Shown: piece after piece, positions 1-64,000 of the stretch
How positions within the stretch are numbered: the stretch's first letter is position 1
How the letters are laid out: each line of letters begins with the position of its first letter
Source of the DNA: a phage
Length of the DNA stretch: 64,000 nucleotides
Assembly: GCA_025812035.1 (NCBI GenBank)
Contig: GCA_025812035.1_4719.1
Direction: 5' to 3' (one strand)
Notes under the pieces: model-generated
The model's input: the letters and a program-made list of their open reading frames with translations, nothing else
Databases searched by the model: none
What the model was told of the DNA's origin: nothing
Program-made: the position numbers and the translations under genes

Positions 1-50
1 AAAAAAAAAAAAAATGATAGCCACGGACTCTCCAATGAAGGAGAGCCGTG
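1..50 (-). terminator. intrinsic terminator (hairpin 22-50 plus U14 tract)
   Basis: Inverted repeat CACGGACTCTCC/GGAGAGCCGTG directly 3' of the 60-761 stop, followed on the minus strand by 14 T (plus-strand A1-A14). Confidence 0.7.
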
Positions 51-59
51 ACCGTCAAT

Positions 60-761
60 TTAAGATGCAGATAATCTAGCGTACTTCTGGCGAACATGGT
101 TCTTACGGCGAACTTCGTCATCCTCGTTGCGCCATTCGAGATAAGCGACGAATCGACGTAATTGTGCTGCAGTCATCGTTGACGATCGGTCTTCTACATC
201 TAGAATGATGTAACGAATGTCGCCAGCGCCATCGCATTCAACATAACGGAATACCAGAAGACCGTTATCGTATTCAATGATAATAACTTCGAATCGTTTC
301 TCGAACAAATAAAACAGTTCAGATTCAATGATCATCGGAATGACGTATTTATCATCGTGATCGATGATTTTCATCATCACCCGTAACGCACGAGGAGTAT
401 GACGAGCGAACTGCCCATTAAATCGCTGTCTCATCGTTTGTTCCACGTCGTCTGTTTTTGTCCCAAGCCAGGGACGTATGACAGATTTCGGTGGCGTAAG
501 TCGGCATCGGTACGCTTGTATAAACAACAGAATATCGGCGACATTAGGAAATTCATCCTGGTCTTTGTAAAGCTGTCGGATAATATCCGGGATCGTATTC
601 AACAAATATTTCTTATCGCCTCCCACTTTCTCGAGATTAGCAACATGTCCTTCTACCACTGGCTGATAAACGAAATTATACCAGTGACGGTATCTTGCAG
701 CACGTCGGTAGTTCGGGATAAAATTAAGAACGGTATTCATTGCGCGTTTTAATGGGTTCAT
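60..761 (-). CDS. hypothetical protein (233 aa)
   Basis: Long ORF ending in TAA, followed on the minus strand by a hairpin and a 14-nt T-run terminator. No motif recognised. Confidence 0.6.
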   Translation of the reverse strand: MNPLKRAMNTVLNFIPNYRRAARYRHWYNFVYQPVVEGHVANLEKVGGDKKYLLNTIPDIIRQLYKDQDEFPNVADILLFIQAYRCRLTPPKSVIRPWLGTKTDDVEQTMRQRFNGQFARHTPRALRVMMKIIDHDDKYVIPMIIESELFYLFEKRFEVIIIEYDNGLLVFRYVECDGAGDIRYIILDVEDRSSTMTAAQLRRFVAYLEWRNEDDEVRRKNHVRQKYARLSAS

Positions 762-775
762 CAGAAGGATCCTCC

Positions 776-1210
776 TTATGTTTTAATATGCACATCGTCA
801 ATCCCCTCGGTAATCCAGCCGATGGGAAGGACGATCGTTGTTATCGTGTTATGGGTGTAATGATTAAGAAAATGGAAATAGTAATTTGTGTTGGATTGCT
901 CGATGCGTAGGTCGAGCTGTGCGTCTTCAGGTAACCGTAACCAAGCACCGTACAGTTCGTTAAACTTACGCTGAATTTTACCGGGGCTCATTGGAACCCC
1001 TCGACCACGGTGGTGTAGCTGACGCAATGATTCAATTAAACACTCAGAGATACCCGTTGTCGTTCCGTTGTCGCTCGCATCGACAACAATGAACTCTCGT
1101 GACCCACGACCGAGATAAAATCCAGCAACAAAAACAACGGCGGTAACGACAATCGTGCCAATACCTACGTACCAATAGTAAACGTCCATAGCGGCCTCAC
1201 TTAGACCCAA
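776..1210 (-). CDS. small membrane protein (N-terminal transmembrane helix)
   Basis: ORF with hydrophobic segment IGTIVVTAVVFVAGFYL near the N-terminus. Confidence 0.55.
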   Translation of the reverse strand: MGLSEAAMDVYYWYVGIGTIVVTAVVFVAGFYLGRGSREFIVVDASDNGTTTGISECLIESLRQLHHRGRGVPMSPGKIQRKFNELYGAWLRLPEDAQLDLRIEQSNTNYYFHFLNHYTHNTITTIVLPIGWITEGIDDVHIKT

Positions 1211-1734
1211 TAATCAGCAAGTGGTTTTACCTTGTTGATGGGCAGATAAACTTTGCCAATATTTTCCATATAAGCATCGATATAAAGAACGACGCTATCT
1301 ACGCTTCTCTCCCAACGTATTACGAAGCGATCGGGAAGAAGATTCCCTTGTTCAAGCGATGCTGTAACCTGCTGTGTTAAAACAGACAACCAAGCCGGTG
1401 TTAGTGTCGCGATATCTAATTCGTTCGACCATTCAGCACGTTGCTCCACCGGGCGTAACATCCGTTGAACGGTGCGTTGAACGGTCGCAGTGATATAACC
1501 CTTATCTTCGTCACAGATCAGGTTCGGACGAGCCACAAAACGCTCAGCAGGTTTGTGGGTGATATGTTCATGCAATTCGATGAGTGGTGTTGTCATAGTA
1601 CTCGCTCCATCATGTTGTAATCGGGTAACCCGCAGGGTTGTATGCATGGTGTTCAGAAGCGCAAAAGCACCACCAGTAACAACGACACCAAGTACAACCA
1701 AAACAGAAATCATTAACGTGTATTGCATTACCAT
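1201..1734 (-). CDS. small membrane protein (N-terminal transmembrane helix)
   Basis: ORF with hydrophobic segment LMISVLVVLGVVVTGGAFALL. Its stop overlaps the start of the downstream gene by 10 nt. Confidence 0.55.
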   Translation of the reverse strand: MVMQYTLMISVLVVLGVVVTGGAFALLNTMHTTLRVTRLQHDGASTMTTPLIELHEHITHKPAERFVARPNLICDEDKGYITATVQRTVQRMLRPVEQRAEWSNELDIATLTPAWLSVLTQQVTASLEQGNLLPDRFVIRWERSVDSVVLYIDAYMENIGKVYLPINKVKPLADYWV

Positions 1735-1829
1735 CTCCTATTCATACGCATCTTGAAGATTAGTTAAAATCAACAAAAGAAAAAACGTTATAGAGCAAGG
1801 TCCTCTGATATCAGAGGACCTTGGATCAA

Positions 1830-2486
1830 TTAGCTTGCGGCTTCTTCATTTGTTTCAGGTTTGCTTCCCCCTAACAAACCGTCGAACAGACCCGTATGTT
1901 TCAGGTAGAAGAGAGCGATAGCGCCCATCGCCGCTGCGCTCGTTGCTGTTAACGCAACCCCGGCACGATACTGCCATTTACGGTCAGGCTTTTGATCAAG
2001 CGCCATACGACGCATGTATTCAGCCTCTGCTTCATTCCGATGGATTTCGGATTCTGCCAGACGGGCTAAGGTATCGCGGTCAAGGTTAGCATAACGTGCG
2101 TTCATGGTGATTTCCTCTTGTTTGGAAGTTGATTGCTTAGTGAATTCTTGGTCAACAGTCGTTTCGGTTGGTTCAAACGGCTGGTTGTTCATTTTCTGGT
2201 TGTTATTAGACATGATAGACTCCTTCGATTTTTGAGATGAAATTGATTTAAACCATCGTGGGTGGCGATATTCGGTTTTACAGGTACAGTTAAGTTTCTC
2301 GTGTAGTATTGCGTAAAAACGTTTTGCGCCTACACGTAAGGCTTTCAGCATTACCCATCCACGAGCACTCAAACGGTGTAGTTGTTGCGGTATATCAAGT
2401 TTCCTAGCCAAGCGAAAGTATCTCTCAATCACTTCGATAGGAAACCATTGTTGTTCCACATCGGTGAGACTGAAAGTCCTATCCAT
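1830..2486 (-). CDS. hypothetical protein with C-terminal transmembrane segment
   Basis: ORF track gives 1830-2513, but that start is GTG and overlaps the conserved motif. The first ATG is at 2486. C-terminal hydrophobic stretch VALTATSAAAMGAIALFYL. Confidence 0.5.
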   Translation of the reverse strand: MDRTFSLTDVEQQWFPIEVIERYFRLARKLDIPQQLHRLSARGWVMLKALRVGAKRFYAILHEKLNCTCKTEYRHPRWFKSISSQKSKESIMSNNNQKMNNQPFEPTETTVDQEFTKQSTSKQEEITMNARYANLDRDTLARLAESEIHRNEAEAEYMRRMALDQKPDRKWQYRAGVALTATSAAAMGAIALFYLKHTGLFDGLLGGSKPETNEEAAS

Positions 2487-2510
2487 GATTGAAATCTCGC
2501 TGGCTTGCTT

Positions 2511-2534
2511 CACCTAGGTAATATAGCCGTGAAA
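2511..2534. promoter_or_regulatory. conserved 24-nt motif CACCTAGGTAATATAGCCGTGAAA (copy 1 of 4), candidate phage promoter
   Basis: Near-identical copies at 17192, 45348 and 53508. Here it lies in the divergent region between the 1830-2486 (-) gene and the 2636-4099 (+) operon. Confidence 0.45.
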
Positions 2535-2635
2535 AATGTTGGAGTACATCGAATTCCATCATCGTGGCTATTTTATGGGCTAAGAGCCTAAACCAATCAT
2601 CTTCGGAATCATCATCTACGAAATAGGAACCTATC

Positions 2636-3457
2636 ATGGATAAAGTATTTGTTTGTAAGCTGTTTACTAACGGCAATAGCCAACCGATGTATCTGACCGA
2701 TCCTGTTCTGGGTAATCGAAACAGCACCGTATTCAAAGAAGCTATCGATTACGCCAAAAACAAAGCCGTGAGAACACTGACGTCCGATGACTGTGTCAAT
2801 GGTATCACGTGGGCAGAGTTATTAGGTGATGCTGTTAGACACTTCGTTCGGGATGCAAGAAAACAGGAAATCAGCCTCACGACTATTGTTGTGCGTGAAA
2901 ACGCAGAAATTTTATCAAACGTTTTGGTTGATTTTAATGACGTTTACGTGTTTAATCCAGAGAACACTTTTGAGCAATACCTTGCCGCCCTGAACAAACA
3001 GCTTGATAAAGATGTTCATCCCGAATTCGCCAAGTTAACGTATCAAGTGCTTTTTGATGACGTTGATCCGAATACGAAGATCAGTACCAGCTTATCGTCC
3101 CTGGTAAAGAAATACGGATCGGTTATTGCTACGGCAACACCCACCACCGACGGTAGTTATGATATCGAATTGGATGGTCCGTTAAAAGAACAGGAACCTA
3201 CTGGAGTTCGGGCAATACAGCATAACCTCGTCGTTAAATCCGATGGTTGCGATGAGCATTACGCTATGACAAACGATGTAAACAATTACCGTTTAAGTCA
3301 AGCGATTGGTGTTCTGCGTTATACTGAACCAACCGTTGTAGACGATCATACATCGACAACGACGCATACAACGTGTTACATTTTCATTTACCCTAATGAA
3401 AGTGTGTATATTACTGACTGCTACGGCAACACCGTAGATAGCTTGCGTCGCTGTTAA
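2636..3457 (+). CDS. hypothetical protein (273 aa)
   Basis: Long ORF with TAA stop, followed by a canonical terminator. Confidence 0.6.
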   Translation: MDKVFVCKLFTNGNSQPMYLTDPVLGNRNSTVFKEAIDYAKNKAVRTLTSDDCVNGITWAELLGDAVRHFVRDARKQEISLTTIVVRENAEILSNVLVDFNDVYVFNPENTFEQYLAALNKQLDKDVHPEFAKLTYQVLFDDVDPNTKISTSLSSLVKKYGSVIATATPTTDGSYDIELDGPLKEQEPTGVRAIQHNLVVKSDGCDEHYAMTNDVNNYRLSQAIGVLRYTEPTVVDDHTSTTTHTTCYIFIYPNESVYITDCYGNTVDSLRRC

Positions 3458-3462
3458 ACATC

Positions 3463-3490
3463 AAGCCTGTCCTTCGGGGCAGGCTTTTAT
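3463..3490 (+). terminator. canonical rho-independent terminator (10-bp stem, UUCG tetraloop, U-tract)
   Basis: AAGCCTGTCC-TTCG-GGGCAGGCTT followed by TTTAT, 6 nt after the stop of 2636-3457. Confidence 0.7.
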
Positions 3491-3564
3491 GCTGTTATTA
3501 TTGGGAATAAGAATTAACAAAACAGGAAGATGGTGTGGATATAACACAAAGGAGGGAAATGATT

Positions 3565-3681
3565 ATGTTACTCATTCTAATGGAGAGAGCATTGCTGGCG
3601 GGTATATGCGCATTCTCTGTTAAACACGCTGTTACTATCATGACTGAAGAAAGGCGTAATACGCATAATGTATTACGCTGA
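3565..3681 (+). CDS. putative small hydrophobic peptide (38 aa)
   Basis: SD AAGGAGGG sits 8 nt upstream of the ATG. Translation is MLLILMERALLAGICAFSVKHAVTIMTEERRNTHNVLR. Too short for the ORF track. Confidence 0.3.
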   Translation: MLLILMERALLAGICAFSVKHAVTIMTEERRNTHNVLR

Positions 3682-3790
3682 AAACGCTGTCTGCATTAGT
3701 GTATGACGAGAAATCGTCGAGGCCCCCGTCTTCACGAGGGCCAACACCTATGCGCGATTATTTACCATTCACTAAACAAAGGTTATAAAC

Positions 3791-4099
3791 ATGAGCAATT
3801 TGAATGTTGAATTTACTTCAACAACACCTGTCATGAATGGCGTTGGTACTGAAACCAAGATCGTATTAGAACCCATTCCTGGTTTACGTGATCTCGGTGA
3901 TTTTTACCAACTGATGCCACGTATACGGAAAGCCTTAAACAGCATCGATCTTGATTCTGATAAAGATTTCCAACACGATACCGAAAATTCCGATCATACG
4001 TTGCTACCATCAGGGGTAGCAAAATTCACCTACACGCAAACATTGAAAGCCTCTGATGGTGAAATCCGTCGTTTTATCGTTGAAGTAGAAAGCGCATAA
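3791..4099 (+). CDS. hypothetical protein (102 aa)
   Basis: ORF with TAA stop, followed by a conserved family hairpin. Confidence 0.55.
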   Translation: MSNLNVEFTSTTPVMNGVGTETKIVLEPIPGLRDLGDFYQLMPRIRKALNSIDLDSDKDFQHDTENSDHTLLPSGVAKFTYTQTLKASDGEIRRFIVEVESA

Positions 4100-4104
4100 A
4101 AACC

Positions 4105-4134
4105 ATCCTCCCAACCCGTAAGGGAAGGGAGGAT
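4105..4134. terminator. conserved two-tier GC hairpin (family copy 1), putative bidirectional terminator
   Basis: ATCCTCCC-AACCCGTAAGGGAA-GGGAGGAT at a convergent gene junction. Confidence 0.55.
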
Positions 4135-4152
4135 GAAATATGCCGTTAAACG

Positions 4153-4794
4153 TTATTCAGCAAACCCTGCATTCAACAGATTGTCGTAAACACGATTAGC
4201 GACATCACTAGGAGAATGTGTGTTACTGGTGTCTATACATAGCGTTTTTGCGTCGCCGAGATAGTCCATAAAATCCATGTAACGATAACGTCGTTTATTG
4301 AATGTCGCTTCATCGATGTTATCAAACATCTGATGTTTAGCGTGACGAACACGGAATCGTCTTAAATACGTAGGATAGTCGATATCCAGATAAACGTAGT
4401 AAGACGGCATGATGATCGACGGCAGGTTCGGTAACAACGCATCAAACAACTTGACGTTAGCATCATTAACCTGATAAACGTACGTCGAAGCAACCGAACG
4501 ATCGCTAAGCACGGTCTTCCCTTCGTTGAGGGCTGGATGAATCACCTTGTTGAAGAGATGATTACGTTGCGACATCATCGCCAACAGCTCAGTTTCCGGA
4601 TCGAATCTGTTTGTTGGTGTTTGGTCTTCCAGGATAAGTTTACGAATTGCTTCTCCGTAGAGAGTACCACCGGGTTCACGTACAACACAGACATTGTTTA
4701 AACGGCTGTGTAAAGACGAGATAACCGAACTCTTTCCTGAATAATCCAAACCTTCAATAACGATATACTTATTACGAGACATTCCCCGCTCCAA
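4153..4794 (-). CDS. tmk: thymidylate (dTMP) kinase
   Basis: P-loop YIVIEGLDYSGKSS, REPGGT motif and DRS motif align with the N-terminal half of bacterial Tmk. Confidence 0.85.
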   Translation of the reverse strand: MERGMSRNKYIVIEGLDYSGKSSVISSLHSRLNNVCVVREPGGTLYGEAIRKLILEDQTPTNRFDPETELLAMMSQRNHLFNKVIHPALNEGKTVLSDRSVASTYVYQVNDANVKLFDALLPNLPSIIMPSYYVYLDIDYPTYLRRFRVRHAKHQMFDNIDEATFNKRRYRYMDFMDYLGDAKTLCIDTSNTHSPSDVANRVYDNLLNAGFAE

Positions 4795-4798
4795 TTAA

Positions 4799-6025
4799 CT
4801 ACTTCGTTTTTGCCGCCAACGGCTGCGATACTGTAATCTCTACCCGATTCTCATCGGTACGTTTAACGGTGATAAGGCTGCGTTCATCGCCGAATGGTTC
4901 TGCTACCTTGGAAGCCTCTTTAAGATTTTCAAGAATCTCGCCAGAGGGTTCAAACACCGCGAAACCGGAGCTAGTGTCAGTTCTTATTAAACCTACGCGC
5001 GTACCATTTACGGTAATGATGTCGTCCGTCTTGAACCCGCAGCAGGAGGGTAGACAGAACTGGCCGTTAACGCAATTAGCTAGGTATGCCTCACCGCCGA
5101 ACATTTCTATTAACGTTACCGGTTTAAATGTTTTCTCTGGGAAAGCGCTATTAAGGGTATCGTTTCCATTCACGAACCAGATCGTTACTTTATCTTCAGA
5201 ATACTCTAGTCTGTACGGCTGGGTTGCGGACGCTTGCGCTTTATGCTGATTAAATAACTTTGATTTCGTCGCAATCACAACACGACCTTCAGCATCAAAG
5301 TACAGAACTTCATATCCAACACATCCGATAAACACGCGACGGTTATTAAGTTCCGGAATTCTGACTAATAACGCATCACGGTTATAAGTAGGAATGATGC
5401 CCCGTAGGATGATCGATTCGTTGTTCAATGTTGCATTGCTCGCGACGATGCTTCGCATTGCCGCTGGCGTCAGTATTTTATCTGCTGTAGGTTTAAGTTG
5501 CTCCGCTGTTACAGTCATGGATCTATCTTCGTTTTCAACTGGCCAGTTGAAAACGATTGTTTTATTAAGACAAACAATTGGGGTAATTTCGCCGATACTC
5601 CGTATCTTGACTGAGGGGAAATTGCACACATACGGAACAAAAACATCAATATCGCTGGTCGCTTCTTCAAGCATGCTAGCATACGCCATTGCTTCGGGAC
5701 GATCGGTGAGATGAATAACAGCATAGACGATATCGTCTTTTAACCACGCATGTTTCACTCGTCCTATAACACGATTGGTGTCTACAATAACTCTCTGAGC
5801 TTTCATCTCCCATTTTACTGCATCAGTACCACCCGCAACCACATTCGGTTTATCCGCGTTTACACGATGAAGGAAACTATTGATTATTTCCTCATTGATC
5901 TGGATATCCTTTCTCGCAAAATTCAACAGCGGAATAACGAACTCATTGTTACCGCACTTCACTGCTCCGCGAATGATAGGAGTACACTTCTTGTTCTCAT
6001 CTGATCCCCAGATAACTTTAGTCAT
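4799..6025 (-). CDS. hypothetical protein (~408 aa)
   Basis: ORF track start is GTG at 6052. The ATG at 6025 has SD GAAGGA. Stop is TAG. No motif recognised. Confidence 0.6.
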   Translation of the reverse strand: MTKVIWGSDENKKCTPIIRGAVKCGNNEFVIPLLNFARKDIQINEEIINSFLHRVNADKPNVVAGGTDAVKWEMKAQRVIVDTNRVIGRVKHAWLKDDIVYAVIHLTDRPEAMAYASMLEEATSDIDVFVPYVCNFPSVKIRSIGEITPIVCLNKTIVFNWPVENEDRSMTVTAEQLKPTADKILTPAAMRSIVASNATLNNESIILRGIIPTYNRDALLVRIPELNNRRVFIGCVGYEVLYFDAEGRVVIATKSKLFNQHKAQASATQPYRLEYSEDKVTIWFVNGNDTLNSAFPEKTFKPVTLIEMFGGEAYLANCVNGQFCLPSCCGFKTDDIITVNGTRVGLIRTDTSSGFAVFEPSGEILENLKEASKVAEPFGDERSLITVKRTDENRVEITVSQPLAAKTK

Positions 6026-6058
6026 TTTCTGTTTCCTTCTTGGGTTTTGCACAAGTTT

Positions 6059-6700
6059 CTAACGGCGTTTTGTACCAACCTTCCCATTTCGATGGTCATC
6101 AAGAATACGCCATTCTTCGAACAGGAGTTCAGCAGCGAAATAACCTACGGCAATGCTGTCTATCGCATGCTCATCAAGATTCGCTAACACAACACCATTC
6201 TTGGGTGTGATGTTCATGAGGTTCAATACTTTCTGGCGAACATCGTCCTTACCAACGCGGGACGTCATGATCCCAACGGCACGTTTTGCGCTTCGGTTAT
6301 CAACCCCTAAGAAAGACACCGTAGGGTCAAAATCAATAACCGTTGTCTGAATCGCTGAAAACAGTTCACTGAGCGCCATACCGCTTTGCTTGAAACGACC
6401 GATGAACGGTGTCTCACAAGCAACCGCTTGTGGCTGGTACTCTTGCAATAACGTTGTCAGCGAACGACGATGTTCTTGGATACGTGCGGCACGATTACCA
6501 TACCCAAGTGCAATATCGCCATCAGGATCATACCGACGGGAGGCGTGCCATGTCCCCGCATACAGCAGTTCAATATCTTCGACACGCACATCCAAACGCA
6601 GTAACGACGCACCGAGCGTATCGGTGCCGGGGTCGATTGCCAGAATATCGTAAGCGTATTCTGGTGGAATCATGGCGTTACAACAGCCTCCACCGACCAT
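6059..6700 (-). CDS. RuvC-like Holliday junction resolvase
   Basis: LAIDPGTDTLG (first catalytic Asp), ACE (Glu) and DEHAIDSIAVG (C-terminal Asp pair) match the RuvC layout. Stop is TAG. Confidence 0.75.
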   Translation of the reverse strand: MVGGGCCNAMIPPEYAYDILAIDPGTDTLGASLLRLDVRVEDIELLYAGTWHASRRYDPDGDIALGYGNRAARIQEHRRSLTTLLQEYQPQAVACETPFIGRFKQSGMALSELFSAIQTTVIDFDPTVSFLGVDNRSAKRAVGIMTSRVGKDDVRQKVLNLMNITPKNGVVLANLDEHAIDSIAVGYFAAELLFEEWRILDDHRNGKVGTKRR

Positions 6701-7488
6701 GGGAAGGTTTTCGCAATAACGCCTTCCAGGAAGCGCTCAACTTCGGATTGCTCGTATACCGAAAGCTTTTCAAACGGCGTTTGGTCTTCGGTTAAACCCA
6801 CCGCATGAATAGGACCCAGATCTTTAACCAGGGTGACTTCGCCTTTAACGCCTTCACGTTTAACGATGACGGCGTGGTCATTGACCTTAGGATCGTACAG
6901 TACACGCATCATGGTTACCGCATCATTCGGTTCATAACCGAAATCGATAGCAACACGAGCACTCGTCCCTTCTTCATCCAAGAGCTTGCTCAACGCTTTA
7001 CAGCGGTCTTCAATCCAATCCAACGCCACCGCGGTTTCTTGGCGTAGCTGAACCTCAACCTCTTTTCCTTGTTCATCGATACGTTTCACGGTAACAAAAT
7101 CATGCAATAAACGATCCGGAAGGAGAGAAGCGATAAGCTCAACGTTTGGTTCAGGTTTCTCGTTTTCCAGAATGATGGTCGCTTGTGCGTCCAGATGTTC
7201 TTTAAAACGGATGTAGCGCGTTAATCGCAGAACCTCGTCTTGGGATTTTGCGTCTTCGGGGATAATCTCCGTCATGACGTTATAGATCTTTTCAGCGAAC
7301 GTCGGAATTACGGTGATGGTAATTCGTGCTGGTGTGCCACGCTCTTGGTACTCATCGGCTAACTTCTTCGCCATCCCGTTAAAGTAGGTCTGAAGAAACG
7401 GTTGTTGCGTTAGAAACATTTTCTCCAAATCGGAATAGCGATGCTTGCGTGCATGACCTAGCTTCTTCATAGGCTTTTTCATCAACAT
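6670..7488 (-). CDS. hypothetical protein (272 aa)
   Basis: Long ORF in the recombination module. No motif recognised. Confidence 0.55.
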   Translation of the reverse strand: MLMKKPMKKLGHARKHRYSDLEKMFLTQQPFLQTYFNGMAKKLADEYQERGTPARITITVIPTFAEKIYNVMTEIIPEDAKSQDEVLRLTRYIRFKEHLDAQATIILENEKPEPNVELIASLLPDRLLHDFVTVKRIDEQGKEVEVQLRQETAVALDWIEDRCKALSKLLDEEGTSARVAIDFGYEPNDAVTMMRVLYDPKVNDHAVIVKREGVKGEVTLVKDLGPIHAVGLTEDQTPFEKLSVYEQSEVERFLEGVIAKTFPWSVEAVVTP

Positions 7489-7503
7489 AAATCCTTATTT
7501 ATC

Positions 7504-9960
7504 TTAAATAATCGTGACGTGTTCGTTATACGTTTCAGGGAGGATGATATTCGTTTTATCAAGAACCATACACTCAGCTTTACGGAATGATGCATGGTTG
7601 ATGACATAATGGCTGATGAACCATACTTGGCTTACACGGTGACCATCAACCAAACGACGAACAAAATCCATGGCATTAGATTGGTGTTGCGGATCAAATG
7701 TTGATGCGAATTCATCCAGCATCAAGGGATAATCCGTAAACCCTTTGTAATGCATCATCGCGATGATGAACGCGATATTGATAATTTCCTTTTGCCCCTT
7801 ACTCCCATAAACAATATCTTTTCGCGGTGTCGGATACTTCTCGGTTAGAAGCGGGAAACGATAATTCAATCCTTGCGCATCGATAGCACAAGGGAGTATC
7901 TGAAGTTGGTATTCCCAAATACTCGCAATGATGCCGTTCATGTATTCGACGAACGCGTTGATTGGACCAGCGATTGTTTCAGCAATCAGGCCGTTAGATG
8001 GACTTAACTCATCCAGAACAAGCTGTGCGTAACTGAGCTGTTCTTCCACCTCTTTTTGCGTTGTTTCCAGCTGAGCCAAAAGCTGTTGGTCGGTTTTAGC
8101 TTCCTGTAACTGCTGTTCGACATGGCTTATTCTGCGAACCGTATCAGACATCGCAGCGCGTAACGATTTCGTGTAGAGGTGCTGTAGATATTCTAACCAC
8201 AGTTGCGTTAACGCTTTGTCGCTATTATCCGAACGTACCTGATCTTCCATAATCGCCGTGATGGTTTCCAATCTACCTTCCGTAGCCGTAATGGCTTGCG
8301 TTAACCGTTCAACGGTCGTTAGCAACTCCGTCCTGTTCTTATAAAGCAGTTCTCGGCGTTGCTGTAATGGTTCAACATCGACAGCTTGCACACGTTCGAG
8401 CATGCCTTGAAGATGCTTCCGTTCTTGTTCGGCTTGGGTGTAACGCGCAAGCTTCTCAAATGCGAGCAGCCAATCATTAATGATTCCAATACTGCGAAAC
8501 CCTAATCCGTTTTTACGTCCTTCTTCCAGCAGATTGTCCCACATGGGTTTAATGGCGTAATAATCTTTCGTCCAACGTGTTAACTGACGATGCTGCTCCA
8601 TCCAAAGCGTATAACGCTGAACCTTCTCACTCAGCTCAGCTAACGACTTCTCTTGTTCTTCAACCCAAGCACGGCCCTTCTGAATACGTTGTTCGATGCC
8701 TGCTTTGCTGGTCTTTTCCGTTTCACCAACATGAAAGCGATAATTGCATTTTGGACAGCTGGTCTGCGGCTGATGATTCAGATGATCGAGATGCGCCTCT
8801 AAATCAGCTAACGCATGTTTCGCGTTACGTAAGCGCATTCTTGCTGCCTCTTCCTCCTTGATGTAAGCTTCGGCATCGTAAACGTGGTAGGTATTATCGG
8901 TATCAATCCATTCTTGCAGTAATTCCGTTAACGGAGCCTGAACTTGCGTGAGCTGCTGTAAGCAAACCACGGCATCCAGATTCATCGTTAAAAGCTCGCC
9001 CGGATGGTCTTGTTGGAGTTGTTCGTCCAAACGTGCAAGGCGGGCTTTAATTTGATCGATATCACCTTCTCCAGACTGTTTCAACTGGTCAAGGATATTA
9101 TCAATGCCCAGCAATTCATCAACCTGACTTTCGAGTTTCGCATTCGCATTCGCGAGCTGTTCTCTTAATTCAGCCAGATTCTGCTGTTCTTGCTGTGACG
9201 TTCCTCCTTGATAACGAACAACCGCATGAAGAAGCTCGCGATTAAAATGATGGGCACGTTGTGCGGATTCCAGAAGCTGTCGTTGATCAACATCGCTATC
9301 GAATAACGGCAATCCCATCATCGCTTCGAGCGCTGAGCGCTGCTGTTTTAGTTCTGCTTCCAACCCCTGGTGGTCGGTTCCTGTGTATTTCGCTTCAATT
9401 CGCTGTGATGTTTCAACCAGTTTATTCAGTGTATGTTCATTCACCGCTTTCAGTGAACGTACTTGTTGCTTAACAACCTGGAACAGCTCAAGCGCATAAT
9501 CGACATTAACTGGACATATCTGTGTTAGTCGTTCACGACGTTTCATCGGCCCCATTTCAGTGAACTGGTAAGCCGTTTCGTAACCTAACAACAAACGAAT
9601 GGTGTCATCATTAAGTTCGAAATGTTCTTCAATTAGTTTCCATTGAGCGGGTTGTGTGCCGCCGCCATTCAGGTTCTCGCTGTCGTTAACGTAGAACTCA
9701 TGCTTAAACCCTTTTTCTAAACGACTGATAAGACGGTATTGTTTGTTACGATGTTCACAGCGGTACTCGTAATACCCGTCTTTATCAAAATCCGCACGTT
9801 CAGGAACGGTCGGATACAACAAAGGCAGCAGACTACTCTTACCCGAACCATTGCTACCTAAAATGAGTTGTACGGGATTATCTGGCCGGATGACCAGCTC
9901 CCGAATCATCCCGGTATCAAAACGATTGAATCCACGTAAGTGGAGATAGGTGCATCGCAT
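7504..9960 (-). CDS. Rad50/SbcC-like SMC-type ATPase
   Basis: Walker A GSNGSGKSS, long coiled-coil, CPKC zinc-hook-like motif, and C-terminal YGSKGQKE signature plus LMLDEF Walker B. ORF track start is 10023; the ATG at 9960 gives the typical MRCTYLHLRGFNRF N-terminus. Confidence 0.7.
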   Translation of the reverse strand: MRCTYLHLRGFNRFDTGMIRELVIRPDNPVQLILGSNGSGKSSLLPLLYPTVPERADFDKDGYYEYRCEHRNKQYRLISRLEKGFKHEFYVNDSENLNGGGTQPAQWKLIEEHFELNDDTIRLLLGYETAYQFTEMGPMKRRERLTQICPVNVDYALELFQVVKQQVRSLKAVNEHTLNKLVETSQRIEAKYTGTDHQGLEAELKQQRSALEAMMGLPLFDSDVDQRQLLESAQRAHHFNRELLHAVVRYQGGTSQQEQQNLAELREQLANANAKLESQVDELLGIDNILDQLKQSGEGDIDQIKARLARLDEQLQQDHPGELLTMNLDAVVCLQQLTQVQAPLTELLQEWIDTDNTYHVYDAEAYIKEEEAARMRLRNAKHALADLEAHLDHLNHQPQTSCPKCNYRFHVGETEKTSKAGIEQRIQKGRAWVEEQEKSLAELSEKVQRYTLWMEQHRQLTRWTKDYYAIKPMWDNLLEEGRKNGLGFRSIGIINDWLLAFEKLARYTQAEQERKHLQGMLERVQAVDVEPLQQRRELLYKNRTELLTTVERLTQAITATEGRLETITAIMEDQVRSDNSDKALTQLWLEYLQHLYTKSLRAAMSDTVRRISHVEQQLQEAKTDQQLLAQLETTQKEVEEQLSYAQLVLDELSPSNGLIAETIAGPINAFVEYMNGIIASIWEYQLQILPCAIDAQGLNYRFPLLTEKYPTPRKDIVYGSKGQKEIINIAFIIAMMHYKGFTDYPLMLDEFASTFDPQHQSNAMDFVRRLVDGHRVSQVWFISHYVINHASFRKAECMVLDKTNIILPETYNEHVTII

Positions 9961-10074
9961 GCTATGATAATCCTTCTTCGATACCTTCTGAACCACGGGT
10001 TCAGAATGCGAAGCTGAAGCCATACTTCAGCGTTATTTTCTATATCGTTATTTAAATCAGTAGGAGATTACAGC

Positions 10075-11163
10075 ATGAGCGATCTGGCAACAGACAATCG
10101 CACAAAAGGGAGTCAGCTGGCTCCAGATAGCAACGTAAGCGTTTTCCGTATCTTTGCCTTGGGTACTGTTGCTGCTGACTTTTCCAATAAAAGCCTGGAG
10201 GAAGATCCTAATCAGGCGCTGGAGGTCTTTCTTGACGAAATGATGTCAGGTGCTGATGGGAAAGTTGAAGCGGCGGGAAGCGTTAAAGAAGTCAGTGCAA
10301 CAGACGCTCAAGGGAACAGTTATACAGCGAAAGCGGCAACAACAACCAGTGTACAGTGTTATTGGTTACCCTTTGGCAGTAACCGGATGACGGCCCCTAA
10401 CTTGAGGAAAGGTCAGCGTGTAGTGGTCTGGCGTACCGCAGATGAAGAACAGCTGTACTGGCAACCCAAAGGAGGGGATAGTGAGCTGATGACCATGGAA
10501 TCGGTTATCCTGACCGTCAGCGCACGTCCTAACGCTAAGAAGGACCGTAAATCGATTTCAACGGAAGACTGCTATTACCTAATGGTTGACACCTTCCTTA
10601 AGAAAGCAGTTATCGGCACCAGCGCACAGCTTGGTGAAGTTACCCAGGTCTACATGGAACTTAATCTGGACGAGGGTTACTTACAGGTTGCGGACAGCGT
10701 CCATCAAAACCTACTATTGCTCCATTTCGTTGAACATATGCTGCGATATCAAAACCAGGACGACAGCATCATCGACGTGACAAAAAAGAACATCACATTC
10801 CAATGCGAGGATACGCTCAAAGCAATCGCTAAGAACGATATCCGAATGAAAGCCAAAAACATTTATACGGAATGTGAAAACTTCGAACGTGTCAGTAAAA
10901 CAGAAAGCGTTACGAGTCAGAATGTTTCTTTGAAATGCGATCGCTACGCCGCGCAAGTATCAGGACAGACCACGTTCAAATGTCCTAACACGGTATTCAC
11001 AGGAGCTGTGAGCTTCACCGGTGAAGACGGAAACACGATGACGTTGAACGGGAACTTCATCCATATCGCAGGATCGTGGCGTTCACCAAGCGGAACAAAC
11101 GTATACACCCACGACCATGGTGGCGTTAAATCCGGTAGCAGTAGAACCGACCCGTTCCAATAA
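10075..11163 (+). CDS. putative baseplate central spike (gpV-like), C-terminal HxH motif
   Basis: Central region resembles an OB-fold spike domain. The C-terminus ends in THDHGG, like the iron-binding HxH apex of P2 gpV-type spikes. Motif-level only. Confidence 0.4.
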   Translation: MSDLATDNRTKGSQLAPDSNVSVFRIFALGTVAADFSNKSLEEDPNQALEVFLDEMMSGADGKVEAAGSVKEVSATDAQGNSYTAKAATTTSVQCYWLPFGSNRMTAPNLRKGQRVVVWRTADEEQLYWQPKGGDSELMTMESVILTVSARPNAKKDRKSISTEDCYYLMVDTFLKKAVIGTSAQLGEVTQVYMELNLDEGYLQVADSVHQNLLLLHFVEHMLRYQNQDDSIIDVTKKNITFQCEDTLKAIAKNDIRMKAKNIYTECENFERVSKTESVTSQNVSLKCDRYAAQVSGQTTFKCPNTVFTGAVSFTGEDGNTMTLNGNFIHIAGSWRSPSGTNVYTHDHGGVKSGSSRTDPFQ

Positions 11164-11186
11164 ACAAAAAAGAAATACGCCACAAC

Positions 11187-11220
11187 TTCCTTCCCCGGCC
11201 TTGATGGCTAGGGAAGGAGG
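11187..11220. terminator. GC hairpin (family copy 2, variant loop)
   Basis: CCTTCCCC ... GGGAAGG at a convergent junction. Confidence 0.45.
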
Positions 11221-11236
11221 ATTTATAGTTTATTTA

Positions 11237-11626
11237 TTAACGTGTTGCGTTCTGGATAATTTCTTTTCCGATCTTAACCAAAGCAGGTATCTGTACAGCG
11301 GTTGCACCTCGATGACGAAACGCGGTCGTTAACGCGGTATCAATACTTACAGCACGTCCGTGAAGACGATCGAAATAGACTTGAGTAATTGCAGCAGCAT
11401 AATCCTTTCGCTGTTTCTTGGTCTGGTTCAACAGCGCTGTACTACTACCAACAATGAAATAAGCGATTAAGAAGAACGCTGCTGACCGCGAACCAGGTAG
11501 AAAACCTTGTCGCTTAGGAAGCATCTCACAATCACGAACAGTATTATCGTTCGCGAGCTTTTCCATGTCGACATGGCATAATTTTGCATAGGTGTGAAGA
11601 TAGTGGGTAAAAGTTGAATTTAACAT
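11237..11626 (-). CDS. hypothetical protein (129 aa)
   Basis: ORF with SD-like context. Confidence 0.5.
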   Translation of the reverse strand: MLNSTFTHYLHTYAKLCHVDMEKLANDNTVRDCEMLPKRQGFLPGSRSAAFFLIAYFIVGSSTALLNQTKKQRKDYAAAITQVYFDRLHGRAVSIDTALTTAFRHRGATAVQIPALVKIGKEIIQNATR

Positions 11627-11731
11627 TTTCTTTCCTCGGTTACAATGAGTTCAATGTATAGCTTAAACGCCGCAGAACGACGTATAACGGTTTGTTTTAA
11701 TCTCTAAGGTGTTTCCTTGTCTAAGATTGAA

Positions 11732-12094
11732 TTAAAGCGTTCTGAAGAGTTCTGTAGCGTTCTCGTCACGTAAACAGGCTTCGTTCAACAATTCAGCTAA
11801 CAGCTTCGACCGAGCTTCAACGAATGTCCTGAGGCGATGCTTCCATTCTAAACAGACGGTGTATGAACGATCTAGCTTTTTGTGCTCGACGATAGATGAC
11901 GTGCAGTAGGTTTCGCGTTTATTCACATCGTCCCAAACATCACGAATGATCGTCAAGCCTTTCTCAGTACATGTAAACGTTATAACGTAGTGATTGTTCG
12001 CTGCTTCAACATGAACATCAATAAATTCGTTTCGTAGCGATGAGGTATTGGTTAAACGATCAATAGCGAGCGATAAACCGACACGTTGTTGCAT
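11732..12094 (-). CDS. small protein, paralog family S (member 1)
   Basis: Shares FTCTEKGLTIIRD-type motif with the next two genes. Confidence 0.5.
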   Translation of the reverse strand: MQQRVGLSLAIDRLTNTSSLRNEFIDVHVEAANNHYVITFTCTEKGLTIIRDVWDDVNKRETYCTSSIVEHKKLDRSYTVCLEWKHRLRTFVEARSKLLAELLNEACLRDENATELFRTL

Positions 12095-12095
12095 A

Positions 12096-12524
12096 TCAGA
12101 CCCCCTCTTTCAGAATCTCATTAAGGCTATTAGCAACCGCATCTAACTTCGTGTTGATTACTGTTGGTGTCAATCCGTATATTTTCCAAACTATCTCCGG
12201 TTGACGTATTCCATTTGTCAGACAATGCATTTCGATCGACAACACCATATCGTCGGTGAACGTCGTGCTTTCGCAACAACGAAGATAGGCAGCCTCAAGC
12301 AACGTCTTTCCTAACGTGGTACACACAAAAGTCAATCGAACGCAACGCAAAGACAACGTGTTCGCATTCATTGATGCTGAGACCGGCTGAATATGTTCAC
12401 GCAGTTTTTCGTCTTCACGTAATAGTGATAGGGTGCGATGTAAGCTGGTATGCTGAGCAACCAGCGAATGATAAAGACCAACGCGCGCTGCAGTTACTGC
12501 TGATTCGGGCCATTTAATTTGCAT
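12096..12524 (-). CDS. small protein, paralog family S (member 2)
   Basis: CTTLGKTLLEAA matches CSQTGKTLLENA in 12526-12942. Confidence 0.55.
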   Translation of the reverse strand: MQIKWPESAVTAARVGLYHSLVAQHTSLHRTLSLLREDEKLREHIQPVSASMNANTLSLRCVRLTFVCTTLGKTLLEAAYLRCCESTTFTDDMVLSIEMHCLTNGIRQPEIVWKIYGLTPTVINTKLDAVANSLNEILKEGV

Positions 12525-12525
12525 G

Positions 12526-12942
12526 TTATTTTCCTCGATTTTCTAGTTGAGACACAATACCATCGGCAACGTAATGTAACTGGACATTCAGGTCCAGCGG
12601 CGATAATGCGGAAATTGACCAGCAGGCATTTGAGGTCCAATACAACCCACCTTCACCCAAAGAGACTTCCCACGTTAACTTCGTTATGACGTCTCTGGCT
12701 CGCTGCTCACTATATCGAAATGCATTTTCCAACAATGTTTTTCCCGTTTGTGAACATAAAAAGCACAGTTTCACATCTGTGTCCGTCTTTTCAAAATCAA
12801 ACAATCGAAAATGGTCGGTCAAAGAGGTGGTGGAGGCTAGGCATTGCAATGCGTCTTCCAACGCAAGATGGTCTAGCGTTTCTAAGTTCTTGCATGGCTG
12901 TTTTGGTGCAAGTGCGATTGATTTGCAGAATTTAACGTTCAT
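12526..12942 (-). CDS. small protein, paralog family S (member 3)
   Basis: See previous entry. Tightly packed with 1-nt spacing. Confidence 0.55.
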   Translation of the reverse strand: MNVKFCKSIALAPKQPCKNLETLDHLALEDALQCLASTTSLTDHFRLFDFEKTDTDVKLCFLCSQTGKTLLENAFRYSEQRARDVITKLTWEVSLGEGGLYWTSNACWSISALSPLDLNVQLHYVADGIVSQLENRGK

Positions 12943-12990
12943 GGTTATTTCCTCGTAGTGTTAAGTGGGGACACACCTGTCCCCGAATAA

Positions 12991-13461
12991 TTAGATTACA
13001 TCCCAAGCTGCGTTGGGTATGGGTTGGTTACGATCGATGTAATACATCATGCTTTCTTTAAGTTTGGTCAGCACATCAGCAACGATGTTCTCTACGGCAA
13101 TCACCTTTTCCATGTTGCTCATCGTATCTTGCCACGTGAACCATTCGATCACATTGACGATATGTAAGACCTCATTGTCGTCGGTCATGACCTGGGCATT
13201 TTCACGATGGTCTCGAGTTGTGTACAACGGTGTTTGTATATTCGTTTTAATACGCGTCCAAAGCTTCTCAAGAAAGTTCGTCGGTTGATTATTCGTCGCG
13301 ATGATAAGCTCACTGCGTACCAAATGTTCTCCTCGCTTCTCAATGGCAAGTAACCCATCGTAAGTGATGTTCATCAAGTTACGGAGGTCATCATTGCTAT
13401 TCCAGTCTTTTACGACAGCAGGAAGTTGGCTGTTGTAGCCTTCGGGTAATTTTTCAATCAT
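12991..13461 (-). CDS. hypothetical protein (156 aa)
   Basis: ORF in a co-directional array. Confidence 0.55.
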   Translation of the reverse strand: MIEKLPEGYNSQLPAVVKDWNSNDDLRNLMNITYDGLLAIEKRGEHLVRSELIIATNNQPTNFLEKLWTRIKTNIQTPLYTTRDHRENAQVMTDDNEVLHIVNVIEWFTWQDTMSNMEKVIAVENIVADVLTKLKESMMYYIDRNQPIPNAAWDVI

Positions 13462-13906
13462 CGGTTTCTGCTCCTATATCACGTTTAAGGTCGACCACCA
13501 GTTTTTCATAATGGTCTTTTATTACATTAGCAATAACGAATTGCACTTTTCTCACTAGCTGCTCATCGGCATCGTTGAACGTAAAATGCTCACGCACTTC
13601 AACCGGACGTGACGCGCCACCGATATCGTAAACTTTATTCGATGTACGACGAGCGATTACCGGTAGCGATTCCATGGTGTTCAGCGCAGTACAGATTTCC
13701 GTAACGAGTTCTTGAATACTGCTTCTGCCTTCGATGATAACAGAACAGCGATAGACATCCACTTCGTTAAGCTGTTCAACGACATCCGCCTTGATTTTGA
13801 AATTCCCAATAAGAGCGCTAACCAAAGTGCGATGCCAGTTGTTCACTACCCCAACCAGCAAGGGATGATTCTCAAGATCCCTTTTGTTCATCTCTAAGCC
13901 CCTCAA
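13454..13906 (-). CDS. hypothetical protein (150 aa)
   Basis: ORF overlapping the downstream gene by 8 nt. Confidence 0.55.
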   Translation of the reverse strand: MRGLEMNKRDLENHPLLVGVVNNWHRTLVSALIGNFKIKADVVEQLNEVDVYRCSVIIEGRSSIQELVTEICTALNTMESLPVIARRTSNKVYDIGGASRPVEVREHFTFNDADEQLVRKVQFVIANVIKDHYEKLVVDLKRDIGAETDD

Positions 13907-13929
13907 TCGTTCTATAACAAACTTTTATT

Positions 13930-13952
13930 GGAAGGGAATATGTTTCCCTTCC
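13930..13952. other. perfect 9-bp GC hairpin GGAAGGGAA/TTCCCTTCC (family-related)
   Basis: Sits between co-directional genes and has no adjacent U-tract. Confidence 0.4.
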
Positions 13953-13970
13953 TTGGGTTCGGTTATTGCG

Positions 13971-14246
13971 TTACGCAGCTTTACAGCTTGCGTAAACCAC
14001 AATCGTTCCGTTGTTGATTGCCTCAACAATTTCCTGGGTCAGTTTGGTCGCTAATTTATTATCCGTCCCCGGTACGTAATAACCTTCTCCTGTTTCAGTG
14101 ATTAAGCGATAACGTACTAATCCCACCGTACGCTCAACGCGTACCACCTTTTCAAGTTTGTGTTTGATGATCTTCGTCAGACTGATTGTATCTGACGTGT
14201 AGATCGCTTTATAAACTTTGTTCTTTGCTGTCGGTTTCATCAACAT
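13971..14246 (-). CDS. hypothetical protein (91 aa)
   Basis: ORF in the array. Confidence 0.5.
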   Translation of the reverse strand: MLMKPTAKNKVYKAIYTSDTISLTKIIKHKLEKVVRVERTVGLVRYRLITETGEGYYVPGTDNKLATKLTQEIVEAINNGTIVVYASCKAA

Positions 14247-15102
14247 GGTTTCTGTTTTCCTCGGTTTGTTGTGGTGCTAGGTCAGAGATATCCCATCGGA
14301 CATAACCGATCTCACTGATTCGCTCTGCTACCTCTTCGGTTTGCGAATTACGACTAATCATCGGTAACCATTCTCCGTGTCCGGTGATCTTGACTTCCGT
14401 AAGCTGTAAACTCATGTTCCAACGAACATCGTAAACCAACGCATAGCCAAGAGGATGAACAAGTCCATCTTGGGCGTACATCGTCAAAAGACCTCTTACA
14501 TCTTCGCTACGAAGTGATTTCATGGATGGGCGTACGCGTTGAAGTCTATTTGTGATATCGTATCCCAACTCGATGTCTTTCCAACCTGTCATGGCGTAAG
14601 GAATAACGTTACGACGACGGAGCTGATAGTTGTGAGTGGTTTCTTCGGCGGTAAGGTGTACCCAACCGAGATCGCTGTATGCGACAAACCGCACCGTATC
14701 ACCATCGATTGCAGTATGCCCATCTAACGCTGCTGCAACACCGTGGCCTGCGTAATACGGCGGAATAACGTTAATCATTTTAATACGACTTTCTTGACCG
14801 GTATGGTCAGGATCGATATGTGCGTAGAAACAATTATGGCTTACAGGGCGACCTTCCGCCATACGCCCACGGAAGACAGGGTCCTGCATTCCGAGCGGAT
14901 GGTAATACGCGAGCTGTTGCTCTTCACCTTCCCCGATTACCAACAAACGATCTTCACGACTTGGCGTACTAGGATCTTTCACTGTGATGTAACTAACAAC
15001 CGGTTTCAGGTTGTTTAAAATGTCCTCTGTAAGTTTCTCTAAATCCGATGCTGCGTAAATACGGTTAACAACGGTGTTTACAAGGTGTTTTGATAAGCTC
15101 AT
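14209..15102 (-). CDS. paralog family H protein A (unknown function)
   Basis: Shares YHPLGMQD, a second HPLGY motif and C-terminal GYVRWDISDL with 15184-16074. Confidence 0.65.
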   Translation of the reverse strand: MSLSKHLVNTVVNRIYAASDLEKLTEDILNNLKPVVSYITVKDPSTPSREDRLLVIGEGEEQQLAYYHPLGMQDPVFRGRMAEGRPVSHNCFYAHIDPDHTGQESRIKMINVIPPYYAGHGVAAALDGHTAIDGDTVRFVAYSDLGWVHLTAEETTHNYQLRRRNVIPYAMTGWKDIELGYDITNRLQRVRPSMKSLRSEDVRGLLTMYAQDGLVHPLGYALVYDVRWNMSLQLTEVKITGHGEWLPMISRNSQTEEVAERISEIGYVRWDISDLAPQQTEENRNHVDETDSKEQSL

Positions 15103-15183
15103 TTTAGATCTCTCTTTGTTAATGGTAAATAAATAACGGCATAAAAAGGGGACAACGCTGTCCCCGTGTTAGGTATTATCTGC

Positions 15184-16074
15184 TTACGGCTTCAAATCCG
15201 AAATATCCCAGCGTACGTAACCTGTGTGTTCGATATCCTCGACCAATTGCTCGGTTTGATTTTCAACACCGACAACGGGAACCCAATTCAACTGTTGGCT
15301 ACGTATACCGATGTTAACCTCGACACGCTGCAGATCATCATTCCAACGAACCCCGGCCGGTTTCACAAAACCCAGCGGATGGATAAAACTAAGATCGTCG
15401 CTGAAATCACGAAGAACGCGCAATGTATCGATGGATGAAGGGTTATCATAGCGAACAGGACGTACGCTTTGCAGTTTATCGTATACCGCTCGAGCTGCGC
15501 GCTCGTCACGCCAGGTCGTCATGTATACCGGTTTTATACCACGTTTTAGAAGATGATCGATCTGGATCGCGATGTTATCGTGAACATACATGCAGCCCTG
15601 TTCGGTTTCGGTGTTGTAACCACCATCTTCTAACCGGTTCGGATACGTCAGATGGTCTACCGTCACAGCAACTCCTTCAGCGAACGTGTTCAACGGAAGA
15701 AAACGTTGCAGACTCGTTATCGGATAATCGGGCGACATCCCAGGACGGATATGCGCCATCGTCCCCCAACTGTCAGGGAAGCCATGTCGGTATATGTATT
15801 GCCGGAATACCTCATCCTGCATCCCTAACGGATACCATCGTGCAAGCCGCTGTTGCTCACCATCCTGAATAACAAAAAGCATTTCTTTGCGATTCGGCCA
15901 TCGATGATGTTCCACGGTCAAGCCATCAACAACCGGTCTTAAATTGTTCTTGATGTGTTCTGGAAGTTTATCCACCTCTTCACGACGATAAAAACGATCG
16001 ATGACGATGATGTCAACCTTCCCATGATTGAACCAGTTCATGTTAACTCCCTCTGTGGTGCGAAAACAAAACAT
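15184..16074 (-). CDS. paralog family H protein B (unknown function)
   Basis: See A. An alternative ATG at 16041 has SD GAGGGA. Confidence 0.65.
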   Translation of the reverse strand: MFCFRTTEGVNMNWFNHGKVDIIVIDRFYRREEVDKLPEHIKNNLRPVVDGLTVEHHRWPNRKEMLFVIQDGEQQRLARWYPLGMQDEVFRQYIYRHGFPDSWGTMAHIRPGMSPDYPITSLQRFLPLNTFAEGVAVTVDHLTYPNRLEDGGYNTETEQGCMYVHDNIAIQIDHLLKRGIKPVYMTTWRDERAARAVYDKLQSVRPVRYDNPSSIDTLRVLRDFSDDLSFIHPLGFVKPAGVRWNDDLQRVEVNIGIRSQQLNWVPVVGVENQTEQLVEDIEHTGYVRWDISDLKP

Positions 16075-16333
16075 CTAATTGCTCCCGTTGTTCTTTTAAG
16101 TATGCGGGAAGCTGGTCTTCCCGTACCGTTCCGATTTCTAACATGATGTACCAGCGTTGTTCGGAAGCCTGCCATTGAAAACTGCTCTGTAAACGTAGGA
16201 TGCTAGGATCATGTACCTTGCTTGCGCTGTAACGGTTGAACCAGCCCAGGTAAGCGGCTTTCCCCTCCTCATCGGCAACGTAACGCTGCACGCTGTTCTT
16301 CCCTTTGTTTTCGTATCCTGTTGCATGTATCAT
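16043..16333 (-). CDS. hypothetical small protein (~96 aa)
   Basis: ATG at 16333 overlaps the upstream stop as ATGA. ORF track gives 16043-16390. Confidence 0.5.
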   Translation of the reverse strand: MIHATGYENKGKNSVQRYVADEEGKAAYLGWFNRYSASKVHDPSILRLQSSFQWQASEQRWYIMLEIGTVREDQLPAYLKEQREQLDVLFSHHRGS

Positions 16334-17106
16334 GCGAACGTTTCTCCTGTAACGTGTTGTGGGCGTTGCAGCATGGTAGCATCCCAGCATACCAGCTTGC
16401 TTTTCTCAAGCATCTTCCGCGCCGTATCAACGCTAACGCCAGGATGCATGACAGGTAGCCAACGTTCGTTAAGCACCTTGGCTTCCAGGCGTTGCTTGCG
16501 CTTATTGTATTGTACCTCGCTAACCCATGCGTAACCGAAAGGATGGATAACCCGTGGGTAGTAACGTTTAAGCATCATCAGTCTTTGCTGATAAAGCTTA
16601 TCGGAACCCTCACCAACGAATAAGGCAACCCGTTCCAACCGCTTGGTGTAATACGTTCCGGTGGTATGATTGATCCAACCAGGAAGCGTTCGTACATCAT
16701 TTTCGAGTGTTCCTGATACGTTATGCACTTCACCGCTATACACCGTCCCAACAACCTGATTCGTTGCGTCCACCATCGACCGTGGCAAAGCATCCGCGGT
16801 AGGATACAACCATGCATCCCCAAGCTGCTCTCCCGACGCAAGTACCCGTAATCCGCTTGCGCTCACCCGCAACGGATGCTGGCTCTTATGCGCACGCAAC
16901 TGCACCACAGATAAGTCTACCGGATGGGCGATGCAACAGCCACGCTGACGGAACAGTCCAACCTCACCATCCACCCCTTCGATCATGCTTCCTTCCGAAC
17001 CGTTCCACCAACGTTTAACCTTCACGCATTCGGCTTGCACCGTTTCAGGCAACGTTAAATAATCGTGTTCAATAAACACCACATCAAAAATCAATGCTTC
17101 TTTCAT
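16330..17106 (-). CDS. paralog family H protein C (unknown function)
   Basis: Single HPFGY motif and related C-terminus. SD AGAGGA upstream. Confidence 0.65.
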   Translation of the reverse strand: MKEALIFDVVFIEHDYLTLPETVQAECVKVKRWWNGSEGSMIEGVDGEVGLFRQRGCCIAHPVDLSVVQLRAHKSQHPLRVSASGLRVLASGEQLGDAWLYPTADALPRSMVDATNQVVGTVYSGEVHNVSGTLENDVRTLPGWINHTTGTYYTKRLERVALFVGEGSDKLYQQRLMMLKRYYPRVIHPFGYAWVSEVQYNKRKQRLEAKVLNERWLPVMHPGVSVDTARKMLEKSKLVCWDATMLQRPQHVTGETFA

Positions 17107-17191
17107 CTAAAAAGATCCTCTGTTTTTTCACGTTAATTAAACAACGTATTGATTTCTATTCGATAGCAATACGAACATCGTACGTACGCAT

Positions 17192-17215
17192 CACTTAGGT
17201 AATATAGCCGTGAAA
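17192..17215. promoter_or_regulatory. conserved 24-nt motif (copy 2; CACTTAGGTAATATAGCCGTGAAA)
   Basis: One mismatch to the consensus. About 90 nt from the start of 16330-17106. Confidence 0.45.
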
Positions 17216-17858
17216 GGATTTGTGTTACAGAAAGGGTTTTGTTGTGTTTTAAGAAGGGATGGATAGTGATGTTATCTGAAAGGAGGATTTCAAGAAAGGT
17301 CTTGATTGAAGTAGGTGGAGTAAGTGAAGAGGTGAATAAACGAGAAGGGTTAGTTTGGTTGATGTAAGATGTTATCTTGTTATTGTTTTCATGTTTATCT
17401 TAGGTTATGTCTTAATTGTTCATATTCCTGATTGTTTAAGTTGTCTTATTTATCTTGTTTATATAAATAAAATTAAATTATAAAGTCAATCAACATGCTT
17501 ATAAGTTGGATAACTCAAAAAAACCATTTGTGATACTCTTCTTCACGTTGTTCATCAGAGTATCTCGTCTATACTCATTGCATTCGTATACGACATAACC
17601 GTTATACGCTAACGCTACGCTTATAGCTTGATAACTCTAAGGATAAAAACATAAACTCGCTTCGCTCGTTTAGTTTTTCTTTTTCTTAGAGTTATCTTGT
17701 TGCTCGTCTCTAAAGGACTTCGCTCCTCCCCCGTCCCCCGAAGGGGCCGAGGTCGTGGAAATTTTACTTTCCAAATACATTTACAACATCTGTAAACTTT
17801 TACTCCAGGTACTTAATCTTATCATTAGAAATTATCAAAGAGAATAATGACAGCATAA
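17216..17858. other. large noncoding region: candidate replication origin or noncoding RNA locus
   Basis: No ORF. C-depleted purine-rich stretch, AT-rich block (17455-17490), and five or more TTATCTT-type repeats. Confidence 0.35.
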
Positions 17859-17890
17859 CCTTCCTCCAACCCAACAGGGAAGGAGGAAGG
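17859..17890. terminator. conserved two-tier GC hairpin (family copy 4)
   Basis: CCTTCCTCC-AACCCAACAGGGAA-GGAGGAAGG, 3' of the 17906-18799 gene. Confidence 0.5.
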
Positions 17891-17905
17891 GAGAGATTAA
17901 TTCAA

Positions 17906-18799
17906 TTAATCGACAGTGTTATAACCGAATACAGCTTTACCGTAAGTGTGAGTACCGTCGGTTAACGACACCACTAGTACGTGGTTGTATGCGTCGTTAA
18001 CACCCTTGTCAGTAGACCCTGTGGTAGCTCCGTTATAGACAAAGGTAGCTGTTTGCAGGTTGGCTTTCAGCTCGTTAGTGATATCATCGCTGACACCCGT
18101 CTGCTCTTTGATCAGCGTAGTCAGGTTACCTGCCAGGCTTTCACCGATCTTGGTTTCGTTACTGGTGATCGCCTGTAAACCTGTAGTGTAGGAGCTGAAG
18201 TCTAACGGATAGGTTAACAGACGCGCTGAGGTCTTGGTACCATCACCTTCATCAACGTAGGTTAAGTTACCCAGGTTGGTAACCTTGATGATGTTAGACA
18301 GATCCAGCGTTGTGTTATAAACTTTAACTTGAACAGAGCCGTACCACGCCAATGAATCTTCTTTGGCTTCCAGGGTGATCGTCTGGATACCCGATTGCTC
18401 AAAGGTAACCGGCGTAGCTAACGTTTCGGCTTTGATGTCTTTTGCTTTATCCAGGAACTTATCACCAGATGGCGTGATCATACCGTAGCGTTTCGCTACA
18501 AGGTCAACCACATCACCGATGGTGGTGTTCGCATCAACGTTAACACGCACCGCGATCTTCTGGAACCACTTAGCCAGATCCAGACGATGGTAGGTAACAT
18601 CGCGGTTATTGAAGTAAGGAGTACCTTCACCAGGACTGAGTGTTAAAGTTGCTTCTGGAGCAGAAGCGCTTTTAGATTTAAGGACGTATTTAAGGTCGGT
18701 ATATTTAAAGCTGGCACCAGTGTCGGCGTTAAGCTGGTTGATCTCATCAACGATAAGCTGCCATGGTGTTTTTAAAGTAAGCGATACTTGAGCTGTCAT
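17906..18799 (-). CDS. probable abundant virion protein (unknown function)
   Basis: Optimised codon usage and a monocistronic layout. ORF track start at 18832 is TTG; the ATG at 18799 has SD GAGGAAG. Confidence 0.6.
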   Translation of the reverse strand: MTAQVSLTLKTPWQLIVDEINQLNADTGASFKYTDLKYVLKSKSASAPEATLTLSPGEGTPYFNNRDVTYHRLDLAKWFQKIAVRVNVDANTTIGDVVDLVAKRYGMITPSGDKFLDKAKDIKAETLATPVTFEQSGIQTITLEAKEDSLAWYGSVQVKVYNTTLDLSNIIKVTNLGNLTYVDEGDGTKTSARLLTYPLDFSSYTTGLQAITSNETKIGESLAGNLTTLIKEQTGVSDDITNELKANLQTATFVYNGATTGSTDKGVNDAYNHVLVVSLTDGTHTYGKAVFGYNTVD

Positions 18800-18854
18800 T
18801 TTCTTCCTCGATAGTTTGTACATCACTCTCAAAAGATGTAAGTGTTTACAGAAA

Positions 18855-18873
18855 TTAATATATTTTATATTAA
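18855..18873. promoter_or_regulatory. AT-rich perfect palindrome TTAATATA-TTT-TATATTAA in divergent promoter region
   Basis: 8-bp inverted repeat with 3-nt spacer between two divergent, codon-optimised genes. A TATAAAATA element is adjacent. Confidence 0.4.
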
Positions 18874-18942
18874 ATGTGAATATTATGGAGAACGACTCCG
18901 AATCTCCTTTTCGACCATCAAAAAATCAGAGGACACACAATC

Positions 18943-19485
18943 ATGGCCTTAGACTTTAACAAAGCAGCGAAATCCCTTCTGCTCGATCTCATCAACACCA
19001 AAGCAACCCGCGCACTGTCCGAAGAAGAACTGCAGTTCGGTACTCCGACAGCATCTTCCGAACATGAAAAGAACACCGTTATCCAGCTGAATGCTGCGCC
19101 TGAAGCAGCTAACCTGCAGGGTACCTAGCAGTTCTTCTACAATCGTCTGGCTCTGTCCGAAGTTTTCGCTGACGTAACCGGTGATGTTACTTTCGAACTG
19201 CCGCACGGTACTGACAGCATTCAGGCTTCTGAGCTGGTAAGCAAGCTGGTCACCAAATTCGGTCTGGCTTCCCTGACCGGTGAAATCAATGAAGAAACCT
19301 TCCAGCTGTCTGCGGGTACTGTTGGTCAGGTAACCCTGACTGCGATCGAGGGTGGTATGGTATATACCGGCACTCTGCAGGTTGCACTGACTTATGCAGC
19401 AGCACCAAAAGACGAACTGGCAACCGTTCTGGCGAATAACGTAGCTGAAGGTTTCGAGAAACCGACCGTTAGCGTTGTTGGCTAA
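18943..19485 (+). CDS. highly codon-optimised 181-codon gene interrupted by in-frame amber codon (TAG at 19126-19128)
   Basis: SD GAGGA, ATG at 18943, frame open to the double stop TAATAA at 19483-19488 except for one TAG. No ATG in the 119 codons after the TAG. Confidence 0.6.
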
Positions 19486-19682
19486 TAAGCGCATAGAGCA
19501 ATAGTATGGGTTTTGTACAGCTCGGCTATTGCTCTTCTACAATTTGGTTGTAACAATCTGCGTGGTTGCACGCTTATCTTTTTCATTGAGCGCTTCGTAT
19601 GAAGCGTAGTGTTGAAAGGGTTGTGGATCTCCTCAAGCGGCCAGGGACCCAGACCAACCTAAATAAACACAAACAAATCTTA

Positions 19683-19720
19683 AGCCCCTCCTCAGCCCTT
19701 ATCGGGTTGGGGAGGGGTCT
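19683..19720. terminator. conserved two-tier GC hairpin (family copy 5)
   Basis: AGCCCCTCC ... CCCTTATCGGG ... GGAGGGG between convergent genes. Confidence 0.45.
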
Positions 19721-19781
19721 TATTACGTCTTTATGCGTTTCGTTCGTTCTGGTGTGCTTTAGAACGGTTTATGGTAGAGTT

Positions 19782-20417
19782 TTATTCAACACTGAAACCA
19801 TTCAAGCAGATAGCTTCATAACGCTTACGTTCACGGCGTTTGCGTGCTTGCCATCCGTAAATGAATTTCTCGTCTTTCTCACGACGCTCAGCCAATTCGA
19901 TGTAATAGGTGCTCTGCATGTCCAGCATCGCATCGATGAGATAATCCTTACCGGTTGCGCCACGCTTAGCGATGTAGGCATCAAGAGCCGCCAGTGTTTT
20001 GGGACCCATTGCGCCATCAGCGTCGATATTTTTCCAGTAAGTTTGGCGGTTGTTCATGACGTTCAGATAACGCTGAAGGTTCTTAACCGGTACGGTTTTG
20101 CCTGCGTTGATGCCCAGGTCAAAGAGACGATCAGCCAAGAACACGGAACGTTTCATGACCTCATCAAGCTTCATCTTATCCCAGAAGTGGGTCTTGTAGA
20201 TGAAGAACGCCATTTCCGTGGTAAGGTTACGCATATTACCGTCCCACCCGAATTTCGTTTTCAGCGTGGTTTTGTATTGGTTGGCAAGCGCTTGCGTAAT
20301 GCCGTGGTTAGTGATTCCGCCCGAGTCATCGGGATCGTCGACGTAACCTGCTTCGATGCTAGTTTTATCATGAATGATAAATTCGCAAGTAAAATCTTTT
20401 TCAGTAATCTTGGCCAT
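19782..20417 (-). CDS. endolysin, GH108-type lysozyme with PG_binding_3 domain
   Basis: EAGYVDDPDDSGGITNHGITQ matches the GH108 N-terminal signature. DADGAMGPKTLAAL matches the peptidoglycan-binding motif. Confidence 0.8.
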   Translation of the reverse strand: MAKITEKDFTCEFIIHDKTSIEAGYVDDPDDSGGITNHGITQALANQYKTTLKTKFGWDGNMRNLTTEMAFFIYKTHFWDKMKLDEVMKRSVFLADRLFDLGINAGKTVPVKNLQRYLNVMNNRQTYWKNIDADGAMGPKTLAALDAYIAKRGATGKDYLIDAMLDMQSTYYIELAERREKDEKFIYGWQARKRRERKRYEAICLNGFSVE

Positions 20418-20542
20418 TAGAACTCCTCGTTGGAATAACGTTTTAGAGGAACAGGGAAGCCCTAGAACACGATAAACGATTTAATCCAGGCAAACCCAGA
20501 CTAAACTTTTCTAAGCGTTAGAACGCGTTCTAGAGCGCAATA

Positions 20543-22591
20543 TCAAATACCTTTGGTTCCCTTCACGTGATGTGCAATTTCTTCAACCATTGCACGCAAC
20601 GCACGAAGCTGCTGGTCGTGTTCGTACCAACCACCCAACAGAACCCCGCTGTACACCATGGTGTCAAGACTTAACAGTCCTTTATCTGATACGTTGATCA
20701 TTTCCGGGAACTGTTCTTGAACACGCTGTGCGATGACACCGATCTTCTCTACATCAGGATCGTAGTTGTGACGGAAACGGGCAAGCCCGCTGCGCGCCAT
20801 TTCACGTAAACGTTCGCTAAGAGATTCCGGATGGTCTTTCAGGTAACGGATGTCATGTTTACTACGCTCATCTGAACGGATGTATGCGTTAGGAACATCG
20901 ATGTTACTGTTGAAGTACAGCGCGCTACCACCACCTGCAGAGTTACCCCAATAGAAGCGTGTGATCTCGCCACCACCATTTTCCGTGATGATAACATGTT
21001 TACCTAAACGCGTGCCACCATTGCCGTCAACGAAGACCAGTTTGTTTCCACTGTAAGAACCCCAGAACAAACGGGTATCGATGATGTGCGTTGCAGCGAG
21101 ACGAGCGTTACGCGGTGTAGAATACACAGTGTTAACATCTTGCTGTGCTTGCGCATCGGAAGCGATACCGTAGTTCTGTACATTACCTAACCCCACCTGC
21201 GCTTTCGTAACAGCGTGTGGGTTATCTCGACGGTTAGCGTGAGCGTTAACCAGATCGCCCGCCAGTTTTTGAATAGCCCAGTTGGTAGACTGTGGTGTCA
21301 TGTAGCGGTTCGTTGCAGAACCACCTTGCGCCTCAGCTTGGTTAGCGGTTGGGTAGTTCTCAACGCTTCCTAACCCCACTTGTGCTTTAGACACTTGGTG
21401 CGGGTTGTTCTTGTCAGCGATGTGTGCATTAAGCGGAACTAACGCAAAGGTCTCGATGGACGCTTTGGTTGTGTTCGGTGCCATTAATCGGTTAGCTGCA
21501 ACACCGGCACGCGCTTCATCCTCAGACGCCATTGGGTAGTCTTGCACGTTACCCAACCCAACCTGCGCTTTGGTTACTCTGTGTGGGTTGTTGTAATCGG
21601 CTTTATGTGCGTTAAGCGGAATCAATGCGAACTGTTCGATCGCTGCAACGGTACGTAGCGGCGTCATGAAACGGTTGTTCGCGGTTCCGCCCTTCGCCTC
21701 GCTATCCGAAGCGGTTGGGAAGTTATCAACGTTCCCAAGGTTAACCTGTGCTTTGGTGACGCTATGCGGGTTATCTTTACGGTTAGCGTGAGCATCGACT
21801 AGGTCACCAGCCAGTTTAGCGATTGCCCATCCAACCGTTTGTGCGGTCATGTATCGGTCGGGTGCGGTACCGGCTTCTGACTCCGCCTTGTTTGCGGTAG
21901 GATAGTTCTGTACATTACCTAACCCAACTTGGGCTTTGGTGGTTTCGTGCGGGTTATCGGTACGGTTAGCATGCGCGTAATGCAGATCGGTAAGATTTTT
22001 ATCCGCTGCTTGCATGTCTTTGCGTAACTGATCGATTGCTGCCCAGAGACGGTTATCGGACGCAGCGTCACCGATAAGTATCGCGGCTTTCAGCGAATAG
22101 ATCGCTAAGCAAAGATGTTCGGTACCGTAGATAGCACTAACGTGGTGGATGTGTGGTTCAGGCGGATAAAGTTCCGGTTTGTTCTTGATATCATCCCAGT
22201 TGATCGGTCGATCGTCAAGTTTGAGTTCTTCGATAGCCTGATATAACGCGTCAATAAGACTTACGTAAACACCACCGATGATACGATAGTCGTTAACTAA
22301 CGTACCCTCGATGTCGTCGTTGATGATGGCGATGGCTGCACAGATTTCTTTACCAGCGTAAAGTGTAGCGTCCTGATACAAGAAGATGGGTTTATAATCC
22401 ACGCCTCGCACCAGTGTCTTACCGGTAAGCTTTTCGGTGATAACCAGACTTTCGGTGAAGAACGGTCCGCCATCGAGGGCGTAACATTTATTCTCGGTTC
22501 GTGGAACGGTATGCTCTTCACCAACGATGTGGTTGCTATCGAGTGTACCGGTCCAGTCCTCGGGGTACTTCAGGGTAATTGGTGTTGACAT
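20543..22591 (-). CDS. tail fibre protein with C-terminal intramolecular chaperone (peptidase S74-like) domain
   Basis: Five or more repeats of NPHxVTKAQVGLGNVxNY. C-terminal SDERSKHDI and IGVIAQRVQEQFPEMI match the self-cleaving chaperone domain of endosialidase-type fibres. Confidence 0.8.
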   Translation of the reverse strand: MSTPITLKYPEDWTGTLDSNHIVGEEHTVPRTENKCYALDGGPFFTESLVITEKLTGKTLVRGVDYKPIFLYQDATLYAGKEICAAIAIINDDIEGTLVNDYRIIGGVYVSLIDALYQAIEELKLDDRPINWDDIKNKPELYPPEPHIHHVSAIYGTEHLCLAIYSLKAAILIGDAASDNRLWAAIDQLRKDMQAADKNLTDLHYAHANRTDNPHETTKAQVGLGNVQNYPTANKAESEAGTAPDRYMTAQTVGWAIAKLAGDLVDAHANRKDNPHSVTKAQVNLGNVDNFPTASDSEAKGGTANNRFMTPLRTVAAIEQFALIPLNAHKADYNNPHRVTKAQVGLGNVQDYPMASEDEARAGVAANRLMAPNTTKASIETFALVPLNAHIADKNNPHQVSKAQVGLGSVENYPTANQAEAQGGSATNRYMTPQSTNWAIQKLAGDLVNAHANRRDNPHAVTKAQVGLGNVQNYGIASDAQAQQDVNTVYSTPRNARLAATHIIDTRLFWGSYSGNKLVFVDGNGGTRLGKHVIITENGGGEITRFYWGNSAGGGSALYFNSNIDVPNAYIRSDERSKHDIRYLKDHPESLSERLREMARSGLARFRHNYDPDVEKIGVIAQRVQEQFPEMINVSDKGLLSLDTMVYSGVLLGGWYEHDQQLRALRAMVEEIAHHVKGTKGI

Positions 22592-22604
22592 AACCTGGAG
22601 GTCC

Positions 22605-25208
22605 TTATAACGTGACTGTACCTAATTTGGTTGTCTTATTGAGATTAATGACAGAGATCTGGGTATCGCTGGTCGTAATCGTTCCGATATTAACGCGCTG
22701 TCCTTTATCATCCTCTTGCTTGTGGATGGTTAACTCCAGCTCTAACTGGTTACCGTTAGGAACAACGGAAACGTACCATGTTTTATTACCCGGGGAGCTA
22801 TTATAGTCTTTTAGGTTATAATGGCCTTTAGGTAGGGTCATGACTTTACCAGCAAACAGGCAGGTGATATCTTCGTTGATGTAGATATCGTAGCCGGAAG
22901 CGGCAACGACCGTAGAAACCATATAACGATTTTTAACAGCGATGGCTGTATATTCCGCAACGGAATTACCGACAGCGTTAAAGACCTGACCGCCATTACC
23001 CATCACCGTAGAGACGGCGGTATCAACATAACCGATTCCCCACACCGGATGTACGTTCCAGCGATAGCCGCTTGTCTGTAGATAAGCATACATGCCTTCG
23101 AATGCGATGGTTGTCCAGTTCCCATCGTTCTGTCGCCCAGCTCGGAACTGATAAGTGTTCTGGTTCCCTGCGGACTGACGAGAATACGGAACATGTCCCG
23201 CAACAAGCCATCCATCACTCACCTTCTTGTAAGCTAATACACCCCAGGCAGCATCCTGACTACCGATATTTGTTGAATCGGGTTCTTCGACATAACCCAG
23301 CAATTTGGTTACGCCCGTCACCGTAATAGCACCTTTACGTGCGGATACGGTAACCTCTGCAGCGATTCGTCCATGTACGCGTGTGCTGGTATTACAACCA
23401 GCAACAAACAGGATACAGGGCGCGTTTGTACCATCTGGAGGCACTGCTAACGCATGTCGCCACTGACTTACCCCCGATAACTTAGATCCTGTATATGCGT
23501 TCCACACAAGCTGACCGCCCGCCTGCAGATTCGCTGCGGTTATGCTGATGGCTTCACCGGATGGTGCAAGTTTGGTTGCATCGTAACCGATTTTGCTTGT
23601 TAGGACCGCATCGGTTAAATAAGACCCGCTAACCACCGTATTGTCATCGCTTAAATGCACGGTTAGGAAAGGTAACGACATTTGACCCGTTCTAACCACC
23701 ACGTTGTTGGAAGGCGGAAAACCGTAAACATTAATACCCTCGCCCTGATAATGGTAATTGAGGTTCCAGTCATAGGTCACTAGACGAGCCTCAAAATTAC
23801 CCTGTCCGCCAGCCGTACGCGAGTTAACAAAAACCTTGTTTTTAGAAAAGAAACCCAGGTAACCATGGGACGCGAGTGCACCAACGACGCGATCCCCGAC
23901 GCTTTTCCAGTTTGAATCGTACTGTCTTCCACCGGTCGGGCCGAGTTTGGCGAGTTCGTCGAACACGTTTCCAGAGAAACCTTTGATGGTGTACGATCTC
24001 GCTTGGGGGGCGGATAAGTTATCGTTTTGGATAAGAGCTACCTGACCACGTTCGTTGATTTCGATATTCCCGGTACCGTTACCCGAACCCCATTGCCAGA
24101 AACCATCGTTATATGCACTTGTCCCCTCCGTTGTGTTAGAAGGTCCTATCCAGTCAATACCGCTGCTGGTTGACGTGTAAGTCGATTGTCCAGCGCCTGG
24201 GTTCATGCTGTAACTGTTGTTGGCGGTTTCAAAATCCAGATAAAACTGATGCAGCCCATTTTTATTCTTGTTATTGCGGTTGTTCGTCCACCATGCCGAA
24301 GCAATCAGAATGCGTGCTTTAGTGCCTTTGGTTGCTGCGAGCAGACGAATCTGAGCACGCCAGACGGTTTGACCGATCCCGTCAGAAGGGAAATCGTTCG
24401 CAGTTATGCGGTTGCAGACAATCATCTCGGCGCTGTTGCTTATTGCCGTTCCTTCTATCGTTCTACCGCTGATGTTCGTAAGTTGCGTAGCCGCCACACT
24501 ACCACCGTTAGGTCCGATGGAAGATTTGGTTACGGTATAAACGTTGATGTAAAGTTTATAGCCGTTGCCGTTCGCAATAGCAATATAGATTTTACCGTTG
24601 ATTTCCCAGCAACAGACATTAGGTGAGGTGTCTATGAAGCTGGCGAGACTACCATCGAGGTACGCTGCTATATGCTTGCTTGAATCAAACGTCCCGTCGG
24701 TCAATGCAATAAACATTTTAGGGCTGCTACCGTCTTCAAAAGCAGCTTGACCTAACATGATACCGTTCTGGTGGCAGTATATCACAGTAGGAATACGATC
24801 GAGCGTCGCGGGCTCATAACGACGACTGGTTGGGATAACTTCGGTGATTTGCCCGTTTTGATCTGTTTTACAGATAACGTAGTAAACCCCTTTCTTTACG
24901 CTGTTCGTTGCTGAACGCAATAACACGATGGTACCGTCCGATTCACGACATACGCCGTAACGACGGTATTTGTCGTTTAGGGAGATAGCACCATCAGCGG
25001 AGCCTTCAATTGCCAGAGGAAAATAACTTTGGTCCCCAACCTGTTCGATATCGGTTACGCTGATATCGATGTATTTTTCCATCTCGGTGTTGAACTCAGC
25101 GGTACTGTAGGCCCCAAGATCACTCGCTTTTAGTCCCGTTGGGTTGTCGCGACTGGCGATACGCGTATTAACGCTACTCACCAGTTCGCTGAACTTTTTC
25201 ATTGCCAT
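22605..25208 (-). CDS. putative tail fibre / receptor-binding protein (867 aa)
   Basis: N-terminal SELVSSVNTRIASRDNP motif shared with the neighbouring small fibre genes. Lies within the fibre cluster. Confidence 0.5.
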   Translation of the reverse strand: MAMKKFSELVSSVNTRIASRDNPTGLKASDLGAYSTAEFNTEMEKYIDISVTDIEQVGDQSYFPLAIEGSADGAISLNDKYRRYGVCRESDGTIVLLRSATNSVKKGVYYVICKTDQNGQITEVIPTSRRYEPATLDRIPTVIYCHQNGIMLGQAAFEDGSSPKMFIALTDGTFDSSKHIAAYLDGSLASFIDTSPNVCCWEINGKIYIAIANGNGYKLYINVYTVTKSSIGPNGGSVAATQLTNISGRTIEGTAISNSAEMIVCNRITANDFPSDGIGQTVWRAQIRLLAATKGTKARILIASAWWTNNRNNKNKNGLHQFYLDFETANNSYSMNPGAGQSTYTSTSSGIDWIGPSNTTEGTSAYNDGFWQWGSGNGTGNIEINERGQVALIQNDNLSAPQARSYTIKGFSGNVFDELAKLGPTGGRQYDSNWKSVGDRVVGALASHGYLGFFSKNKVFVNSRTAGGQGNFEARLVTYDWNLNYHYQGEGINVYGFPPSNNVVVRTGQMSLPFLTVHLSDDNTVVSGSYLTDAVLTSKIGYDATKLAPSGEAISITAANLQAGGQLVWNAYTGSKLSGVSQWRHALAVPPDGTNAPCILFVAGCNTSTRVHGRIAAEVTVSARKGAITVTGVTKLLGYVEEPDSTNIGSQDAAWGVLAYKKVSDGWLVAGHVPYSRQSAGNQNTYQFRAGRQNDGNWTTIAFEGMYAYLQTSGYRWNVHPVWGIGYVDTAVSTVMGNGGQVFNAVGNSVAEYTAIAVKNRYMVSTVVAASGYDIYINEDITCLFAGKVMTLPKGHYNLKDYNSSPGNKTWYVSVVPNGNQLELELTIHKQEDDKGQRVNIGTITTSDTQISVINLNKTTKLGTVTL

Positions 25209-25220
25209 TATTCACCTCGA

Positions 25221-25706
25221 TTAAATAGGCGAGTCGGGAAGCTGACCGTCATCGATCTCGATGGTGGCCACCTTACGTGTTGCAGCAAGATGCGATGTAC
25301 CCTGGACTTTGTTCCAGGTACCGATACGCATGGTGTTTTTGTAGTTGCTATCGCTATCGTTCAGCGTGTAAACAAAACCACGATCGGTTACGGCAAGATA
25401 GATCCAGCCCACAGACTCACTGATACCAGACACATCCAAAGTCGTTGCTGGTACTGTCCCTATCATCGTGTTGTATTCCGCTGTACCTTGACCAATACTG
25501 ATCTGCCCGTTGCTGTAACTGGCTACCGGAAGCGTTTTATTTCGACTGAAGAAAAGAAACGGAAGGTAACGCTGAGTAACAAGCGGTGCAAGTTTAGGGG
25601 CCACTTCGGTCTTAACGTAGACATTTGTTTGTGCTGGCGTTACCTCGTGAGGGTTCTTTTGGGTGAGATACGCTCCCCATTCAGAAAGCAATATTGATAG
25701 CTTCAT
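25221..25706 (-). CDS. small tail-fibre-family protein
   Basis: N-terminal KNPHEVTPAQ motif related to the fibre repeats. Confidence 0.5.
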   Translation of the reverse strand: MKLSILLSEWGAYLTQKNPHEVTPAQTNVYVKTEVAPKLAPLVTQRYLPFLFFSRNKTLPVASYSNGQISIGQGTAEYNTMIGTVPATTLDVSGISESVGWIYLAVTDRGFVYTLNDSDSNYKNTMRIGTWNKVQGTSHLAATRKVATIEIDDGQLPDSPI

Positions 25707-25710
25707 GTGG

Positions 25711-26226
25711 TTACCCCATGTAACGTTTTTGGCCGAGGATGAAGACTTTGTTGAATACCACTGAAGTGATTCCTGATGCGTTACAGCTCACCTGCCCGAC
25801 GCGAATAGCTGTTGACGTATCGACCCCAGCACTACTCTGCCAGATCCAATCGATCGATCCGTCTTTCTGGCGAATGAAAAGATAACCGGTCTTGTTCGCC
25901 CAGTCGGAAGTAAGATTTTTGATGTCTAGCGTTCCTTTCGCCAGAATATAGTCGGTACCCGCAATCATGACAGGTATTTCAGGATACGAGATTACCGTAC
26001 CGCTAGCGGTAACGTTGCTGATACGATCGTTACGAATATCAGTGCAATCACCGAAATACGCTACGGGGAGTATCCCCTTGGGTAGTTTTTGTTCGATTCT
26101 CGTATCGATCGTGTTTTTATCGGGTGCGTCTATTTGCGCTGCGGTGACTTGGTTGGGGTTATCCTTCCTTGTGTACCATGTCGTCATGCGAGCACCCAAC
26201 TCACTCATTTTTGTGCCCATTTTCAC
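25711..26226 (-). CDS. small tail-fibre-family protein
   Basis: N-terminal RKDNPNQVTAAQI motif. Paralogous to 25221-25706. Confidence 0.5.
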   Translation of the reverse strand: MKMGTKMSELGARMTTWYTRKDNPNQVTAAQIDAPDKNTIDTRIEQKLPKGILPVAYFGDCTDIRNDRISNVTASGTVISYPEIPVMIAGTDYILAKGTLDIKNLTSDWANKTGYLFIRQKDGSIDWIWQSSAGVDTSTAIRVGQVSCNASGITSVVFNKVFILGQKRYMG

Positions 26227-26278
26227 GTCCTATCGAAAAAATAAAAAGATGGAAAGGTGGGCAGAACCCACCCATCCG

Positions 26279-28432
26279 TTATAACGTCTCGAAGTCTTTT
26301 GCCTTGATGACCGCGTTGAAGTTGGCAAGGAATTCCTTAAGCAATGCTTGGAAAACATCGCGGAACGCCGCGTTCGTCTTCAAGCTGGTTAAATAGTCGT
26401 TCTTAAGGTAATCGCTTAGCTTACCGATCTTCTGCATCTTCACGCCATCATCGTTCTCTCCGGGTTCTTGGCTATTGATATTAGCCCATTTGATCCCTTC
26501 GAGATCACCATCGGCAAGGAAGTTCGCTGGTGTCTCATCATCGTTCAGGATTTTGATCGTATCGCTGGATTCAATACCACCGTAAGCTTCCAGAAGCTGG
26601 TTGATGGCCAACTTATTGACGTTGATTGAACCATTAACACCATCGATACCGATACCAGTACCTGTGATGGATGTCGCCGAAAGATCGATCGGTCCGGTTA
26701 ACTTACCCCCATTGATAGGAAGCGCACCGACTTGCTCGGCAGTGTGGGTGTGGTTGGCTAACGCAGCAAACGCCGCAATCGACTTGTAGGTCGAGTACGG
26801 TGTCATGTATGTCGTCTGGTTAGTCCTGTCGGCAGCTTGCGTGTCGGTGGCAACAGCAAAGTCCTGCACGTTGCTGAGACCGACCTGCGCTTTCGTTACT
26901 CCATGCGGGTTGCTCTTATCGACAACGTGTGCCGCAAAACCGTCACCCGCTAAAGCGATGATTGCTGCTTTTGTCGCAGCTGGTGTCATATAGCGGTTGG
27001 TCGCCACACCTGTTTCTGCTTCCTCATCAGAAGCAACAGGATAGTTCTGTACACTGCCTAACCCAACCTGTGCTTTGGTTACCCTGTGTGGGTTCTCGGT
27101 ATTTGCGATGTGACTACTGAACCCTTGACCAGCCATTTGCTCGATTGCGTAACGAACAAGTATTGGTGTCATGTACTTGTTGTTAACCTGACCGTCGATA
27201 GCTTCTTGGGTAGTAGCAACCCCAAAGTTCTGCACGCTTCCCAGACCGACTTGGGCTTTTGTCACCCCATGCGGGTTATTGGTGTTGCCAATGTGTTCGG
27301 TTACGGTCGGGGTGATTAACGCTGCGATGGCGGCTGCTGTAGTTGCAGGCGTCATGTATTTGTTGTTAGCGACACCGGCACCGGCTTCTACGTTGGATGC
27401 TACACCGTAGTTCTCAACGCTTCCTAACCCCACCTGAGCCTTGGTGACCCCATGTGGGTTGCTTTTGTTTCCGGTGTGGCTTGTCAGCGAAGCATTAACG
27501 TTATCGATACGCGTACTTAAGCCATCAGTGATTGCTTTGATTGCCGCTCGTACGCCCGCAGGAGTCGTGTACAGGTTAGTGGCTGTACCGGTAATGGTTG
27601 TATTACTGTCGGCTACACCGTAGTTCTCGACGTCCCCGAGTCCCACCTGGGCTTTCGTAACCTTGTGTGGGTTGTTGCGGTTGCTGATGTGCGCTGCGGC
27701 ACTATCGCCACTAAGGTTAGCGATCATCTTACGTGTCATCGCCAACGTCATGTACAGATTTTCACCGACGGTTTCCAGATCGTTCTCGGTCGCCGTTGTG
27801 AAGTTCTGCACATTCCCCAACCCCACCTGAGCCTTGGTTACTCCGTGGGGATTATCACGTCGATTCTCATGCTGCACTAACGCAGTCATTGCTTTATTGA
27901 ACCCTTCTTCAAGCGGTTCTTTCAATGACTCGATTGCAGCTACCACATCGTCCCACGTCATCGTGTCGGTTTCGACATTATGTTGGTGGTTGATTGGTGG
28001 GAATACGGAAGGAACGTCAGCAACCTTTTCCCAGAACGTGACACGAGGATCGTAAAGGTTGTTGGCTAAAACGTTAAGAATCTGTTGTTGATCAAGTGTA
28101 AACTCACCCCCCAGTGAATAGTAGTTCAGTTGCAACTGTCCACTGAATGCGGTGTCCAACAGCATGATGGAACCGTATAATTCCAGGCCGGTCAGCGCAG
28201 CCATGGCACGGAAGGGGTGAGTGCATAAAAAGTCAACGCCTTCTTCCAGATACGCGTTTGTTTCAGGGTTGTAGATCCTTAACCCATTACGAAAATATGG
28301 CGCGTATTTAGGAACGAGAAAGTTAAATCCGGTCCCCGTGGAAGGACGGACAGTGACGAGTTCTTCTGGAACCCATGCGCCATCCAAATTCCCCTGCGGG
28401 TTATACGGAAGGCGTTTAATTTCATCTGTCAT
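26279..28432 (-). CDS. tail fibre protein (repeat-containing)
   Basis: Eight or more NPH(G/K)VTKAQVGLG(S/N)V(E/Q)N(Y/F) repeats, homologous to those in 20543-22591. Confidence 0.75.
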   Translation of the reverse strand: MTDEIKRLPYNPQGNLDGAWVPEELVTVRPSTGTGFNFLVPKYAPYFRNGLRIYNPETNAYLEEGVDFLCTHPFRAMAALTGLELYGSIMLLDTAFSGQLQLNYYSLGGEFTLDQQQILNVLANNLYDPRVTFWEKVADVPSVFPPINHQHNVETDTMTWDDVVAAIESLKEPLEEGFNKAMTALVQHENRRDNPHGVTKAQVGLGNVQNFTTATENDLETVGENLYMTLAMTRKMIANLSGDSAAAHISNRNNPHKVTKAQVGLGDVENYGVADSNTTITGTATNLYTTPAGVRAAIKAITDGLSTRIDNVNASLTSHTGNKSNPHGVTKAQVGLGSVENYGVASNVEAGAGVANNKYMTPATTAAAIAALITPTVTEHIGNTNNPHGVTKAQVGLGSVQNFGVATTQEAIDGQVNNKYMTPILVRYAIEQMAGQGFSSHIANTENPHRVTKAQVGLGSVQNYPVASDEEAETGVATNRYMTPAATKAAIIALAGDGFAAHVVDKSNPHGVTKAQVGLSNVQDFAVATDTQAADRTNQTTYMTPYSTYKSIAAFAALANHTHTAEQVGALPINGGKLTGPIDLSATSITGTGIGIDGVNGSINVNKLAINQLLEAYGGIESSDTIKILNDDETPANFLADGDLEGIKWANINSQEPGENDDGVKMQKIGKLSDYLKNDYLTSLKTNAAFRDVFQALLKEFLANFNAVIKAKDFETL

Positions 28433-28536
28433 GATGCGCCCTTTACAAGTTGTTAGTAAGAGTGGGATACCCTGGGGTATCCTGTGTTAACAGCGGTAAA
28501 ATATTACTGTAACTATAAAATAAGGGGGCCTCTCCC

Positions 28537-29817
28537 ATGTATACATTGGTAAAAACTTACGGATTACCCGTAGGTTCTGGTACGGCCTGGACAGCACTTG
28601 AGGCGGGTGAAAGTGTCCTGAGTACGTTGTTCTCAACGTATCAAAAACTCAAGATCCAGGTTCATGAAAGTTATGCTGATCAGCAACAAGTTATTGATCT
28701 GTACGCGTTCCAATCCGAGCTTCAAAACAGCAGCGATACGCTTAATGCGTGGCTGAAGGCGAAATCGGACGCACATACTAACCTCCGTGGACAGCCAGGC
28801 GAGCTGTCGATTAAAACACACAAGCTTTATTGCCACGACGTTATTACGGTAGGCTTTCTCCCTAAAGTTGGTAACAGTGGCTATCATCCAAGCAACCCGA
28901 TCCCTGAGTCGGAGCGCACGGATATATTGCTAACAAAAGCGAATACGAACTACGAAAATATCGGCAAGCATTGTTTGTTTACCGTGGGTGGTTATGTTCA
29001 TCCTCACGTTTACGGTAAAGACGTCGGTGTCTATATCCAAGGCGGGTTCAAAACAGCACAACGCAGCCAAGAAAATGATATTGGCATGATTGATTTTAGC
29101 CGTATCGGGAGTTTGGAAATCCATGCCATCACAGAAGAGATGATTGCTGATTCCACGAAGCTCTTGCCGTATAAGGACGAGATGTACTTACGACTACCAC
29201 GCAAGGTAGCTGAAGGTGAGACCGTCGCGTTAGTGTTCGGAGGGTATTTACATCTTCTTGACGATTGTTATACCATCGTTAGTGACACAACAGCGAAAAT
29301 AAACTTCGTTAACATGTTTCTGTACGAAAGATACTTCCGCTCTCGCAAATACCTTGATTTAACATCCCTTGGTATTTTGCTGGATGAAGAAAACCCGCAG
29401 TCCGACATCGTTGCTAACCGCTTATTGTCTGATAAAGTATTGAAAGCGTGGGTTACACACCCTTGCAGTTTCTGGGTGTATATCAAAGCAACATCAATCC
29501 AGGTCACGCAAGAACCTTTACCACGTAGCGGCGTACCAGGACAATATTTCTTAGGTAAGAAACCGGAAGGGCTGATTCGAGCCGATCTTGGCGAGTTACC
29601 GGCTTATGTGCAGACCTATGAAAAACCGTTATGGGTACTTCACTCACGCTGGGGACTTCGTAAGAACATGTTGTTTGAAAACACGCTGTACAAGCATACG
29701 CGTGTTAAGCGACTTAACGATACGCCTTATCTTCATCAGGTTTGGTTGGAAACGCATGCGACGTTGCAGACAGTGCACAAGCTCGAATTGATCGATTCCA
29801 GCCAGAAAAACAAATAA
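28537..29817 (+). CDS. hypothetical protein (426 aa)
   Basis: SD AAGGGGG and TAA stop, followed by a family hairpin. Confidence 0.6.
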   Translation: MYTLVKTYGLPVGSGTAWTALEAGESVLSTLFSTYQKLKIQVHESYADQQQVIDLYAFQSELQNSSDTLNAWLKAKSDAHTNLRGQPGELSIKTHKLYCHDVITVGFLPKVGNSGYHPSNPIPESERTDILLTKANTNYENIGKHCLFTVGGYVHPHVYGKDVGVYIQGGFKTAQRSQENDIGMIDFSRIGSLEIHAITEEMIADSTKLLPYKDEMYLRLPRKVAEGETVALVFGGYLHLLDDCYTIVSDTTAKINFVNMFLYERYFRSRKYLDLTSLGILLDEENPQSDIVANRLLSDKVLKAWVTHPCSFWVYIKATSIQVTQEPLPRSGVPGQYFLGKKPEGLIRADLGELPAYVQTYEKPLWVLHSRWGLRKNMLFENTLYKHTRVKRLNDTPYLHQVWLETHATLQTVHKLELIDSSQKNK

Positions 29818-29827
29818 ACGAACATAA

Positions 29828-29859
29828 CCCTCCTCCAACCCGTAAGGGAAGGAGGAGGG
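29828..29859. terminator. conserved two-tier GC hairpin (family copy 6)
   Basis: CCCTCCTCC-AACCCGTAAGGGAA-GGAGGAGGG at a convergent junction. Confidence 0.55.
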
Positions 29860-29868
29860 AATATGTTG

Positions 29869-30774
29869 TTATGCTGCGTATAACGTCAGATAACCTTCGA
29901 TGAGCGTATTCATCACACTGAGTTGGAGCACGACAGCTTTACTAACATCTGTACGTACACCGAATGGCAGTGCTTTGAATTGCTCTGGATCGGTTATTAC
30001 TTTCGCATTCTGTAAGTTGAGTGGTCCAGGTATTGCTGACAATACCCAGAGATCGTCCGTCGTAAGGTCGTCGATCTCTTCAGAGAGACCTAATTGCAAC
30101 GCGTTCATTTCCGCAATCAGTGCTTCCGATCGCGTATCACCTGAGGTTAACGTATACCCATCAGTGAGCGACGCTAGGACACCAGCTGACACGAACCAGT
30201 TGTACGAAACAATAGCACCTGGGAGTTTATCGCTATCTCGATCGATGAGATAATTCAGCCCAGCCAACATATTGTTGCGAATGAGGTTGTTAAGGTCGTT
30301 ATGTCCTGAAGTTAACTCAACAAGTAATTCACCAACCCATACTTGGTTACTGGGTTTAGGTGTTATCGCAATATGTATCGGTGATTTGGACTTATCCAGA
30401 TTCGCGTCGACGATTTCGGTTTTGTCGAGAAGGATGCCGTACGTTGATGCCAGGACAGGCAGTATCTCAGAAACCTTGGTTAACGCATCTAAGGTTTCGA
30501 TCTCGACAGGCCAGCGATGCTGTCCACCAGACCAAATACCCAGTTTGCCAAGATCGATGCGGTTATAATAGATGTCGACAGAGTTCACCAGCCCTGAACC
30601 AGGCTGGGGATGCACGGTTAACTTACTATTACGTTTGTACCCGGTACTTTCAGAAGCCTCACCGATAATCAGTTTATCCAGCGTCACGCCTCGAGCATCG
30701 AAATCGCTATGTTTTCGAATCAAACGAAAGAGAATTTCTTTCGATTCTAACCCCAGGATTTCACTGTACTCCAT
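29869..30774 (-). CDS. virion-module protein, paralog family V (member 1)
   Basis: YYNRIDLGKL motif shared with 31691-32542 and 32553-33488. Confidence 0.55.
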   Translation of the reverse strand: MEYSEILGLESKEILFRLIRKHSDFDARGVTLDKLIIGEASESTGYKRNSKLTVHPQPGSGLVNSVDIYYNRIDLGKLGIWSGGQHRWPVEIETLDALTKVSEILPVLASTYGILLDKTEIVDANLDKSKSPIHIAITPKPSNQVWVGELLVELTSGHNDLNNLIRNNMLAGLNYLIDRDSDKLPGAIVSYNWFVSAGVLASLTDGYTLTSGDTRSEALIAEMNALQLGLSEEIDDLTTDDLWVLSAIPGPLNLQNAKVITDPEQFKALPFGVRTDVSKAVVLQLSVMNTLIEGYLTLYAA

Positions 30775-30789
30775 TTAACACCCCTTAGG

Positions 30790-31674
30790 TTACGGTAGGA
30801 TTTCCGCGCCCGTCGGGCCTGCCTTACGGGCTTCCAACGCACCAAGGTCGTATTTCAGTGTCAGTGTATCGTTGGTGGTAAATAGGTTGTGATAAGTCGA
30901 AATCAAATCGGTAACTTGCGCACCTACGATTTCGTTCATGTCGAAGGTAGAACCTTGACCATCATCAGCACGAACGATTTTATCGCTGGCGGAGACGATC
31001 CCAATTTCAGAAATAACCGCGTACTCTTCACCACCTTCGGTGAGTTTCGCCACATTGAGGTATTCGTTAATATCCCACGGCGTCCAAACCAAAGATACTT
31101 TACAGCTATAATCGTAATACTCTCCGGTCGCTACCAGAATTCCGGTTGTTGGAATATCCGGTCGAGGTGGGTTGAGGTTCGCGTCGGTTGGGTGCCATTC
31201 GATGGTCTGAGCAACACCGTCGATGTACTTGGTATAACGCATGGAGCGGACAACGTTATCGAAATCAATACGGCGACCGTAATAACAGATGTATTTTTTA
31301 CCGCTTTCCAGTGTCTCAATACGACGTAATCCAAATTTAGCACGTTCGTCCGTGGTCAAATCGTTACCAATTTCACGCATCACGAAAGGTTTGATTTTCC
31401 AAGGTGAAAGATCGCTTGCTTCGTGAGCGATCGGCATCGAGGAAGGGATACCGTTAGCGTTGCGGATGAATTCGTGCCCTTGGTTGCCGATACAGAAGTA
31501 ACGTACCGCAGGATTACCCTCAGGGTAAATCTTTGATTGAATCTGAAGCTTTTCATTCAAGGTGCTATGTTCTTCCCATGCATGAGGAAGACCGAGCGTA
31601 AGGTTGGTTTGTACTTGACCGCCGATAATCGTACGGACGATACGATCGGTAGCACGGATTTGTGTAGAAGCCAT
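30790..31674 (-). CDS. hypothetical structural-module protein (294 aa)
   Basis: ORF between paralogs. Confidence 0.55.
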   Translation of the reverse strand: MASTQIRATDRIVRTIIGGQVQTNLTLGLPHAWEEHSTLNEKLQIQSKIYPEGNPAVRYFCIGNQGHEFIRNANGIPSSMPIAHEASDLSPWKIKPFVMREIGNDLTTDERAKFGLRRIETLESGKKYICYYGRRIDFDNVVRSMRYTKYIDGVAQTIEWHPTDANLNPPRPDIPTTGILVATGEYYDYSCKVSLVWTPWDINEYLNVAKLTEGGEEYAVISEIGIVSASDKIVRADDGQGSTFDMNEIVGAQVTDLISTYHNLFTTNDTLTLKYDLGALEARKAGPTGAEILP

Positions 31675-31690
31675 GTCTTTTCCTATTTAA

Positions 31691-32542
31691 TCAGTTATAT
31701 TGCATCAACAGGATACCGCCGTAGTTCGTGCAGTAATCTTGGCTAAGCGTAACGATAACAGCGTTAGCGAACGCAGGGTTAACAGGATAACCCTGTGCGA
31801 TAAGCTCTGTTGTTTTACCGGTTGCGAGTACGGTGGCCCCGTAAAGGTTGTTTTCGTCTTCACGACCGTTATAAACCCATGGGCTCGGTGCAACATTGTT
31901 GAATAAGCTAACCAACGCGCTTAGGTTACCACCAACTTTTAACCCAGCAAGATCGGAACGGATAGCTGTGCAGTCTATAGCGTAACTGTAGACCAACGCC
32001 TGGATACGGTTTGCGGTGTAGTACGGGAAATTGAGACCAGCCATCACAGTGGTCTTCATCATTCCCGCAATATCGCGTGCGCCATCGAGGAGATAGAACG
32101 TAACGCTCCCCGTCCAAGCCAATCCGGTTGTTTTCAATTCTACGACGTGCGGGAACGGGTACGTATCTCCTCGCACAATCGGAGAATCGACACAACTATC
32201 CTGATCGATAACGATTCCGTACGTTGATTGGATCAGAGGGATAAGGTCATGTGTTGTTTTAACGCCAGCATCGATAGCGAGCTTCGGTTCCATCCCCAAG
32301 AAGAAGTCTTGGATAGGAATACGGTCGTACCATACGTAGCTGCTTTCGCGATACAACGCTGGTGTGACTGTTGCTGAAGGTGATACCTTAGCACGAGTAT
32401 TTCGGTTATACGCATGGTTTCCGTTTTCAGCAACATCCGTGATATCAAGCGCGTCGAAGTTAAAGTCGAAGTCAGGATTGGCGGCCTGAATAAGCTCGGC
32501 GACCAGTACTTTAGGACTTTTGTTTAACAATTTCTGACTCAT
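31691..32542 (-). CDS. virion-module protein, paralog family V (member 2)
   Basis: VWYDRIPIQ, LAWTGSV and QDYCTNYGG motifs shared with 32553-33488. Confidence 0.55.
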   Translation of the reverse strand: MSQKLLNKSPKVLVAELIQAANPDFDFNFDALDITDVAENGNHAYNRNTRAKVSPSATVTPALYRESSYVWYDRIPIQDFFLGMEPKLAIDAGVKTTHDLIPLIQSTYGIVIDQDSCVDSPIVRGDTYPFPHVVELKTTGLAWTGSVTFYLLDGARDIAGMMKTTVMAGLNFPYYTANRIQALVYSYAIDCTAIRSDLAGLKVGGNLSALVSLFNNVAPSPWVYNGREDENNLYGATVLATGKTTELIAQGYPVNPAFANAVIVTLSQDYCTNYGGILLMQYN

Positions 32543-32552
32543 TGTTTATTCC

Positions 32553-33488
32553 TTAGCCTTGTTCTTCAGGAGAACGACCCTGGAGGCTTGCGGTATGTCC
32601 GTCGACATTGTAATAGAAAATCAATGGACCACCGACAGCAGTGCAGTAGTTTTCATCCAGACCGATTTCGATACCGTATTGGTAACCAGCTCGTGCTGGA
32701 ATGCGCCCGCCTAATTCACCGTTGAAATCCACTCTAGCGTTATACAAGTTGTACGGTGCTGTGTTGTCGTCGAGTACCCAACGATCGGCAGTCATTTCAG
32801 CCAGAAGATCGGCGACCATCACATCACTAATAACGGTACCCGTTACCAGCGAAGCCAACAATTCGCCGTAATTAGACGTATCGCGACTGTAACTATAGAT
32901 CTCACCGCTAGCACGTACACCTTGCCCGAAGAACTTAAGACCGTCCAGCTCTTTGATCGCGATAATATCATCAAGATTCGGTACACGCGATTTCATCAAG
33001 ATGCGAACGCTCCCCGTCCAAGCCAGACAGTTAGATACGACACGAAGCAACTGCCCGTTAACGGTATCCCAGTTAAGTTCGTCATTGACGATTTCTTCGG
33101 CGGTAAGACCAAGACCGAAACGTTCCTTGATGATAGGCCAGATATCACGCATCTTGGTGGCGTCTGGCGCATCAATAAGAATAGGTGCTACGTTACGCAG
33201 ATATGCACCGATGTTAATACGATCGTAATACAGCGTCGTTGAACCTTCATAATCGTCTAACTCGGTAAGCTTAGCGGTTGCCGTTGCTGTAATCTGGGTG
33301 TCGCGCTCGTAGGCGCTTTGGTTGGTGGTTGGTGTTCCTAAAACCAATAATTCAGGTGTTAGAACATGTTCTCCGTTCTGAGGTGGGTTATCATGGTTGA
33401 TAAGACCATACACGAGATCGGATGAGGGTAAAGAGACGTCGACCGGGTAAAGTTCGGTGTCGTCAATAGTTGTTACCGTATCACTCAC
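32553..33488 (-). CDS. virion-module protein, paralog family V (member 3)
   Basis: LYYDRINIG, LAWTGSV and DENYCTAVGG. Confidence 0.55.
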   Translation of the reverse strand: MSDTVTTIDDTELYPVDVSLPSSDLVYGLINHDNPPQNGEHVLTPELLVLGTPTTNQSAYERDTQITATATAKLTELDDYEGSTTLYYDRINIGAYLRNVAPILIDAPDATKMRDIWPIIKERFGLGLTAEEIVNDELNWDTVNGQLLRVVSNCLAWTGSVRILMKSRVPNLDDIIAIKELDGLKFFGQGVRASGEIYSYSRDTSNYGELLASLVTGTVISDVMVADLLAEMTADRWVLDDNTAPYNLYNARVDFNGELGGRIPARAGYQYGIEIGLDENYCTAVGGPLIFYYNVDGHTASLQGRSPEEQG

Positions 33489-33547
33489 GGTGGCCTCCTC
33501 GCCAGGAAATAGTTAAAAAAGACATTACGATTTGCTGCGCTATCACG

Positions 33548-35959
33548 TTAAGCGTCCTTGGTAGGCAAAGGTTTAACAATCAAACGATTGAGCGTATTCG
33601 ATAAACGCATGCCAATAGGCTTGTACGCAACATGATTCGTTTCACTTAGAACCGCGGATTTGAAACGACCATTCAACTGTTTGTAAATCGGCTCTATCCA
33701 GAGACCCTGAAGATCACGTTTACGGAAACGTTGCTCAAACGGTTTGATTGGGTTTACGGTCAGACCATGCAACGATTCTGATAGCAGACGTTCACGAAGA
33801 TCACGCGGTGCTCTACCTGGGAACGGTGCAAGCCACAACCCGTTGAGCGGGTTTTTACGGAAACGCAACGAGACAGGATCGGTAATAACTTGCGCCCAAT
33901 ATTGCGTACTGAATCGTACGGTTTGAGTATTCTCGTAACCGCTACAATCACACCAGGTTGGTTTTGGAGGCGCTTCCAAACTTTCAACCGCCGATTCACG
34001 CCAGTTCGTCATCGGGTTGTTATCGTGTACGAATTTGATAACTTCCGTAGCCTGGTTATCCGTATCATGAACGCATGCTTGTGCCCAGTCCTCCCACAGT
34101 TCTTCACTACCGCTTACTAAACTCGAACCAAGACGGATGGCAATTTTGTTCAGCGGTTTGATAGGATCGCTGTTGATTGTCTGGATAAAATGGATGGTGT
34201 AACTACTCAATGTCTTGAGCAATTGCAACATTCCGTATTGAATATCCTTAAGGCTGGTGACATCTTCCAAGTCTTGACCGGTGGCCTTTGTGAAGATATC
34301 GAGAGCCAGAATTCCCGCCTCTTCTTGACTGATTGCGTCAAGCTCCCAATCCATCGCTAAGAACCATTCCTTGTAAAGCTGTCCAATACCGAAGTCGACA
34401 CCAACATCCATGTAGAAATTCTCAACGATCGCTTCAGCCATACCTCGAGCTTGATAATGCTCTTGGAGCTGATACATGAATTGATGGCGACGCCAGCCCT
34501 GGTAGATCTCGGTAACGACGTTGAGAAACTCTTCAGTACTGACGACCGGACGCAATGTTACTTGCTTATCTAAACACCACCAGATCAGTTTATCGGGAAT
34601 GATAACAGGATCGGTAATACTGCGGAGATGGTCGAATGTCGGTAACGTTAACACCCGGACATGATTGGCATGTATCTTAGGTACTTCAATCAGCGTCATG
34701 CCCATCGAATAGTTCAGCAAATACAAGAACAGCTTGTAGGCATCTTTCATCGACATCGTCATGGTATCACCCGTCACCGGGTTGGTTGTCGTCAACCGTG
34801 ACTGATACATGCCTATCGCGCTAAGATGGATCCACTCATTCAGCAGGAAATCATACTTAGGATACAATTCACTGTCTGTAAGGTCTTCTGCTTCACTTTC
34901 CAATACCTTGGTCGTTAAGGTATTGTTGTCGTGCATCGACATCTTCTCTATCGTGCGGTTAAGCTCGGTATAATACTCTGCTTCGTTATCCCGCGCTAAA
35001 GGGAACTGTTGCTGCATGACGGTGGTGACCTTACGTCTAACCGTACCGTTGCCGACGATCTCTTGAAGGTTCAGCGGTTTACGCTCCATGTAAACGGTAG
35101 GTTTTAACGTCTGAGGTATCTCGGAAGCGTCTTGTTTGATTGAGAACGCACCGATTGGAATTCCACGATCGGTTAATACCTTTTGAATGAGCTTATCGTA
35201 GTTTTCCGTTCTACCCATGTTTCTTTCAACGTAAGCGATGTTACGATAGAACCAGAGCATCTGGGATTCCGTCATGTATCGCTCGAATCGATCAAGACCC
35301 TGATGGCTTGCCAGATAACTCCAGATATGGAAGCTATGGGCATAATGGGTATGACAGTTTTCCCAACGAATACCTTTTATCATCTCAGGTATTTGTGTGA
35401 ATAGAATGGCGTATAACGCAGGCCAATGAAGCATATCGACGCTTTCATACGCCGGATGTTCCCAACGTCTAAAGTAATCGTCGATTTCCTGCTGTAATCG
35501 CGGGATAAGGTTGGCCTCGCGTGACTCAACCTCTCGTGTATCGTACCAGAGAATCTCATGATTGCGAGCCGCAATTGCTTTCTCGATATCGATGGGGTTA
35601 AGGATACCCAAAATCAACATACGTTGTTCTGGGTACCGCGCAATTAAACGATTGAAATAATCTCCGCCGTACGCGTATTCTCTTGCGGTCATGCGATGCC
35701 GTAGCATGTTTTCCTTGGTGAACTCGATCTCCTCGAGCGTATCCAGGGAATTTACGGTCATCATTGTCTGACAAGGATGATACTCGCCAGCGAGATTCAT
35801 GTAGTATAACCACGTGCGTGGGTCGTCCCCGACGGCCATCTGGTAGACTTCGGAAACCTTGAGGTTTAACCGTTCTGCCGTGATGTCACTTTTAATAATC
35901 AGGGTGTCCGTTAGACGCTGCACGCTTTCCGAATAAAGCTGATAGTCAGTGTTGGACAC
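33548..35959 (-). CDS. large hypothetical protein (~800 aa) with C-terminal internal repeat
   Basis: ORF track start at 36028 overlaps the divergent gene. A GTG at about 35959 has SD GGAGGA. C-terminal FRK..L.GLW repeat. Confidence 0.55.
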   Translation of the reverse strand: MSNTDYQLYSESVQRLTDTLIIKSDITAERLNLKVSEVYQMAVGDDPRTWLYYMNLAGEYHPCQTMMTVNSLDTLEEIEFTKENMLRHRMTAREYAYGGDYFNRLIARYPEQRMLILGILNPIDIEKAIAARNHEILWYDTREVESREANLIPRLQQEIDDYFRRWEHPAYESVDMLHWPALYAILFTQIPEMIKGIRWENCHTHYAHSFHIWSYLASHQGLDRFERYMTESQMLWFYRNIAYVERNMGRTENYDKLIQKVLTDRGIPIGAFSIKQDASEIPQTLKPTVYMERKPLNLQEIVGNGTVRRKVTTVMQQQFPLARDNEAEYYTELNRTIEKMSMHDNNTLTTKVLESEAEDLTDSELYPKYDFLLNEWIHLSAIGMYQSRLTTTNPVTGDTMTMSMKDAYKLFLYLLNYSMGMTLIEVPKIHANHVRVLTLPTFDHLRSITDPVIIPDKLIWWCLDKQVTLRPVVSTEEFLNVVTEIYQGWRRHQFMYQLQEHYQARGMAEAIVENFYMDVGVDFGIGQLYKEWFLAMDWELDAISQEEAGILALDIFTKATGQDLEDVTSLKDIQYGMLQLLKTLSSYTIHFIQTINSDPIKPLNKIAIRLGSSLVSGSEELWEDWAQACVHDTDNQATEVIKFVHDNNPMTNWRESAVESLEAPPKPTWCDCSGYENTQTVRFSTQYWAQVITDPVSLRFRKNPLNGLWLAPFPGRAPRDLRERLLSESLHGLTVNPIKPFEQRFRKRDLQGLWIEPIYKQLNGRFKSAVLSETNHVAYKPIGMRLSNTLNRLIVKPLPTKDA

Positions 35960-35986
35960 GATCGGTCCTCCAAGGAGCCAGTGTAA

Positions 35987-38893
35987 ATGAACGATATAAA
36001 TAAAGGGCGCGTCGCCCTCGAACGTCAAATGAGCAATAATGACGTTGCGAAGGCACTCATGAACAAATTTGTCGCTCCTGCCCCGCAGTCACGTCTTTAT
36101 AATACACGTGAGGCGGAAGGAGGGAACGGTCGTTTCGGGTTAGTTGTTCCCGACCAGATGACGATGAACACGGTTACGCGTGCGACAGCGACAAACATCG
36201 AGGATAATAAAAACATTCTCGAGTTGTTCCCTGAACTTAAACGCGTGATGCAGATCTATGTTGCCGCGTTGACGAACCCTAACGATCTTAAGACGGTCGA
36301 GATGTTTATCGATAGCGAAGATTTCCCCGGCAGAGTCGCAGAAATCGTTCAGCCGATGATCGATACCATCGACACGCATTTTAAGAATATCTATAAAATA
36401 AAGACGCTTATCCCTCGTATCATCGAAGACGTCTTCTTTATCAAGGGTAGTTATAACTTCGTTGTTCTGCCCGAAAGTACGCTCGATCGTGCTATTAACG
36501 GTAACGGCCAACTGAAACTTGAAGAATACGGATTCAGAGATAACCATTTTGCAAGTTGGGGGCTTTTAGGTAACGATAGTCGCAAGCGTCAAGAAAACCA
36601 ACTGCCCGCGACGGTTTCGATGGAAGATTATTTCTCAGGCGTTAACGAAACCTTATCGTACGATCCGGTTGTTCGTATAGACAGCATTAAGTTTACCAAT
36701 ACCCTGCTTCGTGATAAGGATGGTAAATTCATTGAAGCGAAGATCGATATTCCGGATATGGTTACGGTTGTCGATAACCCGGATATCCTCCGCATGCCCA
36801 TTTTGCATCAGCGTCGAGCAGCGACAGCGGTGCAACGTGCGTTACGTGCAAACACATTAGGAGGTAGTGGTCTGGTAACGCTGTCTGGTGATCCGACTCA
36901 AACCGCAAACCGGCGTGAGCTGACGCAAGAACAGGTTAACGAGATCTGGAATAAACTCAACATCCAGCGTCATACCAAGGTATCTCCCGTTTACGCGTTG
37001 GCAACCCCAGATACGCTTGACCGTCAAAGCGTTGGTCACCCCGGCGTGATGCATGTACCGCCTGAGGCATTAGAACCAGTACATGCGCCAGGTGATCCGG
37101 AGAACCATATCGGGTATTTAGTTCAGTTGGATGAGTTTGGTTATCCGGTGCGTTTGGTTGAAGATGCGGCGTATTACAAGCAGTTGGAAGGTCGGTTGTC
37201 GAAGATCACCGCGGATATCGCAGGTACTTCAAGCAATGGCATGGCGAGCGAGATGATTGGTGCGGCCAAGAACATGGTCCAAGGTACGTCATGTAATCAG
37301 GTAGACATGTCGGCCTTCGTATCATCGTACGAATCACTGATGCAACGCTACATCGTTGAACGTATTGTCAACGGTTATCTAGGTAGTGCAGTGGAGATCG
37401 GTGCGACATCATCGTTTTACCTATCGATGCTTGCTCGTAGTCTCGCCCACAAGCAGACTCGTGTTTTGTTTATTCCTCGAGAGATGGTTACATACATCGC
37501 TTATGAATACAACAAATACGGTATCGGCCGTTCGTTGCTTGAAAGCACGAAGATGATCTCGTCACAACGCGCCATGCTCATGGTTCAGGAACTGATGGCG
37601 AAAATCAAGAGTTCGTTGAACTACACAACGCTAAGTGTAATGCTTGAAGACACCGACAGAAACCCGGTCGATACCGTCGAACAAGCGTTACATAGCTTCG
37701 CTCGTGTTTACCAGTCTGGTTTCCCACTGGGTGAAACTAACCCAATGGATATCATCAATGCGTACGAACGAAGCTCGATTCGATTGAAGGTCGAGGGGAA
37801 TAACCCACGTTTCCCGAAATTGAATACCGATGTTAGCGTCGAGCAGCGTAACTATCAGTCCCCTGATAATGAATTGATGGATCGTTACCGTCGTGACCAT
37901 TTCATGGGTCTGGGTGTTTCTCCAGAGATCGTTGATACTTCTTACCAATCTGAATTCGCAGCTTCTGTGATTACAGCTAACGCGATGCAAGAGAAACAGT
38001 TCACGGTTTGTCGTGAGGTTATCGTGAATGGGTTAACCGATCACATCAAGAAGTACACGGCTTACAGTCCTGTACTGCTGACGTCGCTGCGAAACACGGT
38101 TCGTGCGAACATGTCTAAGCTCTCCCAAGCACAATTGAAGCAGCTTTTTGGTAGCGATTTCGAAAACGGTGTCATTCGTAACGTTAACGCTTACCAGGAG
38201 ATCGATGACCAGTCAGCAACGATGGATCTGGATTACTCTAAACCAGAAGTTCAGGAAGTTATTGCCGATGCTTACGTATCCATGTTCTTAAACAGTCTGC
38301 AGGTACGTTTACCGGATAGCAATGCTCGCCGCCTTGAAGATCAGGTGCGGGAATATAATCAGTACAAGGAAGCGATTACCGCACAACTTGATGATTATTT
38401 AACGCCTGATTACGTTATGGGTCTGGGTGGAGTCGATGAAACAACATTGCAGATGATTCGTGCGTGCATTATCGGTACTGCAATGCGTACTTGGGCAAAA
38501 GAGAACAACTTCAATCAGGAGTTAGCGGATCTCTTCAGTCTCGATGATAAGAAGAATGCCGTGCAAGATTGGAAACGTGCATCCATGGAACATATCGAAA
38601 TCATGGGTAAATGCATGGGTGATTTTGCACTGTATATTCAGAATCTGACGAAGAAGATTGAAGAGAAGATGGGAGATCAAGCGCAGGACGGTAGCGTTTC
38701 ATCTGATGGCTCTTGGTCGTCTGATTCAAGTAGCGATACAGGTTCTTCTGATGACTTCGGTGGTGATGATTTCGGGGATACCGATTTCGATACCGAAACG
38801 GTGGAGGAAACCTCAACAGAGGAGACAACTACGTCTGAGGATACGACTACCGACACAACGTCGGAAGACGAGACTTCAGGTGATATTGTCTAA
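35987..38893 (+). CDS. large protein (968 aa) with acidic Ser/Thr/Asp-rich C-terminal tail
   Basis: SD AAGGAG and a long ORF. The last ~70 aa are low-complexity, S/D/T/E-rich. Confidence 0.65.
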   Translation: MNDINKGRVALERQMSNNDVAKALMNKFVAPAPQSRLYNTREAEGGNGRFGLVVPDQMTMNTVTRATATNIEDNKNILELFPELKRVMQIYVAALTNPNDLKTVEMFIDSEDFPGRVAEIVQPMIDTIDTHFKNIYKIKTLIPRIIEDVFFIKGSYNFVVLPESTLDRAINGNGQLKLEEYGFRDNHFASWGLLGNDSRKRQENQLPATVSMEDYFSGVNETLSYDPVVRIDSIKFTNTLLRDKDGKFIEAKIDIPDMVTVVDNPDILRMPILHQRRAATAVQRALRANTLGGSGLVTLSGDPTQTANRRELTQEQVNEIWNKLNIQRHTKVSPVYALATPDTLDRQSVGHPGVMHVPPEALEPVHAPGDPENHIGYLVQLDEFGYPVRLVEDAAYYKQLEGRLSKITADIAGTSSNGMASEMIGAAKNMVQGTSCNQVDMSAFVSSYESLMQRYIVERIVNGYLGSAVEIGATSSFYLSMLARSLAHKQTRVLFIPREMVTYIAYEYNKYGIGRSLLESTKMISSQRAMLMVQELMAKIKSSLNYTTLSVMLEDTDRNPVDTVEQALHSFARVYQSGFPLGETNPMDIINAYERSSIRLKVEGNNPRFPKLNTDVSVEQRNYQSPDNELMDRYRRDHFMGLGVSPEIVDTSYQSEFAASVITANAMQEKQFTVCREVIVNGLTDHIKKYTAYSPVLLTSLRNTVRANMSKLSQAQLKQLFGSDFENGVIRNVNAYQEIDDQSATMDLDYSKPEVQEVIADAYVSMFLNSLQVRLPDSNARRLEDQVREYNQYKEAITAQLDDYLTPDYVMGLGGVDETTLQMIRACIIGTAMRTWAKENNFNQELADLFSLDDKKNAVQDWKRASMEHIEIMGKCMGDFALYIQNLTKKIEEKMGDQAQDGSVSSDGSWSSDSSSDTGSSDDFGGDDFGDTDFDTETVEETSTEETTTSEDTTTDTTSEDETSGDIV

Positions 38894-38923
38894 ACGGATG
38901 TAAAAAAAATAACACATAGTTAA

Positions 38924-38958
38924 CCTTCTCCCCAACCCGATGAGGGAAGGGGAGAAGG
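38924..38958. terminator. conserved two-tier GC hairpin (family copy 7)
   Basis: CCTTCTCCCC-AACCCGATGAGGGAA-GGGGAGAAGG at a convergent junction. Confidence 0.5.
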
Positions 38959-38975
38959 GCTATGCGCTATTTAAT

Positions 38976-39281
38976 TTATTTCGAGGTTAACCACGATTCA
39001 ATTGCGGTGAGGTTGCATTTCAGTTCACGCCAACTAGGGTGTGGTGGGATCACAGCACCTTTGTCGATTATGGTTAGCTGAACCTGGTACTTCTGTTGCA
39101 TACGCGCTACCGTATCGCTTGCCGAGAGGAAAAGCTGGTAACGTTCGTACGCCGTCAGTTCGCGGTCCTGATAAACCGCGTAGGTGGCTAACGTAACTTC
39201 GCGTAAGTCCTTTGCGTCCACAGAGACGGTGATGAGTTTATATTGACTCATACGGTTTCCTTTGCAACTAGGGTATTGCAA
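38976..39281 (-). CDS. hypothetical protein (101 aa)
   Basis: ORF. Confidence 0.5.
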   Translation of the reverse strand: MQYPSCKGNRMSQYKLITVSVDAKDLREVTLATYAVYQDRELTAYERYQLFLSASDTVARMQQKYQVQLTIIDKGAVIPPHPSWRELKCNLTAIESWLTSK

Positions 39282-39313
39282 ACGACAATACCCATCATCG
39301 GATGATAACTTAA

Positions 39314-41857
39314 TTACTGCTCTTCACGTTCCAACAGATACTCGGAAGCGGTAATACCATTTACCGTACGTACTGCTTTCAGACGAGTATCATCGTTCAG
39401 AATCACGGTAACAGACTGTAGACCTTTTACTTTGGTCTCGAAGGTCTTGAACACCTGATCCAGCATACGAGCAATGCTTGGGTTGGTTGCAGCTGACGCG
39501 TGAGTGTAACCGCTCTGGTTCAGATTCAGAATCTTGGCATTGGTCGGTACGCGAACAACAACATGCGGACGCATAGCGAACACGCTGTGATTGAACCAGT
39601 AAGCATCGTTGCTGTCTTCGTCAGTGACGATGTCTGGATTAACACGCATATCCTCAACAGCCGCATCAGCCAAACGACGTTCGATTTCGTCAGCGTCCAG
39701 AGAGCCATCTTTCTCCAGTTCTGCACGATACTCACTCATGGCAACCAAATGACGTTCACGATTCACCGTAGATTTTTCGTGAGCGACTTTCAGGTAGTCA
39801 TGCATGTTGTACAGTTCTGCCATAGACAGACGAATGTTCCACTGACCATCACCGTCACGGTTGCAGTAGAGACACTTCAGCATGTTGACCCAGGTATGGT
39901 AGCAATTGGAGAACTCATCTTCAATAAACTTCTGATCCATTTTAAGATCGTGAATCAGCCAGCCGGACAGTTCTCCGATATCATCAACGAAGCTAGAGAT
40001 GGTGGTTTCAGAGAAGTCCTTCGGTACGATACGTTTGATCAACTTGTTGACGTCTTTGGTCATGCTATCGTTCAGGAAATGCCAAATACGCAGAGGAATG
40101 ACATCTCGATACTGTTGCATGATCTGACGATAAGCCGCAATATCGTCGCTACGACCTTTATCAATAGACAACGCATCCAGGAATTCATGGATAGCATCCA
40201 GCTCTTTGTCGGTATAAGTTCCCAGATAGGAATTGACCGTGGCAAGGAATGCTAATGCGTCGTTTTGGTTGACGTCGGTGTTGGTCTGCTGGATGATCGC
40301 CACAGCAGCTTTGGTTTCAGCATCCTCAACGCTCGATGCTGCGATCGCATCGGTAACGGTAAACAGTTTCATTTCGCGTTGTTCGCCGACAACGATTGGT
40401 TCACGTTGAACCGGTTTGTTGAGGCTAACGCGGACAACCTCCGATTGCGCGATGCGGTCCAGTTTTATCATTTCCTGCTCTGCCATACGACGAGCGGTTG
40501 GATCTGATTCAAGTTCGATGTATTCCACTTCTTCCTCCGTGAGGGATGTAATGTCAACAATGGTTTCATGAAGAATTCCGTTTTCGTCGATACGTGCTCG
40601 ACGAGCGAAGTGCCTGAAGTCATACAACGTTGGCCAGCGACAATTAGGTGCGTAGTCTTTGGCCTTCAGACGCATCTGCATAAATTCTTCATGTTGAACA
40701 ACACGACCGTAACGCTTAGCATCTTCGGTCGCATCAATGGGATTAACGGTCTTTGTTGCCGTAGCGGAACGAACCGTACGGATGGGTTCCGGTTTAGTCT
40801 GCACAGGTTCAGGTTGAACAGGTTTCTGCTGTCCAGACTTAACATGCCATTCGGGTTCTTCGTACCGTTCAGCGAACTGTTCGGCTGCTGCAAAGATATC
40901 GTTGATACCACCGACGTCTCCTTCGGGATTCGTCGAGTAGATACGTGGTTGTGGTGCCTCGTAACGCGGCGCTGTGGTAGCAGGTGCATCATCAACGATA
41001 GGATCATCACCAACATCATACAAACGGTTGAACGCACAATCCTTCGAATCAATGTACGATGGAGCTTGTGGTTGAACAACCGTCGGTCGAGGTTGTGCGC
41101 CGTATCCTGGCATCGTTGGAGCCATACCACGCATAACCGCTGGACTCGGTTGGTATTGCGGTTGCGGATAGGTTCCATATGCAGGTTGCTGCGGTTGACC
41201 GTACCCGGTGCTGGCCATCGCATTTGCTTGTGGTCCGCGATACGTCATTCCCATCTGCATCACCTGTTGCTTCAAACCACGCGATTTTTGCGCGATTTGC
41301 GCCAGGCTCCCGTTTTTATTGAGCTGTGTATACTTATTCGCGGCTTCCGGGTTAACGCGTGATAACTCAATCGCACGATAATACTCCGGGTATTGATTAG
41401 GTTCAAAGAGCCACGTTACAAGATGATACAGCGCAACCGTGCTCACGGCAGCAGTGACGATCTGGTCGGTGGACGCATTCTGCGGCATCGGGTTGATGTA
41501 AGAGAATACGTTCCAGCAGCAATCTTCAACAAGCGATTCCATCATCATATCGCTATTGGTATAACGCGCGACGAAATCGGTTTGTATCTTATCTTGCTGT
41601 GCGAAGTCTTTCAAGACGTTAAAGATAGCCTGACGGATTTTGACGATCGTTGCTTCTTGGGTGATGAAGTTATAGTTCTGCTGATACGCCGGTTGCTGGT
41701 ATTGTGGTGGTTGATAGGTGTTATTCGGGTATGGGTTGTACGGCGGTTGCTGGTATTGTTGCTGACGTACCTGCTCCGCGGCATAATTAATCGTGCTCGC
41801 ATAAGGGTTTTCGCTATAGCCCATTTGCTGGTACATGTTGTTACTACCATTATACAT
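39314..41857 (-). CDS. large protein (847 aa) with Q/Y/P/N-rich prion-like low-complexity domains
   Basis: N-terminal region is QQ/PY-rich; a second Q/P/Y-rich stretch lies near residue 190. The remainder is a normal globular sequence. Confidence 0.65.
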   Translation of the reverse strand: MYNGSNNMYQQMGYSENPYASTINYAAEQVRQQQYQQPPYNPYPNNTYQPPQYQQPAYQQNYNFITQEATIVKIRQAIFNVLKDFAQQDKIQTDFVARYTNSDMMMESLVEDCCWNVFSYINPMPQNASTDQIVTAAVSTVALYHLVTWLFEPNQYPEYYRAIELSRVNPEAANKYTQLNKNGSLAQIAQKSRGLKQQVMQMGMTYRGPQANAMASTGYGQPQQPAYGTYPQPQYQPSPAVMRGMAPTMPGYGAQPRPTVVQPQAPSYIDSKDCAFNRLYDVGDDPIVDDAPATTAPRYEAPQPRIYSTNPEGDVGGINDIFAAAEQFAERYEEPEWHVKSGQQKPVQPEPVQTKPEPIRTVRSATATKTVNPIDATEDAKRYGRVVQHEEFMQMRLKAKDYAPNCRWPTLYDFRHFARRARIDENGILHETIVDITSLTEEEVEYIELESDPTARRMAEQEMIKLDRIAQSEVVRVSLNKPVQREPIVVGEQREMKLFTVTDAIAASSVEDAETKAAVAIIQQTNTDVNQNDALAFLATVNSYLGTYTDKELDAIHEFLDALSIDKGRSDDIAAYRQIMQQYRDVIPLRIWHFLNDSMTKDVNKLIKRIVPKDFSETTISSFVDDIGELSGWLIHDLKMDQKFIEDEFSNCYHTWVNMLKCLYCNRDGDGQWNIRLSMAELYNMHDYLKVAHEKSTVNRERHLVAMSEYRAELEKDGSLDADEIERRLADAAVEDMRVNPDIVTDEDSNDAYWFNHSVFAMRPHVVVRVPTNAKILNLNQSGYTHASAATNPSIARMLDQVFKTFETKVKGLQSVTVILNDDTRLKAVRTVNGITASEYLLEREEQ

Positions 41858-41891
41858 TTCTTACGATCCTTTTTATTTATTCGGTTATGTG

Positions 41892-43691
41892 TCAATCGAT
41901 TATGTCACGATCGTTAATTTCTACAATTTCTTCATCGAATCGACCGACGTCTTTCTTCAAGCCTGCATTTGTTGCTGCAACGTCATTTGCAATTTGTGGG
42001 GTAACGATTAACCGACCACGCTCGTCGATAGGTGCGTACATACTGAACTTCTGACGTCCGGTTGGTTCGGAGTGTGGAAGATTCAGATAGCTCGCACAGA
42101 ACGGGATGGAACCACTAACCAAACGACTCTCGTCAGCCAACGCAGCACCGCCTGCGTTTTGGCTCTGGAGAACAACATGCGTGCTCACTTTGAACAGCAT
42201 GCAATCACCCGGTGACTGAATCGATGTTGCCACTTTCTCACGCTTATCACGATTGCTCTGGATATTGAGAATCGCTTCTGTTGCAACTTGATTTCGCAAC
42301 GCCTTCTGTACATCGCGATTGGTCATCTCTTTACGGTTGTTCTGTCGTTTACCACGTTCTGTGGTTTTAAGATGGAACCCCAGTTTAAAGATGCTCTTAC
42401 GCACATCCTCCATGACATATTCCAACACCATCAATTCCTTACCGAACATCGTCGTGGTATCAACACGACTCATTTCGATAGTAACATTGTCAATCAGATA
42501 CGCCATAAATTCGTAGAAGTCATCGCAAGGAATATTTTCCTGTTTGAACTTCTTCTGCTGAATTTCGTCGACGTAAAGATCAAGGCTATCGATGTGGTGG
42601 TTTACATCACGCAACAAACGCGCATCCGCGTTGTTGTTATTAAAGATAATCAAACCGAGTAATGTACGCCAATGGTCTGGCGCATTAGCGAACTCTTCAA
42701 CCGGATAGTCTTCCGGAAAACGATCGTAATAGCGGTCGATGAGATACAAGAACGCACCGACAAGGCCAAGAACAATACGTTCCGTGCCTCCACGTCTTAC
42801 AGCAATTTGAATATCAGGATGTTTATAACGTACAGCGTTAGCGCTACGGCTTTTACCGCTCTTACTAATACTAAAGCCTTTAGGAATAACCCCCATGGTG
42901 CGATAGATTACCCATTGGTCGCGCGGAAAATCGCGTTCAGCAAGATTCCGTCCGGTTACCGCTTCGACACCCGCGAAACGTCGGAAACATTCACCTACCC
43001 CGTACTTCGCAAAGAGATAGTGACCCAATGTGGTTACACTGGTGTGGTTGATGTTGTCACCGTTCACTTTACTTTGTTTGGTAAGATGATAGATTTGCGA
43101 CCAGGGTAACGATAGATAGTGACGATAATCGACACCGGTTGGAGTATCATTACTCAGGAACTGATACGGCGTACGTTTAACTGTGATTTTGTCACGCGGA
43201 AGCATGATGAACGCCATGTCTTTCGTGTAACTGATTACAGGGTCAGCGAGTACCGCACTGAGAATAAAGTTTGCACCACGTAGACGCATTTTACCACCCT
43301 GCCCTACTGCGGGTAATAGGAGAGGGTGTCGGATAATGCAGTAGTCCTTTCCTGGTTCACGACGGTCACCTGATTCCATCGCGCCATACCAGCGGAATTC
43401 TAACATCACCATAAACACATCGGACGGCGCAAGGTCAAAGGTCAGCTTACCGCTATCCTTCCCTTTGGTTTTCTTTCCTCCGCTTAAGTAGTGAAACTGT
43501 TCGCGGGCCACACAACGACGTAGGCCATGATACACCAGATCCTTAGGTAAACTATCTTTGCTGTTCCGCCAAAGACGATCAACATAGGACTCAACATCTT
43601 GCATCTTATCGACGACGATGTTGCGCGCTATCTTCTCGTTCATCTTCGGTGCAAGCCCAGCGACAGCTTTGCAGAATCTAGGATCCATCAC
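41892..43691 (-). CDS. hypothetical protein (599 aa)
   Basis: Long ORF. No motif recognised. Confidence 0.6.
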   Translation of the reverse strand: MMDPRFCKAVAGLAPKMNEKIARNIVVDKMQDVESYVDRLWRNSKDSLPKDLVYHGLRRCVAREQFHYLSGGKKTKGKDSGKLTFDLAPSDVFMVMLEFRWYGAMESGDRREPGKDYCIIRHPLLLPAVGQGGKMRLRGANFILSAVLADPVISYTKDMAFIMLPRDKITVKRTPYQFLSNDTPTGVDYRHYLSLPWSQIYHLTKQSKVNGDNINHTSVTTLGHYLFAKYGVGECFRRFAGVEAVTGRNLAERDFPRDQWVIYRTMGVIPKGFSISKSGKSRSANAVRYKHPDIQIAVRRGGTERIVLGLVGAFLYLIDRYYDRFPEDYPVEEFANAPDHWRTLLGLIIFNNNNADARLLRDVNHHIDSLDLYVDEIQQKKFKQENIPCDDFYEFMAYLIDNVTIEMSRVDTTTMFGKELMVLEYVMEDVRKSIFKLGFHLKTTERGKRQNNRKEMTNRDVQKALRNQVATEAILNIQSNRDKREKVATSIQSPGDCMLFKVSTHVVLQSQNAGGAALADESRLVSGSIPFCASYLNLPHSEPTGRQKFSMYAPIDERGRLIVTPQIANDVAATNAGLKKDVGRFDEEIVEINDRDIID

Positions 43692-43727
43692 ACACTCCTT
43701 TCAGAAAGTTGCTTAAGCAGATTAAAG

Positions 43728-45203
43728 TTACTTTTTCGATGAAGCTTTCTCAAGAATCTTGAAAAAGGTCATACCTATACCAACAACGGCCGCGGTTATA
43801 CTCGCAGCGGCTTTCCAGACATCGACGTTACGTTGACGTCGCGCTTCTTCCGCTTCGCGTTGTCTTTTTGCTTCATCATCACGACGGCGTAGCTCAGTTG
43901 TGAATTCATCGTGCTTACGTTTCGCGTCCTCGTCTCGGCGACGCATTTCAGCGATAAGCTCATCATGCTTACGTTTTGCCTCTTCATCACGACGTTTAAG
44001 TTCAGCTTGATGTTCTTCTCGTATTTGTTTACGAAGATCATCTTGACGTTTCATTTCGGCTTGGTGGTGTTCCATCCTACGTTCAGTATCGTCTTTAAGC
44101 TGTTTAACAATTTCCGCATGTTGCTTATTTTGTCGTTCCGCATCGGTTTTATACAATTCGTGTAATTGCTTTATTTCCGATGCGTGAGCGTCAGCCTGTC
44201 GTTTCATTTCGTTGGTATGATCGACCTGCAGTTGCTTTATTTCAGCCATCAGCCCTTTAAGGGTTTCTTCTGTTGACTTACGTTCATAGCTACGTTGGTC
44301 GAAATCATTTTTGTAGGCTTCTTTTTGGATGGGGTCGCGCCAATGCAATGCCGATTCACGTGTCGGAAAAACATTGTACTTCCACATCTCTTTTTCCAAA
44401 TCTTCGACCGGTACGAAGACGGAGTCATTATTCCCGAAGGTAACCAACATACCTGGCGCGCCTGCTCCATTCGTTGGTTTTATTTCGAACGCTTTTCCCA
44501 GAACGTTAACCCATAAGCTATACGGATTATGAAAGTCTGGTGGCGTCCAATGGATAGTGAGTTGCGTTCCGAGAATCCGGAAACCCTCTGTTTTTCCCGT
44601 CAAGCTTCGCGCACACGTTGCGATGTAGGGGTGATCAATCCCTTTCGTAACGTGGTCTGCGCTTTTGTATTCTCCTTTAACTTTTACGACTGCCACGTTG
44701 ATTTGCGCGACATAAATAGGTTGATTAAAGTTCAACGTGTTGAGGTCAATTTGGCATACTTCATCCAGCGTATCGTACCAGTCTTGCTGGTCTAATAGAC
44801 GCGGTATTTTCTCCGTGTTAACGATGCGACGGATATGCGGTTTCCTTATCGCGTAACCTGTGCCGTTTTTAACACGAAGTATATCCCGACGTCTACCCGC
44901 GTAGACGAAGTTTCTGAATGCACCATTCGCATTAGATACGTCATGGCTGTCAACTATTACAGGACTACGAAATTTTGAACGCCTTACGATCCTGAATGTA
45001 TTGCCGTCCTCAACCCTACCAGGAATGTACTGGAACATATTGTCGGAGGTGATAACCAACACGGTATGGTTGGATTCATTAATACACGCCCATCCTAATT
45101 CCAGGTCATATAACGGTTCAGCATAACCGTCAATGCGATATGCGTGCGTACCATCCCACGGTTCGAACGCGGTATCACATATTGGCATGGAGGGCATCGT
45201 CAA
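43728..45203 (-). CDS. tail-anchored membrane protein with charged coiled-coil repeats
   Basis: Globular N-terminal domain, about 150 aa of K/R/E/D-rich coiled coil including three 18-aa tandem repeats, then C-terminal hydrophobic anchor AAASITAAVVGIGMTFF. Confidence 0.65.
   Translation of the reverse strand: MTMPSMPICDTAFEPWDGTHAYRIDGYAEPLYDLELGWACINESNHTVLVITSDNMFQYIPGRVEDGNTFRIVRRSKFRSPVIVDSHDVSNANGAFRNFVYAGRRRDILRVKNGTGYAIRKPHIRRIVNTEKIPRLLDQQDWYDTLDEVCQIDLNTLNFNQPIYVAQINVAVVKVKGEYKSADHVTKGIDHPYIATCARSLTGKTEGFRILGTQLTIHWTPPDFHNPYSLWVNVLGKAFEIKPTNGAGAPGMLVTFGNNDSVFVPVEDLEKEMWKYNVFPTRESALHWRDPIQKEAYKNDFDQRSYERKSTEETLKGLMAEIKQLQVDHTNEMKRQADAHASEIKQLHELYKTDAERQNKQHAEIVKQLKDDTERRMEHHQAEMKRQDDLRKQIREEHQAELKRRDEEAKRKHDELIAEMRRRDEDAKRKHDEFTTELRRRDDEAKRQREAEEARRQRNVDVWKAAASITAAVVGIGMTFFKILEKASSKK
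43860..44020. repeat. three imperfect ~54-bp tandem repeats inside the 43728-45203 CDS
   Basis: Encode ELKRRDEEAKRKHDELIA / EMRRRDEDAKRKHDEFTT / ELRRRDDEAKRQREAEEA. Coordinates approximate. Confidence 0.5.
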
Positions 45204-45347
45204 CCTCCATCAGATTGAAAACTATCACGCATAATGCATTTCCCTTTTCTTGTTCTTATCGAGCCGACAGCCGACGGTTTCAGCATCGTTCCTAGCGCGA
45301 GAACGACCTTACGTGTTGTCTATGCCTTATTCATCGCAGGCGTCTGT

Positions 45348-45371
45348 CACCTAGGTAATGTAAGCGTCAAA
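45348..45371. promoter_or_regulatory. conserved 24-nt motif (copy 3; CACCTAGGTAATGTAAGCGTCAAA)
   Basis: Part of the ~90-bp cassette 45348-45437 with a family hairpin. Confidence 0.45.
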
Positions 45372-45403
45372 TTTTTTCTATTTGCAACGATAAACAGCAT
45401 AGA

Positions 45404-45437
45404 AGCCTCCCCCAACCCTTGCGGGCTGAGGGAGGCT
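45404..45437. terminator. conserved two-tier GC hairpin (family copy 8)
   Basis: AGCCTCCC ... GGGAGGCT, 3' of the 740-aa gene. Confidence 0.5.
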
Positions 45438-45534
45438 GACTTATGTATCACGGTGCCGGATGAATGTCCGGTGCAATGAAACCATCTGCAACGTTGTCGT
45501 CAAGAATATCATCCAACGAAGCAGCTACGGTAGT

Positions 45535-47757
45535 TCAGTTAGTCTGAACCGGCAGCTTGATGTTTTCAGTGTAGACCTTACGCAGGTTCACGACGTTAAT
45601 CAGACCCAGCAGCGGGCAGTTGTTAACGAAGCGGCAGCGCGGCTGAACCATGGTTTCTTTAGAAACCTGACCGTTACGGGTAACCTGAGCAACAGATACC
45701 AGTTCCGGTACATACAGGAACATACCGAAGGTCAGCGGATCCGGAGAACCCTGGATACCACGAGACAGGGTCACGAAGATCTTATCACGCAGCAGGACGT
45801 TCGGGTTATCTACAACCACGAAGTTGAAGCTTACACCAACGGTACGGAAATCACCATCGGTCTGCAGGAACTGCGGGATGTAGTTGTCGGTTGCTACTAC
45901 GCAACGCGGTTTCTCATCAGCGTTGGAAGACAGCAGCTGCAGAGCTGGCTGATAACCAGACTCAGAGTACATGCGGTATGCCATCTCACGAATCACGTTC
46001 ATGATCGCAGCGGACACTTCAGCACGACGTTCTGCAGTGGTGGTACCCTGAACGGATTTCGCCAGGTCCAGGTTGATTTCTTCGAACCACGGACGGATCA
46101 GGTAACGACCGAAACCTTCGATCTGGATGTCACCGAACTGACGGAAGCGAGAGGTCGCAACTGCTTTCAGTGCGTCTTTGTAGCTGAACAGTTTCTCAAC
46201 CATCAGGTTGTCGAAACGTGCGTTAGCCGCTTGGATCAGAACGTCCAGGTCAGCAGCGTTTTCTTCCCAATCAAGCGGACGAGGAATGGAGAACGGAGCC
46301 AGCAGACCGATTGCGTAACGCTCTTGCTTCATGTTGAAGTCAAGGTGCTTACCACGTTCACGACGGTTGCTGTTGTTACGACGGATACGCAGTTCGTAAC
46401 CAACCAGTTTGAAGCTCAGGTCGTCAGCCAGGTCTTTGAATTCTTGGCTCTTACGCGGCTGTTCGATGTTGTCCTGATCAACCAGGCGATACAGTTCAGC
46501 GTTAGCGCCGTTAACACGCAGACCCGCTTTCTCTACGTTGGAAGAACCGTAAACTTCGATAGCCAGCTGAGCAGCGGATTTCGCATCGATGATGTCCTGC
46601 AGCGCTTCGGCTTTCGCACCTTTAACGTCAACGGTGTTCTCATCAACGAAGATGGAGTGAGTGTCGAACGCCAGGGTCATTTTGCGGAAGTCGCCTTCCA
46701 GAGATTTCTGGAAACCGTTGGTGATCAGACCGGATACGTCGAACGGAACGTAAGAGGTTTTGCTGTGCTTAGCGGATTTGATTTCCACCAGGATTTTGGT
46801 CAGCGTGATCTGAGCATCCAGCGCGTCGGTGTTGTCGCTGTAACCGTTAGCCAGAATGCTATCGTCTTCAGCGATACCGATCATGTCGATCAGTTTATCA
46901 ACAGCCAGGTAAGACGTTTTATAAGTTACGCCTTTAATTTCGATGTCACGCGGAGCAACGATAGCTTTGTCAACGAAGTACTGCGCGTTAGCATCGTCAG
47001 CACGATAGATCGGGTGCAGGTCGGTCACGTCGTTGGACAGAACGTCGTTGTACATGAACGCGTCCAGCAGCGGACGACGTACCCAATCAGCCGGAGTACC
47101 GTCAGCGTTACGACGCAGATGGTTGAATACCAGCGGACGACGGAAAGATACGTCATAACCGATCTGGTTCGGAGCCAGAACGATGGTGTTGTACAGTTCG
47201 TTACCCATGCGGCTCAGACGAGAAGCCTTCACGTTGAACACAACGGAGTACGGCATCATGTCGCGCAGTTCTTTCTGGTCGTAGGACAGCTGAACCAGTT
47301 CTTCAGATTCGCAACCGCAGGAATCAGCAGCCATCATGACGAAGTTAGAGCTGTCAACTTCACGACCTGACGGAGTGGTGCTGATGTTCATGGAACGTGC
47401 TTGTTTAGCGTATTCCACCGGGTTACCATGAGCCAGCATGATCAGTGCTGCTGCACGAGCCTGCTGTGCGTTCATGGTGAACAGCTGTTCTTCAATACGC
47501 TGCTTCTCTTCCGGAGTGGTGGTTTCGAAGCCCAGCATAGACAGAACCGGTTCTTCTGCTTTACGGATGTCGCTGCTGAAGCTCTTAACATCCATATCGT
47601 TAACCAGTTTGTCCATGGATTTGAAATCAACCTTAGAAGCAGATTCCATAGACAGGAAGGTGTTTTCCAGACCTTTGTCTGCTGGTTTGCTACCATTAGC
47701 GGTCAGGAACTGGCGAGTGGCCGCGACCTGCTGGCTAAGAAGGGTTTTATCATTCAT
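45535..47757 (-). CDS. major virion structural protein (~740 aa; major capsid candidate, tail sheath not excluded)
   Basis: Strongly optimised codons (CTG, CGT, GGT, ACC, GAA). Monocistronic between a promoter-like region and a hairpin. Size is typical of jumbo-phage capsid proteins. Confidence 0.5.
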   Translation of the reverse strand: MNDKTLLSQQVAATRQFLTANGSKPADKGLENTFLSMESASKVDFKSMDKLVNDMDVKSFSSDIRKAEEPVLSMLGFETTTPEEKQRIEEQLFTMNAQQARAAALIMLAHGNPVEYAKQARSMNISTTPSGREVDSSNFVMMAADSCGCESEELVQLSYDQKELRDMMPYSVVFNVKASRLSRMGNELYNTIVLAPNQIGYDVSFRRPLVFNHLRRNADGTPADWVRRPLLDAFMYNDVLSNDVTDLHPIYRADDANAQYFVDKAIVAPRDIEIKGVTYKTSYLAVDKLIDMIGIAEDDSILANGYSDNTDALDAQITLTKILVEIKSAKHSKTSYVPFDVSGLITNGFQKSLEGDFRKMTLAFDTHSIFVDENTVDVKGAKAEALQDIIDAKSAAQLAIEVYGSSNVEKAGLRVNGANAELYRLVDQDNIEQPRKSQEFKDLADDLSFKLVGYELRIRRNNSNRRERGKHLDFNMKQERYAIGLLAPFSIPRPLDWEENAADLDVLIQAANARFDNLMVEKLFSYKDALKAVATSRFRQFGDIQIEGFGRYLIRPWFEEINLDLAKSVQGTTTAERRAEVSAAIMNVIREMAYRMYSESGYQPALQLLSSNADEKPRCVVATDNYIPQFLQTDGDFRTVGVSFNFVVVDNPNVLLRDKIFVTLSRGIQGSPDPLTFGMFLYVPELVSVAQVTRNGQVSKETMVQPRCRFVNNCPLLGLINVVNLRKVYTENIKLPVQTN

Positions 47758-47906
47758 TGAAAGTATCCTTTACAGAATTAACTTATATAAGTCGGTCGAT
47801 AGACCATAGCGTACACGCGTGCATGCGCCACTATAGTATCAGTAAACACTTACCGTTGTTTAGGCTGTGATACAACACTAAAAATGCCGCATAACTTTTT
47901 CCTACG

Positions 47907-48527
47907 TCACAAACGACGCAGGCGATAATGGATGGAACGATTGGTGCAATATGAACGGAACAGCGGCAATTGCGCAACTTCCGCAAGACTCATATTAATT
48001 CGCAGGTGTTCAATAACGGCGCTGTAGTTATCAGCAATACGATCGCTCAATAACTCTTCTGCCAATAAAGGAAGACAATCGACAACAATCGCGATCATAT
48101 CCTCATTAACATAACGCACCCGAACACTCAACGGACGTTTGTCTGGGCTGTAAGTTGGATCCGCCAAACGACGTTCAATATCACGCGGATAGCTCGTCAG
48201 TAAATGGTAGTAACCATTATCATAACGATTGATGTACTCACACAGCACATCAACATTCTTTTCTGGCGGCAAACCTGTTTCGTCATAGTGATACGCAAAC
48301 ATACCACCAAGCAGGTTGTTAAGATGAACTGCAGGGTTCGCTTGTTCGTGTTCTTTCGTGATGAAGAAAGGCACGTTCTGAGCTGCGAAATAAAAACCTA
48401 CATCATTGGGCGATAGTATGCCGAAAAGACTTTTAGGATCCAACAGCACCTGTAAGTCATCACGCGCATTTCGAATGATTGCGTGTTCTACCCAATTCGG
48501 AACGACGAGATATCGGAGTTCCTTCAT
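47907..48527 (-). CDS. hypothetical protein (206 aa)
   Basis: ORF with SD AGAGG. Confidence 0.55.
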   Translation of the reverse strand: MKELRYLVVPNWVEHAIIRNARDDLQVLLDPKSLFGILSPNDVGFYFAAQNVPFFITKEHEQANPAVHLNNLLGGMFAYHYDETGLPPEKNVDVLCEYINRYDNGYYHLLTSYPRDIERRLADPTYSPDKRPLSVRVRYVNEDMIAIVVDCLPLLAEELLSDRIADNYSAVIEHLRINMSLAEVAQLPLFRSYCTNRSIHYRLRRL

Positions 48528-48566
48528 TATGATTACCTCTTTGTAAGTATCGAAAGGATTGAGTCG

Positions 48567-50177
48567 ATGGACCCAAAACAGATAGCCATTAAGATTATTA
48601 CGTTACTGTTTCGTAACGCACAATTGAACCATCCAGATCCCAGTACGATCGACCATGTTAAATCCGTCTTAGATAAAGTCGAACCCCCGAAAAACCATCT
48701 CGCTACGGACATAGATAGAGAGGTTTTCAACAACCTGATGAATACCATTCATTGGATGTTGGAACAACCATTATCGGAACCTTTCGATAAACAACAGTTG
48801 TTACAAAGGATACGTTTGGATTGTCTTGAGCAAAGCAATCTTTACGAGATTCTTGCCGACGGACTGTACGATATCGAAGACGATGCTCATATCAGTAAGG
48901 TCTGTTCGCTTTATTACAACGAATTGCGTAACTTGGTTACCCGTCGTCGTGTTTTCGAAACCTTTAAAAACACATACATGGATATCAGTAATGGGCGTCT
49001 TGGGGATAAAGAATTTTTCGACGCGATGGCGAATTTGAAACTCTCGCTAGACAGTATCGAAATGGATACCGAAAATCCCGAAGAGATGTCGTGTATGATT
49101 GACGGTTTTATCGCCGACAGTGAAGACGATATCGAGAAAGTCGAACGTATGTTCATCAAAGCGATGGAACGTAACAGTCCTGAAGGTGGATTTGTAACCG
49201 GCTGGCAAGGTTTTAATAAAATGCTAGGGTCGGTCGGTGTTTTACGTCGCGGTACCTTAGGACTGATTGGTGCGATGCAGCACAGGAACAAGTCGGGCGT
49301 GCTGTTAAAACTGTTCACACATCTGGCGTTGTACAATAAACCTCATTTCTTTTTTCCGGAGCGAGCAAAGAAAGCATTACTGATTCATTTGTCAACAGAA
49401 AACGAAGTAGAAGAAAACACGCTTCAGATATACAAAAACATGCGAGAACAGGAAACAGGCGAATATGTCGATATTCGTAAGATTGACCCTCGCGAGGCAT
49501 CACGTTATGTGTTGAAGGTTTTCAATGACGCGGGTTTCTCTGTGTGTATGCGTCGTGTTGATGGGATGAGCTATAAACAACTTGCGAACCTCATCGACCA
49601 TTTTGAACGCATGGGCTATGAAGTCATGGCGTTGTTCATCGACTATCTGAAAATGTTCTCATCGGAAGGGCTGGATAGAAACGGACCAACCGGCGCATGG
49701 CTACAAGAACTCTTCAACAAAGTCCGTAACCTCTGCAGCGTTAAACGTATTTTAGGTATGACCGTACACCAGCTATCATCCGACGCGAAGATGCGTGCGC
49801 GTGACGGTAACGATGAAGAGTTTGTTGACCAGGTCGCAGGCTTAAGTTACTGGGATGGCTGTAAAGGGATTGACCGTGAGATCGATCTTGAAGTGATTGT
49901 TGATATCGTTAAGGAACCGGGTAAACGTCAAAGCTGGCAAGTCTTTGCATTAGGGAAAGACCGTCAACCGGATAACGGTTCAACGAAACCTGAGGATAAA
50001 CATTTCACGATGCCGTTCCAAACCATCGGGATGCTTCCTGATGATTACGGTAAGAAAGCAGTATACTGCCGCAAGGTTGGCGGACAACCTGTCTCTGAGG
50101 GAGGCAAAGGTCCGTGGAACAAGTTCGATGAAAACGCAGCGCCGAGCAATGAATTACAATTTGATTTAGAATTTTAA
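48567..50177 (+). CDS. DnaB-like replicative helicase (RecA-fold), non-canonical P-loop
   Basis: Walker B-like ALFIDYL, H3-like VHQLSSDAK, and a P-loop-position segment GAMQHRNKS. ATG at 48567 has SD AAGGA; ORF track start is 48483. Confidence 0.5.
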   Translation: MDPKQIAIKIITLLFRNAQLNHPDPSTIDHVKSVLDKVEPPKNHLATDIDREVFNNLMNTIHWMLEQPLSEPFDKQQLLQRIRLDCLEQSNLYEILADGLYDIEDDAHISKVCSLYYNELRNLVTRRRVFETFKNTYMDISNGRLGDKEFFDAMANLKLSLDSIEMDTENPEEMSCMIDGFIADSEDDIEKVERMFIKAMERNSPEGGFVTGWQGFNKMLGSVGVLRRGTLGLIGAMQHRNKSGVLLKLFTHLALYNKPHFFFPERAKKALLIHLSTENEVEENTLQIYKNMREQETGEYVDIRKIDPREASRYVLKVFNDAGFSVCMRRVDGMSYKQLANLIDHFERMGYEVMALFIDYLKMFSSEGLDRNGPTGAWLQELFNKVRNLCSVKRILGMTVHQLSSDAKMRARDGNDEEFVDQVAGLSYWDGCKGIDREIDLEVIVDIVKEPGKRQSWQVFALGKDRQPDNGSTKPEDKHFTMPFQTIGMLPDDYGKKAVYCRKVGGQPVSEGGKGPWNKFDENAAPSNELQFDLEF

Positions 50178-50202
50178 ACGCAAAAAAAAAGAATGTACGG
50201 TT

Positions 50203-50234
50203 CCCTCCTCCAACCCGTAAGGGAAGGAGGAGGG
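50203..50234. terminator. conserved two-tier GC hairpin (family copy 9)
   Basis: CCCTCCTCC-AACCCGTAAGGGAA-GGAGGAGGG at a convergent junction, preceded by A9. Confidence 0.55.
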
Positions 50235-50249
50235 TTATGACCGTGTTGG

Positions 50250-50576
50250 CTAACTTATCGTCATGAATTCACTCGGTGAGAATTTCCAACCATTCTCATT
50301 GAGAAGTGTGTTGAGTTTCGCTGCAACGATAAGCCATGCATGCATAGCCGTTACGTCGTATTGGCGATTTACCCGACGTTGGTTTTCGATATTGATTTGC
50401 TCCTGTTCAGTGATGTTTGGATAAAGTGCGATAGCGCTGGGCTTACCCAAAGCGCTAGTCATCACCGCGGTACATTCACTGATAATGTTGTTTAAGTGGT
50501 AGTTGTACACCGTTCCACGCATGACACGATGACGGCATTCGATAATAGCGTCGTAAATGATTTCTCGAGTAATCAT
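50250..50576 (-). CDS. hypothetical protein (108 aa)
   Basis: ORF. Confidence 0.5.
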   Translation of the reverse strand: MITREIIYDAIIECRHRVMRGTVYNYHLNNIISECTAVMTSALGKPSAIALYPNITEQEQINIENQRRVNRQYDVTAMHAWLIVAAKLNTLLNENGWKFSPSEFMTIS

Positions 50577-50582
50577 GATAAC

Positions 50583-51086
50583 TTAAAACATGCGGTCGTT
50601 TTTAGCACGGGCGTCCATTACGAGATCGTAGATACCTGCGGTTCGTAAACATTCTTCGTAATAACGATGTGTGCCTTCCTCAGCCATCCACGATAATCCT
50701 CGGTTATCCGCAACAATAACCAGTTTGTTATTGTTGAACGCGCACACCACACGGTAGGTCGCGTTGTTATTCGGATCGCGAGTGATAAGCTCGTAGACGC
50801 CATTGACAGGTTTACTGAATTCACCGTTTAACGGGACAAGTTCAGTAGTACCTTCAGCGAACGTCGCGTTGATTGGTGATGGATCTTTAGCGATAACTGT
50901 ATATTCCACGTTATGTTCTTTACTGGTCATAATGCCGAAGTAAGAACTAATAGGGGAACGTGGTACACTAAGAATATTAAACATGAATGTTGTCCTCTTA
51001 TTTGGATTTAGATTGTTGGGTTTGTCATTGAGAAATGAATTAGACGATGAGCGCCCAGGTAGTAAGCACACCGCTTGCGAATTCAA
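50583..51086 (-). CDS. hypothetical protein (167 aa)
   Basis: ORF. Confidence 0.5.
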   Translation of the reverse strand: MNSQAVCLLPGRSSSNSFLNDKPNNLNPNKRTTFMFNILSVPRSPISSYFGIMTSKEHNVEYTVIAKDPSPINATFAEGTTELVPLNGEFSKPVNGVYELITRDPNNNATYRVVCAFNNNKLVIVADNRGLSWMAEEGTHRYYEECLRTAGIYDLVMDARAKNDRMF

Positions 51087-51609
51087 GCTTAAGACGTTTG
51101 CCGATAAGTTGTTGTTGGATCATCTTCTCAGTGGTACGACGATCTTGCTGAACAGCTTTATCGAACGCTTCTTTCGCTTCGGCCTGGTAGAAGTTCGTTT
51201 CTTCGTTTTCATCGATCTCCTCGAGCGTACCCTCGTCGATGTCGGCAAGTTTTACTCGACCGTTCTCATCGGGTTGTTCTGCAGGTTCATTGTCATAAGG
51301 CGTGTCTTTTGTTGGTGCGACACGATGCTGCAACTCGACCTGTGTTAACATGATCTCCATCTCACCATCGATAGGAATGATTTCGTCGGCGCAGCCGTTT
51401 TCGGTCAGCTCTCGACTTTCCAGTAACGTCGTGGTAACAGAGAACACCTCTTCAACAGGAACCTCATCATCGTCGATGGTGTTAACCGTATTGCTGGTAA
51501 CTTCGGCAACAACCATCAAATCGAACGCGTGAGGATCGCCTGGCATTTTGATTCCTGGAAGTTTGTTGAGATACCAAGGATCAAGAATCATGATTTCTGG
51601 ATTGAACAT
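51040..51609 (-). CDS. acidic hypothetical protein (189 aa)
   Basis: D/E-rich ORF. Confidence 0.5.
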   Translation of the reverse strand: MFNPEIMILDPWYLNKLPGIKMPGDPHAFDLMVVAEVTSNTVNTIDDDEVPVEEVFSVTTTLLESRELTENGCADEIIPIDGEMEIMLTQVELQHRVAPTKDTPYDNEPAEQPDENGRVKLADIDEGTLEEIDENEETNFYQAEAKEAFDKAVQQDRRTTEKMIQQQLIGKRLKLEFASGVLTTWALIV

Positions 51610-51683
51610 CGTTTTACCTTTCTATGTTAGGTGGGTTGCGGATAGAAGAATCAATGCATAGACTGATTTAAGTTTGTTAAGGT

Positions 51684-52586
51684 TTACTTAGTCTTCGAGT
51701 TACAAGGACTGACCTGTTGTTGTACTCGTTGAATTGTGTCGTAGTACGGGTTAGATTGGTTGAACATGTTGTTGTGTGGATGATAGCCGTATGGCGCATT
51801 TTGCCTTGTTGATGAGAAACCTTGTTGAGAAGGACGATTTGAATTAACCGCGAGTACGTAGTAAACCAAATTTTGACGGTCGAACGTTCCTTCGTTTTTG
51901 AAGGTGTCGGCGTAGGTGCTTATCGCTGGAGCGAGTCTATCACCATCGGCGGTAATAATTGTACCGTCTGGGTAAACTTCACGAACGACGCACCATGTTC
52001 CGATAAGAACGTCTTTGGGTGGCGTATTGCCGTATCCGGTTGTAACGGTAAGGTAAGTATCGAACCCTTCAGAACAACAAGGATGACGATAGATAGGTCC
52101 TGTCATTTCCGTTCTATCGGTATCATCGCATTTCTCTATTGAGAGCGATGATGTGTCGGTTTTGAAATTGTCAAATTCTTTCTTTAAGTCGATTACAGGT
52201 TCTTTCGTATAGTACTTCTTGATTGCTTTGACGTAAAGATCAGGAACGGTTGTCAGCATTCCGTTATACCTGATTCTCAGGTTTTCGAGTAATCCAAAGA
52301 TACTCGCGCATGCTTGTTCGCGAGGTTTTGTAAGATAAGAGATCCCCCCAGGAACGCTGGGATCTTTGAGAAAGAAGATTGCGTTATTGTCGTTGTGTGG
52401 TGCATTGAAGAAAACGATTGATTCGATATATACGGAGCATAGGCTGTCGTTGGCGTCGTCAGATAACACCCAGATGCACTCATCGGTCGTCTTGTTTAAA
52501 AGTTCTGTTTTGTCCACCAAACGTTGTTTCATTGCGAGGAAATGTGCCTGTTGTTCAGCGGATAATTCACGATAAATAGTGGTCAT
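51684..52586 (-). CDS. paralog family Y protein (member 1)
   Basis: VREVYPDGTIIT and CxxxxDxYLT(V/I)T motifs shared with 52672-53451. ATG at 52586 has SD AAGGAG. Confidence 0.55.
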   Translation of the reverse strand: MTTIYRELSAEQQAHFLAMKQRLVDKTELLNKTTDECIWVLSDDANDSLCSVYIESIVFFNAPHNDNNAIFFLKDPSVPGGISYLTKPREQACASIFGLLENLRIRYNGMLTTVPDLYVKAIKKYYTKEPVIDLKKEFDNFKTDTSSLSIEKCDDTDRTEMTGPIYRHPCCSEGFDTYLTVTTGYGNTPPKDVLIGTWCVVREVYPDGTIITADGDRLAPAISTYADTFKNEGTFDRQNLVYYVLAVNSNRPSQQGFSSTRQNAPYGYHPHNNMFNQSNPYYDTIQRVQQQVSPCNSKTK

Positions 52587-52671
52587 ACTCGGCTCCTTGA
52601 TTACGATAAGGATGATTGCGGTTTTGTGATGCTGGTAGGGCCCTAAACAAAGGAGCCCTACCAATATTGGG

Positions 52672-53451
52672 TTACTCAGGATCGGCGTAGAAATGATGGG
52701 GATAGCCGGAGTACGATCCCGCGTTACCGGCTATGGATTTTTTCTGGGAATCGACGACGAGCGCATAGAACTGTCGGGAATTTGTTAGCGTTGAGAAATA
52801 AGAGGAAAGGACTTTTTCATTCAACGCATCGCAAGGTAGACAGGTGCGACCGCAAAACGTCACAATACGACCGTCAGGATAGATCTCACGAATCATTCTC
52901 CATTCGCCGATATCAACCGGCGATGGCGCTGCTACAGCACCCGTTATTGTTAAGTAACGATCGTACGTGGTGTGGCATTCTGGATGAATGTAGATCGGTT
53001 GGGTATCAGTGCTTTCGTTTTCTACCTGATCTTTGCTTACGTATACCTCAAGATAAATCGTTGGTAGTCCGGTTAGAACGCCGGTATCGCGACGTTTTTT
53101 GGTAATCCGGGGACGGATATTATCGAGCACACCTTCCAGTTTTTCTGCGATTTCGTCAGCCGGTAATATATACCCGTATGTTGGTTCTAGATCATCATCG
53201 TGACTGAATAAGATACGACAGTCGTTGTTATTTTCTGGTGCTTCAGGCGGAAAGATGATGGCTTGAACCGTATGACGTTCTGCGATATAAAATCCTTCAG
53301 GTCCCTCAGTTTTGGTAAGTGTAAAGGACCAGGATGAATGATCTTCAAGTGATGTGCCTTCCAGGAAAAAGTTCGTCCGGATTGGTGCGTCCCATTTTGT
53401 GATCATATTGGCGTGACCGATAGCGCCTAACTTTTGATAAATATCTGTCAT
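52672..53451 (-). CDS. paralog family Y protein (member 2)
   Basis: IREIYPDGRIVT. ATG at 53451 has SD GAGGA; ORF track start is 53547. Confidence 0.55.
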   Translation of the reverse strand: MTDIYQKLGAIGHANMITKWDAPIRTNFFLEGTSLEDHSSWSFTLTKTEGPEGFYIAERHTVQAIIFPPEAPENNNDCRILFSHDDDLEPTYGYILPADEIAEKLEGVLDNIRPRITKKRRDTGVLTGLPTIYLEVYVSKDQVENESTDTQPIYIHPECHTTYDRYLTITGAVAAPSPVDIGEWRMIREIYPDGRIVTFCGRTCLPCDALNEKVLSSYFSTLTNSRQFYALVVDSQKKSIAGNAGSYSGYPHHFYADPE

Positions 53452-53507
53452 GATTGTATCCTCGGTTGTTAAGAGAAATTTACAGCGATAACAGTAACCG
53501 TTGTTAT

Positions 53508-53531
53508 CACCTAGGTAATATAGTCGTGAAA
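53508..53531. promoter_or_regulatory. conserved 24-nt motif (copy 4; CACCTAGGTAATATAGTCGTGAAA)
   Basis: Part of the ~90-bp cassette 53508-53597. Confidence 0.45.
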
Positions 53532-53565
53532 TAAACTGGATTAACAAGAATAAGACAGCATAGAA

Positions 53566-53597
53566 CCCTCTCCCAACCCATCAGGGAAGGGAGAGGG
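53566..53597. terminator. conserved two-tier GC hairpin (family copy 10)
   Basis: CCCTCTCCC-AACCCATCAGGGAA-GGGAGAGGG. Confidence 0.5.
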
Positions 53598-53601
53598 AAT
53601 A

Positions 53602-54969
53602 TTAAACGGTTGGACGAACGGTATTGTCTTTTTCTGGTGCAATCCATAACGTGACTGTGCCATGGCATGTCCACTGTGGTTCGCGTACAGATGAACCTGC
53701 CATTGTGACAGCGCAATCGGTGCGCATGATGACCCCGTACGCTTCGCAGAGGTTGTTATCCTGCATCCACACAACTTTAGCGGGCATACCGGGATACAAC
53801 AGATCCATGTTTGCATACTCCCACACCAACTGCATTGTCCTGCCGCGTAATCCAGCAGTATTACTTAATTCACGCCATCGGTTATCGGTTACGCGCCCCA
53901 TCCCTTTCGCCACCTTCACGTTATCGCTACGTTCTTCAGTTACGTACTCGCTGACGTTTACGGTACGACTGATTATCGTATCGCCTCCTTTTGATAATGT
54001 CATTCCCTGACTCATCTGACTTGCCGAAACAAAACGTCCGCCAGCATTACCTAATAGCGAAGACGCGTTATTGATGTCGCTTACCGACGCCCCTCTCGTA
54101 CATGCAATTTCCACGTATTTATCACGATTGATCCAGGTTTTGTCCATACCTGGAAACATATCGGCAGGATAGTTGTAAAAGATAGCTGTACGTCGACCGT
54201 CAGAGAAACGGGTTTCGTCGTATAACGGATAGATATACAGATACGGAGATTGATAATAACAACCGACATCCGCTGAATAAATACCAACCTGGTTCTGGAT
54301 TTTATCTACGAGATCCATTGCGTTGGTACCGTGGGGGAGAATAAGCAATTTGAATGGGTTGTCGTTATTCGGTGCAACGATATCCACACCCTGCATTTTG
54401 AATCCGGTGTCAGCTTCAACCGCAGAAAGTATCTTACTGAATTCGAGTCGCAATACATCCAGAACTTTCGATCCGGTATAGTTTTCACCGGTTTCTGATT
54501 GCATGAAGCTTTCAAGAACAGGATCGAACAGTTGAAATTGAAGATCGACCATTTGTTCGTAGTCTTTCTTCGAAGAATCGGTTGCGGTGCGTTCATCGGT
54601 AGCAGACATACGGCTGTCTACGGTTGTTAAACAAACCGCCCGATAGACATAGGCTTGTGTAGCATCGTCTACGGTTTGGCGTTGTCCACGCATCAGGCTG
54701 TATGCCTGTACGATGACACGCATCTTAAGTTGTTGTTGATACGGTAAAATGTATTTTCCGTAATTGCCTGGTGGGAACTTTACAGAGATATAAAGTTCAT
54801 CTCCTGCGTTACGTTCGTAGTCCCGATACGTGTGGACTTGAGTCACTAAAGGAACAGACACCGTCATTGACGGCGTGATTAATTCCGCGGTGACTTTATA
54901 CGCAACAGCAACTGCCTCCTGCGCAAACGTACCGATATACCGTCCTAACGGCGTCTGTTTGTAATCCAT
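53602..54969 (-). CDS. hypothetical virion-module protein (455 aa)
   Basis: Long ORF. Confidence 0.6.
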   Translation of the reverse strand: MDYKQTPLGRYIGTFAQEAVAVAYKVTAELITPSMTVSVPLVTQVHTYRDYERNAGDELYISVKFPPGNYGKYILPYQQQLKMRVIVQAYSLMRGQRQTVDDATQAYVYRAVCLTTVDSRMSATDERTATDSSKKDYEQMVDLQFQLFDPVLESFMQSETGENYTGSKVLDVLRLEFSKILSAVEADTGFKMQGVDIVAPNNDNPFKLLILPHGTNAMDLVDKIQNQVGIYSADVGCYYQSPYLYIYPLYDETRFSDGRRTAIFYNYPADMFPGMDKTWINRDKYVEIACTRGASVSDINNASSLLGNAGGRFVSASQMSQGMTLSKGGDTIISRTVNVSEYVTEERSDNVKVAKGMGRVTDNRWRELSNTAGLRGRTMQLVWEYANMDLLYPGMPAKVVWMQDNNLCEAYGVIMRTDCAVTMAGSSVREPQWTCHGTVTLWIAPEKDNTVRPTV

Positions 54970-54971
54970 GT

Positions 54972-55577
54972 TTAACGACTCCGTTGCTGTTGTTGAATGA
55001 TGAACTCTTCGATCTTCGTACCACGGAATTCGCTGTGACGAACCGCTTGCAGTTGTTCTTCAACGGTTGGGCCAGCATTGAGACCGCCACGACGTGCGCG
55101 GTTGATACCGATTCGGCGACGTTGACCGATCTCACGTAAACGTGAAGATAATCCGCTCATCTCAGTAGGGTCTTTAATACGACCACGTGCGACGTTCCAT
55201 AAACCACCCATGAACTCTTCGAGAATACGGCTGGCTTCGAGGGACGGTACTCGCGCGTTAGGATCGTTTTCAAGATTGTATTTAACGTATTCCGTGTGTT
55301 CCAGAAGAAGCATGAACATCTTCATGGCGTTCACGTCAGGATTTGCGATACGCATAGGGACACCACGAGAATGTTTTTCAGCAGCCTGCGGTACAGTGAG
55401 CTGTGCGGGCACCTCTTCGTTCATGGCCATATCGTCGATTTCTGCAACACCTGAAGAGTAGACACCGCTGACTTCGTTGGTGTAATTATCCACCATGAAT
55501 TTACGGGGGATCCAGAATTCGAATTTACGTTCAAATAGACGTTTGGTTGGGGTATCTTTAACGTGTTGTAGACTCAT
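54972..55577 (-). CDS. hypothetical protein (201 aa)
   Basis: ORF, coupled to the upstream gene by an ATGA overlap. Confidence 0.55.
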   Translation of the reverse strand: MSLQHVKDTPTKRLFERKFEFWIPRKFMVDNYTNEVSGVYSSGVAEIDDMAMNEEVPAQLTVPQAAEKHSRGVPMRIANPDVNAMKMFMLLLEHTEYVKYNLENDPNARVPSLEASRILEEFMGGLWNVARGRIKDPTEMSGLSSRLREIGQRRRIGINRARRGGLNAGPTVEEQLQAVRHSEFRGTKIEEFIIQQQQRSR

Positions 55578-56890
55578 GGTTCAATAGCTCCTGCTCGTAA
55601 CAGCATAATAACGAACGGTGTGAAATAGTAACGATCCAGCGGAGAAAGCAATGGCACTGCGTCAACCATCTGCTTCAGTGCCGGATGGCTGATCGCTTTC
55701 TCATCGACCATATCACGTACCATACTCTCAATGATTGTCATCGGGGGTTGGTTGCGATAGAACGCCTCTGTGAAAACATAGTACGGATCGTCTGTTATTG
55801 ATGGAAACAATGGAACACCGTCATACTCCATCGATGTAAGGTTGGTCACCAACGGGTTTGTTGGGGGCGTGATTTCAGGTACAGCCAATTCTTTACCCAC
55901 ATCTTCGCCGAGTGACGTGGTCGCAGGCCACATACAGAATCGCGCACCACTAAAACGAATCCCGCCTGCAGCCGGGTATTGATAGAAACGCTTGGTTGAC
56001 AGCAGTTTGAATTTCACCGTCATCCGCGCTTCGTCTTCCCGACGTCCTTCCATTACCCATTCAAAGACAGAAATCGCATTCGCTTCCTGGTTGTCATCTA
56101 CGTTAAGGCGTCCGAAGTTCCATGATGGTTTTCCTTCAAGTGCCGACCATAATTTCGTAAACGCGTTAACACACCAGGGATCGTAGGTTGCGGCATCTTG
56201 ACCAGGAACCAGCAACGTGTTTAGTTCACGGCTGTAGAATTCATGGTAGTACGCATAACAAAGTCCCAGCGCGCGACGGAGATAATCATACTTACGATTG
56301 TATTTCTCCGTTGCCATTACGGGATGTTTCCCGTGCTTTAACTGGTCTTGGTCGTACAGTGTATCCTCAACGATTTTCGCTTCCAGTTCGATAAGCTGCT
56401 TTTCATCAAGAATACGCTGGAAGGAAATATCGCATTCGTAAGCCGGTGCTAAGCTGATGTTCTTCGGCGTGATTCTGGTGATCGTGTAAACAGCAATACG
56501 ATGATCGAGACCGGAGATTAACAGCATGTTACCTAAAAGGGGAACCGACACCGCCGGAAGTATACATGTACCCTCGGATTGAAAACGTGCGGTGCCGTTG
56601 TCGTACGACGGTGTCAATGACGACATTAACTTGATAGGGTAATGTCGGATACGACGGTATTGTTGTTCAGCGATATCACGGTTAGCTTGAAAACTGCTTT
56701 GTTCATCATCACGACCGAGAATCTGTTCGTAATAATCACATTCTACGGAATAACCGGATGCGTAATTCACCAACCCGATTTGACTGTTGTATTGCTCATC
56801 CACCACCGCAGAACGATAAACATCATCGCGAGCCTTCGCGGGTTGTTGGGGGTTGATGATAGGTTTCGCGGGCTTCTTAGCGAGCGCCAT
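55574..56890 (-). CDS. hypothetical protein (438 aa)
   Basis: Long ORF. Confidence 0.6.
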   Translation of the reverse strand: MALAKKPAKPIINPQQPAKARDDVYRSAVVDEQYNSQIGLVNYASGYSVECDYYEQILGRDDEQSSFQANRDIAEQQYRRIRHYPIKLMSSLTPSYDNGTARFQSEGTCILPAVSVPLLGNMLLISGLDHRIAVYTITRITPKNISLAPAYECDISFQRILDEKQLIELEAKIVEDTLYDQDQLKHGKHPVMATEKYNRKYDYLRRALGLCYAYYHEFYSRELNTLLVPGQDAATYDPWCVNAFTKLWSALEGKPSWNFGRLNVDDNQEANAISVFEWVMEGRREDEARMTVKFKLLSTKRFYQYPAAGGIRFSGARFCMWPATTSLGEDVGKELAVPEITPPTNPLVTNLTSMEYDGVPLFPSITDDPYYVFTEAFYRNQPPMTIIESMVRDMVDEKAISHPALKQMVDAVPLLSPLDRYYFTPFVIMLLRAGAIEP

Positions 56891-58469
56891 AACGTTTCAC
56901 TCCTACGATGGTACCGACAAGAATTCTCGGCACAAATAAACTACGATGTTTGAACCATGAAGCTGTTGTTGGGATACGTTTGATGGCTTCGATAAGCCCA
57001 GTCAACGTATAGCACCCACGGCTGTTCTTCTTAGGCCAGTATTTCTTATCTAAACCTAATACCGCGAACAGTTCATCCACCAGATCGGGATAACAACATA
57101 ATGCTTCAAGCGTCTCAACCTGTAATTGACTTAAGTCTAACAATATCGCCAGACGAACATGGTAATCACTGCGTAAGTCTAACGGATCTTTCGCTTCAAG
57201 ATCACCAACGTCGGTTAACGTCCACGCGTCTCGTGCGTAACGGTATTTACCCTTCCAAACCTCAAGGAAAAACGGAGATTGGTAATGGCATTTTGACCAT
57301 TCTGGATACTCACGAAACCATCGAACAAGATCGGGATGGAACTCGCCTTCTTCGGCTAACGAATCCAACGTCACCAACAGGTTAGGTTGTTCAGGATCGA
57401 TAGCAAGTAATGCAGTGAAAAGCGTGCTTGATGGAAGCTCGGTCTCTACGCTCGATGGAGGCAACCATTCATCCAGATCAGGATACCGATACGCTTGAAT
57501 CGTCGCACCCTGTTCGGGCAAGAACGAATCGCGAAGAATGTCCTGATACTGTACTACCATACCACCACGACGCACGCGGGATTTATCGCGCACCGAGAGG
57601 CTCGGTTTGTAGAGGTACTCTTCGGGGAGTACCTGCTGGTGCACTTGAACGGGATACCGCGCTACGATGTGTGTTGGTGTGTCGTAGGTGTAACGGTAAG
57701 AGAATGTTGCGTTGTACGATGAACTGTTCTCGTTCTTCTCGGGTTTCGGTGCGTCGGTGAAATCAAATTGACCAGAGATCTCTTCCTGCATTTCCCTGAT
57801 AACCAGTTTAACGCTTTTACCATCACCTGCGACTGTCGTCATGGTGGTTGCACGGTTGTCGAATCCGTCTCTAAGATACTCACTGAATTTATCCCCATAT
57901 CCCGCGATTGCTTCTCGGTGCGTGTGAATAACCTTTAACAGCATGAGAAACTGCGTGGGGATCGCATAGCTGTATTCAGCACTGAGAAACGCTGCAACAT
58001 GCTGACTTGTCAACAAGCGTTTCATGTCGTACCACCAACGTTCGGCGGTGACCTGATCCTCGAAACGTTTGGTGATCTGCATGGTCGCAACCATCGTGCT
58101 GTACGCGGGCACTAACGATACGCCAAGGTTACGGTCTTCGAATACGGGAAGACTGTTTCGTTTATAAACGGTGTCGTACATTGATGCCTGTTCTTCAGGC
58201 ACGATATTGAGTTCAATTTGAATAAACCCGTCTGCTGGACCTTTTACATCTTGGTTGACGACCTGCGGTGGTTGCTCGTTTGCGGCGCTCATTTTAGCGT
58301 GAATCGCTTCGCCACGGAAAAGAATATTTTCGCGATTATAATCCCACCCACAAAGCTCGCTAATCTGTCGCAATACTGCGATCGCGATAGGTCGCGTTAC
58401 TGTCGCATACACGTCATTGATTTTTCGATCAAGTTTAGGCATCGGTGTCGTCCTCGCTAAATTCCTCAT
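56877..58469 (-). CDS. hypothetical protein (530 aa)
   Basis: Long ORF. Confidence 0.6.
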   Translation of the reverse strand: MRNLARTTPMPKLDRKINDVYATVTRPIAIAVLRQISELCGWDYNRENILFRGEAIHAKMSAANEQPPQVVNQDVKGPADGFIQIELNIVPEEQASMYDTVYKRNSLPVFEDRNLGVSLVPAYSTMVATMQITKRFEDQVTAERWWYDMKRLLTSQHVAAFLSAEYSYAIPTQFLMLLKVIHTHREAIAGYGDKFSEYLRDGFDNRATTMTTVAGDGKSVKLVIREMQEEISGQFDFTDAPKPEKNENSSSYNATFSYRYTYDTPTHIVARYPVQVHQQVLPEEYLYKPSLSVRDKSRVRRGGMVVQYQDILRDSFLPEQGATIQAYRYPDLDEWLPPSSVETELPSSTLFTALLAIDPEQPNLLVTLDSLAEEGEFHPDLVRWFREYPEWSKCHYQSPFFLEVWKGKYRYARDAWTLTDVGDLEAKDPLDLRSDYHVRLAILLDLSQLQVETLEALCCYPDLVDELFAVLGLDKKYWPKKNSRGCYTLTGLIEAIKRIPTTASWFKHRSLFVPRILVGTIVGVKRYGAR

Positions 58470-58818
58470 CTCCTTGTTGCCGGTATCCAGTATAATGAAT
58501 CAAACTGCTCTGTAAAAGCTCTTTAACGAGCCCTAGACGCGTTTTATCTACGTCGTTAGCCGTTCCTATTAATGTTTCGATTTCGTTGTTTAAAACGGCG
58601 TATAGCGCTTCTAATGGCAATCCCTGAATGATCGGTTTGTTGATACCTTCTGGTAGGGCCGCAACAGGAATCTGCACGACGGTCTCATGCGCGGTATGTG
58701 GGTTAATACGGCAAATATACATACCCGGTAACGAATGTCGCGGACACGCCGCTACCAAACATGTCTGTTGTTGCGCACCGTTAAGTGCGAGTGGAAGAAA
58801 TTTTGCTTCACGTGTCAT
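58435..58818 (-). CDS. hypothetical protein (127 aa)
   Basis: ORF. Confidence 0.5.
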   Translation of the reverse strand: MTREAKFLPLALNGAQQQTCLVAACPRHSLPGMYICRINPHTAHETVVQIPVAALPEGINKPIIQGLPLEALYAVLNNEIETLIGTANDVDKTRLGLVKELLQSSLIHYTGYRQQGDEEFSEDDTDA

Positions 58819-58906
58819 CGCAGATTCCTGTTTGAAAGATAAGATATCACATGATGGTTGACAGCATAAAGCCCACCCCGAAGGGCGGGCTGTTTATGCG
58901 TACTGG

Positions 58907-61900
58907 TTACTTGTAGGCACCGCAATGTGCTTTGATGAGGAAAAGCACCGCTTGCATCGGCTTATTGAACTGCTGCCATAACGTCAATGCAGGATGGAAC
59001 AACCAATCTTCCAGGCCAAGAACAATACCATAGTTAACGACATTATTAACATCGTTCTCAACGTTGAGTTCGCTATCCAGGAATTTATCGATTGAACGCA
59101 GGGTCTGCATGGCGTTGTCAGCGATGAGCCAAGCCTCATGCGCTTCACGAGCCGCACGTAGCAACGCATCCAGCTCGCTGACGCTGGCTACCGGTAATTC
59201 CTCGCTGGTGAGGTCGTCAGAAACCGTGAAGCTGCGGTTGATACCGGTATAGATCCACTGCATCAGTTTCGCTGCTTCCTCGTTCGGGTTGTTACGCGTT
59301 GTCGCATAGGTTGCGCTCACCTTCACGATATGCGTTTCACCGAGATACGCTTTGGAACCAACACCTTTACGATCGCTGTCTTTCCATGGCTGTACGGTAG
59401 CAACCATAAGCTTATCCCATTTCTGGATAGGAATACGCTTCAGACCAACAACCGAGCCAGTGGACGTGTCGGACTGGTTGCTCTTCCGCACTTCGCTGAG
59501 CTCACGATCGATAGCGACGATTAATTCGCGTGCCATGTTACCGAGCATTTTGATTTCACCCAACGCAGCGATGAGTTTCTTCACATCGGTAACAGGCTCA
59601 CCACCGATGGTAAGATGACGGATGAATCGTTTCAGAATAATCCGTTCCGCAGCTGGGTTACCGTGACGCGCTTTAGCTAGTGCTTGCTGTGTTTCGGCGA
59701 ACAGCTTATCCCATGGAGCCGTAGCAGCAGTGTAGTAACGGTGATTGGTTTCGATCCAATTCCCGATACGGTTAACCGCGTTCTTAACGGTATCCATGAA
59801 TCCTTCCATCGCGATTTCGGTAGCTTCAACGTTACCCCGGAAGTTATCAGGACCGATCTCGCGTGCCGCTACCAGAATACCTTCCACCGCACTTACCGCA
59901 TGGCGACCGATAGCCAGATTTCGCTGTGCTTCTTCAGCACGCTCAACGAATTCCACCACAGCCGGATCGTCAACGATTTCCGCTTCGGCAACAGCACGTG
60001 TACCTGCATCGCCTTCCAACGTCTCGATGGTGACAACAGGATCGTTTTCACCAGCAACGTCCTGATACTCTTCCTGTTTGAGATCGCCGTTATCAGCCGC
60101 TGCGACAGCGGTGAGTATACGGACAGTAACATCGCCGAGTTCTTTCGCTGCGAATCCGTAGACGGTGCATGCTGTTGTCGCAAAGTTCATCAGCGTACGT
60201 GTACGTTTAACGATGTAACCAACACCATAATCGCTACCGCTCTTATCGATGTCGCGGATTAACTGTTCAGCCGTCTCCTGAAGTTGAGTAGCTGCTTTCA
60301 GAAGGTTTTCGTCAAACAGTTTCGTTGATGCACTGATCAGCATTTCAACGCTGACATTGGACGGCACAGCATCGTCCTGCTGTTTCATGGCGCTAAGTTC
60401 GTCACGGAACTTACGAATACCGTCTAAAGCGGCATCGGCGTTATGTCCGAATGCGGCTACGCCCGACATTGTTGTTGCTGACAACATATCCGAATCGGCG
60501 TTTGGACTTTCGCCTTCTTTAAGATCCTTCAATTGGTCGAAGAATTTACGGGACGCGTCGGCAATACGTTTACTGTCTTTGACTGCGTTTACGATTTTAT
60601 CGACCGATTTAGCATCGTTCGCAAGCAGCGTATCGAGCTTGTTCCATTCGACGTCGACTTTCTTCGCATCCGCAGTATTACTCGGCGGAGGAAGCAGTTT
60701 CATCACTGGCGTTGTGCGTTGTTCTTTGGTGAGCTTACCAGCCTTCTCATCGATTTTCTTTTTACTAACACCGAAGAGCTTTCTTAGGCGTGCTACGAGG
60801 GCTTTTAAGAACTTCACAACCGCTTCGTAAACCGACTTCAGGATCTGCTTAAAGCGACCTGGCTGTTTTTCCCCGTCTTCCAGATTGAGATCGCTGTTCA
60901 ATGCGATATCAAGCTGTTTGTACGATTCCATGATGTATTCGTCTTTGATTTCAGGACGAATCTCGAAGCTTTCCATCGGACCTTCAGCCGGACGGAATTC
61001 CATTTTCAGTTCGCCTTGCAGGGTAGGGTCGACAATAGCGATAGCTTCGCCCTGGCCATCCGCATTAAAACGTTCAGCGTAACGAGTACGACGAACGATA
61101 ACGCTCTTATCCCCTTCAAAACGACGTACCACCATGGTGCCTGGAATGTACGGTTGTTCTGTTTCGATAACGGTAACGCCTGTTTCACCTTCACCGAGAA
61201 TAACGGAGGCCTGCTGCTCAACAACAGGAACATCTAAAACACCACGTGCTTCCAGCTCTTGACGAATTTCGAACGACTCTTGTTTCAGATCTTCATCTTC
61301 TTCGTTTTCGTCGTCTTCATCGTCGTCACCTTCGGTGTTTTCATTACCCTCGGTGGTTGTGGTGTCTGTGTTGGTAGGTTCTTCGGACGCAGGTTCGGTG
61401 GTGCTGTCTTCGGCAGGCGTTTCGTCAGCGTTATCGACGTCAACATCACCTTGCAGCTCCGTTTCTTGAGCAACTGCTTCGGCTTTCTGCTCGCCGGTAT
61501 TGCCGTCATTAGCGTCAACAACCGGTTGTTCGTCAGCGACGGTATCTTCAACCTTTTCTACTTTCTCCACGACGCGTTTAATCACGGTGACTTTGATGGG
61601 TTCTTCCGTCGTTTTGGTTTCTGGTGTTACATCGGCTGCCGTGGCTGTTGTTTCAGCTGCAGGTTCTTCTTTTTCCGGTTCGACGACATTACCTTTAACC
61701 CCTTGGGTGGTTTCTGCCGGTTGCGCAGCCTGTTCGATTTGTGCCGGGTTGGTTGGATCGATGGCGTTAGCCGCATCCTGAATCTTGTTCTTCAGGTTGT
61801 CGCGGTCAGCGCTGATGGTCGGGTCATTGGTCACTTTCGGTGCCGGTGTTTCGGTCGGTGCGTTTGCCGGATACGGGTTCTTCGGTTCTTCGCCTGGTGC

Positions 61901-62272
61901 GGTCGGTACCGCGATCAGAACGAACGGCTGAACATCGTTACCGTCTTCCATGGTTACACCGCCGTTACTTGGTGTGAAACGAATGCGCAAACTCCCATCA
62001 ATAGGACGGGTTACAATAACAGCACGTACGACGTCTTCACCGTTCTCATCCGTGCTACGAATCACACGAACGGCATCATCAACGGTGGTCCCTTCCTCGA
62101 GCGTATCTGATTCGATCGTCGCTTCGATGCTGTCTGGCCGTGCCGCGGTAGGTAACGCGATCACTTGCTCTTCTTTATCGGTAGAAAGCGTTGCTTTGAC
62201 TTCGATAGGGGTATCGCCGCTTTCCAGGTTAAGATGCGACTTACGCATCAGATCAGCTAACGATTTTTTCAT
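58907..62272 (-). CDS. very large protein (1121 aa) with internal acidic/PT-rich disordered region
   Basis: Long ORF. Residues ~130-330 are E/D/T/P-rich, including a DDDEDDENEEDED stretch. Confidence 0.65.
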   Translation of the reverse strand: MKKSLADLMRKSHLNLESGDTPIEVKATLSTDKEEQVIALPTAARPDSIEATIESDTLEEGTTVDDAVRVIRSTDENGEDVVRAVIVTRPIDGSLRIRFTPSNGGVTMEDGNDVQPFVLIAVPTAPGEEPKNPYPANAPTETPAPKVTNDPTISADRDNLKNKIQDAANAIDPTNPAQIEQAAQPAETTQGVKGNVVEPEKEEPAAETTATAADVTPETKTTEEPIKVTVIKRVVEKVEKVEDTVADEQPVVDANDGNTGEQKAEAVAQETELQGDVDVDNADETPAEDSTTEPASEEPTNTDTTTTEGNENTEGDDDEDDENEEDEDLKQESFEIRQELEARGVLDVPVVEQQASVILGEGETGVTVIETEQPYIPGTMVVRRFEGDKSVIVRRTRYAERFNADGQGEAIAIVDPTLQGELKMEFRPAEGPMESFEIRPEIKDEYIMESYKQLDIALNSDLNLEDGEKQPGRFKQILKSVYEAVVKFLKALVARLRKLFGVSKKKIDEKAGKLTKEQRTTPVMKLLPPPSNTADAKKVDVEWNKLDTLLANDAKSVDKIVNAVKDSKRIADASRKFFDQLKDLKEGESPNADSDMLSATTMSGVAAFGHNADAALDGIRKFRDELSAMKQQDDAVPSNVSVEMLISASTKLFDENLLKAATQLQETAEQLIRDIDKSGSDYGVGYIVKRTRTLMNFATTACTVYGFAAKELGDVTVRILTAVAAADNGDLKQEEYQDVAGENDPVVTIETLEGDAGTRAVAEAEIVDDPAVVEFVERAEEAQRNLAIGRHAVSAVEGILVAAREIGPDNFRGNVEATEIAMEGFMDTVKNAVNRIGNWIETNHRYYTAATAPWDKLFAETQQALAKARHGNPAAERIILKRFIRHLTIGGEPVTDVKKLIAALGEIKMLGNMARELIVAIDRELSEVRKSNQSDTSTGSVVGLKRIPIQKWDKLMVATVQPWKDSDRKGVGSKAYLGETHIVKVSATYATTRNNPNEEAAKLMQWIYTGINRSFTVSDDLTSEELPVASVSELDALLRAAREAHEAWLIADNAMQTLRSIDKFLDSELNVENDVNNVVNYGIVLGLEDWLFHPALTLWQQFNKPMQAVLFLIKAHCGAYK

Positions 62273-62287
62273 AAAGCGTTATTCCTC

Positions 62288-63457
62288 TTAAAAGTAGTAT
62301 TTCAGCGCCTCGCGAGAGACCTCAAGCATAGCCGCCGTTGAATTCGTAAAGAACTCGGCATAGCCCACAAGCGGCACCTTGATCCACGCGGTATACGCTG
62401 TAAGGTATCGAGAAAGGGCTACCATAGCATCATCAGAAGCAGTAGCAACTGACAACTGACCTTGTTGACGATAAACGTCGTTAAGTTTTGCTTGTAGATT
62501 CCCTGCAATTTCGAGTAACTCGTTGGCGTACTTTTTACGGTGGTAAGCAACCAGCAAATCAACGCCCGTATTTACCGACTCGAGTAGAACACCAACTTGT
62601 TCTAATGATGGCATCGTAACCACCATATCTCGTTCAACGGATGGTATATCCTGAACTTCAAACCGCGCCGATTGAATAGCGAGGGATTGTTGAATTGAAC
62701 CAGAACCCGAGGTGGTAACCTGATCGAGTCGCAACATACGGTTACCCAGTAACGTGACGTTGACGAGTCTCGATTCGTTCAGTGTGTTGTAGACTTTATA
62801 CAGTAACGTATACGCATCACGGTTAATCACATCGATTAATGCGGTATCCGTCTGTTTTAAGATAATGTCGAGTGCTCTATCTAACGTATTAGCGAACTGC
62901 TTGAAATCGTCACGGAACGACGAAGACAAGAGATATTCAGCGATTGCTAAATTCTGCTTGTATAACGTATTCCCGGTTGTGAAGTCGAACCCAAAACTGT
63001 TTCCATACCGTAGGTGCGGAGCCAGCGTCGACGATGCTTCGAAGCTTTGCGCGATGGGTTTACGACCAACGGCTTTTGTATAATGGCGACGGATGTTACT
63101 GAGTTCGAGCTGTAGTGCGCGACTACGATCGATAAACCGTGCGATAAAAGCAGTAATATTCCGCAACGTTGTCCAGATTGCATCAATGATGGCTTTGATG
63201 ATTTTCATCGCAAGTTGACTGTGCGATTCCATCGTGAGGAGATCAGCACTTTCTGTGGTGTAACCGGTTACCTGGATACCACCTGCTTGCTGATAAATAA
63301 GCTGGTGAATTTCTCGTTGCGTTGCTGTCTCTGGTACAGGTAATGTCTTTAACAAGCTTAACGCTTGAATCTGTCCGTCATAGGTCTGCAGCATTGCTGG
63401 TTTCCTCAAGTTCGAGATGCGCGTCAAGATAATCATTAAGACCATCGATGACGTCAC
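62288..63457 (-). CDS. hypothetical protein (~389 aa)
   Basis: Long ORF. Start uncertain because it overlaps the upstream gene by up to 80 nt. Confidence 0.55.
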   Translation of the reverse strand: MTSSMVLMIILTRISNLRKPAMLQTYDGQIQALSLLKTLPVPETATQREIHQLIYQQAGGIQVTGYTTESADLLTMESHSQLAMKIIKAIIDAIWTTLRNITAFIARFIDRSRALQLELSNIRRHYTKAVGRKPIAQSFEASSTLAPHLRYGNSFGFDFTTGNTLYKQNLAIAEYLLSSSFRDDFKQFANTLDRALDIILKQTDTALIDVINRDAYTLLYKVYNTLNESRLVNVTLLGNRMLRLDQVTTSGSGSIQQSLAIQSARFEVQDIPSVERDMVVTMPSLEQVGVLLESVNTGVDLLVAYHRKKYANELLEIAGNLQAKLNDVYRQQGQLSVATASDDAMVALSRYLTAYTAWIKVPLVGYAEFFTNSTAAMLEVSREALKYYF

Positions 63458-63992
63458 AGACAGTTAACAGGAATCGGGCAAAAGCGACCGCCTGGAAGCC
63501 GACGACGTTACGCGCGATACCCACACGTTGAACGATGGCGGATGATGCGGTATCGCTGCTGTCCATCTGTTGTAGCAAACGCTCGTAAGGTTGAATCCAT
63601 TCGTCCTGGTCGGCAAGGCTTGCTTCAAGACAACGTTTGAATTCCAACTGTCGTAGCGTAGACCATAACGTACTTAGTGCGTTGATTATCGCGTTGGTTC
63701 CGTCGATAACATCGTTTAACGGTAAGAAACGGAATCCGTCTTTTGCTGATTGGAACGGTGCAGCTTCCCACACAACGCTGAACTGCGTTCCTGTTGCGTC
63801 TTCGATGTTGTGTAATTTAAGATAGGAAGCACCGACGGGTACGTCAACGACGATATCGTCTGTTCCGATAGACGTTAACGGCTTCTCGCATAACGCATCG
63901 TTGATGACCTCGAGAATATTCTCCCAGCACGCTTCGTTCTCCGCTGCGATACCTTCTTTGTTATCCGCTGACGGCGCTTTTAGTAGCTTCAT
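63378..63992 (-). CDS. hypothetical protein (204 aa)
   Basis: ORF close to the window edge. Confidence 0.5.
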   Translation of the reverse strand: MKLLKAPSADNKEGIAAENEACWENILEVINDALCEKPLTSIGTDDIVVDVPVGASYLKLHNIEDATGTQFSVVWEAAPFQSAKDGFRFLPLNDVIDGTNAIINALSTLWSTLRQLEFKRCLEASLADQDEWIQPYERLLQQMDSSDTASSAIVQRVGIARNVVGFQAVAFARFLLTVCDVIDGLNDYLDAHLELEETSNAADL

Positions 63993-64000
63993 TAATAACG

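Follow-up and report, generated by a model that had tools for sequence, protein, structure and literature searches.

Which virion proteins are encoded by three related genes that lie interspersed with baseplate genes in a Goslar-like jumbo phage, and where on the particle do their products sit? We addressed this question in a stretch of 64,000 nucleotides of phage DNA (GenBank assembly GCA_025812035.1, contig GCA_025812035.1_4719.1; hereafter the window), which shows 92.9% nucleotide identity to the nucleus-forming jumbo phage Goslar. The source of the window is a distinct Goslar-like phage (~93% nucleotide identity) with ~2 kb of extra genes upstream relative to Goslar. The features discussed below are collected in Table 1.

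Table 1. DUF7941 genes of the window and the neighbours of the three paralogs.
Feature	Position	Strand	Evidence and remarks
DUF7941 paralog, 311 aa	32553..33488	-	GTG start as annotated in Goslar; Pfam PF25613 E 1.2e-62; Goslar gp34 ortholog
DUF7941 paralog, 283 aa	31691..32542	-	Pfam E 7.6e-48; Goslar gp33 ortholog
DUF7941 paralog, 301 aa	29869..30774	-	Pfam E 4.1e-54; Goslar gp31 ortholog
Fourth full-length DUF7941 paralog	17906..18799	-	Three-paralog profile E 4e-19; Pfam E 2e-51; Goslar gp22 ortholog
NTD-plus-linker-only DUF7941 gene	18943..19485	+	Aligned with Goslar; Goslar gp23 Pfam E 7e-20; Goslar gp23 ortholog
Interposed DUF7208 baseplate spoke protein, 294 aa	30790..31674	-	Pfam PF23838 E 2.9e-95; Goslar gp32 / phiKZ gp139 ortholog
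Baseplate wedge protein, first operon gene	33548..35959	-	Goslar gp35 / phiKZ gp128 ortholog
phiKZ gp130 homolog	28537..29817	+	PDB 9xqd_L PHIKZ130 E 3e-26; convergent with the paralog operon; Goslar gp30 ortholog
G+C-rich hairpin (CCCTCCTCC..GGAGGAGGG)	29828..29859	.	Lies in the gap where the gp30 and gp31 orthologs converge

Three anciently diverged DUF7941 paralogs

The initial annotation had read the three minus-strand genes as a paralog set in the structural block of a jumbo myovirus, and they are genuine paralogs. Formal alignment by BLASTP revealed homology in every pair at 25% identity, between the gp31 and gp33 orthologs (E 7e-12 across 179 aa), the gp33 and gp34 orthologs (E 2e-18 across 247 aa), and the gp31 and gp34 orthologs (E 3e-11 across 279 aa). 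All three match Pfam family PF25613 (DUF7941; gathering threshold 27 bits) from profile positions 2-3 to 274-275 of 276, with 184, 164, and 212 bits for the gp31, gp33, and gp34 orthologs, respectively. The three ORFs are anciently diverged members of DUF7941, a virion-protein family of Chimalliviridae. The gene interposed among them was correctly called unrelated, since it encodes a protein of a different family, DUF7208, with no similarity to any of the paralogs.

The motifs proposed to unite the paralogs were partly borne out. The pattern (Y/W)Y(N/D)RI(D/P/N)(L/I) is present in all three proteins as one variant each (YYNRIDL, WYDRIPI, and YYDRINI), and LAWTGSV is found in two, but the YCT..GG pattern is exact only in the 311-aa protein (DENYCTAVGG), loose in the 283-aa protein (SQDYCTNYGG), and missing from the gp31 ortholog, which carries an acidic insertion in its C-terminal domain (CTD). 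Residues Y88 and R90 (YYDR), G159 (LAWTG), and G287 (YCT..GG) are conserved at 87-95% among 106 diverse family members; the motifs are true signatures of DUF7941.

The paralog finding is correct, yet already known, since DUF7941 is curated in Pfam and the direct orthologs have been named, modelled, and quantified in Goslar, where gp31, gp33, and gp34 are among 10 DUF7941 proteins (bioRxiv 10.64898/2026.04.21.720040, 2026). Gene order, strand, protein lengths, Pfam family, and domain layout are all shared with Goslar, and amino acid identities are 91.7% (gp31), 96.8% (gp33), and 98.1% (gp34). The gp31 ortholog is the most divergent of the three, with 25 amino acid-changing and 57 synonymous codon differences, compared to 9 and 55 for gp33 and 6 and 53 for gp34; the spoke gene gp32 (9 and 42) is similar to the latter two.

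Two more DUF7941 genes were found in the window. The gp22 ortholog is full length and 87.9% identical to its Goslar counterpart (36 amino acid-changing and 41 synonymous codon differences), and the gp23 ortholog comprises only the N-terminal domain (NTD) and linker. In Goslar, these are present at ~580 (gp22) and ~2140 (gp23) copies per virion, gp23 being the most abundant DUF7941 protein (bioRxiv 10.64898/2026.04.21.720040). We also observed that the gp23 ortholog contains an in-frame TAG at positions 19126-19128 (codon 62), where Goslar has CAG, in an otherwise intact frame; two other Goslar-like contigs have CAG at this codon. The three paralogs themselves are alike in kind in Goslar and the window.

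An operon shared with wedge and spoke genes

The wedge, gp34, gp33, spoke, and gp31 genes are co-oriented with intergenic gaps of 10-59 nt, and the three paralogs are co-transcribed with the wedge (gp35) and spoke (gp32) genes. Residues 25-826 of the wedge ORF match PDB chain 11lx_Bh (803 aa; E 0), and PHIKZ128 in 9xqs is matched with E 6e-110; the mechanical ORF extends to 36028, and the solved chain starts at ORF residue 25. The spoke protein matches PDB 11lx/11pb/36za (E 3e-198) and PHIKZ139 in 9xpg/9xqd (E 4e-42). Its gene is a single-copy core chimallivirus gene, occurring at a single position per record across 264 phage records. The operon faces the gp30 ortholog, whose phiKZ homolog gp130 is the star-lobe connector of the outer baseplate and the site where fibres dock. 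Between them lies a hairpin that is likely a bidirectional terminator closing the operon; a terminator is annotated at the homologous position in Goslar, and a simple terminator scan left the hairpin unflagged. The neighbours of the paralogs are the wedge, the spoke, the gp130-like protein, and the portal.

The same order (portal, wedge, DUF7941, DUF7941, spoke, DUF7941) is found in Erwinia phage Deimos-Minion and in RAY (Agricanvirus), where the family members are gp8, gp9, and gp11. The Deimos-Minion proteins are at most 33% identical to those of the window, with reciprocal best hits for the gp34, gp33, and gp32 orthologs (gp8/gp34 E 8e-40; gp9/gp33 E 1.4e-20) and only a weak match of gp11 to the gp31 ortholog (E 2e-5), gp11 being nearer to the gp22 ortholog. 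In phiKZ and SPN3US synteny is partial, with the wedge followed by a DUF7941 gene. The phiKZ locus has two family genes, gp127, directly downstream of the wedge like the gp34 ortholog, and gp126, of only 147 aa; its spoke gene gp139 is relocated elsewhere. Identity of gp127 to the window paralogs is only ~20-23%. In BLASTP, gp127 ranks closest to the gp22 ortholog (5e-12), followed by gp33 (4e-7) and gp34 (2e-4), with no match to gp31, indicating that one-to-one orthology is positional only; against PHIKZ127 of PDB 9xqd, the gp33 ortholog gave a weak full-length sequence match (E 0.031).

Domain architecture and a proposed adaptor role

AF2 models were made for the gp34 and gp31 orthologs. The gp34 model (pLDDT 82) consists of an NTD (~13-170), a linker (171-189; pLDDT 42-51), and a CTD (190-297), and the gp31 model (pLDDT 74) of an NTD (1-156), a linker (157-191), and a CTD (192-301). 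The DUF7941 layout, as modelled, is a globular NTD and a globular CTD joined by a conserved linker, which lacks structure in the monomer (linker pLDDT about 30-50). Among the 106 family members, linker conservation (0.343) compares with that of the folded domains (0.312 and 0.353) and exceeds that of the termini (0.05-0.14), and L172 and L181 are within the 13 most conserved positions. Conservation of a segment that is unstructured in the monomer fits intermolecular docking. Foldseek searches of the PDB with both models retrieved a single match at E <= 1e-3, chain 9xqd_0, the NTD of phiKZ gp127 (gp34 ortholog, E 1.4e-5, TM 0.67; gp31 ortholog, E 4.3e-5, TM 0.62). Residues 1-150 of gp127 are the only solved structure of a DUF7941 member. 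In the Goslar preprint, AF3 predicted head-to-tail DUF7941 dimers, including a gp126-gp127 pair and a network of pairs, and purified gp22 formed filaments in vitro (bioRxiv 10.64898/2026.04.21.720040).

Presence in the virion is known from the Goslar orthologs, which are 92-98% identical to the proteins of the window. In purified virions, LC-MS/MS detected 7 peptides of gp31, 13 of gp33, and 11 of gp34, and label-free quantification gave ~8.5, ~112, and ~27 copies per virion, respectively, within +/-50% (bioRxiv 10.64898/2026.04.21.720040, Table S4); the gp33 type is the most abundant and the gp31 type the rarest of the three. With respect to position, one homolog is informative: in the phiKZ atlas, one gp127 per star lobe ends the band of gp139 dimers (PDB 9xqd), placed as an AlphaFold model docked into a 4.4 Å map with the NTD only modelled.

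We consider it probable that the three paralogs belong to the peripheral baseplate, as adaptor or filament subunits that join head to tail. Like phiKZ gp127, one member would dock through its NTD on the outermost dimer of the spoke; the positional ortholog of gp127 is the gp34 type, which is encoded next to the wedge. The linker and CTD of each subunit would bind the NTD of the next, head to tail. The three low-to-moderate-copy paralogs could in this way serve as adaptors or primers that tie the abundant filament subunits gp22 and gp23, and the DUF7941 proteins fused to receptor-binding domains, to the virion for the recognition of hosts. The attachment site of the three proteins, the chain order, and the role in host recognition are our inference. 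Among the evidence for the adaptor reading, other phages have the DUF7941 NTD fused to a GP38 tail-fibre adhesin domain or within proteins that bear a tail fibre or tail protein annotation. Counting against it, besides the data on location below, are the placement of gp127 by docking of a predicted model at 4.4 Å, the absence of BLASTP similarity between the gp31 ortholog and phiKZ gp127, and the Goslar copy numbers (~8, ~112, and ~27, +/-50%), which disagree with one subunit per spoke.

Conflicting evidence on location

A baseplate role had been suggested by the initial annotation, and the evidence on it is divided. It is supported by the phiKZ gp127 model in the outer peripheral baseplate and by the operon shared with wedge and spoke, but in SPN3US the family is retained by tailless heads. 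SPN3US "Paralog family B" (gp83, gp138-154, gp160/161, and gp237; Thomas et al. 2016; Ali et al. 2017; PMC10052503) is confirmed by Pfam as DUF7941, and all its members are virion proteins detected by mass spectrometry. Its expanded set of about 20 proteins is encoded mainly by a single tandem array apart from the baseplate genes and includes seven full-length members (E 1e-65 to 1e-87) and NTD-only fusions. In the SPFM4 array, which is 98.5% identical to that of SPN3US, the gp33 ortholog matches SPFM4_00124 (BLASTP 8e-21), the gp34 ortholog has a match at 4e-16, and the gp31 ortholog matches SPFM4_00125 (4e-12). The experimental assignment of the SPN3US family is to the head, not the baseplate. 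In heads of a tail-tube amber mutant purified by double CsCl (Table S2), head/wild-type ratios were 1.20 for gp83, 1.06-1.67 for gp138-154, and 1.39 for the major capsid protein, compared to 0.018 for the wedge gp82, 0.056 for the spoke gp84, and 0.011 for the gp130 homolog gp171. Retention of the family together with loss of wedge and spoke makes the baseplate location contested.

These data raise the alternative that the three paralogs are head-associated, forming external flexible fibres on the capsid or neck that are invisible to single-particle cryo-EM, with the shared locus of paralog, wedge, and spoke genes reflecting late co-expression only. In its favour, 20 of the 21 SPN3US family members are on tailless heads (head/wild-type 1.06-1.67) while baseplate proteins are down 20-100 fold; those kept include gp83, whose gene is flanked by those for wedge and spoke. 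The result was the same in a second, independent tailless mutant, 64_112(am27). Moreover, DUF7941 density was not seen in the Goslar baseplate map, and that preprint does not discuss the SPN3US data (bioRxiv 10.64898/2026.04.21.720040). We regard a head location as rather unlikely. Against it, the NTD of phiKZ gp127 has been modelled at the far tip of the baseplate spoke and both of our models match it, and no DUF7941 protein was assigned to the Goslar capsid, which was modelled at high resolution (bioRxiv 10.64898/2026.04.21.720040). Long self-assembling filaments could also tangle with heads and co-purify. In addition, SPN3US gp237 is the only Paralog family B member that behaves as a tail protein, suggesting that location may differ among paralogs.

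A virion-wide coat of flexible DUF7941 adhesin filaments, anchored beyond the baseplate too, would accommodate both the position of phiKZ gp127 at the tip of the spoke and the SPN3US family members kept by tailless heads. The three paralogs, long separated and conserved in position, would then be site-specific anchors of fixed order, in which the proximal place on the spoke may belong to the gp34 type and the distal one to the fast-evolving gp31 type, with the gp33 type as an extender. We think such a coat quite unlikely.

Very doubtful is the reading of the three paralogs as static bricks of fixed stoichiometry in the outer baseplate star lobes, which neither polymerise nor anchor filaments. 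It would account for their low-to-moderate copies relative to gp22 and gp23, for the high conservation of gp33 and gp34, which resembles that of the spoke gp32, and for the single gp127 per lobe in phiKZ, and large portions of the peripheral baseplate are still unmodelled in both phiKZ and Goslar. The conserved linker, the predicted gp126-gp127 pair and DUF7941 pair network, and a gp33 copy number far above one per spoke argue against it. An inner-body or ejected internal head role, the other option of the initial annotation, is largely refuted: although the SPN3US members co-purify with heads, the abundant ones being tentatively called ejection proteins and gp141 and gp160 once marked "Head ejection?", none of the three ORFs matches the inner-body family PF12699 at E <= 0.1, an unrelated virion paralog set of chimalliviruses (gp53-gp58 in Goslar; gp93, gp95, gp97, etc. 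in phiKZ, where they are internal, proteolytically processed, and ejected), phiKZ gp127 is found in the baseplate, the adhesin, carbohydrate-binding, glycoside hydrolase, and LRR fusions are sensible only outside the capsid, and the available text of a 2023 paper on SPN3US gives the number of processed head proteins as nine and reports no Paralog B members among the cleaved ones.

On the location of DUF7941 proteins on chimallivirus particles, cryo-EM of phiKZ and Goslar (peripheral baseplate) and proteomics of tailless SPN3US mutants (head) give opposite answers with no mutual citation on this point. If the virion-wide coat were true, the amber at codon 62 would make the source phage a natural knock-out of the filament subunit gp23, with its ~2000 copies, and the phage would directly show if virions can do without the proposed "fibre cloud". 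Since the family can reach thousands of copies per virion and includes adhesin and glycosidase fusions, its location bears on host finding by nucleus-forming jumbo phages and on host-range engineering. The three paralogs analysed here, as the members most tightly linked to baseplate genes, are the leading candidates for anchors.

Paralogy and operon context of the three DUF7941 genes

The initial annotation had described three genes of the structural block as paralogs with an unrelated gene lying between them, and formal alignment bears this out. Pairwise BLASTP aligned the 301-aa and 283-aa proteins at E = 7e-12 (25% identity over 179 aa), the 283-aa and 311-aa proteins at E = 2e-18 (25% over 247 aa), and the 301-aa and 311-aa proteins at E = 3e-11 (25% over 279 aa). 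All 3 were matched end to end by the Pfam family DUF7941 (PF25613; 164-212 bits, threshold 27 bits), which together with the pairwise E-values rules out chance similarity. They also matched PHROG 1037, "virion structural protein". The interposed protein belongs to another family, DUF7208 (Pfam, E = 3e-95). Among 106 diverse DUF7941 members, Y88, R90, G159, and G287 are conserved at 87-95%, and the sequence motifs listed in the initial annotation, found essentially as described, coincide with the positions that the family conserves best. The three proteins agreed with DUF7941 in every sequence and fold feature that could be tested. Membership of the inner-body proteins, which had been offered as one option, is rejected, as none of the three matched the inner-body family PF12699 in the Pfam search. 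Sequence matches to TAL-effector and cadherin proteins were short, of low complexity, and insignificant. We regard the identity of the three genes as DUF7941 virion-protein paralogs as near-certain; the finding is already known, since it has been published for orthologs that are 92-98% identical.

Features of the window and codon differences relative to Goslar (amino acid-changing/synonymous)
Feature	Position	Strand	Length	Family	Codon differences
First gene of ~297-aa pair	14209-15102	-	~297 aa		
Second gene of ~297-aa pair	15184-16074	-	~297 aa		
Additional ORF listed with the pair	16330-17106	-			
gp22 ortholog	17906-18799	-		DUF7941, full-length	36/41
gp23 ortholog	18943-19485	+		DUF7941, NTD only	
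In-frame TAG, gp23 codon 62	19126-19128				
gp25 ortholog	20543-22591	-			
gp29 ortholog	26279-28432	-			
Hairpin	29828-29859				
gp31 ortholog	29869-30774	-	301 aa	DUF7941	25/57
gp32 ortholog (interposed, spoke)	30790-31674	-	294 aa	DUF7208	9/42
gp33 ortholog	31691-32542	-	283 aa	DUF7941	9/55
gp34 ortholog (GTG start)	32553-33488	-	311 aa	DUF7941	6/53
Wedge and portal starts	35959-35987				
TTG of mechanical wedge ORF	36028	-			

The region shares 92.9% DNA identity with Escherichia phage Goslar, a jumbo phage of the Chimalliviridae that forms a nucleus and whose gene numbers we use here; protein identities were 91.7% for gp31, 96.9% for gp32, 96.8% for gp33, and 98.1% for gp34. A sequence search of the PDB found the interposed protein to be near-identical to the 11lx, 11pb, and 36za chains of the baseplate "spoke" and homologous to phiKZ gp139 in 9xpg and 9xqd. 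By the same search, the 803-aa protein upstream was identified as the wedge of the baseplate (Goslar gp35, phiKZ gp128), a convergent 426-aa gene encodes a protein homologous to phiKZ gp130, which is a connector in the outer baseplate and a dock for fibres, and a divergent 968-aa gene encodes the portal. Gaps of just 10-59 nt separate the wedge, gp34, gp33, spoke, and gp31 genes, and a strong hairpin follows the gp31 ortholog where a terminator is annotated in Goslar; the terminator scan did not pick it up. Given these gaps, the closing hairpin, and the baseplate neighbours, the five genes constitute a baseplate-periphery operon. The sigma-70 promoter scan returned fewer matches than shuffled sequence did (6 versus 12.6) but says little, as transcription in these phages relies on RNA polymerases of their own. 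The wedge (-) and portal (+) genes start back to back, approximately 27 bp apart, and the mechanically called wedge ORF would run over the portal start. Residue 25 of that ORF is the first one in the solved Goslar chain, so the shorter start given in the annotation is probably correct.

Other DUF7941 members and gene families in the window

A profile of the three paralogs run against the window recovered a fourth full-length DUF7941 protein, the gp22 ortholog, and the family also includes the gp23 ortholog, which carries the N-terminal domain (NTD) only; the proposed set of three was thus homologous but incomplete. The gp22 ortholog evolves much faster than the three paralogs and is the window protein nearest to phiKZ gp127 (BLASTP, 5e-12). 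In Goslar, gp23 is an NTD-only subunit with ~2140 copies per virion. The gp23 ortholog has an in-frame TAG with the remaining frame intact, at a codon that is CAG (Gln) in Goslar and in the independent IMG/VR contig UViG_3300045988_173921. Recoding of TAG to Gln is ruled out: TAG terminates 3 of the 44 long ORFs in the window, including the RuvC ortholog, other conserved genes of the window have no in-frame TAG, and no tRNA genes were found there. This leaves a nonsense mutation or an error in sequencing, the options being a natural knock-out, a suppressor-dependent mutant, and such an error. A Gln-inserting supE host would give back the ancestral residue at this amber codon. Logan contig SRR22004794_286 does not confirm the TAG independently: with 100% identity to the window across 3.5 kb, it probably comes from the same phage. 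Nonsynonymous/synonymous codon differences of 8/6 before the TAG and 14/15 after it indicate that gp23 is fast-evolving along its whole length.

Approximately 2 kb of the window has no megablast alignment to Goslar and encodes the ~297-aa paralog pair (35% identity, E = 1e-44), whose products had no match in the Pfam search and show a weak relationship (E = 7e-5) to the neighbouring Goslar gp021 ortholog. This pair looks like a second gene-family expansion that is lineage-specific. The large fibre-like gp25 and gp29 orthologs form a further pair of paralogs within the structural block, having in common an N-terminal region and many ~45-aa repeats with NPHxVTKAQVGLGxVxNY; one of them showed a weak match to Peptidase_S74, an intramolecular chaperone.

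Domain structure and the relation to phiKZ gp127

AlphaFold2 models of the gp34 and gp31 orthologs (pLDDT 82 and 74, respectively) both show an NTD and, beyond a linker modelled with low confidence, a C-terminal domain (CTD). The sole significant PDB match of each model in Foldseek was 9xqd chain 0 (E = 1.4e-5 for gp34 and 4.3e-5 for gp31), which corresponds to the phiKZ gp127 NTD within the outer peripheral baseplate. Foldseek also matched 86 predicted viral structures at E <= 1e-3, and those with names are jumbo-phage virion proteins, some of which have a tail fibre or tail protein annotation. Weak hits to HPPD/glyoxalase folds from the gp31-ortholog model were noise (E 0.02-1, RMSD >20 Å). 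The three-paralog profile had no match among PDB sequences, where PHIKZ127 was matched weakly and by single-sequence phmmer only; the gp127 link therefore comes from Foldseek, BLASTP, a local HMM, and Pfam. On one-to-one orthology with phiKZ gp126, gp127, and gp143 the lines of evidence diverge: synteny indicates gp34 and gp33, sequence similarity follows the order gp22, gp33, gp34, and the stoichiometry (6 per virion) best suits gp31. According to the phiKZ atlas (PMC13250141), five gp139 dimers make up a band that "terminates at gp127", of which each star lobe has one.

HHalign ruled out an internal duplication of NTD and CTD (probability 2.6%), the two not being detectable duplicates. Linker conservation (0.343) was similar to that of the folded domains (0.312 and 0.353), compared to 0.05-0.14 in the disordered termini, and both L172 and L181 belong to the 13 positions of highest conservation. 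The linker thus has no structure in the monomer models yet is conserved like the folded domains, as would be expected for a motif that folds upon partner binding. The Goslar preprint (10.64898/2026.04.21.720040) names ten DUF7941 proteins, including gp31, gp33, and gp34, predicts a head-to-tail arrangement in which a protomer's linker together with its CTD docks on the next protomer's NTD, reports filaments formed by purified gp22, fits a gp126-gp127 dimer to unexplained phiKZ density, and suggests that a "fibre cloud" anchored to the baseplate serves host recognition. Copies per Goslar virion are estimated at ~8.5 (5.6-13) for gp31, ~112 (75-176) for gp33, and ~27 (18-43) for gp34 (Table S4 of the same preprint).

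Virion location and age of the family

In SPN3US, "Paralog family B" (gp83, gp138-154, gp160/161, and gp237) had been placed on the head, as particles that lack tails contain it (PMC5105663, PMC5694885). Pfam identified the SPN3US array as DUF7941, with seven full-length members plus NTD-only fusions. When heads from a tail-tube amber mutant, purified twice, were compared to wild-type virions (2023; PMC10052503, Table S2), the normalised head/wild-type ratios were 1.39 for the MCP gp75, and 0.018, 0.056, and 0.011 for the wedge gp82, the spoke gp84, and the gp130 homolog gp171. The DUF7941 proteins gave 1.20 (gp83), 1.06-1.67 (gp138-154), 1.23 (gp160), and 0.06 (gp237). Most SPN3US DUF7941 proteins therefore stay with the particle independently of the baseplate. 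Adjoining the array, a 725-aa protein (L011:19670-21847 of the SPN3US stretch; NC_027402 133169-135346) combines a DUF7941 NTD (E = 2e-23) with a GP38 tail-fibre adhesin domain (PF05268, E = 7e-18). This fusion is gp155 and is kept on tailless heads (head/wild-type 0.89), which sharpens the head-versus-baseplate paradox. The Goslar preprint (10.64898/2026.04.21.720040) does not mention SPN3US. The two locations could be reconciled if they differ paralog by paralog, if there are extra attachment sites at the head or neck, or if long filaments become entangled with heads. Because of this conflict, we favour a baseplate-adaptor mechanism for the three genes only modestly.

An exhaustive HMMER search placed DUF7941 in 1,277 clusters at 50% identity, including NTD-only, tandem, and fusion forms; a word-indexed homolog search recovered few orthologs, mostly gp22-like sequences. 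The family is multi-copy (526 places in 123 records, all jumbo phages of 210-307 kb), and the spoke gene is single-copy in 264/264 phage genomes that carry it. A confinement of DUF7941 to chimalliviruses may not strictly hold, because InterPro reports the domain in secreted Spaid-like proteins of Spiroplasma (2026; PMC13375240). The paralogs differ in evolutionary rate against Goslar. In phiKZ, the order wedge gp128, gp127, gp126 is retained but the spoke gene is relocated; SPN3US retains wedge gp82, gp83, spoke gp84. Erwinia phage Deimos-Minion has the same order as the window, a portal encoded by the other strand being followed by wedge, DUF7941, DUF7941, spoke, and DUF7941, and reciprocal best hits link gp34 to gp8 (8e-40), gp33 to gp9 (1.4e-20), and gp32 to gp10 (1.6e-54), the gp31/gp11 tie being weak (2e-5). 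Together, this shared order and the reciprocal best hits indicate that the triplication is older than the split of these genera and that each copy has been retained.

Follow-up and report, generated by a model that had tools for sequence, protein, structure and literature searches.

The window analysed here, a 64,000-nucleotide stretch of phage DNA, contains an open reading frame at 39314..41857 on the minus strand. In the ORF listing it starts with ATG and encodes 847 residues, and a ribosome-binding site (AAGGA) lies 9 nt 5' of the start. It is the counterpart of Goslar gp38 (Goslar_00038 / HOV27_gp038), with 91.5% nucleotide and 94.5% amino-acid identity, and is called gp38 below. Identity of the window to Goslar is likewise 91.5%, and the reading frame has capsid, portal and RNAP genes of the PhiKZ type as neighbours. 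The genome belongs to the Chimalliviridae, the group in which JADA is found. Directly upstream, on the same strand and with 34 nt between its stop codon and gp38, lies gp39 (41892..43691, minus strand), the nvRNAP β-like subunit equivalent to PhiKZ gp123 and PhiPA3 gp139, which anchors the synteny of JADA genes. The product of gp39 matches phrog_2943 ("polymerase") with E=1e-119, has tblastn matches in 274 phage records and carries the label nvRNAP in Goslar Table S4; its equation with PhiPA3 gp139 comes from the PhiPA3 annotation note. Structural genes surround gp38, with the portal as gp36 and the capsid as gp41, and gp38 and the nvRNAP subunit probably share a transcript. A scan for σ70 promoters and terminators gave no more sites than expected, and the σ70 scan is uninformative because chimallivirus RNAPs use other promoters. 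Tandem Repeats Finder detected no DNA-level tandem repeats within the gene. Goslar gp38 is annotated as hypothetical, and in the literature the protein was found, under any naming, only in a virion mass-spectrometry table.

The protein begins with a low-complexity region (aa 1-65; 41663..41857, minus strand like all features of the gene) that is Q/Y/N/P-rich and prion-like, with evenly spaced tyrosines. A helical N-domain follows (approximately aa 66-204; 41246..41662), probably homologous to the JADA N-domain (Pa36 gp316 residues 1-170). The low-complexity and disordered linker spans about 170 residues (205-374) and consists of a P/Q/A/G/Y-rich region (aa 205-266; 41060..41245) and a P/A/D/E/T-rich remainder that is probably disordered (aa 267-374; 40736..41059). 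The C-terminal domain (aa 375-847; 39317..40735) is homologous to the dimeric C-domain of JADA (PDB 9RP3). It contains the most conserved motif of the family (aa 576-638; 39944..40132), …IPLRIWHFLNDSMTKDVNKLI…TISSFVDDIGEL…; its aligned counterpart in JADA is residues 538-599. AF2 models are poor both for the full-length protein (pLDDT 36, 5 sequences) and for the C-domain, modelled as a monomer (pLDDT 49, 8 sequences). In the full-length model the helices of the N-domain reach pLDDT 50-66, and aa 267-374 have the lowest values (21-28). The earlier note took everything outside the two biased segments for normal globular sequence. This holds for the N- and C-domains, which are the ordered parts, but not for aa 267-374, which look disordered.

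Several reading frames lie on the plus strand opposite gp38, and they were previously attributed to the low complexity of the protein. Codon usage is their source instead. All four are read codon-aligned with the gene on the antisense strand; they terminate at the only six TTA, CTA or TCA codons of the gene (6/848). The two longest lie mainly outside both biased segments: one of 251 aa is opposite aa 535-786, and one of 264 aa is opposite aa 166-430, which includes the linker low-complexity region. A stop-free antisense stretch of 611 codons in the capsid gene has the same cause.

Composition and selection of the low-complexity segments

We assessed compositional bias by entropy, by composition and by 2000 shuffles of the same protein in the two segments that had been described as prion-like, aa 1-65 and aa 205-266. 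Both are real, at about 10-11 SD beyond the shuffles. The first contains 14 Q, 12 Y, 10 N and 8 P, three charged and three aliphatic (I/L/V) residues, corresponding to 37% Q+N and 18% Y. The second contains 13 P, 10 Q, 8 A, 7 G and 6 Y, again with three charged residues. The best 50-residue window of gp38 is 74% Q+N+Y+P compared to 40±3% in the shuffles, none of which reached this value (maximum 60%). For the second region, Q+P+Y+G amounts to 64% compared to 34±3% (maximum 48%). The window has 80 ORFs with 100 aa or more, and among these gp38 ranks first for composition bias. The N-terminal segment also has the composition sought by PLAAC-type methods, a stretch of about 60 residues enriched in Q/N, along with Y/G/S/P, and depleted of charged and hydrophobic residues. 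Such domains are indeed uncommon in phages, where ~1.4% of proteins are PLAAC-positive (PMC5694896).

The resemblance to eukaryotic prion-like domains such as Sup35-N and the FUS low-complexity domain extends to the Q/N/Y/P(G)-rich character, the length of about 60 residues, the scarcity of charged and aliphatic residues, and an aromatic residue roughly every five positions. The composition of aa 1-65 has a cosine similarity of 0.89 to yeast Sup35-N. Its 13 aromatic residues are evenly spaced, with a CV of 0.37 compared to 0.79±0.19 in shuffles (P=0.002); in aa 205-268 aromatic spacing is not significant (P=0.14). Compared to Sup35 and FUS, aa 1-65 have more Pro and less Gly/Ser. Unlike those domains, the segment is confined to the Goslar genus-level clade and, by analogy with the JADA orthologue, would sit on a phage-specific dimeric domain.

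Four close homologues of gp38 retain both segments, with length variation inside them. Within the Goslar clade dN/dS is 0.09-0.11 for aa 1-65 and 0.07-0.09 for aa 205-266, values as low as those of the folded domains of the protein, at a dS of 0.5-1.4. Both segments are under purifying selection and are therefore translated and constrained. The linker low-complexity region is 87-92% identical within the clade, at least matching the conservation of the N-domain, and against more distant clade members it is better conserved than the N-domain. Tyrosines are not significantly more conserved than other positions in the segments (18/20 versus 79/109, p=0.16). In P0005, a 38% identical homologue, the Tyr-rich N-terminal segment is much reduced, to a short N/G/Q stretch.

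Relationship of gp38 to JADA

JADA, recently described from nucleus-forming jumbo phages, is specific to the Chimalliviridae, is essential and expressed early, and gathers at the early-infection (EPI) vesicle (PMC12931631); it has been proposed to act in early phage gene expression. Our reference for JADA was Pa36 gp316, equivalent to PhiKZ gp124 (PDB 9RP3), which comprises an N-domain (1-170), a linker (171-269) and a C-domain (270-721) (PMC12931631). The strongest evidence for a relationship with gp38 comes from the C-domain. In a non-circular hhalign comparison it matches JADA with 99.3% probability (E=5e-20, 344-367 columns), whereas the reversed control gives 0.3%; another hhalign comparison gives 92% over 360 columns. 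The family motif at aa 576-638 alone matches with 97.2% (E=4e-11), and the same stretch recurs in the top PDB profile match, 9rp3_A. The pattern common to both proteins is …P..W..L….T..VN…TI..F..D…L….. A non-circular hhalign comparison of the N-domain reaches 82.9% (E=9e-6 over 114 columns, with 0.3% for the reversed control), which lends moderate support to homology with the JADA N-domain. Jackhmmer in both directions retrieves only genes from the position downstream of the nvRNAP subunit, with no true match among ~733 decoy ORFs. Foldseek of the AF2 model of gp38 against the PDB gives 9rp3_A/B as the sole matches at E<=1e-3 (E=3.5e-5). The TM score of this match is only 0.2 because the AF2 model is poor, and superposition therefore does not establish a shared fold.

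Genomic position agrees with this assignment. JADA has been reported to lie invariantly directly downstream of the nvRNAP β-like subunit (PMC12931631), and gp38 directly follows that gene in the same direction. An ORF encoding 600-890 aa occupies this slot in 72 of 80 IMG/VR chimallivirus loci, and in the PhiKZ type the protein of this slot is 9RP3 chain A itself (1668 bits). Both JADA and gp38 are restricted to chimalliviruses, both consist of an N-domain, a long disordered linker and a large C-domain, and they are of similar size (721 and 847 residues).

The two proteins also differ. Identity is only ~13-14%, so the relationship is invisible to BLAST, phmmer and PHROGs. gp38 has an extra 65-residue Q/Y/N/P segment at the N-terminus, a linker of ~170 rather than ~100 residues and an inserted helical stretch in the C-domain (approximately aa 679-739). 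Aromatic residues make up 13-14% of the gp38 linker, which is much richer in Tyr, compared to 9% in the G/M/P/Q-rich PhiKZ type. The host of gp38 is E. coli, and the solved orthologue is from a Pseudomonas phage.

Direct sequence searches gave no link. Phmmer of gp38 against the PDB produced no JADA match, a Goslar-family profile reached 9RP3 only at E=1.3, and PHROG and Pfam searches with gp38 matched no family. Among the matches listed, word-indexed homology searches returned close relatives and the homologues P0005-P0008. When aa 265-847 were used in an exhaustive HMMER search of 1.84 billion representatives, P0005 was the one relative recovered besides the cluster of the protein itself, which places JADA beyond the reach of single-sequence methods. 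The link between gp38 and JADA depends on evidence from profile-profile comparison, iterative search and synteny. Several weak matches were rejected as chance hits in helical regions, namely Pfam Cas9_C_2 for gp38 (E=0.0015, with 18.7 bits where the cut-off is 27) and the PHROG "Rz-like spanin" for P0005 (E=0.0067), or as chance or compositional hits, namely influenza M2 in the PDB (E=1.2) and PDB linkers of SSB (E=6.6-9.8). The disordered linker of E. coli SSB is Q/P/G-rich and uncharged like that of gp38, but these matches are compositional and non-significant and therefore do not indicate homology. The SSB linker ends in an acidic partner-binding tip, and none is seen in gp38.

The failure of phmmer, PHROG and Pfam, together with the single relative found outside the cluster among 1.84 billion representatives, is what would be expected if gp38 filled the genomic slot of JADA as an unrelated protein. 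We consider this very improbable in view of the contrast between the non-circular hhalign match and its reversed control, the reciprocal recovery of slot genes by jackhmmer, the Foldseek result and the collinear architecture of the two proteins. It is likely, in our judgement, that gp38 is a divergent orthologue of JADA in the Goslar lineage, and that its low-complexity tethers are a selected feature of the family.

The tether across the JADA family

A low-complexity segment upstream of the C-domain is found in 75 of 83 non-redundant homologues (~90%); eight are without one by the criterion used. Its chemistry ranges from Q/P/Y/M/G-rich to RGG/RD/RS-rich, with at least eight switches between Arg-rich and other tethers on a rough tree, and its length varies from 30 to 220 residues. 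Neither length nor chemistry is conserved. In RSF1 (ORF121), Serratia phages PCH45 and Moabite, and Klebsiella phage Centimanus, Arg-rich JADA orthologues occupy the same slot with the same three-part layout as gp38 and a homologous C-domain, linked by phrog_15010 and by jackhmmer. Their linkers, unlike that of gp38, are R/G/D/S/E-rich with RGG, RG, RD and RS repeats, and they have no N-terminal low-complexity extension, so that the helical domain comes first. The Q/Y/P-rich stretches of gp38 are probably the Goslar-lineage form of a tether that most of the family has, with lineage-specific chemistry. The earlier note named homologues lacking the segments as evidence against its proposal, and the outcome is divided. 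Low complexity itself is conserved in most of the family and both segments persist in the Goslar clade, but the prion-like chemistry is not retained across homologues: P0005 lacks the Tyr-rich N-terminal segment, and other lineages have R/G/D/S or G/M/P chemistry in place of Q/Y/P.

This turnover could mean that the segments are mere flexible linkers that drift with mutational bias, their prion-like appearance being incidental. The wholly lineage-dependent chemistry, the wide range of lengths, the length variation inside the gp38 segments and the absence of cryo-EM density for the JADA linker (PMC12931631) all fit such a neutral spacer. Neutral drift is nevertheless unlikely given the low dN/dS of both segments, the conservation of the linker region beyond that of the N-domain among more distant clade members and the non-random spacing of aromatics in aa 1-65. 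Nor does the gene contain DNA repeats suggestive of slippage, and a spacer leaves the extra segment at the free N-terminus unexplained.

Possible roles of gp38 at the early-infection vesicle

Dimerisation, expression timing, localisation and essentiality of gp38 can be suggested by transfer from the Pseudomonas phage orthologue, at ~14% identity. Purified JADA is a stable homodimer by mass photometry and cryo-EM, and its dimeric C-domain alone is enough to trigger Avs5 (PMC12931631). JADA orthologues are newly synthesised early in infection and are among the most abundant proteins at 10 min (PMC12931631). Before infection the mScarlet-JADA signal is diffuse; at the EPI vesicle JADA is seen as foci, and JADA made from a plasmid is drawn there out of the cytoplasm (PMC12931631). 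Nucleic-acid binding by JADA has been suggested on the basis of AF3 (PMC12931631), and at 30 min phage transcription is strongly disturbed when PhiKZ124 is knocked down (PMC12571901). Through this analogy, a link between gp38 and the early-infection compartment is indirectly supported.

By this comparison the C-domain of gp38 would form a rigid homodimer like the solved orthologue, from which two N-domains would hang by long flexible low-complexity tethers. Kept by ~90% of the family and under purifying selection in the Goslar clade, the tethers are probably selected rather than filler. In the Goslar clade their evenly spaced tyrosines may give weak multivalent contacts, and in other clades Arg/Gly/Asp-rich sequences would take the place of Tyr-based ones. 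The likely role of the tethers is to provide reach and avidity, so that gp38 would collect at the infection vesicle or the nascent nucleus when infection brings a partner; prion formation or autonomous condensation is probably not their purpose. While gp38 may thus act through multivalent tethers, a generic flexible spacer fits the variable tether length and chemistry equally well.

The main proposal of the earlier note is a scaffold that drives condensate formation. The Q/Y/P-rich segments would then drive phase separation, and gp38 would nucleate or form a compartment that has no membrane, such as an assembly site or, at the infection vesicle, a hub for early transcription/translation. The near-Sup35-N composition of aa 1-65 with its evenly spaced Tyr stickers and the purifying selection on both segments are consistent with this. 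The RGG/RG/RD tethers of other clades, often with interspersed Tyr, represent the other classic phase-separating class, and a dimer like that of the orthologue would carry four low-complexity segments and be multivalent. The foci of the orthologue at EPI vesicles also agree, as does the abundance of Goslar gp38 in a large-particle preparation, ~180 times that of its nvRNAP neighbour (~25 compared to 0.14 copy-equivalents). However, the diffuse mScarlet-JADA signal before infection implies that JADA did not condense by itself at the level of expression used, and purified JADA is a stable dimer. P0005 and the eight homologues without a low-complexity segment also argue against a scaffold, and the JADA paper (PMC12931631), in the part of its text available, mentions neither condensates nor phase separation. 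On this evidence a condensate scaffold seems rather unlikely.

The other role proposed previously, that of a virion internal protein, is ambiguous. gp38 could be a low-copy capsid cargo whose injection with the DNA would place it at the infection vesicle from the outset. Goslar gp038 was detected in CsCl-purified virions with 26 peptides and 28% coverage, at an estimated 17-39 copies (~25), with the nvRNAP subunit essentially absent from the same sample (0.14 copies). Its gene lies among structural genes, and it was not modelled in the Goslar cryo-EM structure. The sample also held chimallin (~126 copies), ChmC (~78) and PhuZ (~171), and the authors of the Goslar virion study state that the preparation captured nucleus fragments and PhuZ filaments. 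In addition, JADA orthologues are newly made early proteins, the orthologue of phage Churi is listed as non-structural, and plasmid-expressed JADA reaches the vesicle from the cytoplasm. Packaging of gp38 in the virion is accordingly doubtful, and we regard it as quite improbable.

ChmC, which like gp38 co-purified with Goslar "virions", forms condensates with RNA in vitro. It is a chimallivirus-specific, nucleus-associated RNA-binding protein acting at the interface of compartment and cytoplasm in phage gene expression (Goslar gp176; bioRxiv 10.1101/2023.09.22.559000). It has no sequence relationship to gp38 and, at ~28.6 kDa (Table S4 mass), has a defined nucleic-acid-binding fold.

The JADA family has already been described; what sequence comparison adds here is the probable membership of gp38 and the turnover of the tether between lineages. 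A "hypothetical protein" of Goslar that is an orphan in standard searches gains a name and a testable context, and the E. coli/Goslar pair, genetically the most convenient chimallivirus system, now has a JADA orthologue. If Goslar is recognised by Avs5-type sensors of E. coli, the assignment predicts that aa 375-847 of gp38 are what they respond to. The near-universal tether, with a chemistry that flips between Tyr/Gln-rich and Arg/Gly-rich and with strong purifying selection within the Goslar clade, directs experiments to the tethers as well as to the C-domain. We give little credence to the boldest reading, in which the tethers are the working part of JADA and sticker-rich dimers form a phase-separated hub on the EPI vesicle or nascent phage nucleus. 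If it were true, early transcripts, newly made nvRNAP or ribosomes would be brought together in the hub, and Tyr-rich prion-like stickers and Arg-rich RGG-like ones would have replaced each other repeatedly in evolution with function kept. Such a hub would explain how JADA is essential despite so few conserved residues, and JADA would be a bacteriophage counterpart of FUS-type condensate scaffolds.

The gp38 locus and the conserved slot

The phage is a close relative of Goslar, a nucleus-forming E. coli jumbo phage. The ORF at 39314-41857 on the minus strand (847 aa, ATG start, AAGGA ribosome-binding site 9 nt upstream) matches Goslar gp38, whose annotation reads just 'hypothetical protein', at 91.5% nucleotide and 94.5% amino-acid identity; the ORF is called gp38 here. 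Its start codon follows the stop of the upstream same-strand gene by only 34 nt. That gene encodes an RNA-polymerase (RNAP) β-like subunit (41892-43691, minus strand, 599 aa; phrog_2943, E=1e-119), beyond which lies the PhiKZ-type major capsid gene (45535-47757, minus strand). The small ORF gp37 also neighbours gp38, and the portal protein, Goslar gp36, is encoded at 35987-38893 on the plus strand. The portal C-terminus (38700-38893) is an extremely acidic, S/D/T/E-rich tail of ~60 aa (…SSDGSWSSDSSSDTGSSDDFGGDDFGDTDFDTETVEETSTEETTTSEDTTTDTTSEDETSGDIV) that reaches past the crown domain, assigned to Goslar gp36 residues 778-923. The ORF at 43728-45203 (minus strand; Goslar gp40 equivalent), whose protein has no PHROG match, contains a sharply divergent patch (43801-44250): one 150-nt bin is 52% identical and the adjacent bins 83-87% identical to both Goslar and the related IMG/VR locus L013, with flanks at 93-98%.

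No family in Pfam or PHROG matched gp38, tblastn against 50,697 phage records returned Goslar only, and an exhaustive HMMER search with aa 265-847 over 1.84 billion representatives returned its own cluster and one 38%-identical homologue, P0005, on a metagenomic contig with the same gene order. As an anchor for distant relatives we used the conserved RNAP neighbour, present in 274 phage records, and inspected the gene after it in other chimalliviruses. This slot holds a protein of ~600-890 aa in every inspected genome, among them RSF1, PCH45, SL2, KpHz_2, Simmy50, Centimanus and Moabite, with the exception of PhiPA3 (annotated 261 aa), and in 72/80 IMG/VR loci. Several slot proteins have phrog_15010 in common, and the PhiKZ-type protein belongs to the same family as PDB 9RP3 chain A, 'Gp316/JADA' (1668 bits).

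In PhiPA3 (locus L003, NC_028999, region 10649-12755), gp140 (261 aa) covers only the first ~250 of 712 phrog_15010 positions and looks like an incomplete JADA annotation. An ORF missing from the annotation, in another frame (L003:11379-12737, plus strand), encodes the C-domain and is overlapped by the annotated opposite-strand gp141 (L003:11301-12755), which is probably spurious. A mis-call, or a frameshift or a sequencing error located in the low-complexity linker, would account for the break.

Assignment of gp38 to the JADA family

JADA (Pa36 gp316, orthologue of PhiKZ gp124) is an essential, abundant, early-expressed, Chimalliviridae-specific protein that forms foci at the early-infection (EPI) vesicle and triggers the Avs5 defence system (Muralidharan et al., Mol Cell 2026, PMC12931631). 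Its C-domain is a rigid homodimer with a novel fold and is sufficient as the Avs5 trigger (PMC12931631). The portions of that paper's text and supplements available to us name no Goslar homologue and are silent on low complexity, condensates and phase separation; a literature search turned up no publication dealing with Goslar gp38.

The position and domain layout of gp38 agree with those of JADA. Comparison of the Goslar-family profile with a small slot-protein alignment gave 97.2% probability (E=4e-11) over a 60-column motif, shared between gp38 aa 576-638 and JADA 538-599; against the whole PDB the top match was the same JADA motif, at only E=1.3. Domain-wise alignment of gp38 to the JADA C-domain reached 92% over 360 columns. 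Jackhmmer searches started from the C-domain of gp38, and reciprocal searches started from that of JADA, recovered slot proteins and, in both directions, none of the ~733 remaining ORFs in these loci; matches labelled 'decoy' were all slot genes in unmasked loci. For a non-circular test, the JADA profile was rebuilt after removing every Goslar-type sequence from the database. With this profile hhalign aligned nearly the whole C-domain (99.3% probability, E=5e-20, 344-367 columns; reversed-sequence control 0.3%) and matched the N-domain at 82.9% (E=9e-6; control 0.3%). The AlphaFold2 model of the gp38 C-domain is poor (pLDDT 49). Among 350,542 PDB chains, its only Foldseek matches at E≤1e-3 were 9rp3_B and 9rp3_A (E=3.5e-5, ~317 columns; next match E=0.09). 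With a TM of only 0.2, this match to a predicted model is corroboration and not a superposition. We conclude with high confidence that gp38 is a divergent JADA orthologue; it adds a new, highly divergent member to a family described in 2026 and does not represent a new type of system.

Composition of gp38 and its antisense ORFs

An earlier note, made from sequence alone, had described two prion-like low-complexity regions in an otherwise globular protein. The two biased regions are real. The first, aa 1-65, contains 14 Q, 12 Y, 10 N and 8 P, whereas charged and aliphatic residues number just three each, and its composition closely resembles that of yeast Sup35-N (cosine 0.89). The second, the linker at aa 205-266, contains 13 P, 10 Q, 8 A, 7 G and 6 Y. 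In the richest 50-residue window Q+N+Y+P reaches 74%, compared to 40±3% (maximum 60%) in 2000 same-protein shuffles; Q+P+Y+G in the second region reaches 64%, compared to 34±3%. Among the 80 window ORFs of at least 100 aa, gp38 is the most extreme. The 13 aromatics of aa 1-65 are evenly spaced, about one per five residues (spacing CV 0.37, compared to 0.79±0.19 in shuffles, P=0.002), and a shuffle test of spacing in the second region was not significant (P=0.14). No DNA-level tandem repeats were found in the gene. The globular remainder has to be narrowed to a helical N-domain (~aa 66-204) and the C-domain (~aa 375-847), because aa 267-374, rich in P/A/D/E/T, also looks disordered.

A second protein in the window with a long low-complexity region is encoded at 58907-62272 (minus strand, 1121 aa). 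The region spans ~200 aa (roughly aa 120-330), is acidic and T/E/D/P/A-rich, and the protein has no PHROG match. By size alone the product may correspond to Goslar gp053, a ~123 kDa, PF12699 'inner body'-type protein listed at high copy (~330/virion) in the Goslar mass-spectrometry table.

Low complexity had also been proposed as the source of antisense ORFs, which does not hold. All four plus-strand ORFs opposite gp38 are in the codon-aligned antisense register, and their ends coincide exactly with its only six TTA/CTA/TCA codons (6/848). One, of 251 aa, is antisense to C-domain residues 535-786; another, of 264 aa, is antisense to aa 166-430, spanning the linker segment and consisting mostly of other sequence. 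The capsid gene, without a comparable low-complexity region, likewise has 611 consecutive antisense codons free of stops, because of the same scarcity of these codons. A 636-aa plus-strand ORF at 45460-47370, antisense to the capsid gene in codon-aligned register, could be mistaken for a gene; it is, as opposite gp38, a by-product of TTA/CTA/TCA avoidance in highly expressed genes.

Low-complexity segments across the family and their possible role

A low-entropy segment of 30 to 220 aa precedes the C-domain in 75/83 non-redundant homologues. Linker chemistry forms a continuum from uncharged, Q/N/P/G/M/Y-rich (Goslar, KpHz_2, the Erwinia Agricanvirus group and the PhiKZ group) to R/G/D/S/E-rich with many RGG/RG/RD/RS repeats (RSF1, PCH45, Moabite and Centimanus). 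Aromatic content is highest in the Goslar clade (13-14%), and N-terminal low-complexity extensions are almost exclusive to the uncharged class. At least eight switches between the R and non-R states are needed on an approximate neighbour-joining tree built from the RNAP subunit. Most homologues thus keep low complexity and differ in its chemistry; the N-terminal Tyr-rich segment is already absent from P0005.

Within the Goslar clade dN/dS in both segments (0.07-0.11, with dS at 0.5-1.4) is no higher than in the folded domains (0.04-0.17), and against more distant clade members the linker segment is 89-90% identical, compared to 73-75% for the N-domain. Given this retention, low dN/dS and linker-segment conservation, low complexity is a conserved, selected trait of the JADA family, with the prion-like chemistry as a lineage-specific form of it. 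That the segments are purely neutral spacers is made less likely by these dN/dS values and by the evenness of Tyr spacing.

Compared to L013, the N-terminal half of gp38 (40736-41857) is a local nucleotide-identity trough, at 76-79% as against 90-97% for the C-domain and the flanking RNAP gene. Taken by region, the N-terminal segment, N-domain and linker are 76-88% identical (dS 0.6-1.4), whereas the C-domain (39317-40735; dS 0.27) and the RNAP gene (41892-43691) are 89-98% identical. The drop begins right at the start codon and recovers inside the disordered linker, which suggests recombinational exchange or much older divergence of an N-terminal module with its junction in that linker.

The earlier note's interpretation, a condensate scaffold or a virion internal protein, is supported only in part. 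An autonomous condensate scaffold is possible, but the idea is weakened by the Pseudomonas orthologue, which on its own stays dispersed in the cell and which, once purified, is a well-behaved dimer. The evidence for a virion protein points both ways: Goslar gp038 was found in virions, with an estimate of 17-39 copies in each and ~180 times the abundance of the RNAP neighbour in the virion preparation, but the same preparation contained chimallin, ChmC and PhuZ and, according to the authors, had captured nucleus fragments. In either case gp38 belongs to some large assembly.

The molecular function of JADA 'remains to be elucidated', with a role in early transcription suggested (PMC12931631). 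Antisense knock-down of PhiKZ124 strongly perturbed phage transcription at 30 min (PMC12571901), with a mild plaque phenotype for only one of two oligomers. Our analysis demonstrates identity, domain layout, selection on the segments and turnover in their chemistry; by analogy with the orthologue, gp38 would also form a C-domain dimer, be expressed early, be recruited to the EPI vesicle and affect phage transcription. The low-complexity segments may then serve as extended, flexible tethers that make weak multivalent contacts, through Tyr in the Goslar clade and Arg elsewhere, and that would lend the dimer reach and avidity once infection supplies a binding surface. The JADA assignment comes with a family-wide view in which a low-complexity tether is under selection and its chemistry is interchangeable, and this view provides a concrete, testable handle on JADA function.

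Follow-up and report, generated by a model that had tools for sequence, protein, structure and literature searches.

An early core protein of a Goslar-like nucleus-forming jumbo phage with a conserved N-terminal domain, a charged helical rod and a putative tail anchor

During infection, nucleus-forming phages move from a vesicle bounded by lipid to a nucleus with a protein wall, and they build their capsids on the inner membrane; in the literature searched no phage factor is named that links membranes to vesicle, nucleus or capsid structures. The genome of a Goslar-like nucleus-forming jumbo phage, from which a window of 64,000 nucleotides (the whole stretch of DNA analysed here) was available, carries on its minus strand an open reading frame of 491 codons at 43728..45203, and the architecture of its product raises the question of whether it could be such a factor. 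The likely start codon is the ATG at 45197, the same start as annotated in Goslar, which gives a protein of 489 aa; a TTG at 45203 lies two codons further upstream. The product, referred to here as the rod protein, is 88% identical to Goslar gp40, and the gene is laid out as follows.

43728..45197, minus strand: coding sequence of the rod protein, 489 aa plus stop codon, ortholog of Goslar gp40 (QBO63833 / YP_009820725)
45204..45208, minus strand: Shine-Dalgarno sequence GGAGG, 6 nt before ATG 45197, read from the sequence
44334..45197, minus strand: N-terminal beta-rich globular domain, aa 1-288, a conserved family domain by hhalign and Foldseek
43818..44333, minus strand: charged alpha-helical rod, aa 289-460, from AlphaFold2, composition and periodicity
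44058..44243, minus strand: head-proximal half of the rod, aa 319-380, 21% hydrophobic, with an EIKQL motif about every 22 aa
43842..44057, minus strand: four tandem 18-aa units at aa 381, 399, 417 and 435, pattern E[LM][KR]R[RQ]D[ED][EDL]A/R KR[KQ]H/R.E...., of ER/K-like composition
43752..43817, minus strand: C-terminal hydrophobic segment WKAAASITAAVVGIGMTFFKIL, aa 461-482, a putative tail anchor by hydrophobicity scales
43728..43751, minus strand: basic C-terminal stub EKASSKK and stop codon, from the sequence

Searches of Pfam, PHROGs, NCBIfam and PADLOC returned no significant family for the rod protein, the sub-threshold matches (xenorhabdolysin A, ZorA) being confined to long-helix regions, and no Pfam family matched any ortholog. 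Word-based homology searches found close relatives only, and a full phmmer scan yielded just three 50%-identity clusters. When N-domains only were compared, hhalign aligned that of the rod protein with the RAY/RSF1/RTH11/Eowyn/SEGD1 group (Prob 93%, E 2.6e-7) and with the phiKZ/PhiPA3 group (Prob 86%, E 4.8e-6), and all 30 Foldseek matches in BFVD were to chimallivirus proteins, with E down to 4e-11. Profile, fold and synteny together make it well supported that the rod protein is the Goslar-clade ortholog of the Chimalliviridae core gene phiKZ gp122, whose family includes PhiPA3 YP_009217217.1, 201phi2-1 gp202, RAY gp001 and Eowyn gp144. The family is spread over PHROGs 7727, 15024, 7286 and 27450, all annotated as 'hypothetical', and the Goslar clade is too diverged to match any of the PHROGs. 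A published phiKZ study lists phiKZ122 as 'core genome, uncharacterized', and two genome-wide phiKZ screens flagged the family and left it uncharacterised; our own literature searches on Goslar gp40, SPN3US gp77 and 'tail-anchored' together with 'phage nucleus' retrieved nothing. The 'gp122' of the Churi paper is another PhiPA3 gene.

The N-terminal domain itself agrees with an earlier note on this DNA, made from the letters alone, which had proposed a globular domain of about 300 aa: aa 1-288 are beta-rich, and the N-terminal ~290 aa are of ordinary composition, with 24% charged residues. Its recognizable motifs are INESxHxxLVI..IP (aa 38-59), HPY (189-191), WVNVLGKAFEIKP (229-241) and YNVFPTRESA (274-283), and its dN/dS relative to Goslar is 0.10. 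A sequence search of the PDB with this domain gave no match, and AlphaFold2 left it unfolded with 11 close relatives and reached a pLDDT of only 55 with 14 more diverse rows.

The surroundings of the gene bear on when its product is made, and comprise the following elements.

45535..47757, minus strand: major capsid protein gene (PhiKZ_MCP), upstream; PF25620, E 1.5e-217
45404..45437, minus strand: hairpin that terminates the major capsid gene upstream, -33 kcal/mol including its flanks
45347..45377, minus strand: early (virion RNA polymerase) promoter motif of phiKZ type, AAAAAATTTGACGCT-TACATTACCTA-GGTGA, a conserved motif
45198..45346, minus strand: 5' leader of about 150 nt from promoter motif to start codon, free of ORFs in any frame
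41892..43691, minus strand: nvRNAP beta subunit gene, ortholog of phiKZ gp123 and Goslar gp39; phrog_2943, E 1e-119

The promoter core (45352-45362) lies 155 nt upstream of the ATG, and its 11-mer is invariant across four lineages; PhiPA3, PA7, Eowyn, Moabite and a Vibrio phage also carry this motif in the gap that separates the ortholog from the MCP gene. The conserved motif, TAYATTAC, matches the published early-promoter consensus of phiKZ and 201phi2-1. Nearly the same 32-mer occurs 70-80 nt upstream of Goslar chmA, and the genes that follow the other three promoter motifs carry no annotation and give no clue to timing. A scan for sigma-70 promoters and intrinsic terminators gave no excess of sites over chance. 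The terminator hairpin is retained as a structure, with a different sequence, in the P0014 and P0015 loci, and the major capsid gene is a separate transcription unit. On the other side, the nvRNAP beta gene starts 36 nt past the stop codon of the rod gene with no terminator between, and the two are probably co-transcribed; the order MCP, rod-protein ortholog, nvRNAP beta on one strand was found in 12 of the 12 loci examined. It is well supported that the rod gene is the first gene of an early operon that is read by the injected virion RNA polymerase and continues into nvRNAP beta. The motif-bearing promoter of the earlier note is there, and what has to be given up is the idea that it is the gene's own, since it heads this operon.

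Published phiKZ data are in accordance with early expression. PHIKZ122 RNA peaks at the earliest time points and falls as late genes rise, and it stays high under chmA knock-down, the opposite of the late PHIKZ177; by this pattern, shown for phiKZ, gp122 RNA behaves as early and nucleus-independent. The virion proteome of Goslar (LC-MS/MS, Table S4, phage sheet) lacks gp040 / YP_009820725 and includes gp38, gp39, gp41 and gp42 as well as trace non-structural proteins, down to about 0.1 copy per virion. Finding the protein as a soluble virion component would have told against the earlier note, and with gp40 absent from the Goslar virion it is not refuted on this count. It is well supported that the rod protein is an early product that stays out of virions. 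A role as capsid scaffolding protein was considered and rejected, because the terminator and early promoter separate the gene from the capsid gene and phiKZ122 RNA declines late.

In the AlphaFold2 monomer model, aa 289-487 form a single unbroken helix (pLDDT 80-93), and the rod would measure about 25-26 nm if it were one straight helix. The expected K/R/E/D-rich stretch of some 150 aa is present: 51% of aa 301-460 are K, R, D or E and none is Pro, and the charged fraction reaches 65% in aa 395-457. Describing it as heptad-like does not fit these residues: the hydrophobic period is 3.62 residues (18/5) and not 3.5, lag-7 identity is at background level and hydrophobic residues amount to 12-21%, values at odds with a canonical heptad coiled coil, and the rod is at most a putative coiled coil. 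The 18-aa periodicity is borne out (lag-18 identity 0.30; 1000 shuffles reached at most 0.23 at any lag), with four tandem units in place of the three proposed; the ~54-bp DNA repeats said to encode them share a mutual identity of only 54-67%, and Tandem Repeats Finder reported no DNA-level repeat. Within aa 381-457 there are 58 opposite-charge pairs at i/i+3-4, vs 31.3 +/- 4.2 in shuffles (z about 6), and 12% hydrophobic residues. In composition and charge pairing alike, this C-terminal half of the rod resembles an ER/K single alpha-helix. The half nearer the head (aa 309-380), with 21% hydrophobic residues arranged on a straight stripe, could oligomerise. Its aa 319-380 are the segment that has diverged and recombined most (only 49% identical to Goslar, with saturation at synonymous sites) and contain an 11-aa indel and one 18-aa indel among relatives. 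The comparison of repeat copy number in related phages that the earlier note had suggested revealed in-phase changes: rod lengths of close relatives differ by indels of exactly 11, 18 and 18 aa, with helical phase kept, and rod cassettes recombine among them. Across orthologs, rod length covers about a 4-fold range. A five-fold 11-aa sequence repeat at aa 319-373 was also considered and rejected (lag-11 identity 0.11, below the shuffle 95th percentile of 0.21), and of an 11-aa periodicity only the 11-aa indel and the 3.6-residue period stand.

The sole hydrophobic segment of the protein, aa 461-482, is followed by 7 residues; outside it no 19-mer does better than a Hessa sum of +11, and the N-terminus is not hydrophobic and bears neither a signal peptide nor an anchor. 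The segment is 100% identical in Goslar (dN = 0). Its Kyte-Doolittle 19-residue maximum is 1.76 (classical cut-off 1.6), its Eisenberg <H> 0.63 and its simple Hessa sum +2.8 kcal/mol, values that make it a borderline candidate for a transmembrane segment. Of the single C-terminal transmembrane helix claimed earlier, the single C-terminal hydrophobic segment holds and the spanning is borderline. Every ortholog examined ends in a hydrophobic or amphipathic helix. In the Goslar clade, P0014, P0015 and Eowyn it contains 17-20 uncharged residues (KD 1.76-2.0, Eisenberg <H> 0.60-0.70), and the tails of phiKZ-like and Vibrio-phage orthologs contain D/E and have Hessa sums of +9 to +12. Judged by these figures the latter cannot span a bilayer; any function that all members have in common must therefore be independent of a true transmembrane helix. 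Tails of the phiKZ/PhiPA3 type close with an amphipathic ...LEKLFKKR (muH about 0.5), to which the ...KILEKASSKK end of the rod protein is related. Literature searches found no localisation or fractionation data for Goslar gp40. Members of the phiKZ gp122 family share a homologous N-domain, the position between MCP and nvRNAP beta, the early-promoter motif, and a helical linker that leads into a hydrophobic or amphipathic helix at the C-terminus. They differ in the rod, which has 150-195 aa here, partly in 18-aa repeats, vs 45-100 aa elsewhere, and in the tail, which in phiKZ and PhiPA3 is much less hydrophobic than in the rod protein.

This layout has counterparts outside phages. Giantin, golgin-84 and CASP have a C-terminal anchor with few residues beyond it, a long cytoplasmic helical rod and a far N-terminal capture region, an arrangement like the one proposed for the rod protein with its putative anchor. 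They are heptad-based dimeric coiled coils, far longer, and rely on eukaryotic insertion machinery, whereas the rod protein has a period of 3.6 residues and is single-alpha-helix-like over half of its rod; we know of no sequence or fold relationship between them and the rod protein. In Escherichia coli, ElaB, YqjD and YgaM (DUF883) have a Gly/Ala/Val-rich C-terminal inner-membrane anchor whose end is basic, and their cytoplasmic part is helical and recruits a partner. In these respects they resemble the rod protein with its putative anchor; they are host stationary-phase proteins of about 100 aa without a globular head, and Pfam detected no homology between them and the rod protein.

We tentatively favor, at clearly less than even confidence, a reading in which the rod protein, made early and anchored by its tail, acts as a spacer or tether that connects a lipid membrane with a phage structure in the cytoplasm. 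The C-terminal hydrophobic helix would insert post-translationally into a lipid bilayer, which may be the inner membrane, that of the early-infection (EPI) vesicle derived from it, or both. A stiff, salt-bridged alpha-helical rod of 11/18-residue periodicity would project into the cytoplasm and hold the conserved N-terminal domain up to about 25 nm off the membrane, and there this domain would bind a phage partner, for which something located at or close to the chimallin shell as it forms is the most plausible candidate. The rod would serve as a length-adjustable, sequence-tolerant module of a protein acting early in infection. The membrane-tethered ruler of the earlier note is retained in part: the anatomy of head, rigid charged helix and hydrophobic tail and the in-phase changes of 11 and 18 aa are in its favor, and the roughly 4-fold variation in rod length across orthologs means that it is not a universal ruler. 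The tether for a replication compartment proposed there fares similarly. Published proteomics recovered the PhiPA3 ortholog in ChmA-GFP and ChmB-GFP pulldowns and in ChmA miniTurboID, although the ChmA pulldown yielded a single peptide and the miniTurboID signal was low and not significant; these thin data hint weakly at a location near the nuclear shell, and against a family-wide tether stand the phiKZ-like tails that cannot span a bilayer. A narrower version, in which a virus-encoded golgin-like tether docks the EPI vesicle (or inner membrane) to the nascent chimallin shell and the repeat rod sets the gap, strikes us as rather unlikely; if true, such a tether would be the missing physical link between the lipid and protein compartments of nucleus-forming phages.

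The evidence also admits readings other than an anchored tether. The C-terminal helix may not span a membrane, the protein being soluble or peripheral and its tail a protein-binding or surface-binding amphipathic helix, which has a small though real chance of being correct; the rod would then be a spacer in a cytoplasmic complex, for example on the outside of the nuclear shell or along PhuZ filaments, and the extra hydrophobicity of the Goslar clade would be incidental. Tail hydrophobicity is indeed continuous across orthologs, from the D/E-containing phiKZ/PhiPA3 tails with their amphipathic end to the related end of the rod protein, whose own Hessa sum is still positive, and the PhiPA3 ortholog came down with ChmA and ChmB. 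Against this, the values for the Goslar clade, P0014, P0015 and Eowyn are those usual for single-span anchors, and a segment so close to the C-terminus with basic flanks has the classic tail-anchor layout. A membrane does feature in another reading, a doubtful one, where the protein anchors or nucleates procapsid assembly, its head binding portal, scaffold or capsid protein, and stays behind when capsids go to the nucleus. This would suit a gene placed directly after the major capsid gene in every lineage, the absence from mature virions, the richness in capsid proteins of the ChmB pulldowns that contained the PhiPA3 ortholog, and the partial capsids on the inner membrane described in reviews, which name no anchoring factor. 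It sits poorly with the strong terminator and early promoter after the capsid gene, the probable co-transcription with an nvRNAP subunit and the drop in phiKZ122 RNA as late genes rise.

That co-transcription invites the view, improbable in our estimation, that the protein assists the non-virion RNA polymerase as an accessory factor, for instance by chaperoning the beta subunit or by holding it until its import into the nucleus, which would explain the conserved operon. The adjacency to the nvRNAP beta gene and probable co-transcription are invariant, and antisense (ASO) knock-down of phiKZ122 strongly altered phage transcription at 30 min. That the gene matters is suggested by a weak phenotype of this knock-down and by published phiKZ TnSeq, which shows no transposon insertions in PHIKZ122; both the TnSeq and ASO phenotypes, the transcription effect included, could be polar on the essential downstream nvRNAP gene, gp123 in phiKZ. 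Neither the subunits nor the import factors published for nvRNAP include gp122, and nvRNAP works inside the nucleus, to which a protein anchored in a membrane would have no access. Least in keeping with the locus is a lysis (holin- or spanin-like) or superinfection-exclusion membrane protein, which the earlier note had also offered and which we regard as very improbable, despite the single hydrophobic segment and long helix. Phage i-spanins (lambda Rz type) are, like the rod protein, phage-encoded membrane-anchored helical rods; they have an N-terminal anchor, a periplasmic rod, a lysis cassette and late expression, and so differ from it in topology, context and timing. The bulk of the rod protein is cytoplasmic and it lacks an N-terminal anchor, its neighbors are MCP and nvRNAP with no endolysin or holin (the phiKZ lysis genes lie at orf142-144), it belongs to a conserved core gene family, not an accessory one, in an early operon with an RNA polymerase subunit, and PADLOC, Pfam and NCBIfam gave no matches.

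The rod invites comparison with ER/K single-alpha-helix (SAH) domains, such as those of myosin VI/X and caldesmon, which serve as rigid spacers. Its C-terminal half resembles them in having about 65% E/R/K/D, few hydrophobic residues and dense i/i+3-4 opposite charges, and the head-proximal half, with its hydrophobic residues at aa 309-380, departs from them. With a 3.6-residue period, 18-aa repeats, in-phase indels and cassette exchange, the rod represents a natural example of a modular helical spacer. Goslar-clade members, which combine a clear candidate membrane anchor with a long rod of naturally variable length, offer a genetically tractable handle, the natural alleles encoding 460, 478, 489 and 507 aa.

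The window region shares 94% DNA identity with Escherichia phage vB_EcoM_Goslar, a nucleus-forming jumbo phage of the Chimalliviridae, in which the counterpart of the open reading frame at 43728..45203 (-) is Goslar_00040 (478 aa, annotated 'hypothetical protein'). The features that define this gene and its surroundings are as follows.

45197 (-): ATG start of the target coding sequence (489 aa), with GGAGG 6 nt 5' of the ATG; the same start is annotated in Goslar
45535..47757 (-): major capsid protein (MCP) gene, same strand, upstream of the target (PF25620, E 1.5e-217)
36 nt downstream of the target: gene for a beta-type subunit of the non-virion RNA polymerase (nvRNAP; phrog_2943, E 1e-119)
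45404-45437 (-): strong hairpin after the MCP gene, -33 kcal/mol with flanks
40 nt beyond the hairpin, between MCP stop and target start: promoter-type motif AAAAAATTTGACGCT-TACATTACCTA-GGTGA, its 11-mer core invariant in 4/4 lineages

The ATG at 45197 is the likely start, and the Goslar proteome table labels the ortholog of the downstream gene nvRNAP. Entirely antisense to the MCP gene runs a 636-aa open frame (45460-47370, +) that is almost certainly spurious and no gene.

When the N-domain was searched with phmmer against 1.84 billion representative proteins, only three clusters were recovered, the Goslar type and two distant relatives at 30-31% identity (P0014 and P0015). Both share the architecture of the target; their rods are shorter, at about 90-100 aa, and their tails are clearly hydrophobic. 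Both genes lie after a PhiKZ_MCP gene and before a gene of ~600 aa. A gene of 330-380 aa occupies the interval between the MCP and nvRNAP beta genes in every chimallivirus locus fetched (PhiPA3, PA7 (phiKZ-like), Eowyn, RAY, RSF1, RTH11, Moabite, a Vibrio phage and SEGD1 (SPN3US-like)). Profile-profile comparison of the N-domains only connected the Goslar clade to the RAY/RSF1/RTH11/Eowyn/SEGD1 group (Prob 93%, E 2.6e-7, 226 columns) and to the phiKZ/PhiPA3 group (Prob 86%, E 4.8e-6), and the latter two groups to each other (Prob 96.7%), with common motifs readable in the alignment across groups. Foldseek, using a low-confidence model of the N-domain against BFVD, returned about 30 matches at E <= 1e-3, all of them uncharacterised chimallivirus proteins, including those of Eowyn, a RAY relative and 201phi2-1. 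Because the two approaches support homology independently, we identify the target as the Goslar-clade ortholog of phiKZ gp122, a core gene whose orthologs are spread over four unannotated PHROGs and gave no match to a Pfam family. Databases already list the gene as hypothetical, and screens had flagged its phiKZ ortholog; what is new is the link of the protein to the gp122 core family, its architecture of a putative tail anchor on an ER/K rod, the assignment of the gene to an early operon and a rod that has evolved as a module while staying in phase.

Residues 1-300 are of ordinary composition, while residues 301-460 are 51% K/R/D/E with zero net charge and no proline, the charged fraction reaching 65% in residues 395-457. 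AlphaFold2 predicts a single unbroken helix over residues 289-487 (pLDDT 80-93), which bears out the domain layout proposed in the earlier note. The 18-residue periodicity of the rod is highly significant (lag-18 identity 0.30, vs 0.23 as the highest at any lag in 1000 shuffles), though we count four tandem units, at aa 381, 399, 417 and 435 with the first more diverged, rather than the three originally described. These units had been attributed to DNA repeats of ~54 bp, a description that does not hold: the copies are only 54-67% identical in DNA and Tandem Repeats Finder reported nothing, so the repeat is old and kept at the protein level. Nor is the rod heptad-like, as its hydrophobic periodicity peaks at 3.62 residues (= 18/5), above the shuffle 95th percentile, with lag-7 identity at background; the helix of the rod has a period of 3.6 residues and carries an 18-aa repeat. 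In its tail-proximal half (381-457), where hydrophobic residues make up only 12% and opposite-charge pairs at i/i+3 and i/i+4 number 58 (31 +/- 4 in shuffles), the sequence carries the signature of an ER/K single alpha-helix (SAH) rather than of the coiled coil suggested before. In the head-proximal half (309-380), hydrophobic residues amount to 21% and form a straight stripe; this half could oligomerise. An apparent 11-residue sequence repeat in this half was without statistical support. We infer that the rod is stiff and serves as a spacer, spanning up to about 25 nm.

The distance from the last N-domain motif to the tail is 49-60 aa in phiKZ-like phages, RAY, Eowyn, Moabite and the Vibrio phage, 89-101 aa in RSF1, RTH11, SEGD1, P0014 and P0015, and 148-195 aa in the Goslar clade. 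Public data contain close relatives with lengths of 460, 478, 489 and 507 aa, and the length differences all come from indels of exactly 11, 18 and 18 residues within the rod; as these correspond to about 3 and 5 helical turns, helical phase is kept. Relative to Goslar, the N-domain is 98% identical (dS 0.11, dN/dS 0.10) and the tail 100%, whereas identity is 49% in rod segment 330-380, where synonymous sites are saturated, and segment 381-457 has a dS of 0.68. By segment-wise identities among the target, its close relatives P0001-P0011 and Goslar, two N-domain types and two rod types occur in 4/4 combinations (window and P0001; Goslar and P0003; P0002; P0004-P0011). Both this and the jump in dS between head and rod indicate that rod cassettes have been exchanged by recombination.

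The sole hydrophobic segment of the target is WKAAASITAAVVGIGMTFFKIL (461-482), followed by EKASSKK. The transmembrane helix claimed for this region stands in part: the segment is single and hydrophobic (Kyte-Doolittle 19-residue mean 1.76, Eisenberg mean 0.63), but a simple Hessa sum of +2.8 kcal/mol makes it a borderline, if plausible, single-span anchor. As an N-terminal hydrophobic segment is absent, most of the protein would be cytoplasmic. A C-terminal hydrophobic or amphipathic helix is conserved in all gp122-family orthologs examined and differs in character, being TM-like in the Goslar clade, P0014, P0015 and Eowyn, intermediate in RSF1, RTH11, SEGD1 and RAY, and amphipathic in the phiKZ/PhiPA3 type, where it contains acidic residues and ends in a basic ...LEKLFKKR. 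The Goslar-clade tail may insert into a bilayer.

The P0014 and P0015 loci, whose proteins are only 30% identical, retain the hairpin as a structure. Across the lineages (window and the equivalent loci L002 and L003) it has -28 to -33 kcal/mol with flanks, its stem sequence is largely different and its flanks are always CATAA and T-rich TTATG. The target leader is ~150 nt without an ORF. In PhiPA3, PA7, Eowyn, Moabite and the Vibrio phage, too, an A/T tract followed by TAYATTAC is found between MCP and the ortholog (or gp121+gp122), and the target-upstream motif agrees with the published early-promoter consensus sequences of phiKZ (TATATTAC) and 201phi2-1 (...WTTTRARR_BTATATTACDWHDGTG). The upstream region of the Goslar chimallin gene (chmA), whose early transcription depends on the virion RNA polymerase, served as an internal test.

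L015 (Goslar MK327938 165000-200000) 7969-7979 (-): GAAAAAAATTTCAGGGTTATATTACCTAGGTGA, 70-80 nt before the ATG of chmA (Goslar_00189)

Here GAAAAAAATTTCAGGGT-TATATTACCTA-GGTGA forms almost the same 32-mer as at the target, whose promoter is of early type. One-mismatch copies of the chmA motif precede Goslar_00182 and Goslar_00210. Since no terminator was found between the target and the nvRNAP gene, we place the target as first cistron of an early operon, outside the late head module; what was taken for the gene's own promoter heads an operon reading into nvRNAP. Tabulated phiKZ RNA-seq counts for PHIKZ122 are 3405, 4255, 2580, 2200 and 945 in the first five columns and 2895, 4753, 4960, 5776 and 5927 in the next five, while late-type PHIKZ177 goes from 2966 up to 19742 in the first five and is flat in the second five. 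Read as successive time points, control then chmA knock-down, these headerless columns indicate a gp122 transcript that is made early and does not depend on formation of the nucleus.

Table S4 of the Goslar structure preprint, with detection reaching about 0.1 copy per virion, has gp38 at about 25 copies, gp39 in trace and gp41 and gp42 present in virions; gp040 (YP_009820725) is absent from its phage sheet, which marks the Goslar ortholog as a non-virion protein and speaks against a soluble virion component. In the phiKZ ASO screen gene 122 ('core genome, uncharacterized') had weak (+) effects on plaques and ChmA level and strongly affected phage transcription at 30 min, and TnSeq gave zero insertions in PHIKZ118-124 and 16 in PHIKZ125. 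Both results may reflect polarity on essential gp123; polar effects in general are discussed by the screen authors. The PhiPA3 ortholog (gene 138, YP_009217217.1, 'no predicted function') appears in ChmA-GFP and ChmB-GFP pulldowns and in ChmA miniTurboID, with weak supplementary values (one peptide, low peak area). The literature searched describes no membrane anchor or function for the family.

We tentatively favour a role as an early tether, in which the tail would hold a membrane and the conserved head would bind a phage partner, as the protein is made while the genome resides in the lipid early-infection (EPI) vesicle and the chimallin shell is under construction, and as PhiPA3 yields a faint shell-proximity signal. 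Rod tethers with tail anchors and SAH spacers from other systems have a similar architecture. A tether from vesicle to nucleus would be the more exciting reading, though unproven. The main rival, a tail that is not transmembrane and instead binds a partner or surface, would accommodate the phiKZ-type orthologs, whose tails are non-TM, and we consider it possible but rather unlikely. An anchor for procapsid assembly is doubtful; it fits the gene's position beside MCP and the known assembly of capsids on membrane, but conflicts with the early operon. The operon is the one feature that a role related to nvRNAP would fit; we rate such a role improbable. Of the functions listed in the earlier note, a tether is in line with the reading favoured here, whereas lysis or superinfection exclusion is very unlikely.

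Elsewhere in the window, TTTCACGnCTATATTACCTAGGTGA, the promoter-type motif, has three further copies (53512-53522, 17196-17206 and 2515-2525, all -), which shortly precede or overlap the mechanically called starts of three minus-strand ORFs (52672..53547, 16330..17106 and 1830..2513); these starts are probably called too far upstream, and the genes gave no PHROG match. Two exact copies of GTTCTGTACATTACCTAACCC 732 nt apart (21179-21189 and 21911-21921, +) sit opposite minus-strand ORF 20543..22591 (682 aa), suggesting an internal duplication within it; their agreement with the promoter core is probably coincidental. Third in the apparent operon of the target comes the ortholog of Goslar gp38 (39314-41857, -; 847 aa), whose sole hint of a domain is a match to Cas9_C_2 below threshold (E 0.0015). 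The published proteome places gp38 at about 25 copies per Goslar virion, though its gene lies downstream of the nvRNAP gene.
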